Shown piece after piece: positions 1-64,000 of a DNA stretch of 64,000 nucleotides. The position numbers and the translations under genes are program-made. Numbering within the stretch: the first letter of the stretch is position 1; every line of letters begins with the position of its first letter. The DNA is from a phage: the sequence record PZ534515.1; one strand, 5' to 3'. The notes under the pieces are model-generated. The model made no database searches and was not told where the DNA came from. It was given only the letters and a program-made list of their open reading frames with translations.

Positions 1-2
1 GT

Positions 3-941
3 TTAGGTGAGATTACAACTATTGCAGCACCATCTTCAGTAGGTAAGTCAGCTTACACTCGTGAGATGATTTATTCCGCTTGGAAAGAAACTGATTATAA
101 TATCGGTGTAATCCCTGTAGAAGATACCTATGAAGAGTTGATGGAGATGCTATGTGCAATCCACCTGAGCAAACAGATTTCTGAGATTCCTTATGATGAA
201 CGGGATTGGGATGAATTAAAAGGAGCACACGCAGAACTGTCTAAAGGTCGTCGTATCCATATCGTTGACCATCAAGGGGCAATTGACCAAGATAACCTGC
301 TAGAGTTTGTTGACTACCTTGTTAACAGCTTAGACTGTAAGATTATTATTCTTGACCCTATTACATTGGCTCTGTCACGTTCTGATACGGATGAAGAGGA
401 AGTCTTGTCTGAGCTATTGCGTCGTTGCAAACGCTACCAGTATGCACAGGTAAACGTATGTCACGTTCGTAAGAGTGCAGGTGGTCAGAAAGCCAACTCT
501 GAAGGTGGAGACATCTCTGAAGAGGATATCAAAGGTTCTGGTGCGTATTTCCAGATTTCTATGAATAACATCCTGTTAATGCGTAACAAGGTTGACCCAG
601 ACCCTGTTAAGAAAAACTTGACAAAAATCAAGTTAACTAAGTGTCGTCGTCATGGTAAGTCAACAGGTATTGCTGGTCATACTTGGTACAATCCAGATAC
701 AGGACGTCTTATCAAAGCTTCTGGATGTGGTGTTGATATTGATGGTGCAGCAGAAAATATTCGCCAGCAGTTTGGTATTGGTGAAGCTGAAGACCATTAT
801 GATGACTCTTTACCTCATTATGAGGATGAAGTGTTTGACCGTGAGACTGGTGAAGTCTATACTGAAGAACAGCGTCAAAGTTCAACGATTCCACCTGTAT
901 TAAGTGAGGATGCAGATGACTGCCCGTTCGAAACTGAGTGA
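3..941 (+). CDS. DnaB-like replicative helicase, C-terminal part (5' end lies outside the window)
   Basis: Reading frame is open from the window edge. Walker A-like AAPSSVGKS is at the start of the visible part, followed by a Walker B-like hydrophobic stretch KIIILDPITLA. Sits at the head of a replication gene block. Confidence 0.55.
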   Translation, partial: LGEITTIAAPSSVGKSAYTREMIYSAWKETDYNIGVIPVEDTYEELMEMLCAIHLSKQISEIPYDERDWDELKGAHAELSKGRRIHIVDHQGAIDQDNLLEFVDYLVNSLDCKIIILDPITLALSRSDTDEEEVLSELLRRCKRYQYAQVNVCHVRKSAGGQKANSEGGDISEEDIKGSGAYFQISMNNILLMRNKVDPDPVKKNLTKIKLTKCRRHGKSTGIAGHTWYNPDTGRLIKASGCGVDIDGAAENIRQQFGIGEAEDHYDDSLPHYEDEVFDRETGEVYTEEQRQSSTIPPVLSEDADDCPFETE

Positions 942-1193
942 TAGTTATAAAAGAGAGGGGTTCATACCCTTCTTTGAAGAAAAAAGTTTAAATAAATTTC
1001 AGGAAGAGTGTTTGACAAAGGTTGATAGGTTCTATAGAATGCTCTACATGAAATGTGATGGAGGTGTTGAGGTAGAAGAAAAGTTCCATCACAGCATTAT
1101 CACAGTCACTATTACTATACCTCAACATAATATTGGTTGGCTGTTTGTAATAAAAGAAAATGTGTTTGAATATCAAGTATATCGGAGAATATC

Positions 1194-1343
1194 ATGAAAC
1201 ACTCTAAAGCATTTGAAAAAGTTTTTGGGGATTCCTTAAAAGCCACTGCTGGCAAACCAGCAAAATACTATGAAGAGAAACGTGTAAGAACTGGAAAAAC
1301 TGCACGTAAAGCAGCTTCTAAAGATAAGCACAACTTCCAGTAA
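1194..1343 (+). CDS. small basic hypothetical protein (49 aa)
   Basis: ATG is preceded by GGAG at about 7 nt. Lys-rich product. Too short for the supplied ORF track. Confidence 0.3.
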   Translation: MKHSKAFEKVFGDSLKATAGKPAKYYEEKRVRTGKTARKAASKDKHNFQ

Positions 1344-1350
1344 TTAATAT

Positions 1351-1379
1351 TTGACAATAGAGTATCAACAAACTAGAAT
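1351..1379 (+). promoter_or_regulatory. sigma70-like promoter (TTGACA-17 bp-TAGAAT)
   Basis: Hexamers with 17 bp spacing read directly; located upstream of the SSB-like gene. Confidence 0.5.
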
Positions 1380-1415
1380 TGGTACTCTTCATAAATTGAG
1401 ATAGAGGTTTAAATA

Positions 1416-2273
1416 ATGTCTAAAGTTGTTAAAATGAAAGCTCCGGTAGAGAAGTACAACGGTACTGAACGTCAAACTCTGCGTTACCTGCTGAAAGATG
1501 TTTGGTTTTATTACCTGAACACTTCACCACGTCCGGGAAAAGGTAAATCCATTGATAAGAAATTCCCAGGCAAAGACTGCAACTACAGTGTTTCAATTCT
1601 GGCAGAAGATGGTAACAAACTGTTTAAAGAGTTCACTAAGTCTAAGAAAAACCCAGAAGGTTGGGATAAAGTTACTACTGAAGCAGTTGATGCAGATGAC
1701 TTCGAAGAGAAGTTTGGTTGCAAACCACCATTTGAAGCAGACACTTACTACATCCTGAAAGTAAGTCGTGCAGCAGCTTATAAGGATGGTGCTGTGTGGA
1801 CAGCTAAACAGTCATTCCCTGTAATGCTGATTGAAGAAGTAAACGGTAAGCGTGTAGCTGTTAAACAGCCGATGAAGAAAATCAAAGCTCAAGCATCTGA
1901 TAAACATGAAGATGACAAGAACTATGATGTAATTCATCCAGATATTGCAGTCGGTAACGGTTCTTTCGGTAGTGTGATTCTTTCTACTCACTTCTACACT
2001 TTTGAGAACAATGTTCTGACAAAACCTATTCAGGAACAGTTTATCATTGATACCCTTGTACCTTACACTGGTGGTAACGGTGCTAACGGTGAACCTGAAC
2101 TGGATGAAGACGAACTGGCTATGCTTGGTCTTGATGGTGTTGAAGATAACGGTGAAATCACTGAAGAAGACGCAACAGACCACAAACCTTCTAATGCTTC
2201 TGATGATGGCGACGATGAAGACTTGCCAGACCCAGATGATGAAGAAGATGAAGACTTCGATACAGAAGACTAA
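1416..2273 (+). CDS. ssDNA-binding protein-like (acidic C-terminal tail)
   Basis: Highly acidic C-terminus (DDEEDEDFDTED), typical of phage SSB tails. Position is between helicase and exonuclease. Assigned by composition and context only. Confidence 0.45.
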   Translation: MSKVVKMKAPVEKYNGTERQTLRYLLKDVWFYYLNTSPRPGKGKSIDKKFPGKDCNYSVSILAEDGNKLFKEFTKSKKNPEGWDKVTTEAVDADDFEEKFGCKPPFEADTYYILKVSRAAAYKDGAVWTAKQSFPVMLIEEVNGKRVAVKQPMKKIKAQASDKHEDDKNYDVIHPDIAVGNGSFGSVILSTHFYTFENNVLTKPIQEQFIIDTLVPYTGGNGANGEPELDEDELAMLGLDGVEDNGEITEEDATDHKPSNASDDGDDEDLPDPDDEEDEDFDTED

Positions 2274-2292
2274 TCTCTAAAAGTTACTTTAA

Positions 2293-2319
2293 AGCCCTGT
2301 ACTTAGTATGGGGCTTTTT
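2293..2319 (+). terminator. rho-independent terminator
   Basis: Hairpin agccc-loop-gggct followed by TTTTT. Confidence 0.55.
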
Positions 2320-2335
2320 CATATGGAGAGTCACA

Positions 2336-3376
2336 ATGGAGAAGTATACACTAACAAAACTTCCCGATTCAGTTACACATGTCTTTATTGACTCTGACAG
2401 TATTGCCTATAAAGGTGCTTGTGTAGTTGAGAAAGCAAAATATAAATATGTCAATAAACTCACAGCAGAAGAGTCTGAACCATTTGATAATGCAAAAGAT
2501 GCTGCAAGATGGTTAGCAGACCAGAGAATCCTTGTAGAAGAGCTTGGCCTAACATTTGATGAAGATGAATGGGAAAGACAGACTTGGAAAGAAGCTAAGA
2601 GTGAAAAAGAAGCTATCATGGCTACTCAGCAGGTTCTTCAGGAATGGCTTAAGGTTGTTGGTAAAGAAAGAACTTGGGTAGGTTATTTAACAGAGAAGGG
2701 TGTACATAAACATAAAGATATTAAAGGTCTTGAGCACCAATATCAAGGTAACCGTAAAGATGCTGTCACACCAACACACTTAGTCGCTTGTCGTGAATAT
2801 CTTTTATCCAGACCAGAGTTCAAACTCTTAAAGGGTGGATTCGAAGCTGATTCAATCGTAATTGCTAAAGCTGAGAAGATGGGTAAAAAGGCTGCTCTTA
2901 TGAGTATTGACAAAGACCTTCGACAAGCTGAAGGGACTTATTGTATTGATATGACTTATGAAAAGTCACCACTAATTTTTATTGCTGACAATAATGTTGG
3001 TGATATCTGGGATTGCCCTATCAAATCAAAACCAAAAGCTGCAAAAACAGTTGGTGTAGGTTTTAAATTCTTGTGTTATCAGGCTGTTGCTGGAGATAAT
3101 GCAGACAACTACTTCGGCCTTAAAGGTGCTGGCAAAGTAGCTGTGATGAATGCTTTGGATGGTAAAGATACCTACAAAGAGTGTCTTGATGCTATCTATG
3201 AACTCTATGCTAAAAAAGAGTCTTACACCTATGTATCATGGGATGGACAGACTGTTACCAAAACGCCATTAGAGTTAATGGAACAGCATTTCTTCCTAGC
3301 TTATCAAGAGAGAAATCCAAAAGATAATTTCTCTTTTAAGAAATATAATTGGGAGCCATGTATGAATGAAGATTAA
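2336..3376 (+). CDS. FEN-family 5'-3' exonuclease / RNase H
   Basis: N-terminal VFIDSDSIAYKGA resembles the PIN/FEN metal-binding motif. GDNADNYFGLKGAGKVAVMNAL matches the H3TH motif of Pol I-type 5' nucleases. Confidence 0.65.
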   Translation: MEKYTLTKLPDSVTHVFIDSDSIAYKGACVVEKAKYKYVNKLTAEESEPFDNAKDAARWLADQRILVEELGLTFDEDEWERQTWKEAKSEKEAIMATQQVLQEWLKVVGKERTWVGYLTEKGVHKHKDIKGLEHQYQGNRKDAVTPTHLVACREYLLSRPEFKLLKGGFEADSIVIAKAEKMGKKAALMSIDKDLRQAEGTYCIDMTYEKSPLIFIADNNVGDIWDCPIKSKPKAAKTVGVGFKFLCYQAVAGDNADNYFGLKGAGKVAVMNALDGKDTYKECLDAIYELYAKKESYTYVSWDGQTVTKTPLELMEQHFFLAYQERNPKDNFSFKKYNWEPCMNED

Positions 3377-3863
3377 AGGATTTGGCAATTGTCCCACCTA
3401 TGGACATTGGGTATCTTTATGTGGGGAAGTTGACCCCACTAAACATTTTGGTTTTGTCTATTTAGTACACTGTAAGAAAACCGGACAATATTATATCGGA
3501 AAGAAACAGCTTAATAGCGTGACCAAAAGAAAAGTTGCTGGCAAGACTCGGAAGAAGGTAGTCACTAAGGAGAGTGATTGGATGACTTATGAGACTTCTT
3601 CTGAGTATATTAAAAAAGATATCGAGAGCTTTGGAAAGGAATTTTTTGACTTTTACATTATCCAAACCTACTACACGAAAGGTGGCCTAGTTTATGGTGA
3701 AGCAAACCTCCAACATAAATTCGATGTAATGACAAAAAGGATTGACTCTAAGCTCAGACTCTTCTACAATGCCAATATTGCAGCAATTAAGTTTATTACT
3801 AAAGAAACTTATGAAGATGCTGAAAAAAGAATCCATAAGGTAATGAAAGCAAACTGTGCTTGA
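3366..3863 (+). CDS. GIY-YIG domain nuclease
   Basis: FVYLVHCKKTGQYYIGKK fits the GIY-(10-11 aa)-YIG signature. Confidence 0.5.
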   Translation: MKIKGFGNCPTYGHWVSLCGEVDPTKHFGFVYLVHCKKTGQYYIGKKQLNSVTKRKVAGKTRKKVVTKESDWMTYETSSEYIKKDIESFGKEFFDFYIIQTYYTKGGLVYGEANLQHKFDVMTKRIDSKLRLFYNANIAAIKFITKETYEDAEKRIHKVMKANCA

Positions 3864-3884
3864 TAACTGTTGAGAGAGAATAAA

Positions 3885-4133
3885 ATGTTTAACAAAAGTA
3901 AAGCTGTGAGTCATGTAGCAAAAGTTGACAGCAAGATTGAAGAACTTGAGCGCATTCTTGCAAATGCCAGAGAGTCAATAATTAAAGAAGTTGAAGCTGT
4001 TGAATCTCAAATGCAGCACCTAATGCTTAAACGTCAAGAGCTACGTGAGCATCTAGAATATATTGAAACGCGAGAGCTAAAGGTTAACAAATATTTTAAG
4101 GAGTCCGAATGTTTAACTCAAGAGAATCAGTAA
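3885..4133 (+). CDS. hypothetical protein (coiled-coil)
   Basis: ATG preceded by GAGAGAG. The track start at 3870 is a TTG. Confidence 0.45.
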   Translation: MFNKSKAVSHVAKVDSKIEELERILANARESIIKEVEAVESQMQHLMLKRQELREHLEYIETRELKVNKYFKESECLTQENQ

Positions 4134-4864
4134 AAAACTGGAACCTTCGTTGTGGGAACACTCAAAAGCAACCTTACAGTGACGAGTATTGGGAATCTTT
4201 AAAGTCTCAATCTCTATGTATGCTTGAAGAAGCAAAAGAGCTTGTGAAAGCAATTGAAGAGAAAGACCCCATTGAGACACTCGATGCTCAGGCAGATTTG
4301 CAATATGTTCTTGACGGTTTGATTTACCTGTCACAACATGACCATAACGGTGCTATGAAAGCTGTTTGCCATAATAATGACCTGAAGTACACAGATGACT
4401 ATGAAGAAGCTTTAAAACGTCTTGCAGATATTGAGAAGCGTACTGGTCAAGAGTGTATTATTCGAATGTCAGTGGTTGATGGTAAAGAGTGGTATGCGAT
4501 TGTCCGTGCAGCCGATGGGAAGATTATGAAGCAATCAAATCTCCCTAAAGTACAGCTTGGTGAATACATTGTAGAGCTTGAAAGCCAAGAACTTTTTGTG
4601 GTAGTATCTGAGACATGCGTTATCTGCAAAGGTATTGTAGGTAGCTTAAAGGATTTGGGTGTAGATGGTTTTGTAGAAGTTAATCCAATTACCTCTAAAG
4701 CAGATAAAGATTTCTGTAAAGAGAATGGACTATGGATTGCAGATATTGTCTACTATGATGGTGAGCAGTTCCATGTAACCTCATACCCGAAACTGAATTA
4801 TGATGCTAATAACCTGAAGTGCTGGTTAAAAGGGGTTGGTTATAATGGATTCACAGAACATTAA
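4109..4864 (+). CDS. hypothetical protein with MazG-like all-alpha NTP pyrophosphohydrolase motif
   Basis: LEEAKELVKAIEEKDPIETLDAQADLQYVLDGLIYL resembles the MazG/HisE E-x-x-E ... D-x-L pattern. AAGGAG sits 5 nt upstream of the ATG. Confidence 0.4.
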   Translation: MFNSRESVKNWNLRCGNTQKQPYSDEYWESLKSQSLCMLEEAKELVKAIEEKDPIETLDAQADLQYVLDGLIYLSQHDHNGAMKAVCHNNDLKYTDDYEEALKRLADIEKRTGQECIIRMSVVDGKEWYAIVRAADGKIMKQSNLPKVQLGEYIVELESQELFVVVSETCVICKGIVGSLKDLGVDGFVEVNPITSKADKDFCKENGLWIADIVYYDGEQFHVTSYPKLNYDANNLKCWLKGVGYNGFTEH

Positions 4865-5168
4865 TAAAGAGGTTGTGGCTCAGAAGAGCCACTTCTCAAA
4901 CTACAATATTTCTATGACGGTGTTTATGAATGACCCGTTACTTGAGAAGTATGGTGAGACTCCAGATACACTTCTGGATAATGAACAAGTTTTAAAAGCA
5001 GTCCTGTACAAATATGGGATTGATATTGAGAAAGAATATTCCTTTGAAATCTGCCTACACAGAAATACTTTTGGTAAAGTTGTAATGGCTCCACTCTTCA
5101 TGGGTGTAGAAAGAACTGACTATGGTTGGTTATATCTAAAAAGAAACTTGGAGAAATACCGTGTCTAA
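4845..5168 (+). CDS. hypothetical protein
   Basis: In-frame ATG in the track ORF (track start is TTG). Confidence 0.4.
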   Translation: MDSQNINKEVVAQKSHFSNYNISMTVFMNDPLLEKYGETPDTLLDNEQVLKAVLYKYGIDIEKEYSFEICLHRNTFGKVVMAPLFMGVERTDYGWLYLKRNLEKYRV

Positions 5169-5499
5169 AGCAAAAAAGTTATCTTATGATGACATTATCT
5201 CAGGTGCTAAGTTAGGTGTTGACAGTATCGGACAAGATGTTAAGCACGGAGACACAGTTATGTACTGTGATGACCGAAGAGGTAGAAGTGCAATCTTGTT
5301 TGGAAGAGTTGTTTGCAAAATGCGAGGCAATTACGTTGTTGCAGACATGGATGTGAATGTCACACAAAAACTTGAAACAATTATGGATAATAATACATCA
5401 TCATGGTTCTCCCTGAATTGTATGCACACATCTTCAGTCACAAAGGTAAGTGATAAGTTTTACGATATGTGGCAGAATGAGCAAATTTTCAAGATTTAA
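5161..5499 (+). CDS. hypothetical protein
   Basis: GTG start with GGAG 7 nt upstream; followed by a terminator. Confidence 0.4.
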   Translation: MSKAKKLSYDDIISGAKLGVDSIGQDVKHGDTVMYCDDRRGRSAILFGRVVCKMRGNYVVADMDVNVTQKLETIMDNNTSSWFSLNCMHTSSVTKVSDKFYDMWQNEQIFKI

Positions 5500-5504
5500 A
5501 CTAG

Positions 5505-5528
5505 GGAGCCTCTTCGGAGGCTCTTTTC
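5505..5528 (+). terminator. rho-independent terminator
   Basis: gagcctc-ttcg-gaggctc hairpin followed by TTTTC. Confidence 0.55.
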
Positions 5529-5545
5529 ATCTGTAGGATTTAAAA

Positions 5546-7780
5546 ATGATTAAGACAATTAAAAAATCAAACGGTACAGTAGTAAACTTTGACCCAGAAA
5601 GACTGAATAAGTGGGCATCATGGGCAGATAAGCGTGGAATTATCTGGTCAGAAGTCACTATGGAAGCCATGAAACGTGTCTACGAGGGTTGCACTACAAA
5701 AGAGATGCACCAAGCCATGATTGATGTTTGTGTTGATAAACAAACTCAAGAGTACTCAGACATGGCTGGACGGCTACTTCTGGGGATTATCTACAAAGAA
5801 GCCTTTGGAGGCTTTACTAAGGTTCCTACGCTGGTTACCTTCGTTAAAAATATGGAGAGAGCAGGACTTTGGGAGAAGATGGACTATTCTCAGGAAGAGC
5901 TTGAATATCTGCAAGGGTACATTGTGCACTCAAAAGATATCTCTTACGGTTATGCAGTTTTGAAACAGTTCAGAGACAAGTATGGTATCCGTGATATTAA
6001 AACGGGAAGACTTTTTGAGTCACCACAATTTATGTTTATGGGTATGGCTATGAAAGCCTTTGAGAAGCAACCAAAGCACCGTAGACTGCAAGATGTTATC
6101 AAGCTGTACACTTACCTATCTGACCTGAAGATTAATGCTCCTACGCCTTATCTGAATGGTTTAAGAGCTACTAAATCAGGTTATGCGTCATGCTGTTTGA
6201 TTAAGGCAAATGATACCGCTGAGTCTCTAGGTATTGCTGCAAAGGTTGCCTATGACATGACCACAAAGCAAGCTGGTATTGGTATGCTGATGGAGACTCG
6301 CACTATTGGTGATGGTATCCGTCAAAACACTATTGAGCACATGGGTAAACTGCCTTATTACAAGCTTGTACGCTCATCTGTAGAGGCAAACAAACAGAAG
6401 AGTCGTGGTGGTTCAGCTAACAACTTCTACACTGCTCTAGACCCGCAGATTGAAGATTTACTGCGTTTGAAGCATCCTACAACGGTTCCTTCTAAACGTA
6501 TTAACGAGATGGACTACTCATTTGGTACAAATGATTACTTCTGGCAGTGTGTTCAATATGATACAGACTGGTTGCTATTCTCTTACAAGGATGCACCAAA
6601 GCTCTATGACATGTTCTACACAGCATCTGCTGATGAGTTTGCTATGGCAGTTGGTCATGCAGTGCATTCAGGTGTCAAACACAGACGTGTGAAGGCTCGT
6701 GAAATTGCTAAACTGTTTATCCAGCAGCGTTATGCAACAGGCCGTGTGTATCCATTCTTCACAAATAATGCAAACACACATACACCATTTAAAGAGCCTT
6801 TGAAGATGTCAAATCTTTGTATGGAAATTGTGTTGCCAGTGTACGGCTTTGAGAAAGAGACAGACCTTTACAGAGATGACGCTGTGAAAGAGGATGGTGA
6901 GGTAGCTCTTTGCTTCCTAGCTAGTTTGGTTGCAGGGAGAATTTCAGAAGATGAATACGCTGACGTTGCTTATTATGCTCTTGCAATGGTTGACTCCGTT
7001 ATTGACCTTATGGATTATCCGTATCCGTCGATGCGTAACCATGTTCAGAAGCGTCGTTCTGTTGGGATTGGCCTTACAAATGTGGCTCATTACCTTGCGA
7101 AAAACTACGTGAACTATTCTTCAAGAGCAGGTAAGACAAAGCTCCATGAGCTTGCTGAAATGCACTCTTACTACTTACATGAAGCCTCTTTAAGACTTGC
7201 TAAAGAACGTGGTGTGCCTGAGTATATGCAGTTCACTAAGTATCCTGAAGGTTGGGTTCCTCCGAAGACAGCTAACAGGAAGATTGATGAGAAGCATGAT
7301 GCAAAACTTCGTTATGATTGGGATGACTTAGCACAACGTATTAAAGAAAATGGTGGAATCCGTAACTCTGTATTAGAAGCTTACATGCCTAATGAGAGTT
7401 CTTCACTGGCAACTAATACGACAAATGGCTTGTACCCAATTCGTGACTTTATTTTAACTAAAAAGTCTGCAACTGGTAACGTGCTGTTTATTGTTCCAGA
7501 TTACGAAGAGTTGAAGTATGTCTATGAAATTGCTTGGGATATTGACACCTTTGACCTGATTGATTGTTATGCAATTGTTCAAAAGTTCACTGGTCAAGCT
7601 ATCTCTTCAGATTTCTATGTTGACTATGCAAAGTCTAAGAAGGTATCATTGGCTCAAGCTTTGAAGTACATGATTTATGCCAACTCAGTAGGTATGAAAA
7701 CCATGTACTACCTTAACAGTCGCATTGGTGTAGGTAAATCTGCACTGCAAGATGCTTATTGCGAGGGTTGTGGTGTTTAG
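5546..7780 (+). CDS. nrdA: ribonucleoside-diphosphate reductase large subunit (class Ia)
   Basis: 744 aa. N-terminal ATP-cone-like region, the NLCMEIVLP active-site motif and the C-terminal CEGCGV tail. Confidence 0.9.
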   Translation: MIKTIKKSNGTVVNFDPERLNKWASWADKRGIIWSEVTMEAMKRVYEGCTTKEMHQAMIDVCVDKQTQEYSDMAGRLLLGIIYKEAFGGFTKVPTLVTFVKNMERAGLWEKMDYSQEELEYLQGYIVHSKDISYGYAVLKQFRDKYGIRDIKTGRLFESPQFMFMGMAMKAFEKQPKHRRLQDVIKLYTYLSDLKINAPTPYLNGLRATKSGYASCCLIKANDTAESLGIAAKVAYDMTTKQAGIGMLMETRTIGDGIRQNTIEHMGKLPYYKLVRSSVEANKQKSRGGSANNFYTALDPQIEDLLRLKHPTTVPSKRINEMDYSFGTNDYFWQCVQYDTDWLLFSYKDAPKLYDMFYTASADEFAMAVGHAVHSGVKHRRVKAREIAKLFIQQRYATGRVYPFFTNNANTHTPFKEPLKMSNLCMEIVLPVYGFEKETDLYRDDAVKEDGEVALCFLASLVAGRISEDEYADVAYYALAMVDSVIDLMDYPYPSMRNHVQKRRSVGIGLTNVAHYLAKNYVNYSSRAGKTKLHELAEMHSYYLHEASLRLAKERGVPEYMQFTKYPEGWVPPKTANRKIDEKHDAKLRYDWDDLAQRIKENGGIRNSVLEAYMPNESSSLATNTTNGLYPIRDFILTKKSATGNVLFIVPDYEELKYVYEIAWDIDTFDLIDCYAIVQKFTGQAISSDFYVDYAKSKKVSLAQALKYMIYANSVGMKTMYYLNSRIGVGKSALQDAYCEGCGV

Positions 7781-7835
7781 TTTTAATAACTACGAGGGTC
7801 GTAAAAGACCCTCTAAAATTAACTTTGGAGAAACT

Positions 7836-8093
7836 ATGAAAGATTTAATAGCAAATCATGAGTGGCCCATATATTTGCTCCATAAACCTCGGAAAACGCT
7901 GTACTATGTGAGTAGCACAGATATGATGATAAAACAAAATGATGACTCATGGGTCGCTGGTGTCTCTTACATCTCTACAGCAGATGGTAAAATCTATGCA
8001 AGACCTTATGACATGTTTAACAAAGAAAATTGGGAAGTTTTAGACAGAAAACAAGCCTTAGAGATGATAAAGAAAGGAGAAATCACACTATGA
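7836..8093 (+). CDS. hypothetical protein
   Basis: In-frame ATG with GGAG upstream; lies between nrdA and nrdB. Confidence 0.4.
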   Translation: MKDLIANHEWPIYLLHKPRKTLYYVSSTDMMIKQNDDSWVAGVSYISTADGKIYARPYDMFNKENWEVLDRKQALEMIKKGEITL

Positions 8094-9163
8094 TTAACCA
8101 ACACCCAATCTTTTTAGGTGGTGAGAGAAAAACATTTGACTCACTTAATAAGCACTACCCAAAAATCTTTGAGCTATATAAACAACAAAAAGCACAAGAC
8201 TGGTCAGAAGATGAGTTCCCTTTTGAACAATCACGTCTTGATTTTGAGAGTGTACCAGCATCAATGTCAGGTGTAATGCTTGAGATTCTTAAGTGGCAAT
8301 GGGAAGCAGATACCCAAGTTGCTAAGAGTTTAGCATTCGCCTTTGCACCATTTATCTCTGATGACATTTATGCAACTGCAATTATGAAGCAGTCTGAGAT
8401 TGAAAACCTACATGCTCTTACTTACTCAGAGATTGTAAGGCAATGTATTAAAAATCCTGAAACAATCTTAGATGAGATTAACCAGAACATTGCTGTACAA
8501 GACCGATTAAAAACTGTGAATCGTGTTCTTGAAGAATTACTAGATGAAGGCATAAACTATCGTCTGAGTTATGTCCGTGACTCGCTTCTGGACAAAGACC
8601 CTTTACACTTCCATAAAGTGATTCTAAAAGGTCTATTTGCAGTGACTGCACTTGAAGGTATTTCTTTTATGGCATCCTTTGCATGTACTTTTGCACTTGA
8701 TGCTCAAGATAAATTTCAAGGTATTGCTCAAGCTGTCCAGAAAATTATGCTTGACGAAATCCTTCACACTAAAATTGATATTGAAGTTTTAAAAGAAACT
8801 TTAAGAGATGATGAGTGGCAAAAAGCTTTCCAACAAATTCTTCCAGAGATTAAAGTAATCTTAGATGAAGTAGTTGAAAGCGAAGAGAAATGGTCGTATT
8901 ATATCTTCTCCGAAGGACGCGCTGTAGTTGGATTAAATACAAAGCTTCTTCATGAGTGGGTTTACTATAATGCTGCCCCACTGTATGATATGTTTGGCAT
9001 TCCCAGAGATTTTGTAGCTCCTAAAGAACCACCTTTGAAGTATATGATTAAGAAGATGGAAATTGATAAAGAGCAGAATGCTAATCAGGAGCAACAGAAC
9101 GGTGCGTACTTATTGAATACTGTTGTAGATGATTTGAATAGTGGATTTTTAGAGGTTCCTTAA
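8090..9163 (+). CDS. nrdB: ribonucleoside-diphosphate reductase small subunit
   Basis: Immediately downstream of nrdA. ATG preceded by AAAGGAG. Product of about 357 aa, typical NrdB size. Confidence 0.85.
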   Translation: MINQHPIFLGGERKTFDSLNKHYPKIFELYKQQKAQDWSEDEFPFEQSRLDFESVPASMSGVMLEILKWQWEADTQVAKSLAFAFAPFISDDIYATAIMKQSEIENLHALTYSEIVRQCIKNPETILDEINQNIAVQDRLKTVNRVLEELLDEGINYRLSYVRDSLLDKDPLHFHKVILKGLFAVTALEGISFMASFACTFALDAQDKFQGIAQAVQKIMLDEILHTKIDIEVLKETLRDDEWQKAFQQILPEIKVILDEVVESEEKWSYYIFSEGRAVVGLNTKLLHEWVYYNAAPLYDMFGIPRDFVAPKEPPLKYMIKKMEIDKEQNANQEQQNGAYLLNTVVDDLNSGFLEVP

Positions 9164-9405
9164 TGACTTATGTAATTTACTCCAAAACTGGATGCCCTCA
9201 GTGTGAGACTGCAAAGAATTTTGCGAAAGCTCGTGGTATTGACCATGTTGTGAGAATGTTAGGGCAGGATTATGAACTGTCAGACCTGATGGATATTGCA
9301 CAGATGCCAGTTCGTCAGATGCCATTCATCATGAAGACTGACGGTCAAAACCTAAAACCTGTTGGAACGCTACAGAATTTTATGGCAGAGGTGAATAATG
9401 CTTAA
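9163..9405 (+). CDS. glutaredoxin-like protein (NrdH/Grx)
   Basis: 80 aa with a CPQC active-site motif, directly after nrdB. Confidence 0.75.
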   Translation: MTYVIYSKTGCPQCETAKNFAKARGIDHVVRMLGQDYELSDLMDIAQMPVRQMPFIMKTDGQNLKPVGTLQNFMAEVNNA

Positions 9406-9604
9406 ACGCCTTTGGGAAGGTTTGGTTGTTGATTCACCAGCTATTGTGATTGGTATGCTTGTTGTTAACCTATTTACTGATTTTGAACAAGGTTCGTTGT
9501 TCGGAGCCATGTTACTATGGGTTATCTTTGAAATATTAGAGATACAGTTAGGCATCACTGAAAAACTAAGAGAACTCTTTTCGAAGTTTTCTAAAAAGAT
9601 TTAA
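9398..9604 (+). CDS. small hydrophobic protein
   Basis: ATG with GAGGTGA upstream; hydrophobic core VVDSPAIVIGMLVVNLF. Confidence 0.4.
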   Translation: MLKRLWEGLVVDSPAIVIGMLVVNLFTDFEQGSLFGAMLLWVIFEILEIQLGITEKLRELFSKFSKKI

Positions 9605-9609
9605 AATGA

Positions 9610-9636
9610 AAGGGTCTCTTCGGAGACCTTTTTAGC
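9610..9636 (+). terminator. rho-independent terminator
   Basis: gggtctc-ttcg-gagacc hairpin followed by TTTTT. Confidence 0.6.
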
Positions 9637-9652
9637 ATGTAAAGGGGCAATA

Positions 9653-11797
9653 ATGAACAAAGTACAAATTATTAAAAAGAATGGCTCACTTGAAGAACCG
9701 GATATCAAAAAAGTTTTAGCAGCAGTCACAAAGTCGGCTAACAGGGTTGGGTATAAAGAACTTCCACCAGATGTTACCCAAGCTCTTGAGTCAGCATTTA
9801 TGAGGATTCTGGTAAAGTCCACTAAGCAGAATAATTTGCTCATCTCAGTAAACGATATTCACAGTATTGTTGAGGGTGCTTTGGCAGAAGTAAATCACGA
9901 GATTTATGAGTCTTACTCAACATATAGAAATTACCGTAAAGAGGTTGCTCAAAATTGGGATGAGCTTTACCAGAAGACTAAAGACACGCTCTTCTTAGGT
10001 GACCGTGAAAATGCTAACTTTGACAGCAGTTTAATTTCTACAAAAGGTTCAATTATTCGTGGTTACCTGACTAAAGAAATCTTTAAACAGTACCATCTAA
10101 CACCAGAGGAACTTGAAGCCATTGAAAAAGGGTTTATCTATATCCATGATTTAAGAGACCTGATTTTTGGTGGTATCAACTGTTGCCTGTTCGACATTGG
10201 TAAAGTACTGAAAGGTGGCTTTGAAATGTCTGGCATCGAATACTGTGAACCAAAGTCTGTGCTGTCAGCCTTACAGGTTATCGGTGATGTAGTTCTTTCA
10301 GCAACTGCACAGCAATTTGGTGGTTTTACTTTAGCAGAGATTGATAAGGTGCTTGTACCATATGCTAAGAAGTCTCTACGCTATCATGCTGAGAAAGCAG
10401 CATCTTACGGTATTCCTAAAGAACATTACCATAACTATGTCATGGAGCAGCTACAGATTGAATTAACTCAAGGCTTCCAGTCACTAGAGATGAAGCTAAA
10501 TACTGTACCTTGTAGCCGTGGTGATTTCGCATTCACAACTTTAACATTTGGTTTACTTGACTCAGATATGTCTAATGAAGACAACCGACTACAATACATG
10601 ATTGCAAACACTATTCTTGATGTTCGCATGAATGGACAAGGTAAGAGCAAGAAGCCTGTTGTATTCCCTAAACTGGTTTATATTCATGACCAGAAGAGAC
10701 ACGATGAGAATATCTGTCAAGGTCAACTGTACAGTAAAGCTATTGAGTGTTGCTCTAAAGCAATGTATCCAGATTTCTTAAGCGTCTCTGGTCATGGTGC
10801 TGTAGCAGAAGCTTTTGAGCGTTCTGGCAAGGTAATTTCACCGATGGGTTGCAGAGCCTTCTTATCTCCATATCTTAATGAGGATGGGGAAGAGTTCTAT
10901 GTTGGTCGTGCTAACATTGGTGCTGTATCTTTGAACTTACCAATGATTTACCAGTATTCTAAAGAGAATGGTTTAGATTTCTGGAAAGAGCTTGATAAGT
11001 ACCTAGAGATGATTCGCAGCTTCCACAAGAAACGCTACGAAATGATTGCTAACATGCCAGCAAGTTCTAACCCTCTGGCATTCACACAAGGTGGTCTGTA
11101 CAAAGGGACTAAGAAACCTACTGACAAGGTTGGTTGGGATATCGTGAAGTCCTTCACAGCTTCTTTTGGGGTTACTGCTCTGGATGAGTTGTCTGTTCTT
11201 GCTGAGGGTAAACGACTTCATGAAGTTGGAAGCTATAGCTTTGCATACGATGTTCTGGCATACATTAACATGAAAACTGAAGAGTTTAAGAATGAAGATG
11301 GTTTCTTGTATGCGGTATATGGCACTCCAGCAGAATCACTTTGTGGAACTCAGCTAAAACAGTTCAGAGATATGTTTGGCGTTATCAAAGGTGTTTCTGA
11401 CAAGGAATACTTTACAAACAGTTTCCATATGAATGTTGCAGCAGACATCTCACCATTTGAGAAGCAGGACTTAGAAGAGCCATTCTTCCATATCTGTAGA
11501 GGTGGTAGAATCCAGTATGTAAGGGTGGCTAACCCAGAAAACTTACCAGCACTTAAAAGTTGTATTACAAGAGGTATGTTGAAAGGTTTTTATCAAGGAC
11601 TTAACTTTGACTTAGCAATCTGTGAGCATTGTGGTAACAGACCAAAGGCTGATGTTGAAGAATGTGAGGTTTGCCATTCACATGATATCTCTGTGATTAA
11701 CAGGGTGTGTGGGTATCTTGGATGGACTAAGATTAAAGGCGAATCCCGAATGAACGATGCAAAAATCGCTGAGATTCGTGATAGAATTTCTATGTAA
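9653..11797 (+). CDS. nrdD: anaerobic ribonucleoside-triphosphate reductase (class III)
   Basis: 714 aa. C-terminal glycyl-radical motif NRVCGYLGW and a preceding C-x-x-C pair. Confidence 0.9.
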   Translation: MNKVQIIKKNGSLEEPDIKKVLAAVTKSANRVGYKELPPDVTQALESAFMRILVKSTKQNNLLISVNDIHSIVEGALAEVNHEIYESYSTYRNYRKEVAQNWDELYQKTKDTLFLGDRENANFDSSLISTKGSIIRGYLTKEIFKQYHLTPEELEAIEKGFIYIHDLRDLIFGGINCCLFDIGKVLKGGFEMSGIEYCEPKSVLSALQVIGDVVLSATAQQFGGFTLAEIDKVLVPYAKKSLRYHAEKAASYGIPKEHYHNYVMEQLQIELTQGFQSLEMKLNTVPCSRGDFAFTTLTFGLLDSDMSNEDNRLQYMIANTILDVRMNGQGKSKKPVVFPKLVYIHDQKRHDENICQGQLYSKAIECCSKAMYPDFLSVSGHGAVAEAFERSGKVISPMGCRAFLSPYLNEDGEEFYVGRANIGAVSLNLPMIYQYSKENGLDFWKELDKYLEMIRSFHKKRYEMIANMPASSNPLAFTQGGLYKGTKKPTDKVGWDIVKSFTASFGVTALDELSVLAEGKRLHEVGSYSFAYDVLAYINMKTEEFKNEDGFLYAVYGTPAESLCGTQLKQFRDMFGVIKGVSDKEYFTNSFHMNVAADISPFEKQDLEEPFFHICRGGRIQYVRVANPENLPALKSCITRGMLKGFYQGLNFDLAICEHCGNRPKADVEECEVCHSHDISVINRVCGYLGWTKIKGESRMNDAKIAEIRDRISM

Positions 11798-11807
11798 AAC
11801 TTGACAA

Positions 11808-11850
11808 GGTGATGTGGGTCTTGATAGGCTTACATCACCTTTTTTATTGG
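11808..11850 (+). terminator. rho-independent terminator
   Basis: ggtgatgt ... acatcacc hairpin followed by TTTTTTATT. Confidence 0.55.
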
Positions 11851-11951
11851 ATGTTAGACATGGCAGAGAGTATTATTGGGTTGTTCATAGGTTCTGTCTT
11901 ACTAGGGTTCTTTTTAGGACTTTCTTATTGTGAATTAAGAGGCAAGTTAAA

Positions 11952-12152
11952 ATGCTTAAAATATCAAAAGCACTGACACCCATATTCCACATACTAGTCT
12001 TCTTCTTTGGGGTTAGTGTCATGGTATGGGGTTTTTCAGACCCACAATGGAGTTTCTCATATCACGGTCAGATGGATTTATGGTCATGCTTCAAACCGTT
12101 TTTGGGGTTAGCTATAGCATTCAGTGCATTACCAACTAAGGTGAAATTATGA
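11952..12152 (+). CDS. small membrane protein
   Basis: AAGAGG upstream; two hydrophobic segments. Confidence 0.4.
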   Translation: MLKISKALTPIFHILVFFFGVSVMVWGFSDPQWSFSYHGQMDLWSCFKPFLGLAIAFSALPTKVKL

Positions 12153-12544
12153 TTAAGTTGAATCAAAAACAGTTAGAGTGGATTAAAGATTACGCCTCAG
12201 AGTGTGGCTCTTGCGAAAAGAATCACGTAAGATACTCAACATTCCACACGGTCTTCACATTGTACATAGGCGACAACGTTCTAAGTGATTCCGTAGAAGA
12301 TGGTGTAGCATTGCCTAATGAGTTACTTGATAAACTAGCTGTAGTCACTGGAACTTGGTCTGAAGAAGATGGTCATGAATTATCTGACAATGTTGTCTTC
12401 TACACCATTGAAAACATTATGAACCCAGAGTATATTGCACTCATGACTTGTGCACAAGACTGCGTGCTCTTACAAGACTTCATTAAAGAGCACTGTGAAG
12501 AGTTTATTACTAAACAGGTTCCTTGTCAGGTAGTGTTTGAATGA
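12149..12544 (+). CDS. hypothetical protein
   Basis: ATG overlaps the preceding stop; Cys-rich N-terminus. Confidence 0.45.
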   Translation: MIKLNQKQLEWIKDYASECGSCEKNHVRYSTFHTVFTLYIGDNVLSDSVEDGVALPNELLDKLAVVTGTWSEEDGHELSDNVVFYTIENIMNPEYIALMTCAQDCVLLQDFIKEHCEEFITKQVPCQVVFE

Positions 12545-12593
12545 GTAAAACAATTCGAAGAAAAGGTTTGAATAATATTGGTGAGGTAACTAG

Positions 12594-13079
12594 ATGAATT
12601 ACATGGAGATTCGACCATTTGACACAGCTAATGGTGAAGGGGTTCGTGTAAGCCTCTTCGTAGCTGGTTGTAAGCATCACTGTGAAGGCTGCTTTAACAG
12701 GGAGTCTTGGAAGTTTAATGCTGGTAAAGAGTTTACTTATGCAAACCTCTACGGCATCATTAAGTTAATGGATGATAAGGCCATCAGTGGGTTGTCAATA
12801 CTTGGTGGAGAGCCTCTTGATGATAGGAACATTCAAGAGGTCACCAACATATGTAAACGTATTAAAACTGTTTATCCAGAAAAGTCTATATGGCTTTGGA
12901 CAGGTTTTCAGTTACACGAAAAAATTCATCTAGATGTGATGAAATATGTTGACGTGGTGATTGATGGTAAGTATGATTCTTCTAAACCAACAGTTAAACC
13001 ATATCGTGGTTCTGATAACCAAAACCTCTGGAGAAAAGAGTATGGGTGGCAAGGCGATTGTCAATGGCGAGCAGAGTAA
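12594..13079 (+). CDS. nrdG: anaerobic RNR activating protein (radical SAM)
   Basis: CKHHCEGC cluster near the N-terminus; about 160 aa; paired with nrdD. Confidence 0.8.
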   Translation: MNYMEIRPFDTANGEGVRVSLFVAGCKHHCEGCFNRESWKFNAGKEFTYANLYGIIKLMDDKAISGLSILGGEPLDDRNIQEVTNICKRIKTVYPEKSIWLWTGFQLHEKIHLDVMKYVDVVIDGKYDSSKPTVKPYRGSDNQNLWRKEYGWQGDCQWRAE

Positions 13080-13116
13080 ATCTCGTCGTAAAATTGGCTA
13101 CGGGAAAGGTGAGATA

Positions 13117-13407
13117 ATGATTATCTCTTTTAATAGTGCTTTATTAGGCACTTATAAGGTCAAGACCGAACTCCTTGATGAGTGGAAAAAGTATACAAAC
13201 TCACTGTTTGGTAATGTTGGAATGGAAGCCTTAGCAGAGATTGAGAAGGTGGGAACATTCGAAGTTATTGGTAAAGGCCACTTTACAATGTTCTACAAAA
13301 CAAATTTAACGTTGGTGACAGTATTGTTGGTGTCACTGAAGAAGAACTTAAAACATTTTGTGAAAAGATTGAGAGAGATACGAAATGGGAATCTGGAACA
13401 GTTTTAA
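13117..13407 (+). CDS. hypothetical protein
   Basis: In-frame ATG after the nrdG stop with AAAGGTGAG upstream. The track ORF start at 12961 overlaps nrdG. Confidence 0.35.
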   Translation: MIISFNSALLGTYKVKTELLDEWKKYTNSLFGNVGMEALAEIEKVGTFEVIGKGHFTMFYKTNLTLVTVLLVSLKKNLKHFVKRLREIRNGNLEQF

Positions 13408-13642
13408 ATCAAAAGTAAAAGCAGCACTGGCATCACTAGGTATGCTCACTGGTGTTGACGTTACTCATCTCATGCAGAACTTCAAGATGGATGAGAAACT
13501 AGCTAATGAGATTATGAAAAGTATCTATGTAGGTCGTGGTAAAGGTGGTAAAAAACAAGCACATCGACCAACTGGTGCAGCAGCTATTAAACGTGCAGCT
13601 AAGAAAGCTCGTAACCGTAAACGTAACAAGAAGGCTAAATAA
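13385..13642 (+). CDS. hypothetical protein with basic C-terminus
   Basis: ATG start; C-terminal KKARNRKRNKKAK. Confidence 0.4.
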   Translation: MGIWNSFKSKVKAALASLGMLTGVDVTHLMQNFKMDEKLANEIMKSIYVGRGKGGKKQAHRPTGAAAIKRAAKKARNRKRNKKAK

Positions 13643-13644
13643 TC

Positions 13645-13965
13645 ATGAGCAAAGTTTATAACACTCGTAAATTACAGATTTTCGTACTGTGCCAATTTAT
13701 GGCTAAAGAGTATAACTACTACTACTGCGGTACAGGGTTCATTAGCGATGATGACGGCTCATATCTACCATTCAAAGAGGCTGTAAAACTCTTCAATGAA
13801 GAGGAAAGCTCTAAGAAAGATATTGAAAAGGTTAAGCTAACCTACAGCAAGAAAGATAAGAAGATTATCTGCCTAGATAACTTTGTAAAAGTTACTGGAG
13901 AAGCAAAAGAGTTTATGGATGAGAGTGAAATCTCGTTCACAAGTATCTTGAAAGTAGCTCAGTAA
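13645..13965 (+). CDS. hypothetical protein
   Basis: ATG start; followed by a hairpin and T-run. Confidence 0.45.
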   Translation: MSKVYNTRKLQIFVLCQFMAKEYNYYYCGTGFISDDDGSYLPFKEAVKLFNEEESSKKDIEKVKLTYSKKDKKIICLDNFVKVTGEAKEFMDESEISFTSILKVAQ

Positions 13966-14016
13966 ACAGATACTATAAGGGGACTGTAAAGGTTCCCTTT
14001 TTATTTTGGAGATAAA

Positions 14017-14532
14017 ATGTATCTGTCAAATCTAAAACGTTCGGCTGCAATGTCAGTTCTAAGACTAAGCTTTGAAGAACGTCAAGAGTTCATTGACTCC
14101 CACCAATACGACCCTTCTAACTCAAATCACATGGTTCTCTGGAATCGTGATAGTACTCGTGAAAGAGCACTATTCCGCTATTATCCACATTACACCATAG
14201 ACAACCTGTATGAATGTTTTGTTGTTAAGAACACCATTGCAGTGCTCAATAAGCTTTGTAGATACACAGGCAACCAGTCCTTCACATTAGGTCACCACAA
14301 ACCTGTTACAAAAGGTGGCGAGCATCATTGTGCAAACTGGTTTATCCAAACTAAATCTGATAATCAGAAGCAGGGAGATAGCCTTCTAAGCATCCCTAAG
14401 ATGACCTATGAAGAGCAAGAGAAATATATCAAAAATAATATGCCAGATGTGCTTGACAACAACTATACAGATTTGGCAATATCTCTCCTGTTGAAGTTTG
14501 AGACAGTTTATAGGGCAACTTACAATGGCTAA
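14017..14532 (+). CDS. HNH endonuclease (homing-endonuclease-like)
   Basis: LGHHKPVTKGGEHHCANWFIQTKSDNQKQ fits the HNH motif (HH ... N ... N). Confidence 0.5.
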   Translation: MYLSNLKRSAAMSVLRLSFEERQEFIDSHQYDPSNSNHMVLWNRDSTRERALFRYYPHYTIDNLYECFVVKNTIAVLNKLCRYTGNQSFTLGHHKPVTKGGEHHCANWFIQTKSDNQKQGDSLLSIPKMTYEEQEKYIKNNMPDVLDNNYTDLAISLLLKFETVYRATYNG

Positions 14533-14803
14533 AGAGAAGTGGGAGATTTTACCACTAGTCAGTGAGGGTGGCAATGGTTGTGAAATGTACATGATACGAG
14601 GTCATGTTCCAGAACCAATTGCACTTGAGATGGTAAACAATTTTACAGATGGCTCTTACAAAGACTTAGGAGAACCAACTGTCAAGCAACAATGGGTTAA
14701 ACCTGTACCAGACAGCACAGGCAACTGTAGTGTACTTTATCACGTTGTAGACCCTGCAAAATGCAAATCTGCAATGGCAGTAACAAACGTAACTTTTGAT
14801 TAA
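14525..14803 (+). CDS. hypothetical protein
   Basis: In-frame ATG; the track start is an alternative codon. Confidence 0.35.
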   Translation: MAKEKWEILPLVSEGGNGCEMYMIRGHVPEPIALEMVNNFTDGSYKDLGEPTVKQQWVKPVPDSTGNCSVLYHVVDPAKCKSAMAVTNVTFD

Positions 14804-14816
14804 GAGAGAGAGAGCT

Positions 14817-15698
14817 ATGAAAACTATTATTGAAGCCGTTGTCACCGCACAAGAGAAATTCTTCCACACAGAAAAATTTAATATCATCCAATTCCCATCT
14901 GGAGAAATTGGTGGAAACTTCTCTGAAGACTTTGTTAAGTTTACTGAGCGTAATGCTGGTAAGATTGACAATGTTATATTGACTGTACAGGGATATGATA
15001 AAGATACACTGTTTGCATTAGCTTTGGCTAAGGATGCCGTTGACAGTCTTGTTCCATACAAATCAGCGATGAAAACCGTTGTTTTCGGGTTCTTACCGAA
15101 TGCTCGATATGACCGCCATATATTCAAAGGTGATTCAGCAGCACTGAAAGCCTTTGCCAACCTCGTTAATGCAATGGGTTTTGATGCAGTATGTGCTCTT
15201 GACCCTCACAGTAATGTTGCAGAAAACTTATTTAAGTGTTTTCAGAGCATGAAGCAAAAAGATGTAGCAGCACACTTTGCAAGTGACCCACGCATTGATT
15301 TCTTGGTAGCCCCAGATGCAGGTGCAGCTAAGAAGACTGAAGAGACTGCTAAAGAGGTGGATAAACCATATATCACAATGTCTAAAGTACGCAACCTTAA
15401 GACTGGTGAAATTACTGGTATGCGAATCCTTGATGCTGTTGATTTGACCGATAAAACTGTCATGATTCTTGATGATATTTGTGATGGAGGCCGAACCTTC
15501 ATAGAAGCAGCTAAACATCTTCGTGAAGCAGGTGCAAAACGTGTGGAACTCTATGTAACTCATGGTATTTTCTCTAAAGGTGTTGAAAACTTACTTGACA
15601 ATGGTATTGACCATATCTACACTACAAACTCTTTAGGGGAAGCTAAAGACCGTGGATTAACACATTATGCCCAAGTTACTGTAGTAACCATTGATTGA
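14817..15698 (+). CDS. ribose-phosphate pyrophosphokinase family protein (PRPP synthetase-like; candidate ADP-ribose pyrophosphokinase)
   Basis: PRPP-binding-type motif VMILDDICDGGRTF. ATG preceded by GAGAGAGAG. About 293 aa. Confidence 0.75.
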   Translation: MKTIIEAVVTAQEKFFHTEKFNIIQFPSGEIGGNFSEDFVKFTERNAGKIDNVILTVQGYDKDTLFALALAKDAVDSLVPYKSAMKTVVFGFLPNARYDRHIFKGDSAALKAFANLVNAMGFDAVCALDPHSNVAENLFKCFQSMKQKDVAAHFASDPRIDFLVAPDAGAAKKTEETAKEVDKPYITMSKVRNLKTGEITGMRILDAVDLTDKTVMILDDICDGGRTFIEAAKHLREAGAKRVELYVTHGIFSKGVENLLDNGIDHIYTTNSLGEAKDRGLTHYAQVTVVTID

Positions 15699-15705
15699 AA
15701 CTTTA

Positions 15706-15728
15706 TAGGGGCTTCAAAGCCCCATTTT
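15706..15728 (+). terminator. stem-loop / weak terminator
   Basis: ggggcttcaaagcccc hairpin followed by ATTTTG. Confidence 0.45.
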
Positions 15729-15743
15729 GAGAGAGATTAAAAG

Positions 15744-17525
15744 ATGACTAAATCACTTTATGCAGTACCAGCAGGTTTAAATGCAGATGCTTACAAATCT
15801 GGTCATGTTTACCAGTACCCTAGTGCAACAGATTACTTGATGTTTAACCTGACACCACGTAGTGATAAATGGTTTAACAGCCCTTTAGCAATTGATGGTG
15901 TAGTAGCTTTTGGTATTCAACGTTTTGTTAAAGATTACTTGATAGACCACTGGAATACCACCTTCTTTGAACGTGACAAAAAAGAAGCAATTGATGAAAT
16001 CTTAGAAGTCATGAACGGTGTTCTGGGTAAAGATGCTATTGGTCGAGAACATTGGGAAGCACTTCACGACTTAGGTTATCTACCAGTTGAAGTATACGCT
16101 GTAGAAGAAGGCACAGTTGTCCCTATGCGTGTTCCAATGATTGTATTCCAGAACACTGTTTCAGGTTTCCATTGGGTAGCAGGATATCTGGAAGATGCTT
16201 TCTCTGCTGAGATTTGGAAGGCTTGTACCATTGCGACTATTGCATTGCACTACAAACGTATCTGTAAGAAGTGGTCTGACCTTACTTGTGACAATGACTT
16301 GCATTTACCTTATCAGTGCCATGACTTTGCTATGCGTGGTATGTCCGGCTTTACCGATGACGCATTTAACGCTGTAGGTCACTTAACCAGCTTTAAAGGG
16401 ACTGATAGCTTCCCTGCTGTATATACAGCTAAACGCATCTATGGACAGTCCTACCCAATCTCTGAGATTGGTGGTTCTGTACCAGCCACTGAACACTCTG
16501 TCATGTGTGCAAACATTGCTTGGGAAGGTGGTAATGAATTGATTGAAGAGGAAAGACGCTTTAGAGGTGAGTTGCAAACCTTCCGTCGTTTCTTAACAGA
16601 AACTTACCCAACTGGTATTGTAAGTATTGTTTCAGATACTTATAATTTCTGGAGAACTGTATCAGTGATACTACCAGAACTCCGTAAAGAGATTATGGAA
16701 CGTGATGGCAAACTGGTAATTCGTCCTGACTCTGGCGACCCTGTACATATTGTCACAGGTTATAAAGCAATCCACTTAGAGTGTGCTAAAAAGGCTTATT
16801 ACGAACACCTAAGCAAGCTGGAAGCCAGCGACACAATGTTGAATGCTGTTCTGAACATGAAGCTTGAAAACATCAACTACGGCATTGCTGGGTGGCTACT
16901 GTCAGAAGGTTACGAAATGGTTGTTGACAGAGAAGACTTTGAAGTTGCCGATACAGTGATGTTGAAAAATGCTTATATGGTTGGTTCTGCAAACGTTGTA
17001 ACACGTCCTGTAGCAGAGATTGATGGAGCTATCAAGACACTGTATAACATCTTTGGGGGAACTATCAACTCTAAAGGTTTTAAAGTACTGGATGAGCACA
17101 TCGGACTTATTTATGGTGACTCTATCACGTTGGAACGTGCAAACGAAATCTTGAAGCGTTTGTATGAAATGGGTTTTGCAAGCTCTAACGTGGTGTTTGG
17201 TGTAGGTTCTTACACTTACCAGTACATGACTCGTGACACTTTTGCATTTGCTGTCAAAGCAACTCTTGCAAGCATTGGTGGTAAAGAGATTATGCTTGCA
17301 AAAGACCCTAAAACAGATAGTGGTGTTAAGAAGTCTGCTTTTGGTGGTGTAGCACCTATGTGGGATGGTGATAAGCTGAAAGCTGTAGATGGCTATGGAT
17401 TCCAGAGCTTTGCAGATGTGCTTGAACATCCAGCTTGTGCTTTACGTTTAGTCTTTAGTGACTCTGAGCAGTTCGGTTACACATCTCTTGGTGATATTCG
17501 AAATAATATTGACAAGCAACTTTAA
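15744..17525 (+). CDS. nicotinamide phosphoribosyltransferase family protein (NAMPT-like; candidate Namat)
   Basis: 593 aa. Family assignment is by recalled family resemblance and adjacency to the Prs-like gene; an HMM search is needed. Confidence 0.65.
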   Translation: MTKSLYAVPAGLNADAYKSGHVYQYPSATDYLMFNLTPRSDKWFNSPLAIDGVVAFGIQRFVKDYLIDHWNTTFFERDKKEAIDEILEVMNGVLGKDAIGREHWEALHDLGYLPVEVYAVEEGTVVPMRVPMIVFQNTVSGFHWVAGYLEDAFSAEIWKACTIATIALHYKRICKKWSDLTCDNDLHLPYQCHDFAMRGMSGFTDDAFNAVGHLTSFKGTDSFPAVYTAKRIYGQSYPISEIGGSVPATEHSVMCANIAWEGGNELIEEERRFRGELQTFRRFLTETYPTGIVSIVSDTYNFWRTVSVILPELRKEIMERDGKLVIRPDSGDPVHIVTGYKAIHLECAKKAYYEHLSKLEASDTMLNAVLNMKLENINYGIAGWLLSEGYEMVVDREDFEVADTVMLKNAYMVGSANVVTRPVAEIDGAIKTLYNIFGGTINSKGFKVLDEHIGLIYGDSITLERANEILKRLYEMGFASSNVVFGVGSYTYQYMTRDTFAFAVKATLASIGGKEIMLAKDPKTDSGVKKSAFGGVAPMWDGDKLKAVDGYGFQSFADVLEHPACALRLVFSDSEQFGYTSLGDIRNNIDKQL

Positions 17526-17539
17526 AAGTATATGATAAG

Positions 17540-17565
17540 AGGCTCCTATGGGAGCCTTTTTAATT
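17540..17565 (+). terminator. rho-independent terminator
   Basis: ggctcc-tatg-ggagcc hairpin followed by TTTTTAATTT. Confidence 0.6.
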
Positions 17566-17578
17566 TCTGGAGAATGCT

Positions 17579-17923
17579 ATGGACAACCTTTCCATATGGT
17601 TTAACAAGAAACCTGTACAACCGAAATACTTACAAGTTGCCTATACAGACATCCTTGAAGTTCTCGGTAAAGAAAAGTTTGAAAAGTTTTGTGAAGGCAT
17701 CTACAATCATCACTGCCAATTTGCTACAAAAGAAGGTATGTTTGTCATAGAACAGTTCTTTGGCAGAGACCCAGATGACTACGAAGAGATTAGCTTTGTA
17801 ATGAAATACATGATAGAGTATATTGAAAATCGTGGATTCGAAGTTAATCCTGAATTTTATGAGCACGAGGGTGTACCTTTAGCAAAAGGTTTTGATGGAA
17901 TACTTGTTAGCTGGACTTGGTGA
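17579..17923 (+). CDS. hypothetical protein
   Basis: ATG with GGAG upstream. Confidence 0.45.
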   Translation: MDNLSIWFNKKPVQPKYLQVAYTDILEVLGKEKFEKFCEGIYNHHCQFATKEGMFVIEQFFGRDPDDYEEISFVMKYMIEYIENRGFEVNPEFYEHEGVPLAKGFDGILVSWTW

Positions 17924-17928
17924 AAATT

Positions 17929-18264
17929 ATGAAAATCAAAGAAATGAACATCAATATTGTCTTAGAAGAACGCTGGGAGAACATCAAGAAGCCTGAAAAG
18001 GGTCATAAGTTCCTCAACAAAATCTTAGTAGCAGCTAAAGAAGAACTGACTGGCAAGGTTGCAGCAGCAATTACAATAAAGGTCTGTGTAAAAGGTCTTC
18101 CAGACAATCACCAATTTGCACTTGACGAGTTTAAAGAAAGCTTCTACAATCCAAACAAACAGATGCTTGAAAGTAACTTTGCAGTATCTACAAGTATCGT
18201 CCATGATAGAAGCTTCATCCTTTACAAGAATATGAGAGGTGAGTCATGCAAGCATATTGGATAG
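17929..18264 (+). CDS. hypothetical protein
   Basis: In-frame ATG; the track start at 17917 is a TTG. Confidence 0.45.
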   Translation: MKIKEMNINIVLEERWENIKKPEKGHKFLNKILVAAKEELTGKVAAAITIKVCVKGLPDNHQFALDEFKESFYNPNKQMLESNFAVSTSIVHDRSFILYKNMRGESCKHIG

Positions 18265-18422
18265 AAATTTTACTGTCACTTGGTAGTGTAGCAGTGTTCG
18301 TTTACCTTCTTTGCAAGTACTATGCAGAGCACAAAAAATGTGACTTCTGTAATGGGGAAGGTTATACAAGAACAGGCTGTTGCCCTATATGTGGTGGTTC
18401 TGGTAAAATGTTTAATAAGTAA
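18246..18422 (+). CDS. small membrane protein with C-x-x-C ... C-x-x-C zinc-ribbon motif (58 aa)
   Basis: Hydrophobic N-terminal helix followed by CDFCNGEG ... CCPICGGSG. Below the track size cut-off. Confidence 0.3.
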   Translation: MQAYWIEILLSLGSVAVFVYLLCKYYAEHKKCDFCNGEGYTRTGCCPICGGSGKMFNK

Positions 18423-18450
18423 TTTAACAGCAAACTAAGAGGAAAGTATT

Positions 18451-20817
18451 ATGCGCATGGTAAATGACCACGCAGAAGTGATTAAGAGTTCAACTTCTTT
18501 AGAGACGTCTCAAGCACAGATTACAATGACACCCGAAATGTTCAGCCTTTTAAGTTCTGGTGTATACACCTTTAAAGAAAGGGCAGTTATTCGTGAACTG
18601 TCATGTAACGCAGTAGATGCTCAGAAAGAGGCTGGAAAAGAGAACATTCCGTTCCATGTGCATTTACCTACTCGTTTTGAGCCTTACTTTGAAGTTCGTG
18701 ATTTTGGAACTGGATTGACTCATGATAAAGTTATGAGTTTGTATCTAAACTATGGGGCTTCTACGAAGAATGACTCTAATGACTACATTGGTGCAATGGG
18801 TATCGGCTCAAAATCCCCATTTGCAATTGCTCAGTCATTCACAGTGTCCAGTTATGTTGATGGTGTTGTTAATAAGTACTCTGTTTATCTTGAGAATGGT
18901 ATTCCTCAAGTAACTAAGCTGACCACCAACCCAACAAAAGAACCTAATGGTTTAGCTGTACGTGTAGCAGTTGCTGACCATCGTATCTCAAAGTTCTTTG
19001 AAGAGGCTGGTCACGTATACTCATACTTTGCTGTAAAACCGGAAAGTAATATCGAGTATGACGATGTATTATCAGATATGAATGTCATTGCCCGTGAAGA
19101 AGGTGTTTATGATGCCATGATTCATAAGCAAAGCTGGCGTTCTAGTGGTAACAGGACAGAGTTTAATGTGGTGATGGGTAACATTGCCTACCCTGTTAAC
19201 ATGGAAGCATTACTTGGTGATGATTTCTTTAAAGTCTTGCCAGAATTTTTCCGTAGGAGCGTAGACCTTGTAAACATCTACATGCCTATTGGCTCAGTTG
19301 CTATTGCAGCTTCTCGTGAAGCATTGCAGATGAATGACACGACAAAAAATGTTATCATTGAGGCTACTAAAAAGATAACTGAAGCAATTACAAAGGATGT
19401 TATCAAGAAAGTTAACAGCCAACCTACACTCATGGATGCTGCACAGGCTTATGCTGAGTTACGTTTGAACTCACGAGAGATGTTTAATGCTGTGTGTCCA
19501 AAGCTAGAGTGGGGAGGTGTTAAGCTTGATTCTCTGGAAGAAGAATTACTAAATATTCGTCGTGGAATTATCTATGCAGAAGACGGCTCAGTCATCTATG
19601 AACGTGACGGTAAAGGTAATATTAAGGTTGATAGGAACGGAAACAACATCCCTAAAGTAGATTATCTTTATGACCCAGTTGCTTATGTTAAGTTCAACTC
19701 TTTAGAGAGTAAGATTCGTGCGACATCACTTTCCTACACTCAAGAGGCAAGTATGTTCAATATTTTTGGCGCAATGCGTAAAAGCCAAATTGAACAGTTT
19801 TTGTTTGTTATAAATGACCGTCGCAATAAAAACGGTACTGAGAAGACTGTAGGACGCAATCAAATCTTGCGTGGTGCATGTCGAGACTATGCCAGTGAGT
19901 CAAGTCTGTTTCACAGATACAATGGTATCGTCTTTGTATTCTCTACTGAGAAAGAGTTAGACGACCTAATCAATCTACACAAACTTGATAAAAGCTTGTT
20001 AAAGATTGTAAAGATGTCTGATAAGGAACATCATTATCAGCGTAAAGAAGCTGTAAGAGGTGTTGTAAAACTCTGGAAAGCTGTTCCAGCAGAAGGTGTA
20101 GCTTCCTATAAAGAGGTGTCAGAAGACTTAGACACAATTGAAGAGCCTCAACTTTATATCAAGGCAGTAGGTGATACTGTTGATGGTGAATGTTTTTGCT
20201 CGTCTCCAGAAGATGTAGCTAAGTCAGTTGCCAATGTCATTGAAAAGACAGTCTATGTTTTCCGAAAAGCAAATTGGAAAAAGATACCAGAAGACTGGAT
20301 TGAAGTAGATGAGAAGCTCTTGAACGACAGCTTAACTGATGTTCACTGGATTAATCATAACAGGTATATGACACGTATCTATATGAATGGTGTCCTAGAC
20401 CTTACAAGCAGTTGGATTATTGCCAGAAACTTTACGTTCAATAACAGGAAGATTTCTCGCGGTTATTGCTATTCACGAGATACAAACAAAACTATCTTCT
20501 TAGAAGGTAATGAAGATGCTGTTGAGGCAATGTTTGGTAAAATCCAATACGTTGCTGCACCGTTTGCATACACTTACACTATTAGTCGGTTGCAAACTTT
20601 GAAAGAGTGCCTTGACAATGATACAAAGCTGTACAAGAAAATTAAGAAAGCTGGTGACCGTATGGTCATTAAGGTGACAAACTATCTTTCAAAAAGAAAA
20701 CAAGAAAACTTCTTGCTTTCTCATTTAGATTGGAATAAAGTGTCACCCATCGAAGTGAGTAAGTTCTTAGGCTTTGATGTGAAGTGTGTTCCAGAAGGGA
20801 CTACAATTTACGATTAA
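18451..20817 (+). CDS. rIIA: rIIA-like protein (GHKL-type ATPase fold)
   Basis: N-terminal GHKL boxes: IRELSCNAVDA (N box), RDFGTGL (G1), GAMGIGSKSPF (G2), in the same order as I recall for T4 rIIA. 788 aa. Confidence 0.7.
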   Translation: MRMVNDHAEVIKSSTSLETSQAQITMTPEMFSLLSSGVYTFKERAVIRELSCNAVDAQKEAGKENIPFHVHLPTRFEPYFEVRDFGTGLTHDKVMSLYLNYGASTKNDSNDYIGAMGIGSKSPFAIAQSFTVSSYVDGVVNKYSVYLENGIPQVTKLTTNPTKEPNGLAVRVAVADHRISKFFEEAGHVYSYFAVKPESNIEYDDVLSDMNVIAREEGVYDAMIHKQSWRSSGNRTEFNVVMGNIAYPVNMEALLGDDFFKVLPEFFRRSVDLVNIYMPIGSVAIAASREALQMNDTTKNVIIEATKKITEAITKDVIKKVNSQPTLMDAAQAYAELRLNSREMFNAVCPKLEWGGVKLDSLEEELLNIRRGIIYAEDGSVIYERDGKGNIKVDRNGNNIPKVDYLYDPVAYVKFNSLESKIRATSLSYTQEASMFNIFGAMRKSQIEQFLFVINDRRNKNGTEKTVGRNQILRGACRDYASESSLFHRYNGIVFVFSTEKELDDLINLHKLDKSLLKIVKMSDKEHHYQRKEAVRGVVKLWKAVPAEGVASYKEVSEDLDTIEEPQLYIKAVGDTVDGECFCSSPEDVAKSVANVIEKTVYVFRKANWKKIPEDWIEVDEKLLNDSLTDVHWINHNRYMTRIYMNGVLDLTSSWIIARNFTFNNRKISRGYCYSRDTNKTIFLEGNEDAVEAMFGKIQYVAAPFAYTYTISRLQTLKECLDNDTKLYKKIKKAGDRMVIKVTNYLSKRKQENFLLSHLDWNKVSPIEVSKFLGFDVKCVPEGTTIYD

Positions 20818-20822
20818 AGTGT

Positions 20823-20852
20823 TTGACAAGGGGCTTCAAAGCCCCTTAGAAT
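20823..20852 (+). promoter_or_regulatory. putative promoter with hairpin in spacer (TTGACA ... TAGAAT)
   Basis: TTGACA, an 18-bp spacer containing the ggggcttcaaagcccc hairpin, then TAGAAT. Confidence 0.35.
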
Positions 20853-20896
20853 AGCCTCACAAAATGATTTATTAACTAACAAGAGAGAGTAATAAG

Positions 20897-22006
20897 ATGA
20901 CTACTAAAACTAAAGCACAGATTGACGCAGAAATTTACAAACTGGTTAAAGAAGGTAAGCTGACTAAAACAGCTATTGCACAGAAGTTCAATACTTCAAC
21001 CCGTTCAGTTGGTCGTGCTGTAGAGCGTCATGAAGCAACCTTAAAAGGCAAGAAAAAGGTAGCTTCGACACCAGCTAAGAAGACTTTGAAGCAAGTTGCT
21101 AAGACCTTTAAAAAGAAAGCTGACAAACCAGTTGAAAAGGTCGTTAAAGAGTCTGTACAGAAAGCTCCAGTAAATAAACTGCATGAAGCTATGCAGAAAG
21201 ATGACAAGATTGAATACATGATTACTGGTGACTCTGTAATTATGACTTATGGTTCAGAATCTGAAATTGTTGAGTCTACTCATCCGAACTATCAAGAGAT
21301 TGTAGTTCATGTTGTGAAAGGTGAGTTCAAGAAAGCCTTTGAACTGATGAATATTCGTAAGTCTATCGAAAACTTCACTCAGGGTGCTATCACAATCAAA
21401 GGTGACAAGTTATTCTACGGTGCTGTTGAGATGCGTTCTACTCTGGTTGACCGTATTCTTCACATGATGAAGACTGGGGATAAAGGTTTTGAACGACTTG
21501 TAATGTTCTTCGAAAAACTGATGGAAAATCCATCTAAAGATTCTGTAGAACAACTTTGGGGATTTGTATCTCACCTTGATGTTGAAATTGATGAAGAGGG
21601 TTACATCATTGGTTGGAAGAAAGTCTCTACTCGTGAAGGCAAGCTGGTTGACTCACACACCTACAAAGTGCCTAATGATTTGGGTAACATTGTAGAAATG
21701 CCACGTTGGATGGTTGATAATAACCGTAACGTAACTTGCTCTCAAGGTCTTCATGTTGGTGCTTGGGATTATGTTCGTTGCTTCTCAGGAGATACAATCC
21801 TGAAGGTTCGTGTCCATCCACGAGATGTTGTATCTGTTCCGACTGATTACAACGATATGAAGATGCGTTCATCCCGTTATGAAGTTGCAGCAATCGTTGA
21901 TAATCAACGTAAAGTTCTGAAAGCATGGGATGGTAAGACTGAAGCTTTGCATGTCATCGTTGGTACTGCTGGGGAACTCATCTCTCAACGTAAACGTGAA
22001 ATCTAA
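20897..22006 (+). CDS. rIIB: rIIB-like protein
   Basis: Position immediately downstream of the rIIA-like gene and size (369 aa). No motif-level support. Confidence 0.4.
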   Translation: MTTKTKAQIDAEIYKLVKEGKLTKTAIAQKFNTSTRSVGRAVERHEATLKGKKKVASTPAKKTLKQVAKTFKKKADKPVEKVVKESVQKAPVNKLHEAMQKDDKIEYMITGDSVIMTYGSESEIVESTHPNYQEIVVHVVKGEFKKAFELMNIRKSIENFTQGAITIKGDKLFYGAVEMRSTLVDRILHMMKTGDKGFERLVMFFEKLMENPSKDSVEQLWGFVSHLDVEIDEEGYIIGWKKVSTREGKLVDSHTYKVPNDLGNIVEMPRWMVDNNRNVTCSQGLHVGAWDYVRCFSGDTILKVRVHPRDVVSVPTDYNDMKMRSSRYEVAAIVDNQRKVLKAWDGKTEALHVIVGTAGELISQRKREI

Positions 22007-22021
22007 TAAGTAATTTCTTAA

Positions 22022-22047
22022 AAGGCTGCTTCGGCGGCCTTTTTTAT
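22022..22047 (+). terminator. rho-independent terminator
   Basis: GC-rich hairpin (ggctgc-ttcg-gcggcc) followed by TTTTTTATTT. Confidence 0.6.
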
Positions 22048-22106
22048 TTGTATTTTGTGCAGAGTGCTGTATAATTGTGGTCACGATAAACTAAACAGGA
22101 GAACCA

Positions 22107-22655
22107 ATGAAGAAGTTGATTCTAGGTTTGTGCTTAATGTTTACAGCACACTTATCTTATGCAGTTGACTGCCCAGAGCTATCAATTAGCCAAAAAGTAA
22201 ACATGTTAAAAGCTTACCAGTATGGTGAGAATAATATGGGTAAAGGTTGGGGTATCACTCTAGCTGCTATAGCCTTACAAGAGTCAGAGTTAGGTCTGAA
22301 TGTAGAGAATAAAAAGACACATGATTATGGTATCTTCCAGAATCACTTGAAGACTGTTGTAAAGCGTAACAAAATCAGTCCTAATGTGGCTAAAAAGAAA
22401 CTCTTAAAAGATTTTGACTATGCTGCAAAGGAAACACACAAAGAGCTTGAGTTTTGGACGAAGGTACATGGTCAACCAAAGTCAAAGAAGACTTTACAAA
22501 AAGTTTTAGCATCATATAATGCTGGGTATTCGTACAAAATTCCTAAAGCTAAGAAATACTCTCAAGATGTCTATAACAATATGAAAGTCATCGCTCAATG
22601 TGAATTTGCAACAAACATTTCTAAGGTAAATCATGAAAAAATTAAGAAAGTCTGA
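22107..22655 (+). CDS. secreted lytic transglycosylase (SLT domain)
   Basis: N-terminal signal peptide MKKLILGLCLMFTAHLSYA. SLT-type motifs: E-S (QESELG), GIFQ, ASYNAG. Confidence 0.6.
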   Translation: MKKLILGLCLMFTAHLSYAVDCPELSISQKVNMLKAYQYGENNMGKGWGITLAAIALQESELGLNVENKKTHDYGIFQNHLKTVVKRNKISPNVAKKKLLKDFDYAAKETHKELEFWTKVHGQPKSKKTLQKVLASYNAGYSYKIPKAKKYSQDVYNNMKVIAQCEFATNISKVNHEKIKKV

Positions 22656-23328
22656 TGAAGTACTGTGTCATGCTTACGACTTGCATCCTCATGAGTTAGG
22701 TCTTGATTCCTGTATATGGACTCCAGAACAGTGCAGGGATTTTGAAGACACTGCAAGAGAAGTTGTATGTTCACTTGAAGAGTTCCACACGTCAGAACCA
22801 GTTGTGAACGTTGTGGACAAAGAGACTGGACAATCTCTAGGTGTAAGACGTGACAGTTTAGTCATAGTCAATAAAGACCTTGTAGAAAAAGGTAACCTCA
22901 TCTTAGCAGATATTGATGGTGTTCTTACAAATTTTAATCACGAAGATTGCTCAACGGAATTGACTGATGGGTCATTCTCACAGTACACTAATCTTCTTGA
23001 CTCTGTAAGAGCAAAACCAACGTATGTTTTTAGTATTATTGATGCAATTGCTAATCATGCTGCCATTGGACTCTTGACAGCGAGAGGTGAATCTCAGAGA
23101 ATACCTACTGAGATGTTTTTAAGGCATAACATAGAGCACGATTACATGCTTTTTATGCGTGGTTTTGGAACTAACTCTATAAATGCAGAAAGTTTGAAAG
23201 TTAGGATGATTCAGTCTTGCATTCTTCCTTACTTTGATATAGTATGTTTTATAGAAGATACAGAGAATAATGTTCAGAAGGTAAACAGAATCCTTCCGCA
23301 CATTAAAACTATGTTAGTAAAACATTGA
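22633..23328 (+). CDS. HAD-superfamily hydrolase-like protein
   Basis: ILADIDGVLTN fits HAD motif I (DxDG); GLLTARGE is a candidate motif II. Confidence 0.4.
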   Translation: MKKLRKSDEVLCHAYDLHPHELGLDSCIWTPEQCRDFEDTAREVVCSLEEFHTSEPVVNVVDKETGQSLGVRRDSLVIVNKDLVEKGNLILADIDGVLTNFNHEDCSTELTDGSFSQYTNLLDSVRAKPTYVFSIIDAIANHAAIGLLTARGESQRIPTEMFLRHNIEHDYMLFMRGFGTNSINAESLKVRMIQSCILPYFDIVCFIEDTENNVQKVNRILPHIKTMLVKH

Positions 23329-23338
23329 GAGAAAACTT

Positions 23339-23803
23339 ATGAACAATATCATTACGGTAGCACTGGACGTTACGGCAAACAAATCTGAAGTAGTTCGTAA
23401 CATTATCAAAAGCAACTTTGAGGGTAAAATCTTCCGTGCTGTCAATGTAAAAGCAGATGGTAACATCCGAGAATACCGTGCTCTTCTGAATGTTAAGAAA
23501 CACGTCAAAGGTGCTGGTTCAACGACTGCACACAAAGAAAACCTGATAACTATCTATGATATGGGTATGGCTTCAGAGTTAGGTGCTGAAGGTATCGTTA
23601 AAGAAGGTGCTCCGTATCGCTCTTTCAATCTGGAAACTGCTCTTATGCTTTCCTTTACAAGTGGTTCTAAAACAACTACTTATCTCTTTACTGATGCTGC
23701 AACGGTATCTGCTATCAAGGATAGCACCGTCAAAGCTGGGGTAGCTGCTGCTGCAAAAGCTTCTTCGATGGCTGCAAATGTCCTTGCTAAAGTCCTCGGT
23801 TAA
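23339..23803 (+). CDS. hypothetical protein
   Basis: ATG with purine-rich upstream region; Ala-rich C-terminus. Confidence 0.5.
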   Translation: MNNIITVALDVTANKSEVVRNIIKSNFEGKIFRAVNVKADGNIREYRALLNVKKHVKGAGSTTAHKENLITIYDMGMASELGAEGIVKEGAPYRSFNLETALMLSFTSGSKTTTYLFTDAATVSAIKDSTVKAGVAAAAKASSMAANVLAKVLG

Positions 23804-23814
23804 GGTTAAGATAC

Positions 23815-23840
23815 AGGCTCCTTCGGGAGCCTTTTTCATT
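23815..23840 (+). terminator. rho-independent terminator
   Basis: ggctcc-ttcg-ggagcc hairpin followed by TTTTTC. Confidence 0.6.
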
Positions 23841-23855
23841 TCAGGAGATTGTTAA

Positions 23856-24203
23856 ATGACATTTAAAGAGTTCTGTCAAGCTACTTTTATAATTGTTTTC
23901 TTAGTTGGGGCAGGTGTCTGGGGAGGATACTCTTACAGAGACTATCAAGTTGCTGAAGCTGAGCTAAACAATGAGAAACTAATAAGTGTTGCTAAAGATG
24001 CTTATCAGGAAGGTTTAGCCACACTCAGCACCAATTACAAAAATGATTTGAAAGATGTGCTTGCTAAGAATAAGCATACAAAAGAGGTACTAACATATGA
24101 AAAAACTAAGCCAGAGTTTTATAATGTTTGTGTTACTGATAATTATGTCAGGGTGTTCAACGAACAAAGTGAACAGTACATTCAAAAACTCCCAAGTAAG
24201 TGA
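23856..24203 (+). CDS. i-spanin-like protein (N-terminal TM, periplasmic coiled coil)
   Basis: AGGAG upstream. N-terminal TM helix FIIVFLVGAGVWGGY. The 3' end overlaps the next lipoprotein ORF in another frame. Confidence 0.4.
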   Translation: MTFKEFCQATFIIVFLVGAGVWGGYSYRDYQVAEAELNNEKLISVAKDAYQEGLATLSTNYKNDLKDVLAKNKHTKEVLTYEKTKPEFYNVCVTDNYVRVFNEQSEQYIQKLPSK

Positions 24204-24366
24204 GAGTGACAAGTACACTCAAGAAGAGTCAAGATTCACTGTCAAAGGTAATACTGGTAGTGATGTGGCAGCAGCCCTTGAGTTTTATCGTGATGGTTTT
24301 TACCAGTGCACAATCAAAGCTAATAACCTTATTGATATGATTTTATTAGGAAACAAACAGCAATGA
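24097..24366 (+). CDS. o-spanin-like outer-membrane lipoprotein
   Basis: Signal peptide with lipobox (LLIIMSGC). Start is embedded in the 3' end of the preceding gene in a different frame, the classic spanin arrangement. Confidence 0.4.
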   Translation: MKKLSQSFIMFVLLIIMSGCSTNKVNSTFKNSQVSESDKYTQEESRFTVKGNTGSDVAAALEFYRDGFYQCTIKANNLIDMILLGNKQQ

Positions 24367-24632
24367 CAGAGAATGAAGATACGTTCTATGTAGAAGGGTA
24401 CTTACTGCTACCACGACCAAAAGAAACTTATATGCGGGTTGATTTCTCACCAACCATTATGGATAATGTGATGTGTCATATCTTTATGCAAGGTGTCACA
24501 GCACAACTTAAGCATGTTGGTAAAGAGTGCAAAATAAAGGTTGACACTCATCCAGAAATCAAAGAGAATCACTACACATGGTTCTTACCAGACTCTAAAG
24601 AAATCTTAGCAGTTCTTAAAACGAGGAAGTAA
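24363..24632 (+). CDS. hypothetical protein
   Basis: ATG overlapping the preceding stop. Confidence 0.45.
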   Translation: MTENEDTFYVEGYLLLPRPKETYMRVDFSPTIMDNVMCHIFMQGVTAQLKHVGKECKIKVDTHPEIKENHYTWFLPDSKEILAVLKTRK

Positions 24633-24634
24633 CT

Positions 24635-24961
24635 ATGCAGATTAATGGAAGAGACTTTGTAGCCGTTTACTACGAGAAAGATAAAGAAGTTGGAGTAGCA
24701 CAAGTATCTTATGGTAATGGTAAGTGGCTATATGGAACAATCGCAGTAGTCGGAACAAGAAGTGATACAAAAACTTTTAAAGATTGTGTTGACCTTCTTG
24801 AAGAATCCATCCACAATCATTGGTGTCTGATATGGATGACTGACAACGAAGTGATAGAACGCTTCAAAAAGATTGGTATCAACATTGATAGCATTGAGCA
24901 TGTTGATTTATACGAGCTAACTGAGAAGGTAAACTATGAGAGTAATACTAGCCAGAGATAA
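24635..24961 (+). CDS. hypothetical protein
   Basis: ATG 3 nt after the preceding stop. Confidence 0.45.
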   Translation: MQINGRDFVAVYYEKDKEVGVAQVSYGNGKWLYGTIAVVGTRSDTKTFKDCVDLLEESIHNHWCLIWMTDNEVIERFKKIGINIDSIEHVDLYELTEKVNYESNTSQR

Positions 24962-25163
24962 AAAGACACGGAAACTTATCAGGTCAGCAGTGTTCATTGG
25001 ACGAAATGAGGTCATACCATTTACAGCAAATGATGTGATAGCTTACCGGAAGAACTTAGTATTCACTGACTGTTTACGTGGCTTCATCTCTGAACCATTG
25101 GAAGACTTTAAAAGTCGCTGTGGTAAAGGTATCATCATTCAAGAGGCAATTATTCATGGCTGA
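24936..25163 (+). CDS. hypothetical protein
   Basis: ATG with GAGAAGG upstream. Confidence 0.4.
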   Translation: MRVILARDKKTRKLIRSAVFIGRNEVIPFTANDVIAYRKNLVFTDCLRGFISEPLEDFKSRCGKGIIIQEAIIHG

Positions 25164-25356
25164 CTTCTGCAAAGACTGTGCTATCGAAATGTTCGGACGT
25201 GATACAGGTGACTTAAAAGGTCTTATCACTGAAGATGACTTTAAAGCTGGCTATGCAATGCCAGTAATCTGTGAAGGTTGTGGATGTATCTGGGTAGACC
25301 ACGAAGGACAACGTGTAAAACCTTCAGAAGATAAAGAATCTTGGGAGAGATGCTAA
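25156..25356 (+). CDS. small Cys-rich protein (C-x-x-C ... C-x-x-C)
   Basis: In-frame ATG with AAGAGG upstream; CKDC ... CEGCGC. Confidence 0.35.
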   Translation: MADFCKDCAIEMFGRDTGDLKGLITEDDFKAGYAMPVICEGCGCIWVDHEGQRVKPSEDKESWERC

Positions 25357-26142
25357 ATGGGTATTGTAAAAATCATCAATGGGGATATCTTCTCCGCATT
25401 TGATAAAGGTAAGTTTGATATCATTGGTCACGGTTGCAACTGTATGAACTTAATGGGTGCGGGTATCGCTGACAAGATTTCTAAACTTTACCCAAAAGCA
25501 TATGAGACCGATACAGAAGTTTATCTGTATACAGGTGGTATAGGCCACAAACCCTGTGAAAATTTACTAGGCAACTTCTCTGTAGCACGTTTAAAACAAG
25601 GCCGTATAGCTAACCTTTACACTCAGCTTCACACTGGTAAAGATGCCAGATACAGTGCTTTAGAGTCATCTCTGAAACAGCTTAACAGATACTGTGAAGT
25701 TAATCAGTTGAAGAAAGTTGGTTTACCTATGATTGGTGCAGGTATCGGTGGACTTGACCCTCAAGCCGTCACCGTTATCATTAATCAGGTGATGAAGAGT
25801 GTAGATGTCTATCTATATGTCTACGAAGGAGAGATGTACCACAAGTTACGCTCAGGTTGGAAGAACTACTGTGAACCAGAATACTTTGCAGGTGTAGTAG
25901 TGTTCACAGATAACACAGTTACCCTCTTCAGACGAAGAAAAGGTAAGGTACATCAAAGTAACCCTCCGGTTGAAAAGATGTCTCTAAGTAACGCTCTAGT
26001 TACCCACCTGTCGAAGAGCAATCACAGAATTGCAGTAACATTTGGCAGTGATGCAGATACATATATCTATGCAAGAAATGATGAGGATGTTGAGGAAATT
26101 TTCTCTTCACCGGAAGTTACCTTCTTAGACGCAAAGAACTAA
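25357..26142 (+). CDS. macrodomain protein (ADP-ribose binding/processing) with C-terminal extension
   Basis: IINGDIFS ... FDIIGHGCNCMNLMGAGIA matches the macrodomain N-terminal signature; later GLPMIGAGIGGLDP. About 100 aa of C-terminal extension has unknown fold. Confidence 0.65.
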   Translation: MGIVKIINGDIFSAFDKGKFDIIGHGCNCMNLMGAGIADKISKLYPKAYETDTEVYLYTGGIGHKPCENLLGNFSVARLKQGRIANLYTQLHTGKDARYSALESSLKQLNRYCEVNQLKKVGLPMIGAGIGGLDPQAVTVIINQVMKSVDVYLYVYEGEMYHKLRSGWKNYCEPEYFAGVVVFTDNTVTLFRRRKGKVHQSNPPVEKMSLSNALVTHLSKSNHRIAVTFGSDADTYIYARNDEDVEEIFSSPEVTFLDAKN

Positions 26143-26207
26143 GAAACTCTGTAGAATATTCACAATAGACTAAGCCTTTCTTATCTGGTAAATTTTCAGG
26201 TAAGGAG

Positions 26208-26408
26208 GGCTTTTTCATTTTAGAATTGTGCAGGTAGAGTTCTGTAGAGAAATCTGTAGAGAGAATTTTGAACTCCAAAGAGAAAATTTATTTTCAAACT
26301 GTGCAGGTAATCTCCAAAGAGCTTTTTCATTTTCAAAACGTGCAGAACCCACTCAGGTCGGGCAAGAAAAATCATTTTAGAATTGTGCAGGTAGGTGGGT
26401 GCAGGTGG
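26208..26408 (+). repeat. four direct repeats, consensus ttt-CATTTT-N2-AA-N2-GTGCAGGTA
   Basis: Copies at about 26208-26237, 26283-26311, 26320-26348 and 26367-26408 (the last with a duplicated GTGCAGGTgg tail), in a non-coding interval after the macrodomain gene. Confidence 0.6.
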
Positions 26409-26569
26409 GAATGTCGCCATTTCTCACAAGGCTACCACATCTGGAAATAAAAGTCAACAGAAAAATTTGTAGCGGATTGAAAAATAATTATTGATTGTAG
26501 TTCTGTTTTGTGGTAGTCGCGCGCACCCGTTTCATTACAATTCTTGCAAAAATATTTTTAAAATTCCTA

Positions 26570-26598
26570 TTGACTCTTTGAGTATGGTTATCTAATAT
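26570..26598 (+). promoter_or_regulatory. sigma70-like promoter (TTGACT-17 bp-TAATAT)
   Basis: Hexamers with 17 bp spacer, upstream of the first gene of the small-gene array. Confidence 0.5.
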
Positions 26599-26647
26599 TT
26601 GCATCAGACGGGCAAGCAAGCCCACTTCCTAAACTGGAGAATCCAAA

Positions 26648-26854
26648 ATGATGTACAGTCGCGAATTGATGGTTACAACCAACGTTAACACAAAGGCAAA
26701 ACGTTTTTATATGCAAGTGTGCGGCGCATGGCGTAGAATATCAGAAGCTGATTATTGCAACTATGTAGAAACGGCAATTAACTCTAATTGCTACCTAACA
26801 AAGAATACAAAGCGACATATAAAACAGACAGCGGTTTACTATTACGATATATAA
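26648..26854 (+). CDS. hypothetical small protein (array gene 1)
   Basis: ATG with GGAG upstream; followed by a type A module. Confidence 0.45.
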   Translation: MMYSRELMVTTNVNTKAKRFYMQVCGAWRRISEADYCNYVETAINSNCYLTKNTKRHIKQTAVYYYDI

Positions 26855-26942
26855 AAAGTACTTTACAAGGGGCTTAAAAGTTGATATCTTAAGCCCCAGA
26901 TAAAGAGCTTTACTAACTTACCTTAAACTAGGAGATTCTAAA

Positions 26943-27323
26943 ATGGCTTATCGTGCACCGAAATTCATCAATAAAGACAACTTCCGCAACGCACTGGAGA
27001 AGTCACTTGATGAAAAATTTAACGGTAAATTGATTATTGTTCACGCATTCAATTTTAAGTATGATATTAATGGGAATAAAATCAACCATTACACGGCAAC
27101 CATGATAGATGGTACACTATCAAGTGAAAAAGCCGTACTGAATGCACTTGCTGGACGCGGTAAAAACCTGATAAAATGTGATAAGCGACGTTATCAGGGT
27201 GGCGCATATGGTTATGATGATGCTGTTTACCATCTTGAAAACATGGGCTATTCAGTGGAAAAAGCTGGAGTGTCTCAAATAATCGGCAGTGACGGCTATG
27301 TGACAATTTTCAAAATTAACTAA
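26943..27323 (+). CDS. hypothetical protein (array gene 2)
   Basis: Conserved leader taaactaggagattctaaaATG. Confidence 0.5.
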   Translation: MAYRAPKFINKDNFRNALEKSLDEKFNGKLIIVHAFNFKYDINGNKINHYTATMIDGTLSSEKAVLNALAGRGKNLIKCDKRRYQGGAYGYDDAVYHLENMGYSVEKAGVSQIIGSDGYVTIFKIN

Positions 27324-27411
27324 TAAAGTACTTTACAGGGGGCTTATAGTTCGATAAAGTAAGCCCCAGATAAAGAGCTTTACCACTAAATCCTAAATTG
27401 GAGATTCAAAA

Positions 27412-27702
27412 ATGGCTATTATTAAAAACGTTGTAATTCCTGCAAAAACTCGTGATGACGCTCGCATCATGGCGAAAAAGTTAGGCGGGAAAGTGGTTGA
27501 CAACGGAAAACAAACTGCTGTAAGGTGGAACGTGAAGGCGGATAAACAAATGAATTTAAAAAATTCACCAATAAACTTTTTTACATGTGTAAACACTATC
27601 GGGAAAACGAATGTATACACTAAAAAGGCATATATCAGACGCATCGCCATGACGTCACCTATTCGCACAATGAGAAGTCATGCAAAGCTGAAAATTAAGT
27701 AA
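27412..27702 (+). CDS. hypothetical basic protein (array gene 3)
   Basis: Conserved leader; Lys/Arg-rich product. Confidence 0.5.
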   Translation: MAIIKNVVIPAKTRDDARIMAKKLGGKVVDNGKQTAVRWNVKADKQMNLKNSPINFFTCVNTIGKTNVYTKKAYIRRIAMTSPIRTMRSHAKLKIK

Positions 27703-27792
27703 TAGAGTACTTTACAGGGGGCTTAAAAGCTGATATCTTAAGCCCCAGATAAAGAGCTTTACCACTCAATCCTTAAACTAGGAGATTCAAAA

Positions 27793-28305
27793 ATGAAAAC
27801 TGTAGACGCTACCTTTGAAGTTGTAAAAGAAAAATTTTCCATCATTTACGAAGCTGTCAATTGCTACGAAGCAAGCCATAATCTTGATAATTGGAAGTTT
27901 ACAGATGACCATCAAGGCGGTGTGACTATTAAAAACCCCAACTGTCAGCGTAATGGATTTAAATATGCAATTCCTTTACATTACAGCCTTAAACAGCTTT
28001 CAATTGACTATGCAAAACAAGGCCGGGAAAATCCATCGAAAGAGGCTTACATCAGCTTACAGAAAGAACTAGAAAGAGATTTAGAGGCTTCAGAATATAA
28101 CATCGCCGCGAAAGTTGTAGATGCAAACGGTAGCACGGTTTTAGAGAGTTTTTATATTGGTTATGCTTTCGATTGGTGCTACAGTGACGGCGATGATTTA
28201 GATGACAGACTAAAAGAGGAAGTGAACAACGCAGACGCAGAATCTGAAGTATTAGAACGCTTGGAAGCATTAAAAGATTCAGTGATGAATATCTTTAAGA
28301 ACTAA
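27793..28305 (+). CDS. hypothetical acidic protein (array gene 4)
   Basis: Conserved leader. Acidic residues clearly outnumber basic ones by eye. Confidence 0.5.
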   Translation: MKTVDATFEVVKEKFSIIYEAVNCYEASHNLDNWKFTDDHQGGVTIKNPNCQRNGFKYAIPLHYSLKQLSIDYAKQGRENPSKEAYISLQKELERDLEASEYNIAAKVVDANGSTVLESFYIGYAFDWCYSDGDDLDDRLKEEVNNADAESEVLERLEALKDSVMNIFKN

Positions 28306-28397
28306 ATAGATTTCTTTACACGGGGCTAACAAGCTGGTAGGATAGCCCCAGATAAAGAGATTTATCAAATAAAGCCCTTAAACTAGGAGATTCAAAA

Positions 28398-28694
28398 ATG
28401 AAATTATCAAATCAAGTGCGTGAAAATCTAAGCAAATTACTCAATAAAATTGATTTTATCGAGACATCAAGAAATAGTCATGATGTTATGGAATGGTTAC
28501 ACGGCAAAATAAAAGGCCGTCGCGTAGTAATTTGCTTATGGAATAGTTGCAGGGAGTATAAAAAGCCTGTATTGCAAATTAATGTTTATGATGATACTTT
28601 TAAAAGTCCTGTTAAATCTGAAAGTGATTTATTAGAAGCTTATGAGATAACTGTAAATGGTAAAGTATCACGCAGAGAGGTAACACCATGCTAA
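28398..28694 (+). CDS. hypothetical protein (array gene 5)
   Basis: Conserved leader. Confidence 0.5.
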   Translation: MKLSNQVRENLSKLLNKIDFIETSRNSHDVMEWLHGKIKGRRVVICLWNSCREYKKPVLQINVYDDTFKSPVKSESDLLEAYEITVNGKVSRREVTPC

Positions 28695-29020
28695 TGATGG
28701 GCATCACTGCAATCATCGCCATTATAGCACTTTATAAGGCTTACAGCGCCTACAATCTGGCAAGTAAGGCAATCACGCAACAGGTCAATAATAGCCTTGT
28801 AATGAGCTTTCTGGAGCGTTTAAGTGATGAGCAAATAAAGCGGCTAGAAATGAGCTTCAGATTCAAAGCGAAAACCTATCAGATAAGTGATATCTTCAAA
28901 GATGATTTTCAGTTAGTCGATGATTATAATTCACTGATAAATGCTTTAAATATCAGTGACTTAAAAGACTACTACGCTGTAATTGTTCAAGAATTGAGCA
29001 AACGAAAAAATTTCTCTTGA
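28688..29020 (+). CDS. hypothetical membrane protein (array gene 6)
   Basis: ATG overlapping the upstream stop; N-terminal TM helix MLMMGITAIIAIIALY. Confidence 0.45.
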   Translation: MLMMGITAIIAIIALYKAYSAYNLASKAITQQVNNSLVMSFLERLSDEQIKRLEMSFRFKAKTYQISDIFKDDFQLVDDYNSLINALNISDLKDYYAVIVQELSKRKNFS

Positions 29021-29107
29021 TTTTGGTTTTTAAAACAAGTAAATTACTAATCAACGGGAGGGATGACCTCCCCACTAAGTAAAGTCCTTAAACTAGGAGA
29101 TTAGAAA

Positions 29108-29380
29108 ATGTATACTACTAACAACGGTCGTACTCTAAATGTAACTTTGCGCCACTATGTGAACGGTGTAATGCACTTCGAGGATTTACAAGCCGAACAA
29201 CATATCTTAGATTGGCAACTTGCAGGACTCCAAAAAACTGCTACAGGATACGGGAAAAAGATTCCAACCAGTTGGAAAGTATACTACGAAGGCCGTTTGC
29301 GCAGAATTTATCAAGATGTGCATAGCAATAGCGCAACAAGTTACATCATGGTAAAAGGCAAAAAGCTGCATTTAGTATAA
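29108..29380 (+). CDS. hypothetical protein (array gene 7)
   Basis: Type B leader. Confidence 0.5.
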   Translation: MYTTNNGRTLNVTLRHYVNGVMHFEDLQAEQHILDWQLAGLQKTATGYGKKIPTSWKVYYEGRLRRIYQDVHSNSATSYIMVKGKKLHLV

Positions 29381-29466
29381 AGTACTTTACAAGGGGCTTA
29401 TAGTTCGATAAAGTAAGCCCCAGATAAAGAGCTTTACCACTAAATCCTAAATTGGAGAACTTAAAA

Positions 29467-29871
29467 ATGGCTATTAATAATCGCGAGTTATCAATCTTAA
29501 AAGCACGTTTGACCGTTAACCGGATTAATGTTATTACGTCATCAGCACCGGACGAAACATTGCACAACATTATTGGGAAGATTCAAAGCGTTATCTTAGA
29601 CGTTGAAAACGTAAAAAACTCATTGGCTGACGTTGCAGCAGGTATCACGCTAGACGGTGCACAATATGAAATGACCGACATGTTAGGCAAATCTAAGGTA
29701 ATGAATAAAGAGCTTGATTTGAAAATGTTTCGATTTGCTGTTAAAGTGTGGCTATCTGTCGAGTATGACGCTAATTTTGCAATCGCTGACTTTTTCGCAA
29801 CATGGTTGCAACGTAACTTAACAAATCACGATTTTCGTAATATCTGTGATGCAATTTACGCAGAACTATAA
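29467..29871 (+). CDS. hypothetical protein (array gene 8)
   Basis: Type A leader places the ATG at 29467; the track start at 29452 is probably too far upstream. Confidence 0.45.
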   Translation: MAINNRELSILKARLTVNRINVITSSAPDETLHNIIGKIQSVILDVENVKNSLADVAAGITLDGAQYEMTDMLGKSKVMNKELDLKMFRFAVKVWLSVEYDANFAIADFFATWLQRNLTNHDFRNICDAIYAEL

Positions 29872-29880
29872 AAATTTTTG

Positions 29881-29909
29881 TTGACACTGGTTTTCAGATA
29901 GATTAAATT
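29881..29909 (+). promoter_or_regulatory. putative sigma70-like promoter (TTGACA-17 bp-TAAATT)
   Basis: Hexamers read from sequence inside the array. Confidence 0.35.
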
Positions 29910-29972
29910 ACACATCAACGGGGCTGGAATGACCTTCCCCACTAAATAAAGTCCTAAACTGGAGATTCAAAA

Positions 29973-30176
29973 ATGGCTATTATTAACGGTTTAACCATTG
30001 AAACTACACACATCAAAGATATTAAAGTTGGTGATGTAGTCCTTTCCCACGGCGTAGAGAAAACTGTTACTGCAAAGGATATCAAAGAGGATTCTTTCAT
30101 GGGTAGGACTCTCTTCGGTGATTCTTATTGCTTAGGTTATCTTGCAGTTTTAAAAGTTGTCAAAAATAACCGATAA
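29973..30176 (+). CDS. hypothetical protein (array gene 9)
   Basis: Type B leader. Confidence 0.5.
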   Translation: MAIINGLTIETTHIKDIKVGDVVLSHGVEKTVTAKDIKEDSFMGRTLFGDSYCLGYLAVLKVVKNNR

Positions 30177-30268
30177 AGTACTTTACAAGGGGCTTAAAAG
30201 TTGATATCTTAAGCCCCAGATAAAGAGCTTTACCACTAAATCAAGTCCTTAAACTAGGAGATTCAAAA

Positions 30269-30811
30269 ATGAAATGCTTTCACGGTACTACTCAAGAAAA
30301 TTTTATCAACCTGATTAATAACGGTGATAAGCCATCAGGTGCATGGAATTGTTCGGATATGGATGGGAATTTTTACGTTTATCCAGAAAATAAAATCTAT
30401 GGCGACGATGAGGAAGAGATAATCTCTGAAGGTATCCAGCAAGCTCTGGGCAATGCCGCTATCACCGCAGCTTTCCAGATGAAAACCCAAAATATTGTTA
30501 TCTTAGAACTTGATATTCCAGAAGATGAGTTAAACGATGATTATTCTTGTGATAATATGTCTGGCGTGGCAAGTTTTACAGAATATTTCGATTTAAACTG
30601 GATTAAAAAGGTTTACACCACTGAATTTAATGCTATGTTTTCACCATTTTGTCTGCCTTCACTGGATAACCCGAATTTAAGCTATATTGACGAGTCTCTG
30701 GAACTTCTCGCTAAAAGCGTTCAACAGTCCGACAGTATTCAAGTTTTTTGTGACATCATGGACACACTGACGGGAAACATCATAGAAAGAGATTTAAAGA
30801 GCTTTTTCTGA
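30269..30811 (+). CDS. hypothetical acidic protein (array gene 10)
   Basis: Type A leader; acidic patches. Confidence 0.5.
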   Translation: MKCFHGTTQENFINLINNGDKPSGAWNCSDMDGNFYVYPENKIYGDDEEEIISEGIQQALGNAAITAAFQMKTQNIVILELDIPEDELNDDYSCDNMSGVASFTEYFDLNWIKKVYTTEFNAMFSPFCLPSLDNPNLSYIDESLELLAKSVQQSDSIQVFCDIMDTLTGNIIERDLKSFF

Positions 30812-30844
30812 AAACCTATACAATCACCTTATAAACACTATTCA

Positions 30845-30866
30845 GCCCCTGTAAGGGGCTTTTAAG
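30845..30866 (+). terminator. rho-independent terminator
   Basis: agcccc-tgta-aggggct hairpin followed by TTT. Confidence 0.5.
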
Positions 30867-30877
30867 AGGCTTAAATC

Positions 30878-31111
30878 ATGCTTACAACTGTTTATCTCAT
30901 CCTTTCTATTTGTAACGGTCATTCATGTGATTTTAAAGGGCTTGAGGAGTTTACAGGAAGTAAAGAAAATGCCGTTCAGGTCTGTCAGATAGCAAGACAA
31001 GACTACCCCGCCAGTGATGACATTCAGTGTTATTTTAAGACAGAAGACAGCGACGGCGTTTATTTTGACAGCGTTGATGGTCAATATGAAATTATCATTG
31101 AAAAAGACTAG
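30878..31111 (+). CDS. hypothetical protein (array gene 11)
   Basis: AAGAGG upstream; the only array gene with its own non-modular leader. Confidence 0.45.
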   Translation: MLTTVYLILSICNGHSCDFKGLEEFTGSKENAVQVCQIARQDYPASDDIQCYFKTEDSDGVYFDSVDGQYEIIIEKD

Positions 31112-31199
31112 ACAAGCCTGATAAAAGTCTGTAAATTGTCAATCAACGGGAGGGATGACCTCCCAACTAAACAAAGTCCTTAAACTAGGAGATTCAAAA

Positions 31200-31541
31200 A
31201 TGGCTTATGTAACCGTAATTACCAATAAAGAAGATTCATCTTGGTCAACTCAAGTAAGTGACAAGATGTCACCTATGCAGTGCCTAAAATACTTTGAGCA
31301 ATGGAACAAAGGTGAGGAAACAAGCCCCTTTCAAGTAATGCAGGTTATTCATACAGACAACGAAGGGAATAAAACTGTTTTGAATAGTGAGTACTATGCA
31401 ACCAGATTCGAAACGAGAAGTAAAGCAATGAGGCTCTTACGTGAATCCGGTTACTCTCATATTGCCGCGCTAATCTGGGATGACCTCCTAAAAAGTCAGC
31501 GTATCAGCTATGTAAAACCTGAAAAAATATTTATCAGCTAA
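31200..31541 (+). CDS. hypothetical protein (array gene 12)
   Basis: Type B leader places the ATG at 31200. The track start at 31155 translates the conserved leader. Confidence 0.5.
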   Translation: MAYVTVITNKEDSSWSTQVSDKMSPMQCLKYFEQWNKGEETSPFQVMQVIHTDNEGNKTVLNSEYYATRFETRSKAMRLLRESGYSHIAALIWDDLLKSQRISYVKPEKIFIS

Positions 31542-31760
31542 TCAATAACTTACAAAAAACTTTTAAAAAAGTGTTGACAATGCCCCTTGACATTGGTAAC
31601 TTTGTTCGAGGGGGTTTATCTAAAAGGATTCACTTAAAAGATTCTTTATAGATAAACTTAAAAAATTGCTTGCAATCAGCTATCAAAACAAGTAAATTAC
31701 TAATCAACGGGAGGGATAACCTCCCCACTAAGTAAAGTCCTTAAACTAGGAGATTCAAAA

Positions 31761-32291
31761 ATGAACAAATTTCAAGCTATCAACTACATTCGCTCAATCC
31801 ATGTAATGTCAAAGCCTGTTAAAGACACCTATGAATTTCGTTGCAATGGTGTACACTTTGCAACCATCACTAAATCAGAAAACGGGACTTATTACATTCA
31901 TCGTCGTAATGTTGCAACCGTTGTAGTCTCTCACTTTATGCAAGCCGTTGCGGAACTCCTCCCGATGTTTTTAGGGCTTTACTTGGATGAGTGTAAGAAT
32001 ATCCGTAACCACGTTAAAAGCCTTTTAAACGGTTATAAAATGGCTTATGAACGTTCTATTCATAATTTGAACAAGTTCTATAAAGCCCCTGAAAACACCG
32101 TATCAATGGCATACGCTGTAAAGGGTGAGGCGGTGAGTCTCTTCGAAGTGGAAGAAATCGAGCTTTATGACCATCGCCCCAATGGTTACGCTAAAACTCT
32201 CGGTGAAGGTTTAACGTTTAACATCAAGAACTTAGAAAAAACTTTAAGAGATATTGAAAAAGATATTGACGAGACAATCAAAAATCTGTAA
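31761..32291 (+). CDS. hypothetical protein (array gene 13)
   Basis: Type B leader; preceded by a 220-bp spacer containing two TTGACA boxes. Confidence 0.5.
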   Translation: MNKFQAINYIRSIHVMSKPVKDTYEFRCNGVHFATITKSENGTYYIHRRNVATVVVSHFMQAVAELLPMFLGLYLDECKNIRNHVKSLLNGYKMAYERSIHNLNKFYKAPENTVSMAYAVKGEAVSLFEVEEIELYDHRPNGYAKTLGEGLTFNIKNLEKTLRDIEKDIDETIKNL

Positions 32292-32356
32292 ATTATCAAT
32301 CAACGGGAGGGATAACCTCCCCACTAAGTAAAGTCCTTAAACTAGGAGTTATCAAG

Positions 32357-32620
32357 ATGGAAAACGTAGAATTAACCACACTTTTACAAATTGCAACCGA
32401 TAAAGAAAACGTAGCATTAATTCACCGCATCGAAAGTGATTTGTTCAATGGTGAAATCATCAAAGAGTCTTACGAAGTTGTCGGATTCAAAGATGGTAAA
32501 ACGTTTGGATTCTTTGACCTCGACAAAGGCAACGCTGTTACAAATTACGATGTTTTATCTTGTGAGATTCTTACAAAATACAACGAAAAAAGGCTTGCAA
32601 CATACACCAACATGCAGTAA
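32357..32620 (+). CDS. hypothetical protein (array gene 14)
   Basis: Variant type B leader (aggagttatcaagATG). Confidence 0.45.
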   Translation: MENVELTTLLQIATDKENVALIHRIESDLFNGEIIKESYEVVGFKDGKTFGFFDLDKGNAVTNYDVLSCEILTKYNEKRLATYTNMQ

Positions 32621-32686
32621 ATTACTAATCAACGGGAGGTAATGACCTCCCCACTAAACAAAGTCCTTAAACTAGGAGATTCAAAA

Positions 32687-32935
32687 ATGGCAACTATCCG
32701 CGCAACTGTTAACGAATTTGGCTTCTACTCTCTGGATGTTAAATTTGACCTTGTAGGCACTGACAACGCCTTTGAAATGGTGAAAGGTCTTATCAGTCAG
32801 ACCATCAAAGACTATAATCCTTCTGATGAGTTCTGGAAAGAAACAAAACAGGAAGTTCTTAAAGATGGTTACACTTTTCACTATTGGGGAGAAAAAATCG
32901 TCTCCCTGTACTACAACAAACAAGATTATAACTAA
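32687..32935 (+). CDS. hypothetical protein (array gene 15)
   Basis: Type B leader places the ATG at 32687. The track start at 32642 translates the leader. Confidence 0.5.
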   Translation: MATIRATVNEFGFYSLDVKFDLVGTDNAFEMVKGLISQTIKDYNPSDEFWKETKQEVLKDGYTFHYWGEKIVSLYYNKQDYN

Positions 32936-32945
32936 TCGACGCAGC

Positions 32946-33000
32946 GGGGCTAAATAGCCCCAGATACCTTTACAGCCCCTTTCCAATAGGGGCTTTTTTA
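32946..33000 (+). terminator. tandem hairpins / rho-independent terminator closing the array
   Basis: ggggctaaatagcccc, then agcccctttccaataggggct followed by TTTTTT. Confidence 0.6.
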
Positions 33001-34530
33001 CGTCTTATGAAATGCCTATACAATCCTTTCCCTTTCCTTTCCAGAATCTTACTAGACCTTAAAAAGCAATAACTCTATAGCTTACTCTATAGCCTTTTAT
33101 CAAATCAACTTAAATATAAGCCCATAACCCGAAAGGGAAGGGCAACCATTTAAACGCTCTATAAAGCCCTATAACAGCCTTATCAACCCAACTTAAGGGA
33201 TTGCATTACCTCACCCTTAAAAGCCCTTTATAAAGCTTTCTAGAGCCTTAAAAGAATCTTATAAGGTTGTAAGCTTTATCATCTCGTTAGTATCTTATGA
33301 ACTACTAGAAAGGGCTTGTTAGTGTTTTAAAAGTATGTTATAGGGGCTATAAAGTTGCTTAAAAGTAGCTTAAAAGTTACGTAAATGCTAGCCCCCTTAA
33401 CATTTTCTTAACAATTTCTTAACAAACCCTACATAGTTATGCTTTTAAGGCACTTGTTAGCAACTTGTTAGCCCCTTGTTAAATCTCTGTTAAAACCATG
33501 TAAAAGCCTTGTAAGAGTCTTTGACATAGCCTTTAAAGCCCCTGTAAAGCCCTATAAAGAGCTTTCTACATAGTTGGGGTGTAATTACTAGGAAGAGACT
33601 TAAAAGAGCTTACAAGGAGCTATAGAGAGCTTTTAAGAGGGCTATTTAGAGAATCACTAAGAAAGAGAGGGAACGATAAGAAAAGAGATAGTGACCATGT
33701 TAATAGCTTGTTAAAAAGATTAAACACTTGTTAGGAACTTGTTAATTATCTTAACAAAATAACTCTTTAAAATTAACTTGTTAGCTCTTGTTAGTCATCT
33801 GTTAAGCATCTGTAAAGACTATTCAGCACTTGTTAGAAAACTGTTAAGCCCTTGTTAGTTCTGTTAAGAAACTGTTAAGACCTCTGAAGAGATGTTAAGA
33901 AGATGTAGCAACTGTTAAGAGATTGTTAATGATATTTTAAAATTCTGCAAAGGGGATGTTACAGGGATGTTAAGGGCTACCAAGCAGATATACATCTTCT
34001 ACAGATATTTTTGAGTTCCTTCAAAGACCCTAAAAAATGACTTGATAGTCCTATTTTATAAAAATTTTAAAATTCTGAATAATTACCTAGACAGTCTTTT
34101 AAAAATACAGGCATAAACAGGCTTATAAGATACCTTGTTAGTACCGTGTTAGACCTTGTGAGATAAGGTCTGTAAAGATATTCCTGTTAAGTTTGTTAAA
34201 ACAGTCTATATAGAGGCTTAGTAATACCTAGTGAACACCTATAGAGGGTAACATAGCTGACATAGAGATTAAGAGGTGTATAGGGGCTTCTAAGAGTGTG
34301 TAGATGTATGGTTAAGGTGATTGTATAGGTTGTTAAGAAGGCTTGTTAGAAGAGTGTTTAGAAGGGCTATACAGAGGGGCTATTAAGACCACTAGATAGT
34401 TACTAAGATACTATATAGTACTATATAACTATATATAGAGAGTAAGCTTAAGGAGGTTGTTAAGAAGGATAGATATTTTATTCACATATGATGGTGACCC
34501 AGAGGTTGGGACAACCGATAAAATTTTATA
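33000..34530. repeat. ORF-free zone with dense short degenerate repeats (YTGTTAR family and cttaaaag/tataaag family)
   Basis: No ORF of 60 aa or more on either strand across about 1.5 kb. More than 30 copies of cttgttag / ctgttaag / atgttaag; between 33700 and 33960 they recur about every 11 bp. Bounded by convergent terminators. Confidence 0.65.
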
Positions 34531-34565
34531 AAAATTAAAAAGCCCCCAATTAAGGAGGCTCTTAA
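34530..34565 (-). terminator. rho-independent terminator (minus strand)
   Basis: Reverse complement reads gagcctcc-ttaatt-gggggct hairpin followed by TTTTTAATTTTT, downstream of the last minus-strand gene. Confidence 0.5.
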
Positions 34566-34571
34566 GATATT

Positions 34572-35120
34572 TTAAATCAATGTTTCCAGAACTGTCTTCA
34601 GTGATGACTTGGTTGTCTGATAAAAATGAGTAAATCCGTTGTTGTTATCAAATATCTGCATCATGATATCATCTCCCTTGATTGGGTACACTCGGATATC
34701 ATAATGGAACCCATTAAAGACAGCAGAACCATTACAGAATGCACTAAAGTCATCCACTGAGATGTACTCTTCATGACCTGTGATTTTTATACAGATACCT
34801 TTACTCGGTCTCTTAGGGTTGATATCTTCCATCACAGACATACTCTGTCCACCAAGAGATACCATAGTGACCACTTTACGGTTCTTCTGTCTAAAGTACA
34901 TTTTAACTTTCTGTAAAGTGTCTTCATAGAACGGATAAGACTTCTCTACAAAGATTCCTTCTAATGGCTCTTTACCGTTTACAATACCTCTGGTATGACG
35001 TACTGAGAAGATAAGTTGCTCTAGTATGTCAAGGCTTTCTTCGGAGAGTGCTTCCCGAATATCATTCCAGTCAAGGACTAGGTAGTTGCCTTCAACTTCT
35101 TTTAAGTTATCTTTTTTCAT
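34572..35120 (-). CDS. hypothetical protein
   Basis: In-frame ATG (MKKDNLK...); the track start at 35165 is a TTG. Confidence 0.45.
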   Translation of the reverse strand: MKKDNLKEVEGNYLVLDWNDIREALSEESLDILEQLIFSVRHTRGIVNGKEPLEGIFVEKSYPFYEDTLQKVKMYFRQKNRKVVTMVSLGGQSMSVMEDINPKRPSKGICIKITGHEEYISVDDFSAFCNGSAVFNGFHYDIRVYPIKGDDIMMQIFDNNNGFTHFYQTTKSSLKTVLETLI

Positions 35121-35133
35121 ATCTATCACACCA

Positions 35134-35598
35134 TTATCGTAAAACTTGGTAATCTGGAACAGCAAACTTGTTGTCTTTGTTTTTAATGAGGTCTTCTTTT
35201 GTTACAAAGAATGTAAGACCACATAAGTGTGTATAGTGGCTACCATACTCAAATACTTTAAGTAAGTATTCGCCATCATCATAAACATGCTCTACTACAC
35301 CTTTTGCAACAATCTTTCCTGTCTTGAAGTCTTTAAGAGGGTATACGTTACCAACTTTAGGAACTGTTTTCATCTCAGGTTCTTTTAGTTTCTCACCAAC
35401 TTCTACATCACCTAGTAAGTGAGAACTCTCAAAAGCTACATATTGCATATAAGCTTCTGAGCATTCCCAGATAAAGCAATGTACAAGAGCCTTAGCAGCA
35501 TGTCTTGAACAATTCAACTTATCACAAATCTCTTTGTACATTTCATCTTTAGTTGAGTTGTCAAGCATTGCTTTTTGAACAACTTCTTTAATTTTCAT
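35134..35598 (-). CDS. hypothetical protein
   Basis: ATG start; Cys-rich N-terminal half. Confidence 0.45.
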   Translation of the reverse strand: MKIKEVVQKAMLDNSTKDEMYKEICDKLNCSRHAAKALVHCFIWECSEAYMQYVAFESSHLLGDVEVGEKLKEPEMKTVPKVGNVYPLKDFKTGKIVAKGVVEHVYDDGEYLLKVFEYGSHYTHLCGLTFFVTKEDLIKNKDNKFAVPDYQVLR

Positions 35599-35651
35599 TT
35601 CGCTACCTTCTAAGTTTCTACAAAGGGGCTATCAAGTAACCCCTCAAGTTA

Positions 35652-35876
35652 TTACTCAGACTTTTCAGTCTTCTTATCAGATTTCTTACTAGTCTTCTTC
35701 TCAGCTTTCTGTTCAGGTTCCTTCTCAGAAGTTGCCTTGATAACCATATCAAGAAGCTCTGATAGGTCACTCTTCAGCAAAGTAACAGGCTGCTCATTGT
35801 AGAAGTTTTTGTCAAGATAAACTTTGAACTCTTCAATAGAAGGAAATCCAAAAATTGGTACAGGTGTCTTAATCAT
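35652..35876 (-). CDS. hypothetical protein with Lys/Glu-rich tail
   Basis: ATG start; C-terminal EKEPEQKAEKKTSKKSDKKTEKSE. Confidence 0.4.
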   Translation of the reverse strand: MIKTPVPIFGFPSIEEFKVYLDKNFYNEQPVTLLKSDLSELLDMVIKATSEKEPEQKAEKKTSKKSDKKTEKSE

Positions 35877-35952
35877 TACTTAGTTTCTCCATAGGCATCT
35901 TTTAAGATTGCCTTGTTAATCATTTCAGCGATTGCAAAACGAACACATACAG

Positions 35953-36456
35953 CTATAATTGTAGGTTGCATTCTTTACTTACCTCTTCAAGTTTAACCTC
36001 AGAGTCCTTAAGTCGTTTCTTATGAACTCTGAATCTCATTAGTGAGATGATGATACCAACTAAAGGAACAGCATACAAGTACCAAACATCATATACCTTT
36101 GCAGTAATCTGTGTAATGGTTAAGTCTTGAGCTATGGAACTGATTGCTGATACTGCCAGTAATGTTGCTAAGAAAAATGCCAGTACCATGACAATACTTA
36201 AACAACCTCTGGCATGGTGTTCATGCTTAATGCACTTATTCTTTTCGTCAACAACCCTGTTGTAGTCATTTGTAAAGTCTCTGTAGAAAGCTTTCAAATA
36301 TTCTTTATTGTAGCCTTCAAAGCAACCTGTACCATACCAATAATCACCACCAAAATGTGCTATGATACCGGTATCTCCATTTGGTTTGGTTACTCTCAAA
36401 GAAGTATGATGACGAGTATCCTGATAATCTATCTTGTATCTTTCTTCGTAAATCAT
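35953..36456 (-). CDS. hypothetical membrane protein
   Basis: In-frame ATG with GAGAGG upstream (track start at 36486 is a GTG). Central TM segment LSIVMVLAFFLATLLAVSAI. Confidence 0.45.
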   Translation of the reverse strand: MIYEERYKIDYQDTRHHTSLRVTKPNGDTGIIAHFGGDYWYGTGCFEGYNKEYLKAFYRDFTNDYNRVVDEKNKCIKHEHHARGCLSIVMVLAFFLATLLAVSAISSIAQDLTITQITAKVYDVWYLYAVPLVGIIISLMRFRVHKKRLKDSEVKLEEVSKECNLQL

Positions 36457-36671
36457 TTTCCAACCTCTCTCAATCGTTTGTTCCACTCAAGGTCAACAAG
36501 TCTTTGCAGGACTTTCCCTCTAGGTGTTACACCTTTTAAATCTGCATCGTAGCAACGGTAAAAGTCACCTTCAGCATGTTTACCATAACATTTTCTGATA
36601 TTCTGACTTCTACGATATTGCTCTAACAGGGACAGTTTGTAGTAATCTTCAACTGTAGTTAGTTTTTTCAT
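36453..36671 (-). CDS. hypothetical protein
   Basis: ATG overlapping the neighbouring stop. Confidence 0.4.
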   Translation of the reverse strand: MKKLTTVEDYYKLSLLEQYRRSQNIRKCYGKHAEGDFYRCYDADLKGVTPRGKVLQRLVDLEWNKRLREVGK

Positions 36672-37213
36672 TCTTTCACCATAGCATTTCTGAACTGACG
36701 TTGAGTTTCTCTTGTAATTTCGTCTGGAGTAAACCCTGCTTTCAGCATATCTCTGAAAAGAACTTCTAAGTGATTCTTTTCAATAATGTAAATTGCATTC
36801 TGCACAGATGCCTTAAGTTCCTTCAGGTCACTGCTAATTTCTTCGCACTTGTTGACAATCTCTGTATCAACTTTCTTAAAGACTGGCATGGTATATCTAC
36901 GACCACCATTGGCAGCATCCATGAAAAATTTAAAAGATTCCTCAGAGTCCTTTAAAGCAATCCCTATAAAGTTCTTGTAAGCACCTGTGAAAGCTAAAGA
37001 CTCAATCTCAGCAGTTGAGTATACAGTTCCTGCACACAGTCTTGCGGAGGTACTAAATGTGTGGTTTGGTGTTATGTCAAAGTCTAAGTTCTTCAGTGGT
37101 CGAAAATAAACTGTGCCAGTATGCGAGATATGTGTTACAACAGCCTCCACACTCTTTGAAGGGTTCTGTTTAACATACAAAATAATTTTATCGTGTTCTT
37201 TCACTTTAGGCAT
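36668..37213 (-). CDS. hypothetical protein
   Basis: ATG start confirmed by reading the reverse complement. Confidence 0.45.
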   Translation of the reverse strand: MPKVKEHDKIILYVKQNPSKSVEAVVTHISHTGTVYFRPLKNLDFDITPNHTFSTSARLCAGTVYSTAEIESLAFTGAYKNFIGIALKDSEESFKFFMDAANGGRRYTMPVFKKVDTEIVNKCEEISSDLKELKASVQNAIYIIEKNHLEVLFRDMLKAGFTPDEITRETQRQFRNAMVKE

Positions 37214-37285
37214 ATCTATTCTCCAGAAACTAAAAAGGGAACTACCTCTCGATAGCTCCCATCATAGTTAATATTGTATACTTGG

Positions 37286-37867
37286 TCAAGAGTATTTTTT
37301 AGGCAGTAATGCGCTGCGCTTGTTGCTCTCTTCACTCAATAGTGCGATAAATTCATCACCTTTCCCTTTCCACGGGCTGAATGAAGGGATATGCTCACGA
37401 ATGGCTTCAATCACTGTCTTCAGTGCTGTATTTTTCATCCACCAGTCAGAATCTGCTGATGCTACAACATAGTACCCGCCATCATCGGTCAGAATTGGCT
37501 CTGAGATACACGGTGAAATCAGAGTGGTGATAATTGAACCGTTGTTCATATAGTATGTGCGCTTCATAACCTTTTCAAGAAGCTTGTGAAGGTCACCAAA
37601 CAGTGTTACAAGTTCTTTATGGTCAATGTCTTTTTCGAGATTAGCTCGATACTTCAAAAGTGCAGCATCAACTTCTCTGTCATTAAACTTGAAGTACTGG
37701 ACTTCATCAACAAGGCAGACACTAATGTTATTAACATTCATAGTCAACTTGCAAACTTTTGCAGGGGAATTGATACTTGGTTGAAAAAGTGCAACACACC
37801 CTTCAATGTTTCCAAAATGTTGGACTAATGTTACTTGTGGGATAATATCCTGTTGCTCTTCGGACAT
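37286..37867 (-). CDS. hypothetical protein
   Basis: ATG start. Confidence 0.45.
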   Translation of the reverse strand: MSEEQQDIIPQVTLVQHFGNIEGCVALFQPSINSPAKVCKLTMNVNNISVCLVDEVQYFKFNDREVDAALLKYRANLEKDIDHKELVTLFGDLHKLLEKVMKRTYYMNNGSIITTLISPCISEPILTDDGGYYVVASADSDWWMKNTALKTVIEAIREHIPSFSPWKGKGDEFIALLSEESNKRSALLPKKYS

Positions 37868-38211
37868 TACAGTTTCCTCATTAAATACTTTTTAAGTTGT
37901 GTGTTAGGTTTCTCAAAAACTTCTATAGAAGATATCTTGACAGATTCACCACGCATACCTGTATGCTTGAATATGTAGTACTCTAACATCCCTATATACT
38001 TTGCTGGTAAGTCATGTTTGACATACACCGTTACAGAATCTTCAAATTCAACAACCTTTGTACCATCTTTGTAGTTGAACTCTTTAGGATGGTTATAGTT
38101 GTCAATGTCATACATTAAAAAGAGTCTTTTCCGTTGCATGTCAAGCTTATTGGTTAAAGACTCTTTGATATCTGAGAAGTTTTTATAGACCGTTACGTGG
38201 AGCTTACTCAT
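37867..38211 (-). CDS. hypothetical protein
   Basis: Start overlaps the upstream stop. Confidence 0.45.
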   Translation of the reverse strand: MSKLHVTVYKNFSDIKESLTNKLDMQRKRLFLMYDIDNYNHPKEFNYKDGTKVVEFEDSVTVYVKHDLPAKYIGMLEYYIFKHTGMRGESVKISSIEVFEKPNTQLKKYLMRKL

Positions 38212-38497
38212 CGTTAAACTCTCTGACGAAGAAATAGTTGACTTTATTGTTACCTACCATAAGGTCAAAGCAGGTGTTCTCAAAAGGTTTGTTGTAGGCA
38301 TCATATGAAGTGTACGTATCAGCTACTTGTTTAGTATTGAGCTTTTTACTTGATGGGTTTAAGAGGCCACCATACAGTTTCTTGATAGCCTCTTCTACAA
38401 CAGACCAGATAATTTCGTCAGTAATTTCTTCGTACAGGTCAAGTTCACGCTCTAGTGAGAAGTCACAAATAGGGAAAATAACCTGTACTTTACTCAT
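38204..38497 (-). CDS. hypothetical protein
   Basis: Start overlaps the upstream stop. Confidence 0.45.
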   Translation of the reverse strand: MSKVQVIFPICDFSLERELDLYEEITDEIIWSVVEEAIKKLYGGLLNPSSKKLNTKQVADTYTSYDAYNKPFENTCFDLMVGNNKVNYFFVREFNDE

Positions 38498-38916
38498 TAA
38501 CGAATAACCTGTGTGACTTGAATTGCTTCAGTTACTGATAAGTCCCCAACAGTCTCTTCTTTGATGAAGGTGAAGGTTAGCTCAATAGGTTCTTGCTCTT
38601 CTTCTTCTTCTTCTTCTTCTTCTTGCTCAACTGGAACACCGTTAAGCTCATCAAAGATTGATTGAGTCGTCCAGTCTTCACCACCATCTGGGTAGTGGAT
38701 TGCGTAAAGAGGGAACTCCCTGTCAAACCAACCAAATACAGGGCAGCCATCTTCATCATCTCGCACTCGATGAAGGGTGCTTCCAGACCCTGTAAAACAA
38801 AGGAATAAATCTCCGTTGCACTTGAATATTACTGCGTCGGCAAAACCAATGTCCTCTCGACCATCATGGCCAAACGTGTCCACCTTTACTTGAATACTTC
38901 TAACATCTTTATTCAT
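38497..38916 (-). CDS. hypothetical protein with poly-Glu tract
   Basis: Contains EQEEEEEEEEEQE encoded by a CTT/GAA trinucleotide run. Confidence 0.45.
   Translation of the reverse strand: MNKDVRSIQVKVDTFGHDGREDIGFADAVIFKCNGDLFLCFTGSGSTLHRVRDDEDGCPVFGWFDREFPLYAIHYPDGGEDWTTQSIFDELNGVPVEQEEEEEEEEEQEPIELTFTFIKEETVGDLSVTEAIQVTQVIR
38598..38624 (-). repeat. (CTT)9 trinucleotide repeat (GAA on the coding strand) encoding poly-Glu
   Basis: cttcttcttcttcttcttcttcttctt read directly. Confidence 0.8.
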
Positions 38917-39307
38917 AAAAACCTCTCTCTGCTTGTTCGATTTTTGCTCTTAAAGTTTCGCAATGCTGCAAATGGTAGTTAGCTTCTTGTTCATGTGTTG
39001 CTAACTGCCTTTCCAGAACAGTTTTATAGTAACCTGCAAGTTGCTCTTTTGTCAATGGGTGCTCTGAAATAATATCAAGTCCACTTTCACCAAGAGGATT
39101 GAATTGTCCATGTTCATTGACATTGTAAGTCTCAAACTTGAACAGGCCATTGTTCACAGACTCAATAGGTGACAGTTCAACAAGCTCTACAGTAAACCGT
39201 GTATACACCTTGTCGCCTCTTGAAACCACATTGTTTCCGACAATGCGTACAAGCGAACCATTACGTGTGTACTTAAAAGTTCCAAAGTCACTAGCCCAAA
39301 GCTTCAT
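38909..39307 (-). CDS. hypothetical protein
   Basis: ATG start; followed on the minus strand by a hairpin. Confidence 0.45.
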   Translation of the reverse strand: MKLWASDFGTFKYTRNGSLVRIVGNNVVSRGDKVYTRFTVELVELSPIESVNNGLFKFETYNVNEHGQFNPLGESGLDIISEHPLTKEQLAGYYKTVLERQLATHEQEANYHLQHCETLRAKIEQAERGFYE

Positions 39308-39357
39308 AGTTTTCTCCTTAGAAAATAAAAAGGCTCCCGAAGGAGCCTATGAAGATA

Positions 39358-39822
39358 TTACTTTGGATATACACTGTCAAGGTAAATGTCAGCTTCCATT
39401 CTACGTCTGTTTTTCAGACCGTTTGAAGTGACCTTCTGACCTTTGACTGTAACCTTGTTCCACCACTGCATAGCTTCTGCACAACCTACCTTGTTACCAG
39501 CATTGTGGCGCTTGATAAATGTAGAATCCTGCATAGCTGTGATACCGATGTTGTATGTTTCACTTACAAGTGCATCGAACTCATTCTGAGAAGTTGGAAC
39601 CTTGATAGCTTTATTCACTGCTGCAACAAACTTCTCAACATCCGCGAGAAGATACTGTTCAGCTTGTTCAGCAGTGATTTTCATACCCATCTTAACAGGT
39701 TTTCCGTCAATACGGATTGTACCATACCCAATTGTTGGGATTCCGGCAGAGTCTTCGTAAGCCTCTAACTTCAGACCTTCAAAGAACTTAATGGCTTCTA
39801 AACCTTTTCTTGAGAGTTGCAT
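39358..39822 (-). CDS. GH24 lysozyme (T4-lysozyme / lambda R type), likely endolysin
   Basis: LEAIKFFEGLKLEAYEDSAGIPTIGYGT matches the catalytic E ... D ... T(I)GYG signature of phage GH24 lysozymes. 154 aa. Confidence 0.8.
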   Translation of the reverse strand: MQLSRKGLEAIKFFEGLKLEAYEDSAGIPTIGYGTIRIDGKPVKMGMKITAEQAEQYLLADVEKFVAAVNKAIKVPTSQNEFDALVSETYNIGITAMQDSTFIKRHNAGNKVGCAEAMQWWNKVTVKGQKVTSNGLKNRRRMEADIYLDSVYPK

Positions 39823-40955
39823 TATGCCTCCCCTGCTGGGTTAACTGTAACTGTTGCCGCATTAGACGTTACAGAGCCACCTGCACCAGTAACTACACAG
39901 GTGTAGCTTCCTGCATCAGCAGTGGTTGCACCTTCTTTGGTGTAAGTTGCAGCAGTTGCGTCTAGGATGTTTTCCTCACCCTTCTTCCACTGATAACCTG
40001 TTGCACCTGTTGCCACAACATTCAGTGTTAAGGTCTCACCTTCAGTGATTTCTTGATTGGCTGGCTGTTGAGTGATAACTGGCAAAGCATTTACCGTGAT
40101 TGTTGCAGGACTAGAAGTAACGGAACCACCAGCACCTGTCACAACGCAAGTATATGAACCTGCATCTGCTGGAAGTGCACCAGATTTGCTATAGGTAGCA
40201 TTTGTAGCTGAAGGGATGTCAGAGCCATCTTTCTTCCACTGATAACCTGTTGCACCTGTTGCAGTAACTGATAAGTTGATGTTTCCACCTTCATTAATGG
40301 TCTGGCTAGAAGGTTGCTGAGTAATCACTGGCAAGGCGTTCACAGTTACTGTTGCTGCATCTGAGGTGACACTTGTCCCACCCTCTCCAGATACAACACA
40401 AGTGTATGAACCAGCGTCAGCAGGTACTACAGATTGTTTTGTATAAGTTGCAGAAGTGGCACTAGAGATATTCTCACCATCCTTCTTCCATTGATAACCA
40501 GTGGCATTAGTTGCAAGAATACTTAGGTTAAGTGTGCCACCCTCATTAACTGTTTGGTTTGTCGGTTGCTGAGTAATTACTGGTGGCTTAATAGCATCCT
40601 TCAGCTTAGCATTCAGCATTGAGAACGGCTTAACTCTTGCCAACCATTCACAATACACTGTGTCAACATCTTTACCATTGATGATTGCATACTGTAAATC
40701 CATGAAGAAATCAGCAGTTCTCATCTGTGCACCAACACTGTAAAGAAGTTCATCACTAAAAGGAACTTTGTAGTCTGGTTTGTAGTCAAACTTCTCAACC
40801 TCTGCAATATCAGCTTCAGGCCAATATGAGCTATAGGTGAGTGGTAAAATAGCTTCTTGATATGTTCTAAAATCATATCTCTTACCAGCCTTTACATTTG
40901 CAACGAAACCTTTTACAAATTCTTTGAAGTCTGGGTAAGTCTTTGCTTTAATCAT
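39822..40955 (-). CDS. protein with N-terminal domain plus three tandem Ig-like repeats
   Basis: Three repeats of about 85 aa (PVITQQP.NQ..NEGG.NLS..AT.ATGYQWKKDG ... ADAGSYTCVV.G.GGSVTS..AT.TVNA). The N-terminal 125 aa are paralogous to the adjacent 123-aa ORF. Confidence 0.55.
   Translation of the reverse strand: MIKAKTYPDFKEFVKGFVANVKAGKRYDFRTYQEAILPLTYSSYWPEADIAEVEKFDYKPDYKVPFSDELLYSVGAQMRTADFFMDLQYAIINGKDVDTVYCEWLARVKPFSMLNAKLKDAIKPPVITQQPTNQTVNEGGTLNLSILATNATGYQWKKDGENISSATSATYTKQSVVPADAGSYTCVVSGEGGTSVTSDAATVTVNALPVITQQPSSQTINEGGNINLSVTATGATGYQWKKDGSDIPSATNATYSKSGALPADAGSYTCVVTGAGGSVTSSPATITVNALPVITQQPANQEITEGETLTLNVVATGATGYQWKKGEENILDATAATYTKEGATTADAGSYTCVVTGAGGSVTSNAATVTVNPAGEA
39850..40610 (-). 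repeat. three tandem repeats of about 255 bp (encode the Ig-like repeats)
   Basis: Near-identical stretches such as ttcttccactgataacctgttgcacctgttgc recur three times at about 255 bp spacing. Confidence 0.6.
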
Positions 40956-41323
40956 TTCTTTTTAGCCTCTAAACGTGCGTTTAATCTAAAATAGCCTTTA
41001 TGTTGTGGAGATACATCACCAACAACAATACCTTCAACCTTATAACCCTTACCAATTACATACTGGATATCCATAAGAAATGTACCAAGCCCAACAATGT
41101 GGAACATTGGGTACAATAACTTATCTGAATCTGGGAGATTAATATCTGGGATGTAGGTAGGTTGTTTACTAGTGGGTGTGATATCTTCTTCAGGCCATTT
41201 GCTAAGTCTCCATGTTAAAGGTGATGCAATAACATCTTTAAGATTATATCTATCACCTTTCTCCACGGAATTGATATAGGATTGTAGGAAGCAATAAAAG
41301 TCTTTTGCACTCTTAGCCTTCAT
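40952..41323 (-). CDS. hypothetical protein, paralog of the N-terminal domain of the Ig-repeat protein
   Basis: Alignment by eye with 39822-40955: shared DF..F, RY, WPE.DI, Y.PD, SD.LLY, F.MD.QY.I, LNA.L. Confidence 0.5.
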   Translation of the reverse strand: MKAKSAKDFYCFLQSYINSVEKGDRYNLKDVIASPLTWRLSKWPEEDITPTSKQPTYIPDINLPDSDKLLYPMFHIVGLGTFLMDIQYVIGKGYKVEGIVVGDVSPQHKGYFRLNARLEAKKK

Positions 41324-41370
41324 TAAATATCCTTATAAATAGATAAAGGGGCATTAGCCCCTGTTTATAC

Positions 41371-41961
41371 TTAAGCTTTGGTCTTAAGTAGGTTCTTAAG
41401 TTTTTTGAGATTCATGTTCTCGTCAAACTTAAAACCAAATCCATTGACATAATCAATGAACTCGGATTTCTTACTAAGTGATAGCGCGTAACTCATATCA
41501 AAGTTATTACTTGTTTCTGCGTCTGGACTAGAGTTCACATCAAATGAGATTTCTGTAGGCTCCTGCTTACTACTTCTCATATTATCAATCAATAGGCATG
41601 TATAGTTTGCCGGATAGAAGTTTGCACTACCGTCAACATACCCGTACTTATTATTGTGAATAAGGTTGGAAAATACCTTAAGAAATGTTTCTGAGTCGTG
41701 GCATACAAGTTTAAATTGACTGCACTCTCCAAGAGCCACTAAAGAATAAGGGCTTTCACTATCAATGTCGTAGTTTGGATTTGATGTTGTAACCGTCACA
41801 CGCATCAAGTTATTAGCAATAGTCTTCTGCTTGAAAGAATTTGGGACATAGTGAAGACCTCTATCACACTGATTAACTAGCTCTTTCAATAGGTCATTTG
41901 CATACGGTGAATTAATTGATACAGAGCCATCACTATTGTAATTAAAACTTACTGTTAACAT
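41371..41961 (-). CDS. hypothetical protein
   Basis: ATG start. Confidence 0.45.
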   Translation of the reverse strand: MLTVSFNYNSDGSVSINSPYANDLLKELVNQCDRGLHYVPNSFKQKTIANNLMRVTVTTSNPNYDIDSESPYSLVALGECSQFKLVCHDSETFLKVFSNLIHNNKYGYVDGSANFYPANYTCLLIDNMRSSKQEPTEISFDVNSSPDAETSNNFDMSYALSLSKKSEFIDYVNGFGFKFDENMNLKKLKNLLKTKA

Positions 41962-42188
41962 TTTTCAGTTCTCCTGCGATTTATGATTTTGCTGCAATAG
42001 AGAAACGAAGTAAACTCACTGGAAGAAACCATCAAGTGCTGTTCACTAGATTGAGCCATTGCCCTGAAATACATTCCAGTCAAAGCATCGTAGTGACTAT
42101 TCTTTCCAATTGAGGTTATATAGCCATGACTCTTTGCAGTTTGATATAAATCTATAATATCTGCGATTTCTAATTGGGAACTACACAT
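41955..42188 (-). CDS. hypothetical protein
   Basis: Start overlaps the upstream stop. Confidence 0.4.
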   Translation of the reverse strand: MCSSQLEIADIIDLYQTAKSHGYITSIGKNSHYDALTGMYFRAMAQSSEQHLMVSSSEFTSFLYCSKIINRRRTEKC

Positions 42189-42352
42189 AGATAATCCTCT
42201 TGTCTTCTGTAATTTTGAAAGAACAGGTACAGACCAATTTCAGAGGATGAATAGTAGAGTAACTCTACCCTTTTTGATTCCTTACAGTGATTGGTATTTT
42301 TACCTTTCTTCGGGTTGTTTGATTTTCTCATTAAGTCTCCTTTGTAGAACAA
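42170..42352 (-). CDS. hypothetical small basic protein
   Basis: First gene of the minus-strand block after the divergent region; exactly 60 aa. Confidence 0.3.
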   Translation of the reverse strand: MFYKGDLMRKSNNPKKGKNTNHCKESKRVELLYYSSSEIGLYLFFQNYRRQEDYLCVVPN

Positions 42353-42512
42353 GGCAGACCTACAGCTTTAAGTAAGATGGTACAGTAATCCATACAACAA
42401 GTCAAGAACTATTGCAAGTTAAAAAAGTTGTTGACAAAGGACTTGACAAGGTGTAGTATTATAAATACTTAGAAGATAACTTAAAAGGTTCCTCTAAAAA
42501 GGCTATTTAAAC

Positions 42513-42533
42513 AGATATCTTTCTGGATATCTA
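42513..42533 (+). promoter_or_regulatory. palindrome agatatc-N6-gatatct in divergent control region (operator candidate)
   Basis: 7-bp perfect inverted repeat between the minus-strand and plus-strand gene blocks. Confidence 0.35.
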
Positions 42534-42580
42534 TCTTTTATCTTAAAAGCCTTTTAAGAGGTCTTATAAGAGGCATACCA

Positions 42581-42952
42581 ATGAAAAACAGAACAAACAA
42601 AGGCCAGTTTAAAAAAGGCCAGTCTGGAAACCCATCTGGAAGACCAAAAGGCTCTCGTAACAAAAGCTCACTCGTAAAAGCTCAACTGACCATTGATAAT
42701 TCTGCTGAGTTCGCTGCAAAGCTGTTTGAGGCGATTGTTACAAGGGACGCTGCTAAGCTTGCAGAGTTCGGGTTAAACACAGATGACGTAACCATCAAGA
42801 GCATGATTGAGGTCGGTAAAACTATCTTTACTCACTCAGCAGGTGAGATGAAAGCACTTGCAGCAGACACTAAGAAGACTCCTGATAATGGTGGTCAACA
42901 ACAGACAGATAACAAACCAACGTTCTCTGCTGTAGCGACTCTCAAAAAATAA
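42581..42952 (+). CDS. hypothetical protein with basic N-terminal GQSGNPSGRPKGS motif
   Basis: ATG start. The motif may correspond to a phage DUF family; I cannot name it reliably. Confidence 0.45.
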   Translation: MKNRTNKGQFKKGQSGNPSGRPKGSRNKSSLVKAQLTIDNSAEFAAKLFEAIVTRDAAKLAEFGLNTDDVTIKSMIEVGKTIFTHSAGEMKALAADTKKTPDNGGQQQTDNKPTFSAVATLKK

Positions 42953-42964
42953 TTTTAAAAGGTG

Positions 42965-42996
42965 TTGACAGACTCTACAAAGTTGCTCTAAAGTCT
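42965..42996 (+). promoter_or_regulatory. putative promoter overlapped by a 9-bp perfect inverted repeat (TGACAGACT-N17-AGTCTGTCA)
   Basis: TTGACA at 42965; palindrome arms at 42966-42974 and 42992-43000. Upstream of the vWA-domain gene. Confidence 0.4.
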
Positions 42997-43033
42997 GTCA
43001 CATCAAACAACAAATGAGAGAAGCGAGTAAAAT

Positions 43034-44449
43034 ATGAGCGAGTTATTTAAACATGCGCACCTTCATGCAGGTCGAACTGAAAATGGTGCTGTAAACCATA
43101 CTTCATCAATGTCTGCTCTGGTAGACTTCTACAAAGCCGCTGGCTCAAGCCGTAGCAATGTAGAAATCTTACCAGACCTGTTCTACAAAGCTTTGCGTGA
43201 GGATGTTGATGTTGCAGTTCGTATTTTACTGCATATGCGAGATGTGCGAGAAGGTATGGGTGAGCGTAAAGCTTTCCGAACTGTTTTACTTCAAGCAATT
43301 GAAGATAAAGTTTTAGAACCTACACAGGTTCTCCGCATTATGGATAAGATTGCAGAACTTGGTCGTTTTGATGACTTCAAAATCTTTGTAGGTACTCGTT
43401 TTGAGACAGACGCCTTCAAACATTTAGAAGCAGCATTACTAGACCCTGCAACAGCAGGTTTAGCAGCTAAGTGGTTACCACGAGTAAAACCACGCCACAA
43501 ACAGTTTGTAAAACGTTTCTGTAAGTTTGCAAACTTAAGCGAGAAAGAGTACCGCACACTGTTATCTGCACTGTCTGATACGGTTGAGCAAAAAATCTCT
43601 GCTAATGAGTTTGGTAAGATTGACTACAGCAAGATTCCTTCACTCGCTGCTGCACGTTACCAAAAGCTCTTTAACCGTAAAGATGGGGAACGTTACAAAG
43701 CTTACATCGAGTCACTATCAAAGGGTGAGGCTAAGATTAACGCTGGTGCTGTTTACCCATATGATGTGATTAAATCTATCAAGCATGGTAATGCAGATGT
43801 TGCTAATGAGCAGTGGAAAGCACTACCAAACTGGATGGCAGAAGGTGAGAACATCTTGTGTATGACTGATGTTTCAAGCTCAATGTCTTGGGTGAATCTT
43901 GGTTCAATCACTGCCCTTGATATTGGTGTATCACTTGCCTTGTATGTAGCAGAACGCAATACAGGCTGCTTTAAGAATGAGTTAATGGTTTATTCAACAA
44001 ACCCTCACTTCATTGAACTGAGTGGCGATTTACAAAACCGTCATCGTCAGGTGATGCGTCATGTTGAATATGGTTCAACTAACTTACAAGCAGCTTTTGA
44101 CCGTATTCTTGAAATAGGTAAGAGAAACAACTTGACTCAGAAAGATATGCCAAGTAAGCTTATCATCTTCTCCGATATGGAGTTCAATCAGGTTGATGGA
44201 GCTAACGGTCGTACAAACTTTGAAGCAATTCAGAGTAAGTGCAAAAAAGCTGGATACGAAATGCCACAACTGGTATTCTGGTACTTAGCAAACCGTAATG
44301 GTACTTGCGAAGTATCTGTTAAGGATAATGGTGTAGCAATGGTATCAGGGTTCTCTCCAGCCACTTTAAAAGCTCTGCTTGGTGGTGAGAAGTTTGACCC
44401 AATCAGCGTAATGCTCAAAGCAGTAATGATTGACCGTTACATCTGGTAA
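43034..44449 (+). CDS. vWA-domain protein (MIDAS motif), possibly TROVE/Ro60-like
   Basis: ILCMTDVSSSMS fits the vWA MIDAS D-x-S-x-S motif. Alpha-helical N-terminal half. Located immediately upstream of the tRNA bank. Confidence 0.45.
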   Translation: MSELFKHAHLHAGRTENGAVNHTSSMSALVDFYKAAGSSRSNVEILPDLFYKALREDVDVAVRILLHMRDVREGMGERKAFRTVLLQAIEDKVLEPTQVLRIMDKIAELGRFDDFKIFVGTRFETDAFKHLEAALLDPATAGLAAKWLPRVKPRHKQFVKRFCKFANLSEKEYRTLLSALSDTVEQKISANEFGKIDYSKIPSLAAARYQKLFNRKDGERYKAYIESLSKGEAKINAGAVYPYDVIKSIKHGNADVANEQWKALPNWMAEGENILCMTDVSSSMSWVNLGSITALDIGVSLALYVAERNTGCFKNELMVYSTNPHFIELSGDLQNRHRQVMRHVEYGSTNLQAAFDRILEIGKRNNLTQKDMPSKLIIFSDMEFNQVDGANGRTNFEAIQSKCKKAGYEMPQLVFWYLANRNGTCEVSVKDNGVAMVSGFSPATLKALLGGEKFDPISVMLKAVMIDRYIW

Positions 44450-44467
44450 AAAGTTTCAAAAAGGGTA

Positions 44468-44496
44468 TTGACAATGTGTTTGATACCCTTTAATAT
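44468..44496 (+). promoter_or_regulatory. sigma70-like promoter (TTGACA-17 bp-TAATAT) flanked by an inverted repeat
   Basis: Hexamers read from sequence; aagggtat / ataccctt inverted repeat brackets the -35 and spacer. Upstream of the first tRNA. Confidence 0.55.
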
Positions 44497-44559
44497 GTTC
44501 TACATAGAAACGAAATGAGAGCTTTTCTAAGATACTGAAAAAATATTTTAAAAAAGTTC

Positions 44560-44589
44560 TTGACAACCACTAAAAAATAATGTTAAAGT
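44560..44589 (+). promoter_or_regulatory. second putative promoter upstream of the tRNA bank (TTGACA-17 bp-TAAAGT)
   Basis: Weaker -10; accact / agtggt inverted repeat. Confidence 0.35.
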
Positions 44590-44615
44590 GGTTACATAGA
44601 GTTTGAAAAATTTAT

Positions 44616-44692
44616 CTCTGTTTAGCTCAGCTTGGTAGAGCGTTCCGTTTGGGGCGGTAAGGCCGGAGGTTCAAGTCCTCCAACAGAGACCA
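44616..44692 (+). tRNA. tRNA-Pro (anticodon TGG), CCA encoded
   Basis: Hand-folded: acceptor ctctgtt/aacagag, D-arm gctcagcttggtagagc, anticodon loop ttTGGgg, T-arm ggagg-ttcaagt-cctcc. Confidence 0.7.
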
Positions 44693-44699
44693 AATTAAT

Positions 44700-44777
44700 G
44701 TTCCAGTAGACAAAATGGTAAAGTCACCACTCTTTCAAAGTGGATATTTGAGGGTTCAAATCCCTTCTGGAACGCCA
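44700..44777 (+). tRNA. tRNA-Glu (anticodon TTC), CCA encoded
   Basis: Acceptor gttccag/ctggaac, anticodon stem ccact/agtgg with loop ctTTCaa, T-loop ttcaaat. Confidence 0.7.
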
Positions 44778-44868
44778 GTTTTGACAGAAGACCAATTACA
44801 GCAAACTTAATCTTATTCATCTGAAGATAAATCGGACAAAGAAGAGATTTGGTCTGGTCATTAAGAAT

Positions 44869-44945
44869 TGCGGGTATAGAGAAAGGGCGTCTCACATGTC
44901 TCATTAGCATGGTATCGGCAGGTTCGACTCCTGCACCCGCCTCCA
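44869..44945 (+). tRNA. tRNA with anticodon CAT (Met/fMet or Ile-lysidine); 1:72 position unpaired
   Basis: T-arm gcagg-ttcgact-cctgc; acceptor tgcgggt/acccgcc with first-pair mismatch; anticodon loop ctCATta. Atypical features, so lower confidence. Confidence 0.45.
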
Positions 44946-45022
44946 ATTTTGCAGAAGACCGTATTCAGCAACAAACTACTTTTTGCGGATAAAAGAAAAA
45001 ACACGGTCTGGCAATGTATTAA

Positions 45023-45099
45023 GGTTAGGAAGCACATAAGGTATGTGCGGTCGCCTGTTAAGCGAATGGCACAGGGTTCGAATCCCTGACTAACCGCCA
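45023..45099 (+). tRNA. tRNA-Asn (anticodon GTT), CCA encoded
   Basis: D-arm gcac-ataaggtat-gtgc, anticodon loop ctGTTaa, T-arm caggg-ttcgaat-ccctg. Confidence 0.65.
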
Positions 45100-45170
45100 A
45101 ATTTAGGGGAGAAGCGATTGCTCACCGATTTGTAAGGTGCAAGTCCTTAGCCTGAATAGAATAATAAAAT

Positions 45171-45258
45171 GTGTCGTTATCCCGTAGATGGTAGCGGTGG
45201 GGACTGTAAATCCCTTGTCATTGAGACTCGGTAGGTTCGACTCCTACACGGCACACCA
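45171..45258 (+). tRNA. tRNA-Tyr (anticodon GTA), long variable arm, CCA encoded
   Basis: About 85 nt. Acceptor gtgtcgt/acggcac (one GU), anticodon loop ctGTAaa, T-arm gtagg-ttcgact-cctac. Confidence 0.65.
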
Positions 45259-45264
45259 AATAAA

Positions 45265-45342
45265 GGTTATGTAGTTTAATCTGGTTAAAATACTCCCCTG
45301 TCACGGGAGATGATGAGGGTTCAAATCCCTTCGTAACCGCCA
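45265..45342 (+). tRNA. tRNA-Asp (anticodon GTC), CCA encoded
   Basis: Acceptor ggttatg/cgtaacc, anticodon stem ctccc/gggag with loop ctGTCac, T-loop ttcaaat. Confidence 0.7.
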
Positions 45343-45799
45343 AATTATAATAAGTATTTCAAGATGATGTTTTGAGAGGGCTATTTATCCCCTCCCTTAA
45401 AGAGTTCTTACGAGTATTCTTTAAAGGAGCAGAAGACCAAATACAGCAAGTTACTTAAAATTTCAAGCCAATTTAATTTTGAAAAATTTAAAACTTGGTC
45501 TGGCTCAACAAATTTACAGAAGACCGTTTACAGCAAAACTTAAACAATCTATTTCTCCGGTAAAGAAAAGGCGAAGGTTCGATTCCTTCACTCGGCAGAT
45601 GTCGAGTTGGTGTAATGGTAGCACTTAAGATGATAAACAACGGTCTGGTAATTATCTTTGCAGTAGCTTATGTGGCTAATTATGTCGTCCCATGAGTGCC
45701 GATGAATTTCCTTAGCATGATTCTAGATTAGCTTAATAGGAAATGACTCTACAGACCCTTTAGCAAGGTCTGCGTAGGTTACTGCAAAGGTAATTTAAT

Positions 45800-45875
45800 G
45801 GAAGTGTAGCAGAATGGTGATGCGGCAGACTTTTAATCTGACAGGCGATGGGTTCGAATCCCTCCACTTCTACCA
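45800..45875 (+). tRNA. tRNA-Lys (anticodon TTT), CCA encoded
   Basis: Acceptor ggaagtg/cacttct, D-arm gca-gaatggtga-tgc, anticodon loop ctTTTaa. Weak T-stem (ggg/ccc) shared with the paralogous tRNA-Lys(CTT). Confidence 0.6.
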
Positions 45876-45879
45876 ATAT

Positions 45880-45956
45880 GGTTCAGTCGCAGATAAGGTA
45901 ATGCAGGGGTCTCATAAGCCCTATGAATGTGGGTTCGATTCCCATCTGAACCTCCA
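45880..45956 (+). tRNA. tRNA with anticodon CAT (Met-type), CCA encoded
   Basis: Acceptor ggttcag/ctgaacc, anticodon stem ggggt/gccct with loop ctCATaa, T-arm gtggg-ttcgatt-cccat. Confidence 0.65.
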
Positions 45957-45957
45957 A

Positions 45958-46033
45958 GCTGGTATAGTTAAGAAGGTTATAACACTCCCCTGATAAGGGA
46001 ATATCGGTGGTTCGATTCCACCTACCAGTACCA
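45958..46033 (+). tRNA. tRNA-Ile (anticodon GAT), CCA encoded
   Basis: D-arm gtta-agaaggtta-taac, anticodon loop ctGATaa, T-arm ggtgg-ttcgatt-ccacc. Confidence 0.65.
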
Positions 46034-46048
46034 ATTTCAATAAAGTTG

Positions 46049-46077
46049 TTGACATTAACATGTGACCACTTTATAGT
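46049..46077 (+). promoter_or_regulatory. internal sigma70-like promoter in the tRNA bank (TTGACA-17 bp-TATAGT)
   Basis: Hexamers and spacing read directly. Confidence 0.5.
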
Positions 46078-46278
46078 AACCTTAGTTTTCGTTGCGTAGC
46101 GTCTATTTTGCAAATTTAAAATAAATGCAAACGACAATGTTTTTCTGGCAGTAGCTTGATAGGCTAAACACCAGTGAGGTCTTCCAATCCCTCATCAAAG
46201 AATTTGGCGTACTCGCCCACGGTATGATTAATAAGGTGGGCATCTTTAAGGGCTTTCTAAGAGAGTCTTTAAAGATTA

Positions 46279-46355
46279 ATGCACCCTTAGTTCAATTGGA
46301 TAGAGCAACGGTCTTCTAAATCGTTAGTTACAGGTTCGAATCCTGTAGGGTGTGC
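46279..46355 (+). tRNA. tRNA-Arg (anticodon TCT), CCA encoded
   Basis: D-arm gttc-aattggata-gagc, anticodon stem acggt/atcgt with loop ctTCTaa, T-arm acagg-ttcgaat-cctgt. Confidence 0.7.
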
Positions 46356-46499
46356 CAAATAGTTAGCAGATTGCTTAGACGACCTTATCGGGTCTCCGTG
46401 TAAGGAGGTGGTCTGTATCTCATGTTTTCCAGAACATGTAAATAATCTGAGAAGGGGCTTTACAGTGTTGCGAAAATACGGTAAGCTTCGAATTATAGT

Positions 46500-46582
46500 G
46501 TGGGACGATGTTAAGACTCTAAGGCATGAGCAACGGCCTCCAAAACCGTTTCAAAGGGGTTCAACTCCTCCGTCCCATGCCA
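46500..46582 (+). tRNA. tRNA-like gene, probable tRNA-Trp (anticodon CCA) with an enlarged D region
   Basis: Acceptor gtgggac/gtcccat, anticodon arm aacgg(c)-ctCCAaa-(a)ccgtt, T-loop ttcaact. About 7 extra nt between acceptor and anticodon arm; needs a tRNA scanner. Confidence 0.4.
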
Positions 46583-46595
46583 AAGTCTTATTAGG

Positions 46596-46683
46596 GGTAG
46601 GTAGCGGCTAATGGCAGCCAAACAGTCTTGAAAACTGTTGCCACTGTAGAGATACGGTGAGGGTTCGACTCCTTTACTTACCG
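46596..46683 (+). tRNA. tRNA-Ser (anticodon TGA), long variable arm, CCA not encoded
   Basis: 88 nt. Acceptor ggtaggt/acttacc, anticodon loop ctTGAaa, T-arm gaggg-ttcgact-ccttt. Confidence 0.6.
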
Positions 46684-46837
46684 CCTAATAAGATTTAAAG
46701 CCAAGCTTCATTCGGATGTTGCTTTGGTATCCCTCGTGTATTGTCGTACACACTGATAAAGCACCTAGTAGGTGTCACGGAGAAGAGATAATATCAAGCT
46801 CTCCAAAGGTTCTAGTCACCGGATTAAACAAGACTAT

Positions 46838-46862
46838 GCAAAGACCAATTTAGGTCTTTTTA
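46838..46862 (+). terminator. rho-independent terminator inside the tRNA bank
   Basis: aagacc-aattt-aggtctt hairpin followed by TTTT. Confidence 0.5.
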
Positions 46863-46940
46863 GAGGGCTTCTAAGGTTATTACAGCTTGTTGTGGAACCT
46901 TGTTGCTTAGGTTCTTAGAAGTTCTCTAAAAAGATTTAAT

Positions 46941-47017
46941 GCACCTATAGCCCAACTGGTAGAGGCAGCAGACTTAGAATCTGCTCAGTGTGAGTTCGAA
47001 TCTCTCTAGGTGTACCA
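46941..47017 (+). tRNA. tRNA with anticodon TAG (Leu), short variable arm, CCA encoded
   Basis: Acceptor gcaccta/taggtgt, anticodon stem gcaga/tctgc with loop ctTAGaa, T-loop ttcgaat. Variable loop is only about 5 nt. Confidence 0.55.
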
Positions 47018-47024
47018 AATTAAT

Positions 47025-47100
47025 GCAGGTGTAGCAAAATGGTTATGCGGCTGACTCTTAATCAGTAAGACGATGGGTTCAATTCCCTCCACCTGTACCA
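47025..47100 (+). tRNA. tRNA-Lys (anticodon CTT), CCA encoded
   Basis: Close paralog of tRNA-Lys(TTT): acceptor gcaggtg/cacctgt, anticodon loop ctCTTaa. Confidence 0.6.
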
Positions 47101-47106
47101 AACATT

Positions 47107-47182
47107 GGGGTCATAGTTTATATGGTTAAAATTCGAGTTTTGCAAACTTGGGAACTGAGTTCAATTCTCAGTGACTCCACCA
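47107..47182 (+). tRNA. tRNA-Ala (anticodon TGC), CCA encoded
   Basis: Acceptor ggggtca/tgactcc, anticodon loop ttTGCaa, T-arm ctgag-ttcaatt-ctcag. Confidence 0.65.
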
Positions 47183-47188
47183 ATTAGT

Positions 47189-47263
47189 GCATCCATAGTT
47201 TAAACGGGAAAATTACAGTCTTCCAAACTGAGGTTGAGGGTTCGATTCCCTCTGGATGCTCCA
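47189..47263 (+). tRNA. tRNA-Gly (anticodon TCC), CCA encoded
   Basis: Perfect acceptor gcatcca/tggatgc, anticodon loop ctTCCaa, T-arm gaggg-ttcgatt-ccctc. Confidence 0.7.
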
Positions 47264-47269
47264 AACAAT

Positions 47270-47346
47270 GCTGCTTTCGTATAATTGGCTATTACACATC
47301 CCTTGTAAGGATGGAGATGCGGGTTCAAGTCCTGTGAGCAGCACCA
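47270..47346 (+). tRNA. tRNA-Thr (anticodon TGT), CCA encoded
   Basis: Acceptor gctgctt/gagcagc, anticodon stem catcc/ggatg with loop ctTGTaa, T-loop ttcaagt. Confidence 0.7.
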
Positions 47347-47441
47347 ATTCAGAGGTCAAGTGAAAGACCGCTGGTGTCAACTGAAGACCGTAACAAATTC
47401 CACGGAGTTGAGTTAGCGGCACAACTTCAGACCTCTTTCAT

Positions 47442-47516
47442 ACTCGCTTAGTTTATATGGTAAAACATCACCCTTACAAGATGAAGAAAAAGGTTCAAGT
47501 CCTTTAGTGAGTACCA
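47442..47516 (+). tRNA. tRNA-Val (anticodon TAC), CCA encoded
   Basis: Acceptor actcgct/agtgagt, anticodon loop ctTACaa, T-arm aaagg-ttcaagt-ccttt. Confidence 0.6.
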
Positions 47517-47517
47517 T

Positions 47518-47595
47518 GTTCCAGTATCCCAATTGGCAGAGGATGCAAGCTCAAACCTTGTACTAGTGACGGTTCGAATCCGTCTTGGAACACCA
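47518..47595 (+). tRNA. tRNA with anticodon CAA (Leu), short variable arm, CCA encoded
   Basis: Acceptor gttccag/ttggaac, anticodon stem gcaag/cttgt with loop ctCAAac, T-arm gacgg-ttcgaat-ccgtc. Confidence 0.55.
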
Positions 47596-47600
47596 ATTTT

Positions 47601-47676
47601 GCAGGATTAGTTCAAATGGATAGAGCAACAGTCTACGAAGCTGTTAATAGGGGTTCGAATCCCTTATCCTGCACCA
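47601..47676 (+). tRNA. tRNA-Arg (anticodon ACG), CCA encoded
   Basis: Perfect acceptor gcaggat/atcctgc, D-arm gttc-aaatggata-gagc, anticodon loop ctACGaa. Confidence 0.7.
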
Positions 47677-47695
47677 ATTTAAAGAGGCTATTTAG

Positions 47696-48253
47696 ATGAG
47701 ATATTTGAAGTATGCTTCATGGATTTTCCTAGCTTTGTTAGACCCATTGGCAGCAACCTTAGCAGTTATCTTAGCACCTTTTGTAGTTCCATTCTATAGT
47801 GAGAAGAAAGGACATCTACCTTTTGGATTCAGATGGATGGAGACATATGACAACCCCATTGATGGTGATGAAGGTCACATTAAACGATGGGCTAAGATTA
47901 GAAAGATTGGTAAGCTTGGTGTCTATTTGCAGAGAGTTGGATGGCTCTGGAGAAACAAAGCTTATAACTTCTCTTACCATGTGTTAGGAAGAGATATAAA
48001 AGATGTTACTAAGTGGAAAGGTAATATCAACGTAAGCTCTGACCCTGAAGATAATCAGACAGGTTATCTCCTAATGTGGAACAGTAATGCTTGGGGATTA
48101 TTCGCTTTTATCCCATCAATTAAAGTCTTTGGTAAACAATTCTACTGGAGAATTTATGTTGGGTGGAAACTAAAAAGTGTTGTCCCAGAAGAAAGAGCAT
48201 TCTCAAGGGAAAGAGTTATGTTGGCATTCTTTATTCATCCACTGAGAAAGTAA
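47696..48253 (+). CDS. hypothetical membrane protein embedded in the tRNA bank
   Basis: ATG with AAGAGG 8 nt upstream. N-terminal TM helix (WIFLALLDPLAATLAVILAPFVV), Trp-rich. Flanked by tRNAs on both sides. Confidence 0.5.
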   Translation: MRYLKYASWIFLALLDPLAATLAVILAPFVVPFYSEKKGHLPFGFRWMETYDNPIDGDEGHIKRWAKIRKIGKLGVYLQRVGWLWRNKAYNFSYHVLGRDIKDVTKWKGNINVSSDPEDNQTGYLLMWNSNAWGLFAFIPSIKVFGKQFYWRIYVGWKLKSVVPEERAFSRERVMLAFFIHPLRK

Positions 48254-48261
48254 AGATTTAA

Positions 48262-48337
48262 AGGGGATTAGTTTACAAGGTTAAAACCTCGGTCTTTGAA
48301 ATCGAAGAAGTTGGTTCAATTCCAACATCCCCCGCCA
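48262..48337 (+). tRNA. tRNA-Gln (anticodon TTG), CCA encoded
   Basis: Anticodon stem tcggt/atcga with loop ctTTGaa, T-arm gttgg-ttcaatt-ccaac. Confidence 0.6.
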
Positions 48338-48339
48338 AT

Positions 48340-48418
48340 GCTCCATTACTCCAATTGGCAGAGAGGCCAGACTTAAAATCTGTGTTATGTATCGGTTCGA
48401 ATCCGATATGGAGTACCA
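48340..48418 (+). tRNA. tRNA with anticodon TAA (Leu), variable region about 8 nt, CCA encoded
   Basis: Acceptor gctccat/atggagt, anticodon loop ctTAAaa, perfect T-arm atcgg-ttcgaat-ccgat. Confidence 0.55.
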
Positions 48419-48423
48419 AATTT

Positions 48424-48499
48424 AGCGGTATAGCATAACTGTCAATGCAGCAGTCTCTGAAGCTGTCCTATTAAGGTTCAAATCCTTATGCCGCTGCCA
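48424..48499 (+). tRNA. tRNA-Gln (anticodon CTG), CCA encoded
   Basis: Acceptor agcggta/tgccgct, anticodon loop ctCTGaa, T-arm taagg-ttcaaat-cctta. Confidence 0.65.
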
Positions 48500-48522
48500 C
48501 TTCTAAGGATTCTTACGAGAGT

Positions 48523-48598
48523 CTTTAAATGTGGCCTTATCATAAATGGTAATGACCCATGCTGTGAACATGGTCTATACGGGTTCAAATCCCGTAGG
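48523..48598 (+). tRNA. tRNA-His (anticodon GTG), CCA encoded
   Basis: Anticodon stem ccatg/catgg with loop ctGTGaa, T-arm acggg-ttcaaat-cccgt. Confidence 0.65.
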
Positions 48599-48603
48599 TC
48601 ACC

Positions 48604-48679
48604 CCAATTTATAGTCCAAGTAGCTTATATGGTTAAAGCGCGTGTCTGAAAAACATGAGAAGAGGGTTCAAATCCCACT
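48604..48679 (+). tRNA. tRNA-Phe (anticodon GAA), CCA encoded
   Basis: Acceptor agtccaa/ctggact, anticodon loop ctGAAaa, T-loop ttcaaat. Confidence 0.6.
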
Positions 48680-48695
48680 GGACTACCAATTTCAA

Positions 48696-49439
48696 AGGTG
48701 CTTAATGAAAGAGATGACAGAACAAGGTAAGGAGATTTTTAATCTCTTAAAAACCGGTAGAGGGTTTTCTAATCCCCTTATTACTGGTGCAGCAGTTCTA
48801 GGTGGAACCGTAGCTGCCTCTACATCACTTGTAAGCTCTATTAGCTCTGTAACAGACCCTGCAATGAAGGATAAGCTCATTGCTGCTGGACTTACAACAG
48901 TTCTGCTTAATAGCTTTACAACGAGTCTGACAAGCACTACATCAACTACTAAGACATTGACAGATTATGGTCAAAAATCTATTGATGAGTTTTCCTCACG
49001 TATGCAGGTAGCAAAAGGCTACTCCAATGTTATGGGTGCAGCAGGAGAGCAAGTTGGTTGTACACCATTTAGTGGTATTATGGGTGTTGCTACAGAGTAT
49101 GGTCAAAAAGCTATGGATACAATTAACAGCACACTAGATGGCGTTAATGATGTATTAAGTGACTTACAGGATGCTATTGATAAAGGGCTTGATACTATTT
49201 CTGATTTAGCTAACCAAGCTGTTAGTAAGATTAATGAAGGTATCTCGAAGATTACAGCTTATGCAGATGAAGTTGTGCAGATGATTGAAGAAGAAGCTGC
49301 CCTTATTGCAGAGTACCTTAAAACGAATATCAATGGGTTCTTAGCAGGTATCTTACCAGACTGGTTTGACGATGCTTGTAAAACTGGTGTGATTGACACT
49401 ATTGCAACACCAGAAATGAAGAACGCATTACAGAAATAA
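48696..49439 (+). CDS. hypothetical protein (Ser/Thr/Ala-rich, helical) between tRNA genes
   Basis: In-frame ATG just after tRNA-Phe with AAAGG upstream; the track start at 48642 would overlap the tRNA. Confidence 0.5.
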   Translation, partial: RCLMKEMTEQGKEIFNLLKTGRGFSNPLITGAAVLGGTVAASTSLVSSISSVTDPAMKDKLIAAGLTTVLLNSFTTSLTSTTSTTKTLTDYGQKSIDEFSSRMQVAKGYSNVMGAAGEQVGCTPFSGIMGVATEYGQKAMDTINSTLDGVNDVLSDLQDAIDKGLDTISDLANQAVSKINEGISKITAYADEVVQMIEEEAALIAEYLKTNINGFLAGILPDWFDDACKTGVIDTIATPEMKNALQK

Positions 49440-49440
49440 T

Positions 49441-49533
49441 GGAAGATTAACCCTAAAAGGTAAGGGAGCAGTTTGCTAAACTGCCAGTAGCTGAGAAATC
49501 GGTGTACCAGTTCAAGTCTGGTATCTTCCTCCA
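49441..49533 (+). tRNA. tRNA-Ser (anticodon GCT), long variable arm, CCA encoded
   Basis: Acceptor ggaagat/atcttcc, anticodon stem gcagt/actgc with loop ttGCTaa, T-arm accag-ttcaagt-ctggt. About 90 nt. Confidence 0.65.
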
Positions 49534-49537
49534 ATTT

Positions 49538-49613
49538 GAATCCGTGACAGAAATGGATATGTGCCTGTCTGCAAAACAGGTTTATAAGGGTTCGAGTCCC
49601 TTCGGATTCTCCA
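49538..49613 (+). tRNA. tRNA-Cys (anticodon GCA), CCA encoded
   Basis: Perfect acceptor gaatccg/cggattc, anticodon stem cctgt/acagg with loop ctGCAaa, T-loop ttcgagt. Confidence 0.7.
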
Positions 49614-49654
49614 AGTTATTTTACTCTCTCTCAATTAAAATAATAATAATGCCC

Positions 49655-49712
49655 TGCTATAAGTATTCTTCTTTTCGCTACCGAAGAGTATTTTTAGACA
49701 GGGCTTTTTTTA
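49655..49712 (+). terminator. rho-independent terminator closing the tRNA bank
   Basis: gccctg ... cagggc stem followed by TTTTTTT. Confidence 0.55.
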
Positions 49713-49836
49713 CAGAGTTATACTTTATAAGAAGCCTTATACAGTATGTCTCTGACGTACATTGTGGTTTCTCCTTGACGGTCTCTGTACCGTCTTTTTT
49801 AAGGGGAAACATGGTTAATTATTTGGAGAAAACATA

Positions 49837-50037
49837 ATGAGCGAGACCGTTTATAAAGAACTTTATGAAGCTAATAAGAAGCTAGAATTTATGCAGAATA
49901 CTATCATGGCAATTGCAGACAGATTGTCTGTAGCAACAGGTATTGATATCAAAGAAGCATCTATGGATGCACTTCTTGATGCTGTTGATGCAAAGTTCGA
50001 AGTTAAGAAAGAAGAGACTGCTACAGACTCTGAATAA
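49837..50037 (+). CDS. hypothetical small protein upstream of terminase (possible small terminase subunit or partner)
   Basis: 66 aa, acidic, predicted helical. Function inferred from position only. Confidence 0.3.
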   Translation: MSETVYKELYEANKKLEFMQNTIMAIADRLSVATGIDIKEASMDALLDAVDAKFEVKKEETATDSE

Positions 50038-50058
50038 TTCTATTTGCGGAGGTGCTTA

Positions 50059-51660
50059 ATGGACTTAAATGCTGTTAAGCAGAAGCGAGTGGAAGATGTT
50101 AGGAAAGTCCTAGCTGGAGAGTTGGGGCTTTCTGATGAAGTAAAAGAAATTATCAAATCATTCGGTAAAGACCCCTCTAAATTCCTTCCAACTCAAATTC
50201 TGACTTTATTAAGATACACACCAGACCAAGTTAGACTTATCTTCAAATTGATGACTGATAAGAACTATGTAGCCCCTCAGCCGGGTTCTCAAGAGGTCTT
50301 TTTAAATACTAATGCTGATTTGGTTCTCTATGGTGGTGCTGCTGGTGCTGGTAAAACCGCTGCATTGTTAATGGACTCTTTAAGATTTATTGAAGACCCT
50401 AACTATAACGCTGTATATTTCCGTCGAAATACAACACAGTTACAAGGTGGTTTATGGCCTGCTGCAAAGAAACTATTTGGTAAGTTTGGTGGGGTTCCTC
50501 ACGAGCAGAAGATGACTATCACGTTCCCTTCTGGGGCAACTATCAAGTTCACCTACCTAGAACTTGAAAAGCACGCTGAAGGTCATCAGGGTATTGAATA
50601 CTCGGCTATTTACTTTGACGAAGGTACACACTTCTCTGCTTCACAGATTTCATACCTACAGACTCGTCTACGTTCTGGGGCTGAAGGCGATTCATACATG
50701 AAGATTTCCATGAACCCAGACAGAGACCATTTTATTTATGATTGGGTAGAACCATTCTTAGATGAAGAAGGATATCCAGACCCTGAGAAGTGTGGTCGTA
50801 TTCGTTGGTATGTTATGAATGATGGTGTGATGGTCTCTGATTGGGAGAGAGACAAGATTCTTGAGATGTTCCCTCTTGAGATTCCTCAGACATACACCTT
50901 CATCTCTGGTACGATTGATGATAACCCAATTCTTGACTTCTTAGAACCTAAATACCGTGGTAAGTTGGAAAACAACACACCTGTAAACGTTGCAAGACTT
51001 CGTTTCGGTAACTGGAAGGCTCGTGCAGAAGGTTCAAACTATTGGCAAAGACAATGGTGTGAGATTGTTGATTCACTCCCAGAAGATGTGTTTGATGTCA
51101 GAGCATGGGACTTAGCAGCGACTTTACCATCTGAAATTAACCCTAACCCAGACTGGACAGCGGGTGTTAAGATGGGTAAATCTAAAAAAGACGGTTGCTA
51201 TTATATCATTGATGTAGTAAGATTTAGAGATAGACCCTCTGGAGTCGAAACACAAATTAATTTGACTGCTGAAAGTGACGGTAAGCGAACTGGTATTTTT
51301 ATCCCTCAAGACCCAGGCGCTGCTGGTAAATCCTATGCAACATCCCTCATCAGGAAACTTGCCGAGAAAGGTTATCGCGCAAGAGCTAAACCAACAAATA
51401 AAGATAAAGTTACCCGCTTTGCGGGATTTTCTGCTGCTTCTGAAGCTGGACTTGTAAAAGTCTTGAGAGGCAGTTGGAACGAAGCTTACTTTCAAGAACT
51501 TGAAGGTTTTTGTGGTGACGGTAAAACTAAAGATGACCAAGTGGATGCTACCAGTGATGCTTTCAACAGTCTTAACGAAGTTAAATTATTCAAGCCACCA
51601 TCAATGGGTGCTCACACAGACTTAGTGAGAGGAAACCCATATGAGGGGCTTAGACGTTGA
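50059..51660 (+). CDS. terminase large subunit
   Basis: Walker A VLYGGAAGAGKTAAL, Walker B-like IYFDEGTHF, and a C-terminal nuclease region with conserved acidic residues. GGAGG upstream of the ATG. Confidence 0.75.
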   Translation: MDLNAVKQKRVEDVRKVLAGELGLSDEVKEIIKSFGKDPSKFLPTQILTLLRYTPDQVRLIFKLMTDKNYVAPQPGSQEVFLNTNADLVLYGGAAGAGKTAALLMDSLRFIEDPNYNAVYFRRNTTQLQGGLWPAAKKLFGKFGGVPHEQKMTITFPSGATIKFTYLELEKHAEGHQGIEYSAIYFDEGTHFSASQISYLQTRLRSGAEGDSYMKISMNPDRDHFIYDWVEPFLDEEGYPDPEKCGRIRWYVMNDGVMVSDWERDKILEMFPLEIPQTYTFISGTIDDNPILDFLEPKYRGKLENNTPVNVARLRFGNWKARAEGSNYWQRQWCEIVDSLPEDVFDVRAWDLAATLPSEINPNPDWTAGVKMGKSKKDGCYYIIDVVRFRDRPSGVETQINLTAESDGKRTGIFIPQDPGAAGKSYATSLIRKLAEKGYRARAKPTNKDKVTRFAGFSAASEAGLVKVLRGSWNEAYFQELEGFCGDGKTKDDQVDATSDAFNSLNEVKLFKPPSMGAHTDLVRGNPYEGLRR

Positions 51661-51676
51661 TAGCTAGGTGAGAAGA

Positions 51677-53143
51677 ATGGCAGAAATTACAGAAACACAA
51701 GAAAGCTTACCACCATTTAGAATGGGTGAAGTAGGTTCTTTGGGTCTGAAGGTTAAGAATGGTAGAATCTATGAAGAACCTCGTCAGGCACTAAGGTTCC
51801 CTGAAAGTATTAAAACTTTCCAATTAATGATGCGTGACCCTGCTGTAGCAGCATCTGTGAATATTATTAAGATGTTTGTCAGAAAAGTCAACTGGAGATT
51901 CGTACCTCCAAAGGGAAAAGAGCAAGACCCTAAAATGCTTGAAAGAGCAGACTTCTTTAATTCTTTAATGGATGACATGGAGCATGATTGGGCAGATTTT
52001 ATTAACTCTGTAATGTCATTCTGCACTTATGGGTTCTGTGTTAACGAAAAGGTTTATAAGAAACGTCAGGGTAAGAAAGGAAAGTATCAGTCAAAATTTG
52101 ATGATGGTCTAATTGGGTGGGCTAAATTACCAATCAGAAACCAGTCAACACTTGATAAGTGGTATTTTGACGAAGACTTTAGAAAAGTTACTGGTGTCAG
52201 ACAAAATCTAAGAAATGTTTCACATATTGCTGGAGCAATTAATCTTGGAGAAAGACCACTAACAAGAAAACTCCCACGAGCTAAATTCATGCTGTTTAAG
52301 TATGATGATGAGTATGGTAACCCAGAAGGTCGTTCACCATTACTTAATGCTTATGTACCGTGGAAGTATAAAGTACAGATTGAAGAGTATGAAGCTGTTG
52401 GTGTTTCAAGAGACTTAGTAGGTATGCCAAAGATTGGTTTACCACCAGATTATCTGGATGAAAATGCAGAGCCTGAAAAGAAAGCTTTCGTACAATACTG
52501 CAAAACTGTTGTTAATGATATGATTGCTAACGACAGAGCAGGTTTAATCTGGCCTAGATATATCGACCCAGATACTAAAGAGGATATTTTTGAGTTCTCA
52601 TTAGTTTCTAGACAGGGTGCTAAAGCATATGATACAGGTTCTATTATTGACAGATATTCTAAGCAGATTATGATGGCATTTATGTCAGATGTTCTTGCTA
52701 TGGGTCAGTCAAAATACGGTTCATTCTCTCTTGCAGATTCTAAGACAAGTCTATTAGCAATGTCGGTAGATATTCTGCTGAAGCAAATTAAGAACGTAAT
52801 TAACCGCGACTTAGTTGCACAGACTTATGCCCTTAATATGTGGGATGATGAAGAACATGTACAAATCACATATGATGATATCGAAACTCCAGACCTTGAA
52901 GCAATTGGTTCTTATATCCAGAAGACTGTTGCAGTAGGTGCTTTGGAAGTTGACAAAGAGCTATCTAACAAGCTTAGAGAGCATATTGGTCTTCCTCCTG
53001 CTGATGAGTCTCAGCCAGTATCTGAAAAGCTTTCTCCGAATAGCCAAAGCCGTTCAGGAGATGGTTATAAGACCGCTGGAGAAGGTACTGCAAAGACACC
53101 TTCAGCAAAAGACCCAAGCACAGCAAATAAGGCAAATAAATAA
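51677..53143 (+). CDS. portal protein
   Basis: About 489 aa, immediately downstream of the large terminase. Assigned by size and position. Confidence 0.5.
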   Translation: MAEITETQESLPPFRMGEVGSLGLKVKNGRIYEEPRQALRFPESIKTFQLMMRDPAVAASVNIIKMFVRKVNWRFVPPKGKEQDPKMLERADFFNSLMDDMEHDWADFINSVMSFCTYGFCVNEKVYKKRQGKKGKYQSKFDDGLIGWAKLPIRNQSTLDKWYFDEDFRKVTGVRQNLRNVSHIAGAINLGERPLTRKLPRAKFMLFKYDDEYGNPEGRSPLLNAYVPWKYKVQIEEYEAVGVSRDLVGMPKIGLPPDYLDENAEPEKKAFVQYCKTVVNDMIANDRAGLIWPRYIDPDTKEDIFEFSLVSRQGAKAYDTGSIIDRYSKQIMMAFMSDVLAMGQSKYGSFSLADSKTSLLAMSVDILLKQIKNVINRDLVAQTYALNMWDDEEHVQITYDDIETPDLEAIGSYIQKTVAVGALEVDKELSNKLREHIGLPPADESQPVSEKLSPNSQSRSGDGYKTAGEGTAKTPSAKDPSTANKANK

Positions 53144-53643
53144 TGGCTGAAGTTATCTCTATTTCAAATGCTACACGAGTGCATTCGTATAGAGGTGTCC
53201 TTATCATTACTGATAAGCTATCTGTAGAGGCTGGCTCAAGGGTCAGCCTTTCAGGTTATGTTAGTGATGGTGGAATCTCTGACGTTTTCACTATTTGTAG
53301 GTTACTTGATGCACCAATGAGTGGAAAACCGTTTATTTCAGGAAATTGTAGTGAAATTGTTAAAATTCCATTTGACAGTTCATGCCTTTTGGGTGTAAAG
53401 TTATATAACTGCGAGAATAAACGTATCAATGTTAATAGCATTGAAGCCGCTTTCATTACCCTCGACACTGCATTTCAATCTCCAATGACGGTTAATAAAG
53501 AAACAAACAGACTTGAATACATTTTTTCACAAAATGATTACAAAGTACTTGTCAAAGGTAAAGTATATGATATGATTGTAAATGTGGTAGATGAATCTGG
53601 TAACCATTCAACAGTCCTTAAACAAAAAGTAAGGTTTAATTAA
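53143..53643 (+). CDS. hypothetical protein (head module)
   Basis: Start overlaps the portal stop. Confidence 0.45.
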   Translation: MAEVISISNATRVHSYRGVLIITDKLSVEAGSRVSLSGYVSDGGISDVFTICRLLDAPMSGKPFISGNCSEIVKIPFDSSCLLGVKLYNCENKRINVNSIEAAFITLDTAFQSPMTVNKETNRLEYIFSQNDYKVLVKGKVYDMIVNVVDESGNHSTVLKQKVRFN

Positions 53644-53975
53644 TGGGAACATTAACTATTGATGGTAAGAATAAAATCCTCGCCACGCTAACCCCAACGA
53701 CTATTATTTTACACAATGTAGACCCAACGGCAGACCCTACAGCAAATAAGGTTACTCAGCCAGTGGCTATTTATTTTTCTGAACCGGATAATGGCTTAAT
53801 TGCCTCAGAAGACACAGTTAATATTACTGTCCCAGCTTCTGCAACGGTCTCACACTATAGCTTGTGGGATGCTAACGATAAATGCGTGGCAACTGGTGCT
53901 CTTAGCAAACCTCAATTCTTTGCTGAAGAAGGTATCTATGTTATCTCTTCAGTCTCTGTAGATTTAAACAAATAG
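53643..53975 (+). CDS. hypothetical protein (head module)
   Basis: Start overlaps the preceding stop. Confidence 0.45.
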   Translation: MGTLTIDGKNKILATLTPTTIILHNVDPTADPTANKVTQPVAIYFSEPDNGLIASEDTVNITVPASATVSHYSLWDANDKCVATGALSKPQFFAEEGIYVISSVSVDLNK

Positions 53976-53986
53976 GGTGAGTAAAA

Positions 53987-55333
53987 ATGAGTTCGAATAT
54001 CTTCAGACTTGCTGATAGATTATTCAACCAACCTTTACTAGCCACTGAATCATTAGCTCACTCAGCAGCAACTTATGTGAATAACAGATTGCTGGGTGAT
54101 GTCCAAGCAGCAGTAAACTTTGATAAACCCAAAGGTGAAGCAAGAAGTCTTTTAAAAGTAAAAGATGACATTGCTATTATTCCTATTATGGGTGGTTTAA
54201 CTCATCGTATGACATTCATTGATGCAATGTGTACAGGTGGTTTAAGCTCTTATGAAGGTTTACGTAGAGGCTTTGACGAAGCTTTAGCAGACGAGTCAAT
54301 TAAGACTATTGTTCTGCATATTGATTCTGGTGGTGGTGAAGCTTCAGGTTGCTTTGAATTAGCACGTCACATTATGGCTTCAAGAGGCCAAAAGAAAATT
54401 ATTGCTTATGTAGATGAGTTCGCTTGTTCCGCTGCATATGCTCTTGCATCTTCTGCTGAAGAGATTATTGCATCACCAGATGCAGATGTTGGTTCTATTG
54501 GTGTAATCATGGTTCATCAGGAATTAACTAAGGCATTTGAAAAGAATGGCGTAACAATTAACGTCATTAAAGCTGGTGAGTTTAAAGGTATGGGTTCACC
54601 ATTCCAAGCACTTTCAGAAGAAAGCAAAGAAAGACTTCAAAAGAGAATTAATGATACCTACGCAACCTTTACAGGTTTTGTAGCTGAATCGCGTAATCTC
54701 TCTGAAGAAGCTGTAAAGAATACTGAGGCGAATGTTTATTCTGCTCAGGAAGCTCTTGAACTTGGTTTAATTAACTCAATCATGTCTCAAGATGATTTCT
54801 TAAATTACTTACAAGGTTCTGAAGAGGCTCCTGTAAGTTTAAACGTTAACAATTCAGGTGAAGAAATGACTGAACAAGAAAAGCAAGAACTAGAAGCTTT
54901 GCGTCTTCAGGTTGCTCAAATGAAAGCTAAAGAACAGGAAGCTGCTTTGTCAGATTTGACTAATAAGATTTCTGCTTCTGCTGAAGCTTTTGGATTTGAT
55001 GCAAAAGAAGCTGCAACGACTATTTTAGGTGCTGGTCTTGATAACCCTCTGAGTGTTCTGTTTATGAATGCTATGGAAGGTGCTAACCAGAAACTTAATG
55101 AAACTATCGCATCCCATGCTTCTACAATGGAAGAAAAAGAATCAGAAATTACCAAGCTGAAAGAAACTGCTGGTGCTGTTCTTGAACATTCCAACGCTAT
55201 GGAAGAAATGGGTAATGACGGCGAAGCTGATTTGGTTGAAGAAGAAAAAGAACCAGCTAAGAATGCTTCCGAAGACACCGCTGAACAACGCAAACTGGCT
55301 CTCCAGAATGCTCTAAAATCTCTTATCAAATAA
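53987..55333 (+). CDS. prohead protease (S49/SppA-type) fused to a coiled-coil scaffold-like C-terminal domain
   Basis: S49-like core (IVLHIDSGGGEASG ... GSIGVIMV); the C-terminal 170 aa are Ala/Glu/Lys-rich coiled coil. Confidence 0.55.
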   Translation: MSSNIFRLADRLFNQPLLATESLAHSAATYVNNRLLGDVQAAVNFDKPKGEARSLLKVKDDIAIIPIMGGLTHRMTFIDAMCTGGLSSYEGLRRGFDEALADESIKTIVLHIDSGGGEASGCFELARHIMASRGQKKIIAYVDEFACSAAYALASSAEEIIASPDADVGSIGVIMVHQELTKAFEKNGVTINVIKAGEFKGMGSPFQALSEESKERLQKRINDTYATFTGFVAESRNLSEEAVKNTEANVYSAQEALELGLINSIMSQDDFLNYLQGSEEAPVSLNVNNSGEEMTEQEKQELEALRLQVAQMKAKEQEAALSDLTNKISASAEAFGFDAKEAATTILGAGLDNPLSVLFMNAMEGANQKLNETIASHASTMEEKESEITKLKETAGAVLEHSNAMEEMGNDGEADLVEEEKEPAKNASEDTAEQRKLALQNALKSLIK

Positions 55334-55344
55334 GGAACACAATA

Positions 55345-55722
55345 ATGGCATATCAAGGTTTTACTAAGTTAGGTAAAAGAGAACCTCTGAATGATATCAT
55401 TCTTTGGGAACAGGTTACCCCAACAGGCCACTCTCGTAAAGAGTACACTCCGGTTGCTTCAACAGAATACCGTGTAGGCGAAGTTCTGAAAGCAGATGGT
55501 ACTAAGGTACAAGCTGGGGAAGAAACTCAGGCTGATTCTGTATGTATCGTTAACTTTTATGCAGACCTGCAACTGTCTTACCACGGTCAGTTGAAAGTTG
55601 TTGGTATTTACCGTGATGCAGAATTAAAAGACATGCTAACTCTTGAGTCAAGCGTTGATGCTGATGCAGTCAAGAAAGCTCTGGCTGCTAAAGGTATTGA
55701 TTTCGTACCAACTGGCCTGTAA
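55345..55722 (+). CDS. hypothetical head protein (possible decoration protein)
   Basis: 125 aa between the protease and the major capsid gene. Position only. Confidence 0.35.
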   Translation: MAYQGFTKLGKREPLNDIILWEQVTPTGHSRKEYTPVASTEYRVGEVLKADGTKVQAGEETQADSVCIVNFYADLQLSYHGQLKVVGIYRDAELKDMLTLESSVDADAVKKALAAKGIDFVPTGL

Positions 55723-55755
55723 TAACAATAATAAGACATTCTGGAGAATTTTACA

Positions 55756-56862
55756 ATGTTGACTAATTCTGAAAAAAGCAGATTTTTCCTTGCTGACCTG
55801 ACTGGTGAAGTCCAGTCTATCCCAAACACTTATGGGTATATTTCCAACTTAGGTCTGTTCCGTTCAGCACCAATCACCCAAACTACTTTCCTTATGGACT
55901 TGACTGATTGGGATGTTAGCTTGCTTGATGCGGTAGACCGTGATAGCCGCAAAGCAGAGACTAGCGCACCTGAGCGTGTTCGTCAAATCAGCTTCCCAAT
56001 GATGTACTTCAAAGAAGTTGAAAGCATCACTCCTGATGAAATTCAGGGTGTACGTCAGCCAGGCACTGCAAACGAACTGACCACTGAAGCTGTAGTACGT
56101 GCTAAGAAGCTGATGAAGATTCGTACCAAGTTCGATATTACTCGTGAGTTCCTGTTTATGCAAGCTCTGAAGGGTAAAGTTGTTGATGCTCGTGGTACTC
56201 TGTACGCTGACCTGTACAAGCAGTTCGATGTTGAGAAGAAGACTATTTACTTCGACCTTGACAACCCTAATGCTGATATCGACGCTTCTATTGAAGAACT
56301 GCGTATGCACATGGAAGACGAAGCTAAGACTGGCACTGTAATCAACGGTGAAGAAATTCACGTAGTTGTTGACCGTGTATTCTTCAGCAAGCTGGTTAAG
56401 CATCCTAAGATTCGTGACGCTTATCTTGCACAGCAGACTCCGCTGGCTTGGCAACAGATTACTGGTTCTCTGAGAACTGGTGGTACTGACGGCGTTCAGG
56501 CTCACATGAACACTTTCTACTACGGTGGTGTTAAGTTTGTCCAGTACAACGGTAAGTTCAAAGACAAGCGTGGTAAGGTTCACACTCTGGTGAGCATTGA
56601 TAGTGTAGCAGACACTGTTGGTGTTGGTCATGCTTTCCCTAACGTTTCTATGCTGGGTGAAGCAAACAACATCTTCGAAGTTGCATACGGTCCATGTCCT
56701 AAGATGGGTTATGCAAATACACTTGGTCAGGAACTGTACGTATTCGAATACGAAAAAGACCGTGACGAAGGTATTGACTTCGAAGCTCACTCTTACATGC
56801 TGCCATACTGTACTCGTCCTCAGTTGCTGGTAGATGTTCGCGCTGACGCTCAAGGTGGCTGA
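55756..56862 (+). CDS. major capsid protein
   Basis: 368 aa downstream of protease/scaffold. Strong highly-expressed-gene codon bias (CTG, CGT, GGT, GTT). Position and size. Confidence 0.55.
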   Translation: MLTNSEKSRFFLADLTGEVQSIPNTYGYISNLGLFRSAPITQTTFLMDLTDWDVSLLDAVDRDSRKAETSAPERVRQISFPMMYFKEVESITPDEIQGVRQPGTANELTTEAVVRAKKLMKIRTKFDITREFLFMQALKGKVVDARGTLYADLYKQFDVEKKTIYFDLDNPNADIDASIEELRMHMEDEAKTGTVINGEEIHVVVDRVFFSKLVKHPKIRDAYLAQQTPLAWQQITGSLRTGGTDGVQAHMNTFYYGGVKFVQYNGKFKDKRGKVHTLVSIDSVADTVGVGHAFPNVSMLGEANNIFEVAYGPCPKMGYANTLGQELYVFEYEKDRDEGIDFEAHSYMLPYCTRPQLLVDVRADAQGG

Positions 56863-56882
56863 TAAACTTAGGAGGGTTATGA

Positions 56883-57332
56883 ATGTGTTATACAGGCGAC
56901 CCAGCCAATAACCCTCTTGATAGAGTAAGAATCCTCTGCACAGACACCAATAATGATGAGATTCTTATTGAGCAGTCTGTGCTAGAGTGGTTCTATCTAG
57001 AATCTGGAAAGGATGAAAAGAAAGCAGCCATCAAAGCTCTTAAATATTTACTCTTTCAAGTAGCCAAGATGGGAGATGAGAAAGTTGGTGGTGTTTACTT
57101 ACGTAACTCTTCCAGATTCAAATCTCTGAAAGCTGTTTATGACGACCTTGTTAAAAGCTCTGTTTCAGGACTACCCTATGCAGGTGGTATTAACCAGTGT
57201 GATATTGACATGCGTCGTCAGAATCCTTGCTCTGTCAAGAAATACACAGAATATGGTGATGCTGCCAGATACGAAGGCAGAGATTACTGCAACCGTGTTA
57301 ATGGCGTATTTATTATCGAGCGAGATGAATAA
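56883..57332 (+). CDS. hypothetical protein (head completion / connector region)
   Basis: Position between the capsid and tail genes. Confidence 0.4.
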   Translation: MCYTGDPANNPLDRVRILCTDTNNDEILIEQSVLEWFYLESGKDEKKAAIKALKYLLFQVAKMGDEKVGGVYLRNSSRFKSLKAVYDDLVKSSVSGLPYAGGINQCDIDMRRQNPCSVKKYTEYGDAARYEGRDYCNRVNGVFIIERDE

Positions 57333-57814
57333 TGGTTAAAAGGGTTATTCACCCCGCTAGAGCAAAATTAGTCGGGGCTATGAAGAACTTGCAAACGGCT
57401 AATGCTCAAGTTGGGTATTTTCAAGAACAAGGTCAACATAGCTCTGGTTTTTCTTATCCTGCTTTAATGTATTTACAAGAAGTCATTGGAGTTCCTTCAG
57501 CTTCTGGTAAAGTATATCGTAGGTTGTTTGAAATCACTATGATGCTAAACAGACAGACCTTGTTAGAGCAGACTAAGAAGAATCTATATAAGCAACTTAG
57601 CAGTCTCAACACAGACCCTTCAGATACCTTAGAAGTATTTGCAAAGAATGCTCAAAAGGCAATTAAAAGAGGCTTTGGTAATTCTGCTATCCTCCCTCCT
57701 AACGCACCTTCCACAGTCAAGAAAAAAGGTTTTAACGCACCTCTTGTTGAGACAGGTGACTTAAGGGATAACCTTGCTTATAAAATTTCTACTAAGAAGG
57801 GTATTAAAAAATGA
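57332..57814 (+). CDS. hypothetical protein (head-tail joining region)
   Basis: Overlapping start/stop chain typical of a structural operon. Confidence 0.4.
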   Translation: MVKRVIHPARAKLVGAMKNLQTANAQVGYFQEQGQHSSGFSYPALMYLQEVIGVPSASGKVYRRLFEITMMLNRQTLLEQTKKNLYKQLSSLNTDPSDTLEVFAKNAQKAIKRGFGNSAILPPNAPSTVKKKGFNAPLVETGDLRDNLAYKISTKKGIKK

Positions 57815-58212
57815 GACTCTTAAACAGACACAGCTTTGTAGTAAAGCGTAAAGTCTCTGAAGACGGTTATTATAATGATGATGGTGATTGGGTAGCTTCA
57901 CAAGATATTGTTGAGGTTAACTGCAAAGGTAATATTCAGCCATACATCAAAGGTTCTGTAAAGAACGGTACACAGATTGCTTTACCGGAAGGTATTAGAC
58001 TCACCGATACAAGAATCCTGTATACTACATATAAACTTAGAACTTCAGATGATGTAGAGTGGAATGAGTCTGACATTGTTATGATTGATGGTCATGAGTA
58101 TGAAGTATTTATGACTATGGATTGGTCACAACAATTAGCCCATACGTCCCATTATGAATATATCATTATTAGAAGGGATAAAATGAATGCAGTTAGAAAC
58201 AGCAGAACTTGA
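57811..58212 (+). CDS. hypothetical protein (head-tail joining region)
   Basis: Overlapping start/stop. Confidence 0.4.
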   Translation: MRLLNRHSFVVKRKVSEDGYYNDDGDWVASQDIVEVNCKGNIQPYIKGSVKNGTQIALPEGIRLTDTRILYTTYKLRTSDDVEWNESDIVMIDGHEYEVFMTMDWSQQLAHTSHYEYIIIRRDKMNAVRNSRT

Positions 58213-58786
58213 AAAAGGTCTAGTTAGAACCTTAGTGGATGTTATTGGTCACAGACTAGCTCGTGATAAAAATAATAGGCCAAACGTAATTAGAGCTTAC
58301 CCTTCTGATAACTCAAATGACAAAGGTTTAAAACCTGACCAACCATTTATCACCGTATACTGTCAAGATGCTGCAACACCTTATGGTTGGGTTCTTGATA
58401 AGTTTGTTGAGGATGATGTAGTTTGTTACAGAATTGCTTTTCAGATTCCTGTATTAATTACGGTAAATGGTAAAGGTGCTCATAGTATTATGCTTGAGCT
58501 TAAACAACGATTAGAGATGAGTTCAGTAAGAGATTTAATCCTTGAAGAAACAGGAGCTACAGTACTAGACACTGGAGCAATCCCAAATGATTATACTTAT
58601 CTCAATACAGATTTCGAAAATTCTGCACCTCTTGTTGTAACTCTTGTAAAAAACTCAGTCCTGAAAGATGAACGTGGAAGTATTATTGAGCGTGTCATTG
58701 TTGATGGTGAGTTAGTTTATGAAGAAGGACAAGAGCCACCAGAATATACTATCCATCTAGATGTAGACTCCAAAGGGGTAAAATAA
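58187..58786 (+). CDS. hypothetical protein (tail completion region)
   Basis: ATG start. Confidence 0.4.
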   Translation: MQLETAELEKGLVRTLVDVIGHRLARDKNNRPNVIRAYPSDNSNDKGLKPDQPFITVYCQDAATPYGWVLDKFVEDDVVCYRIAFQIPVLITVNGKGAHSIMLELKQRLEMSSVRDLILEETGATVLDTGAIPNDYTYLNTDFENSAPLVVTLVKNSVLKDERGSIIERVIVDGELVYEEGQEPPEYTIHLDVDSKGVK

Positions 58787-60139
58787 ATGTGGAATCCAAT
58801 TGTTAATGTAGATATTACATTGAACACCGCAGGAACTACAAGAGAAGGTTTTGGTTTGCCACTATTCTTAGCTTCAACAGATAATTTTGAAGAAAGAGTT
58901 CGTGGTTACACTTCCTTAACTGAAGTTGCTGAAGATTTCGATGAGAATACTGCTGCATATAAGGCTGCTAAACAACTTTGGAGTCAGACTCCTAAAGTAA
59001 CTCAGCTTTATATTGGTAGACGTGCTATGCAGTACACTGTATCAATTCCTAATGCCGTTACTGAAAGTACAGACTACTCAATTACTGTAGCTGCTGGCGG
59101 TGGAATTTCTCAACCATATCAGTATACAGCACAAGCTGAAGACACTGCTGAAAACGTGTTGCAACAGTTTAAAACACAGATTGAAGCTGACCCAACAATC
59201 AAAGATAAGGTTTCTGTGAACGTAACTGGTAGCAATGGTTCTGCCACAATGATTATTACCAAAGCTGGTGATAATGACTTTGTGAAAGTAACAACTACAG
59301 CACAGACTGTATATGTTGCAAGTACAACTGCTGATACAGCATCAACTGCTCTTGCAGCCATCGAAACTTACTCTACCGACTGGTATTTCATTGCAGCAGA
59401 AGATAGAACTCAACAGTTTGTCTTAGCAATGGCTTCCGAGATTCAGGCTCGTAAGAAAGTCTTCTTCACGGCTAACTCTGATGTAGCAGCACTACAAGGC
59501 ACAGAATTGGCTAGTGCAAATGACGTCCCAGCACAGCTTGCTAAGAATATGTACACTCGTACAGTTTGTTTGTGGCATCACACAGCAGCAGAAGATTATC
59601 CAGAGATGGCATACATTGCTTATGGTGCTCCATATGATGCAGGTTCAATTGCTTGGGGTAATGCGCAGTTAACTGGTGTAGCTGCTTCTCTACAGCCATC
59701 TAATCAGAGACCTCTGACAAGTATTCAGAAGTCTGCTTTAGATGTACGTCACTGTAACTTTATTGACCTTGATGGTGGTGTTCCAGTGGTTCGTAGAGGG
59801 ATTACTTCTGGTGGGGAATGGATTGACATCATCCGTGGTGTTGACTGGTTAGAATCAGACCTGAAAACTTCTCTGAGAGACTTGCTAATTAATCAGAAGG
59901 GTGGTAAGATTACTTATGATGATACTGGTATTACCCGTATTCGTCAAGTCATTGAAACCTCTCTACAAAGAGCAGTTAACAGAAACTTCCTGTCATCTTA
60001 CACAGTAAATGTTCCTAAAGCCTCTCAAGTTGCTTTGGCAGACAAGAAAGCTCGTATCCTGAAAGACGTTACCTTCGCAGGTATCTTAGCAGGTGCTATC
60101 TTGGATGTTGACTTGAAAGGTACAGTGGCTTACGAATAA
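58787..60139 (+). CDS. tail sheath-like protein
   Basis: 450 aa followed by a 148-aa ORF, two small ORFs and a tape measure gene, matching the contractile-tail order sheath-tube-chaperones-TMP. No motif support. Confidence 0.4.
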   Translation: MWNPIVNVDITLNTAGTTREGFGLPLFLASTDNFEERVRGYTSLTEVAEDFDENTAAYKAAKQLWSQTPKVTQLYIGRRAMQYTVSIPNAVTESTDYSITVAAGGGISQPYQYTAQAEDTAENVLQQFKTQIEADPTIKDKVSVNVTGSNGSATMIITKAGDNDFVKVTTTAQTVYVASTTADTASTALAAIETYSTDWYFIAAEDRTQQFVLAMASEIQARKKVFFTANSDVAALQGTELASANDVPAQLAKNMYTRTVCLWHHTAAEDYPEMAYIAYGAPYDAGSIAWGNAQLTGVAASLQPSNQRPLTSIQKSALDVRHCNFIDLDGGVPVVRRGITSGGEWIDIIRGVDWLESDLKTSLRDLLINQKGGKITYDDTGITRIRQVIETSLQRAVNRNFLSSYTVNVPKASQVALADKKARILKDVTFAGILAGAILDVDLKGTVAYE

Positions 60140-60154
60140 TAGAGGTAAATTGGA

Positions 60155-60601
60155 ATGGCTATGTATCAGCAATATTCCCCTAAAGACGTTGTATGTAGCT
60201 GGAACGGCATTGCTATTGAAGGCTTTGCCCCAGACTCATTCTTACGTCTACAGAGAACATCACCACTTATTACACCAGTTGTAGGTGCAGGTGGTCAGGT
60301 TGCTCTGACAAGAAATGCAGACAAGACAGGTACTATTGAGATTGAGCTAATGCAGACTTCTCTCTCTAACCAGATGCTTTCTGCAATTCAAGCTAAACAA
60401 GACAATATGGAACTTGAAGAAGATATCTCTTCTAACTTCGTAATCTACGACCCATCAGGCTCTGTTCTGGCAACTGGTATTAATGCTTGGTTGCAGGAAT
60501 TGCCACAGATTGAACTTGGTCGTGACCAGAACTCTAAAACTTGGATTTTTGGTTGTGAGAAGCTAGACTACACTTCTACAATTCCAGCGTCAAGTGTTTA
60601 A
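60155..60601 (+). CDS. tail tube-like protein
   Basis: 148 aa directly after the sheath-like gene; followed by a terminator-like hairpin. Confidence 0.4.
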   Translation: MAMYQQYSPKDVVCSWNGIAIEGFAPDSFLRLQRTSPLITPVVGAGGQVALTRNADKTGTIEIELMQTSLSNQMLSAIQAKQDNMELEEDISSNFVIYDPSGSVLATGINAWLQELPQIELGRDQNSKTWIFGCEKLDYTSTIPASSV

Positions 60602-60613
60602 TAAATCCTATAA

Positions 60614-60650
60614 GGGGGAGACTTTAAAAGGTCTTCCCCTTTTTTGTTTC
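60614..60650 (+). terminator. hairpin / terminator after the tube-like gene
   Basis: gggggagac ... gtcttcccc hairpin followed by TTTTTGTTTCTTTT. Confidence 0.5.
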
Positions 60651-60674
60651 TTTTAAAAGTATTAAGGAATCACA

Positions 60675-61073
60675 ATGAAAACAGAATCTAGAGTAATTAA
60701 TGGTAAGAAAGTAAATATCATTCTGCTTGGGGCAAGAGACGGTATTAAGATGTCTATGAAGTTGGGTAAAATTGTTGTTCCAACATTTGCACAGATGCTG
60801 TCAAGTCTTACGGATAAAGATAAGAAAGAAGCTCCAATGGTTCCATTTAAAGAACTTGTTGAAGCTTGTTTTGACAGAATTGAAGAAATTAACCTAGAAG
60901 AAATGGCTACCCTGCTATTTCAAGGGGCAACTGTTGATGACTTCCCACTCAATATTGATACGTACTTCCAAGCAAACTACGGTGAATTTATTGATTACTT
61001 AGCATTTGCGCTGGAGGCAAACTTCGGAAGTTTTTTCGAAGCAAGCATTTTCAAAAGCCTAACTTCTCAGTAA
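60675..61073 (+). CDS. tail assembly chaperone-like protein
   Basis: Position immediately upstream of the tape measure gene. Confidence 0.35.
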   Translation: MKTESRVINGKKVNIILLGARDGIKMSMKLGKIVVPTFAQMLSSLTDKDKKEAPMVPFKELVEACFDRIEEINLEEMATLLFQGATVDDFPLNIDTYFQANYGEFIDYLAFALEANFGSFFEASIFKSLTSQ

Positions 61074-61075
61074 AC

Positions 61076-61314
61076 ATGGGTAACACTCTACAGACACCAC
61101 TGACTGATGCTGCTGTAGAGGCAACCTATGAAGAAGCAGACGAGATGAAATTTGTGCTTGCTATTTATGGTATGGAAGGGTGTAAAGAAACACTTGACCA
61201 ACTCTTTGCTATGACATTCTCTGATTTATTATCATTGAGACAATTTCTTGAAATTCAGAGGTCGTATAAAGAGGAAATTGCTTACAACGAACTTAGAAGA
61301 GCAGGAAAAATGTA

Positions 61315-61315
<1 letters not shown>
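61076..61315 (+). CDS. hypothetical protein (second small ORF before tape measure)
   Basis: Position. No overlap with the preceding ORF, so no frameshift evidence. Confidence 0.35.

Positions 61316-64000
<2,685 letters not shown>

Follow-up and report, generated by a model that had tools for sequence, protein, structure and literature searches.

Two protein genes within the tRNA bank of a Felixounavirus are more plausibly passengers of the tRNA transcription unit than tRNA factors

Introduction

The locus studied here raises the question of why two protein genes stand within a bank of phage tRNA genes and whether their products act on the tRNAs or merely share their transcription. The window, i.e. 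the whole 64,000-nt stretch of phage DNA that was analyzed (record PZ534515.1), is Felixounavirus DNA, with 95-97% identity at the DNA level to numerous phages in the databases. The original prediction described two ORFs among the tRNA genes and offered two explanations: the products could be factors that process, modify or repair tRNAs, or they could be cargo that rides on tRNA promoters. The genes as such are ordinary. They correspond to ORF48 and ORF49 of phage Felix O1, are found in hundreds of genomes in the sequence databases and are covered by Pfam DUFs. All features of the tRNA region described below lie on the + strand.

Results

Two conserved genes are flanked by tRNA genes

ORF1 (47696..48253) encodes a protein of 185 aa, exactly as originally described, with a single hydrophobic helix near the N-terminus (residues 9-33) and a Trp content of 5.4%. 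The gene starts 19 nt past a tRNA-Arg gene, is preceded by the SD-like motif aagagg and ends 8 nt short of a tRNA-Gln gene. The second gene had been placed at 48696 with a product of 247 aa. The codon at this position is AGG, which is no start codon, and the start was moved to the ATG at 48705 in agreement with GenBank relatives. ORF2 (48705..49439) thus encodes 244 aa, while its description as a Ser/Thr/Ala-rich helical protein could be retained. It begins 16 nt past a tRNA-Phe gene, the SD-like motif aaaggtg precedes the corrected ATG, and 1 nt separates its stop codon from a tRNA-Ser gene. The SD-ATG contexts that had been noted were found for both genes, and ARAGORN and Rfam placed tRNA genes on both sides of each of them.

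No motif had been recognized in either protein. Both were found to match Pfam families far above the thresholds, and the earlier impression is explained by the fact that DUF7338 and DUF7217 are curated families without known function. ORF1 matches DUF7338 (PF24027) over its full length (208.2 bits at a cut-off of 27, residues 1-184) and phrog_2143 with an E-value of 2e-80. ORF2 likewise yields a full-length match to DUF7217 (PF23854; 300 bits at a cut-off of 29, residues 11-246 of the 247-aa translation) and to phrog_2114 (E-value 1e-111). Matches to RNA-related families were absent for both proteins in Pfam, NCBIfam and PHROGs, the NCBIfam search as a whole had no informative result, and neither ORF matched an HNH, GIY-YIG or LAGLIDADG family of homing endonucleases, the usual ORFs within phage tRNA arrays, in Pfam or PHROGs. 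A structure-based search, proposed together with the HMM search, revealed no solved relative. The AF2 model of ORF1 (pLDDT 94.9) gave no significant Foldseek match in the PDB (best E-value 0.59, TM < 0.2) and matched only its own family in BFVD. The model of ORF2, a helical bundle with a pLDDT of 94, had no significant Foldseek match in the PDB either, and PDB sequence and profile searches with both proteins returned only coiled-coil noise.

The comparison of 22-25 distinct orthologues yielded dN/dS values of 0.05-0.15 for the two ORFs, which confirmed that both are real genes under purifying selection. The concern that the ORFs might lack conservation and a coding signature in relatives is thereby removed. 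ORF1 is not compositionally foreign, since its GC content (0.378) and GC3 (0.344) fall inside the range of the other genes that were checked. Our literature search returned no paper that mentions DUF7338 or DUF7217.

The tRNA bank probably forms one transcription unit

ARAGORN identified 26 tRNA genes on the + strand between 44616 and 49613, in agreement with Rfam. The Rfam scan of the tRNA region detected nothing beyond tRNAs, and there were no hidden RNA genes within ORF1 or ORF2. The upstream block of 19 tRNA genes (44616..47676; ARAGORN, Rfam) ends with tRNA-Arg(acg), whose CCA is encoded. It is followed by the 19-nt spacer (47677..47695) that carries the SD-like motif of ORF1. Five tRNA genes (Gln-ttg, Leu-taa, Gln-ctg, His and Phe; 48262..48688; ARAGORN, Rfam) separate ORF1 from ORF2, and the tRNA-Ser(gct) and tRNA-Cys genes (49441..49613; ARAGORN) are located downstream of ORF2.

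Two sigma-70-like promoter matches (TTGACA-17-TAATAT and TTGACA-18-TAAAGT with TG; 44468..44589) are found just 5' of the first tRNA gene and likely mark the start of the unit, although they are consensus matches whose number does not exceed the shuffle expectation. The only other good sigma-70-like site is located at 46049. The T4-type late promoter motif TATAAATA was sought between 43.0 and 50.3 kb and was not found. A long GC-clamped hairpin (GCCCUG...CAGGGC) followed by U7 at 49651..49711 is likely the intrinsic terminator that ends the unit, and the 217-nt region containing it has a folding z-score of -7.5. A second terminator-like hairpin (GACGGUC...GACCGUC with U6; 49777..49800) is found 5' of a 66-aa gene and the gene for the large terminase (TerL). 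The spacers of 19 and 16 nt that precede ORF1 and ORF2 are too short to accommodate a promoter. Only 1-19 nt separate the ORFs from their flanking tRNAs overall, and this arrangement implies that both ORFs would be co-transcribed with the tRNAs.

ORF1 encodes a predicted membrane protein with a conserved soluble domain

ORF1 is predicted to be a bitopic membrane protein (pI 9.9), in which the hydrophobic helix is followed by a basic, Trp-rich alpha/beta domain (residues 40-185). An N-terminal hydrophobic helix is present in 96% of 179 DUF7338 members. Compared with the transmembrane segment, it is the soluble domain that carries the conservation, and the invariant residues are T50, D52, W83, W85, R86, N87, Y90, R152, W157 and K158. 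The net charge on the N-terminal side of the helix exceeds that of the C-terminal flank in 147 of the 179 members, and the median pI of the domain is 9.5. An N-in/C-out topology with a periplasmic conserved domain is predicted from the positive-inside rule only.

ORF1 is an accessory gene with varied genomic neighbors

The Erwinia phage Roscha1 encodes a full bank of about 30 tRNAs, and the DUF7338 HMM had no match in 96% of its genome. As this relative has no ORF1 despite its tRNA bank, ORF1 is an accessory gene. The synteny check that had been proposed revealed the gene next to tRNAs in several lineages. Homologues on the same strand directly follow or lie within tRNA clusters in Ounavirinae, in phage Av-05, in Dhaka-, Gelderland-, Karam-like and S13-like T4 relatives and in an uncultured clade. 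Protein identity to ORF1 amounts to 82% in Av-05, 55-62% in Straboviridae genera and 35% in the uncultured clade, in which the gaps to the tRNAs measure 16-20 nt. In a Hafnia phage the tRNA bank is rearranged and the ORF1 homologue lies inside it, with gaps of 24 and 7 nt. The tRNA species that flank the gene vary by lineage, and members located beside tRNAs fall into two distinct clades in a rough NJ tree.

More distant members of the family are found in other surroundings. At over 25 such loci no tRNA is present within 5 kb. Distant members lie 3' of tail-fibre or tail-fibre-assembly genes, with an endolysin gene 0-2 genes further on, and a prophage member likewise lies 3' of a tail-fibre assembly gene. 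One clade (L075) has the gene between an ORF for a holin-like protein with two transmembrane segments and the endolysin gene, joined by 4-nt junctions. In Aeromonas phage Ah1, 2 nt separate the end of the DUF7338 gene from gene e. Bacterial genomes contributed only six loci, all of them prophage-like or on contaminating phage contigs. A fusion of DUF7338 to Gp53-like_C (P0033) on a 1.1-kb contig was set aside as a likely chimera. The contexts of the family as a whole are mixed, with tRNA or early regions, lysis cassettes and one baseplate module, so that no single role is forced upon ORF1.

ORF2 is a core gene upstream of the terminase module

The product of ORF2 is acidic (pI 4.4), rich in Thr, Ala, Ser and Gly and predicted to be an all-helical bundle. 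A Gly/Ala-rich hydrophobic helix spans residues 25-43, and the cysteines C119 and C225 are invariant. In Roscha1 and the Hafnia phage, the homologue follows the last tRNA gene and is itself followed by the 66-aa gene, TerL and the portal gene. No tRNAs are found 3' of it in the Erwinia and Hafnia relatives, and ORF2 appears embedded only because tRNA-Ser and tRNA-Cys stand downstream in this genus. ORF2 is a core Ounavirinae gene located shortly 5' of the terminase gene, and Roscha1 has retained it.

Virion data exist for more distant homologues. In Ackermannviridae, the ORF2 homologues are located in the head/tail region and have no tRNA neighbors at the loci examined. ORF129 of Dickeya phage LIMEstone1 (E-value 4e-28 to ORF2) was detected in purified virions with two peptides and 18% coverage (PMC3296691 Table 2), and gp166 of Salmonella phage Sajous1 (E-value 5e-29) with eight spectra (PMC10892097 Table 6). 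These mass-spectrometry signals are weak and could stem from contamination. The list of proteins obtained by shotgun analysis of whole Felix O1 phage does not include gp49 (Felix O1 paper). The same paper names Gp49 a structural protein from a gel band of 51 kDa and speculates that it is the sheath. This assignment was rejected, as the predicted mass is 25.7 kDa and the protein is absent from the shotgun list. In the Felix O1 macroarray, ORF48 and ORF49 belong to the 5-min class, which is odd for ORF49 as a virion protein, though capsid genes share this class. None of the PDB chains matched ORF2, while chains near-identical to the portal protein of the phage in the window are present (9mt4 and, from Sf14, 9c39). 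This suggests that the ordered virion proteins that have been modelled in close relatives do not include ORF2. For Bas63, 22 of at least 23 gene products were modelled (PMC12609058). The T4 protein Inh, a minor head protein and inhibitor of the gp21 protease that resembles ORF2 in size and position, was considered as a relative and rejected (hhalign probability 0.07%). A SLOG or 'GTP-binding' partner of ORF2 as in Kuttervirus was sought in the window and none is encoded.

Discussion

Alternative explanations

It is very improbable that ORF1, ORF2 or both act on the neighboring tRNAs, be it in processing, modification, repair or protection against anticodon nucleases, and that their position in the bank is functional. 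Such a role would agree with the tight packing of both ORFs and with the existence of at least four phage lineages in which ORF1 shares the strand of adjacent tRNAs of differing species, an arrangement far more frequent than expected for a random gene. It is, however, at odds with the membrane anchor and predicted periplasmic domain of ORF1, with the lack of an RNA-related domain in both proteins, with the many tRNA-free loci of distant relatives, with the persistence of a full tRNA bank in Roscha1 without ORF1 and with ORF2 homologues that are encoded in a morphogenesis region and found in virions. Moreover, the recognizable tRNA enzymes of Roscha1 (CCA-adding enzyme and PseT kinase) are encoded elsewhere in its genome. 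Of the two explanations offered at the outset, the tRNA factor is thus not supported, while cargo on tRNA promoters is supported by the short spacers, by putative promoters at the start of the unit and by ORF1 being accessory and common to unrelated phages. Unlikely as well, if less so than action on tRNAs, is that ORF1 is a class III holin similar to T4 T, which would form membrane holes, release the endolysin and time lysis. The orthologue of phage Mushroom was annotated as 'holin' by the Center for Phage Technology, which described a class III holin with one transmembrane segment and N-in/C-out topology (PMC4392139), and the label was copied into later GenBank records. The predicted topology of ORF1 fits this class, distant members stand immediately 5' of endolysin genes, the order gp12 - DUF7338 - e - orf - asiA(-) in Ah1 parallels 37 - 38 - t - asiA(-) in T4, and the Felix O1-like phages have no established holin (PMC3185647, PMC4837284, PMC6486253). 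Nevertheless, an alignment of T4 T with DUF7338 reached an hhalign probability of 0.13%, and T was rejected as a relative of ORF1. No Pfam holin family matched, and no holin chain was listed among the matches of the model in a PDB set that may not include T-domain chains. T4-like phages with DUF7338 also possess t, and Roscha1 appears to do without ORF1. The family conserves its soluble domain rather than its membrane segment, and the L075 clade has a separate holin-like ORF ahead of the DUF7338 gene. A canonical-looking candidate for a holin (68 aa, two transmembrane segments) is encoded at 9398-9604 of the window. ORF1 itself belongs to a tRNA unit with putative sigma-70-type promoters and to the 5-min expression class in Felix O1. 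The endolysin gene lies elsewhere in this phage group, and proximity to a lysis cassette holds true only for distant members. The same center later identified no holin in the Felix O1-like phage Meda.

For ORF2, a possible though not favored alternative is that the protein is not part of the virion. It could be a non-structural, membrane-associated or assembly and packaging helper expressed from the tRNA operon, e.g. a chaperone- or scaffold-like protein for the terminase-portal module, and its homologues would have been carried over into the virion samples. The missing PDB chain and the missing entry in the Felix O1 shotgun list are consistent with this, as are the borderline hydrophobic helix, the annotation of the protein as 'putative membrane protein' and the conserved place directly 5' of the 66-aa gene and TerL. 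In addition, phrog_289, members of which are labelled 'GTP-binding domain', has a C-terminal half that shows homology to ORF2, and in Kuttervirus a SLOG-family (YAcAr) protein is encoded two genes 5' of the ORF2 homologue. On the other hand, homologues were found in two independent virion proteomes (PMC3296691, PMC10892097), and the LIMEstone authors state that each of their unknown structural proteins has a counterpart in the ViI virion (PMC3296691). A late promoter is annotated 5' of the homologue in LIMEstone1, and symmetric cryo-EM maps routinely miss internal or ejected proteins.

Proposed roles of the two proteins

Our preferred reading, to which we assign a rough probability of 0.55, is that neither ORF is a tRNA factor, and that ORF1 is a mobile, envelope-acting passenger and ORF2 a low-copy, virion-associated core protein. 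Both would be passengers of the tRNA transcription unit. ORF1, having no promoter of its own, would be transcribed within the tRNA precursor. RNase P cleavage at the downstream tRNA together with 3' trimming of the upstream tRNA would then release a short ORF1 mRNA with a 19-nt leader that contains the SD motif. The product would be inserted N-in/C-out into the inner membrane, and its basic, Trp-rich domain would act on the periplasmic face. Rather than being an essential holin, it would most likely modulate envelope events, either by protecting the cell against superinfection or lysis from without or by controlling the muralytic and lysis machinery of the phage itself. ORF1 is a horizontally mobile accessory gene, and the conserved tRNA genes on either side of it probably also provide homology patches for its movement between unrelated phages. 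ORF2, at the boundary of the packaging module, would be a low-copy helical protein associated with the virion, internal or disordered and outside the ordered shell and tail.

A broader proposal is considerably more tentative. DUF7338, a periplasm-facing fold without solved match, may have entered tRNA arrays on two or more occasions, may be expressed there through tRNA 'punctuation' without a promoter of its own and may use tRNAs as portable homology arms among Ounavirinae, Av-05-like phages and several T4-like genera. We regard this as rather doubtful, and the adjacency to tRNAs could be a by-product of the tRNA-e neighborhood in T4-like genomes. A literature search returned no paper that describes a recurrent association of DUF7338 with tRNAs across phage families. 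If the proposal is true, phage tRNA banks would, beyond aiding translation, offer envelope-acting cargo a landing pad and a platform for its expression. The association matters for the question of how accessory genes travel with such banks and are expressed from them. The findings also have consequences for annotation. The 'holin' label that is spreading in GenBank for the DUF7338 gene traces back to an annotation by topology only. Several tests speak against it, and annotators should treat it as unproven. The 68-aa ORF in the window is worth a look as a candidate for the holin of Felix O1-like phages, and DUF7217 is a candidate for an internal or minor virion protein that the recent cryo-EM atlases of Bas63 and Sf14 left unplaced.

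Comparison with known systems

ORF1 resembles the T4 holin T and the regulator RI in having a short N-terminus, one transmembrane segment and a domain of about 150 aa that is periplasmic in the T4 proteins and predicted to be so in ORF1. Some relatives also lie near tail-fibre and endolysin genes and, in Ah1, occupy the position of t in T4. In contrast to T, ORF1 shows no sequence or profile likeness to it, has homologues that coexist with t, is accessory in Ounavirinae and belongs to a tRNA unit instead of a late operon. Superinfection-exclusion or envelope 'moron' proteins with one transmembrane segment and a periplasmic domain include Imm and Sp of T4 and gp15 of HK97. Such morons are small and accessory, are expressed early in virulent phages or encoded after the tail genes of temperate ones, and show a patchy distribution with horizontal movement. 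The distribution of ORF1 fits this pattern, but no sequence relationship is known or came to light, and the tight coupling to endolysin genes in some DUF7338 clades is atypical for exclusion genes.

The punctuation of polycistronic transcripts by tRNAs is known as the mitochondrial model, and tRNA precursors of T4 are processed by RNase P. Both ORFs abut tRNAs in a similar manner, so that tRNA excision would set the ends of their mRNAs. In this case, however, bacterial mRNAs that end 1-8 nt past the stop codon could be translated poorly, and translation may use the unprocessed precursor. For ORF2, the closest comparison is with LIMEstone1 ORF129 and Sajous1 gp166 ('unknown structural protein'), which match over the full length with 27% identity and share its length, its Cys pair and the DUF7217 assignment. 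They differ in their place within the head/tail region, where they have a late promoter and tRNAs are absent, and it is these homologues to which the virion detection applies. Non-tRNA ORFs nested in tRNA arrays have long been annotated, namely the HNH homing endonucleases ORF44, ORF45 and ORF47 of the Felix O1 bank and, within the T4 tRNA region, segB and the tRNA.2-.4 ORFs (PMC3185647). Like these genes, ORF1 and ORF2 presumably ride on the transcription of the array. Unlike the HNH genes of Felix O1, they encode no nuclease domain and hold fixed positions in nearly all Felixounavirus genomes.

Protein genes embedded in the tRNA bank

Matches to window positions 44500-50100 were obtained in 349 phage records, and as the best of these were Felixounavirus genomes at 95-97% identity, the window is assigned to a Felix O1-like myophage. 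ARAGORN identified 26 tRNA genes at 44616-49613, every one on the + strand; Rfam agreed with these calls and detected no RNA family besides tRNAs in the tRNA region. Four gaps of 240-460 nt in this bank (45343-45800, 46033-46281, 46357-46596 and 46685-46941) contained no convincing ORFs and no Rfam matches. At the corresponding places, Felix O1 carries HNH homing endonucleases (ORF44, 45 and 47) and one small ORF.

The original prediction of two protein genes among the tRNAs was verified, save for the start of the second. ORF1 is located at 47696-48253 (+) and encodes, as described, a 185-aa protein. This protein has a pI of 9.9, a Trp content of 5.4% and a single hydrophobic helix at residues 9-33, for which the mean Kyte-Doolittle value is 2.16. 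For ORF2, the predicted start at 48696 proved to be an AGG codon; reading from the first ATG, at 48705, the gene (48705-49439, +) encodes 244 aa, the length given in GenBank relatives. ORF1 is separated by 19 nt from the preceding tRNA-Arg (SD aagagg) and its stop by 8 nt from tRNA-Gln, while ORF2 follows tRNA-Phe after 16 nt (SD aaaggtg) and ends 1 nt before tRNA-Ser. Their Felix O1 counterparts, ORF48 (28262-28819) and ORF49 (29271-30005), occupy the same places among the tRNAs. Both genes are under purifying selection, with dN/dS values of 0.05-0.15 against 25 (ORF1) and 22 (ORF2) distinct orthologues at dS up to 2.3. That no motif had been recognised in either protein reflects their membership of curated families of unknown function: ORF1 belongs to DUF7338 (Pfam, 208 bits; phrog_2143) and ORF2 to DUF7217 (300 bits; phrog_2114). 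Since the genes are long annotated and their families known, the embedded genes as such count as an already known finding.

Transcription and neighbours of the tRNA bank

Sigma-70-like sites were found at 44468 and 44560, immediately 5' of the first tRNA, and the best site of the region (46049-46077, 11/12 matches) lies within the bank gap 46033-46281. A search of 43.0-50.3 kb gave no T4-type late promoter motif. The spacers of only 16-19 nt upstream of ORF1 and ORF2 leave no space for separate promoters, and a gene inside a tRNA array would need none of its own. Both genes are presumably transcribed inside the tRNA precursor, with mRNA ends set by tRNA processing. A long hairpin followed by U7 (49651-49711, +) is located 3' of tRNA-Cys and a second one with U6 (49777-49800, +) between tRNA-Cys and a 66-aa gene (folding z = -7.5 for the region of both); with these two strong hairpins, the tRNA/ORF unit is set apart from the packaging operon. 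The sole expression data are from a preliminary Felix O1 macroarray, in which ORFs 45, 46, 48 and 49 fell into the 5-min class (PMC3185647); as this class includes capsid genes too, little weight was given to it.

The 66-aa ORF (49837-50037, +; phrog_4397, function unknown) lies immediately upstream of the large terminase gene and is almost invariant, with 100% amino-acid identity in most relatives at dS up to 0.27. As the small terminase is without annotation in these phages, this ORF may be a packaging factor. Immediately upstream of the bank, a 471-aa protein (43034-44449, +; Felix O1 ORF42) matches DUF2828, DUF7788 and a vWA domain as well as phrog_850 'RNA-binding protein' (E 4e-182); its gene is missing at the corresponding position of Erwinia phage Roscha1. 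If any neighbour of the bank handles RNA, this protein would be preferred to ORF1 and ORF2 as a candidate. Roscha1 encodes an annotated tRNA nucleotidyltransferase/poly(A) polymerase (26045-27313, -) and a PseT-like polynucleotide kinase/phosphatase (23566-24216, +), both far from its tRNA bank, so that recognisable tRNA-maturation or repair enzymes are not embedded among the Roscha1 tRNAs.

ORF2 as a candidate virion protein

A tblastn search with ORF2 yielded 582 records, with identities of 83-100% in Ounavirinae, 45% in Erwinia Ounavirinae such as Kolesnikvirus and 25-29% over the full length in Ackermannviridae. In Roscha1 and a Hafnia phage, the homologue is located 3' of the last tRNA and 5' of a small gene, the large terminase gene and the portal gene, and two tRNAs downstream of ORF2 occur only in Felixouna- and Suspvirus. 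ORF2 is therefore regarded as a core gene that borders the packaging module and not as an insertion into the bank. The Kuttervirus and Limestonevirus homologues lie between capsid and tail-completion genes, without tRNAs, and a late promoter is annotated upstream of the LIMEstone1 homologue. A YAcAr/SLOG-family protein of 155 aa with the annotation 'GTP-binding domain', Salmonella phage barely gp034 (4293-4760), is encoded two genes upstream of the Kuttervirus homologue. The phrog_289 profile (500 positions) carries the same annotation and matches ORF2 over its C-terminal half (262-499), which suggests that some phages have the SLOG and DUF7217 parts as a fusion; in the window, no homologue of the SLOG protein was detected.

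Two homologues were identified in virions by others. LIMEstone1 ORF129 (27% identity, E 4e-28) is a structural protein confirmed by ESI-MS/MS (25.03 kDa, 18% coverage, 2 peptides; PMC3296691), and Sajous1 gp166 (E 5e-29) was represented by 8 spectra in CsCl-purified virions (PMC10892097). In the AlphaFold2 model of ORF2 (pLDDT 94.0), long helices form a bundle with no significant match in the PDB; C119 and C225 are invariant cysteines, residues 25-43 form a hydrophobic helix rich in Gly and Ala, and the composition of the protein accounts for weak PHROG matches to tape-measure proteins. A virion protein of low copy number, internal or disordered, would fit these data as well as the negative ones that follow. 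A serious rival, which we regard as less likely than not, is a non-structural assembly helper: no PDB chain matched ORF2 even though portal chains near-identical to that of the window phage, which served as control, are present (9mt4, and 9c39 from Sf14; PMC11821841), and 22 of at least 23 Bas63 gene products have been modelled (PMC12609058), both of which argue against a structural role in Ounavirinae. A 51-kDa Felix O1 gel band assigned to 'gp49' (section 2.7 of PMC3185647) was rejected as proof of ORF2 in the virion, as ORF49 is predicted at 25.7 kDa; gp49 is not in the shotgun list of the same paper, and the assignment is explained either by an error in numbering, with the 48.9-kDa gp63 as the fitting protein, or by dimerisation. 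T4 Inh was also rejected as a relative, being unrelated. DUF7217 as a virion candidate without a place in known structures is modestly new.

ORF1 as probable cargo of tRNA clusters

The confident AlphaFold2 model of ORF1 (pLDDT 94.9) combines a sheet of five strands with four short helices and a long one at the N-terminus. Foldseek retrieved nothing from the PDB (best E 0.59, TM <0.2) and DUF7338 members alone from BFVD, and a profile search of PDB sequences gave no match; that no solved relative of this fold is apparent is a modestly new element. In an alignment of 33 relatives, conservation is found in the soluble domain (motifs ETYDNPIDGDxGH, WLWRNKAYNF and GWKLK; invariant T50, D52, G57, W83, W85, R86, N87, Y90, G109, G123, R152, G156, W157 and K158), and P28 is the sole invariant residue of the helix. 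The N-terminal hydrophobic helix is present in 96% of 179 members, and the domain has a median pI of 9.5 and 6.4% Trp. As the N-side is more positively charged than the C-flank in 147 of the 179 (the reverse in 12), the positive-inside rule predicts a periplasmic domain. At 50% identity (E up to 1e-3) the family falls into 908 clusters, almost all of proteins with a single domain and 165-200 aa, and it is nearly restricted to phages and prophages. On a 1.1-kb metagenome contig, the N-terminal half of DUF7338 is joined to a Gp53-like_C tail-fibre domain, probably a recombinant or assembly chimera.

ORF1 matched 557 phage records by tblastn, including Felixounavirus and relatives, jumbo Klebsiella phages and many Straboviridae (55-62% identity). 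A DUF7338 HMM found no match in the 96% of the Roscha1 genome searched despite approximately 30 tRNAs there, so ORF1 is accessory within Ounavirinae. Across lineages the gene repeatedly adjoins tRNAs, on the same strand every time, with the flanking tRNA species varying. In the rearranged bank of Hafnia-type Ounavirinae it is flanked by tRNA-Asp and tRNA-Ser at distances of 24 and 7 nt. It lies within a 14-tRNA bank in the 121-kb phage Av-05 (82% identity), 69 nt 3' of tRNA-Phe with further tRNAs downstream in Karam-like T4 relatives, and approximately 220 nt 3' of a tRNA in the large bank of S13-like phages. It follows the small T4-type tRNA cluster in Dhaka- and Gelderlandvirus (130-240 nt at the closest, other loci to approximately 1 kb), and tRNA-Met by 0.6-1 kb in Pseudoteven- and Slopekvirus and by 16-20 nt, before DNA-metabolism genes, in an uncultured clade (35% identity). 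A rough NJ tree placed the tRNA-adjacent members in two separate clades. In more distantly related members, tRNAs are absent within 5 kb of the gene; tail-fibre or tail-fibre-assembly genes lie upstream and endolysins often downstream. One clade shows a 109-aa holin-like ORF with two TMDs, DUF7338 and endolysin with 4-nt junctions, another tail fibre, DUF7338, an 89-aa TMD and coiled-coil protein and endolysin; a further clade has the gene in the baseplate module, and a betaproteobacterial prophage has it 3' of a tail-fibre assembly gene.

Both proteins had been proposed to be tRNA factors or cargo on tRNA promoters. The evidence supports the latter and not the former. For ORF1, the domain predicted to face the periplasm would be unable to act on tRNA, and tRNA neighbours are lacking in many relatives; its tRNA association is therefore best explained by expression and mobility. 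Conserved flanking tRNAs would give otherwise unrelated phages homologous stretches at which to recombine, and this would explain identities of 55-82% between families. The tRNA-e neighbourhood of T4-like genomes may also contribute some of the signal. The recurrence of the association across phage families is modestly new.

Some GenBank records name the ORF1 orthologue 'holin', a judgement from topology. The Center for Phage Technology, the source of this label for phage Mushroom, where it described a class III holin with one TMD in N-in/C-out orientation (PMC4392139), later reported no holin identified in the Felix O1-like phage Meda (PMC6486253), and the Felix O1 paper names other holin candidates (PMC3185647). 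That ORF1 is the holin of the phage is unlikely: it is unrelated to the T4 holin T (hhalign 0.13%), its model resembles no solved structure, T4-like genera with DUF7338 also have T homologues, Roscha1 lacks the gene in the 96% of its genome searched, conservation is mostly in the soluble domain, and the unit is probably early. The window also encodes other TMD proteins, including a 68-aa ORF (9398-9604, +) for which two TM helices are predicted and whose C-terminus is charged (…KLRELFSKFSKKI), a predicted layout that is canonical class II holin-like. These points led us to prefer an accessory role of ORF1 at the envelope, where it would mediate exclusion, protect against lysis from without or modulate the lysis machinery; that the 'holin' label is so weakly founded is itself modestly new. 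In Aeromonas phage Ah1, the DUF7338 gene ends 2 nt 5' of the lysozyme gene e, and comparison of the Ah1 order gp12 - DUF7338 - e - orf - asiA(-) with the T4 order 37 - 38 - t - asiA(-) puts DUF7338 in the place of t.
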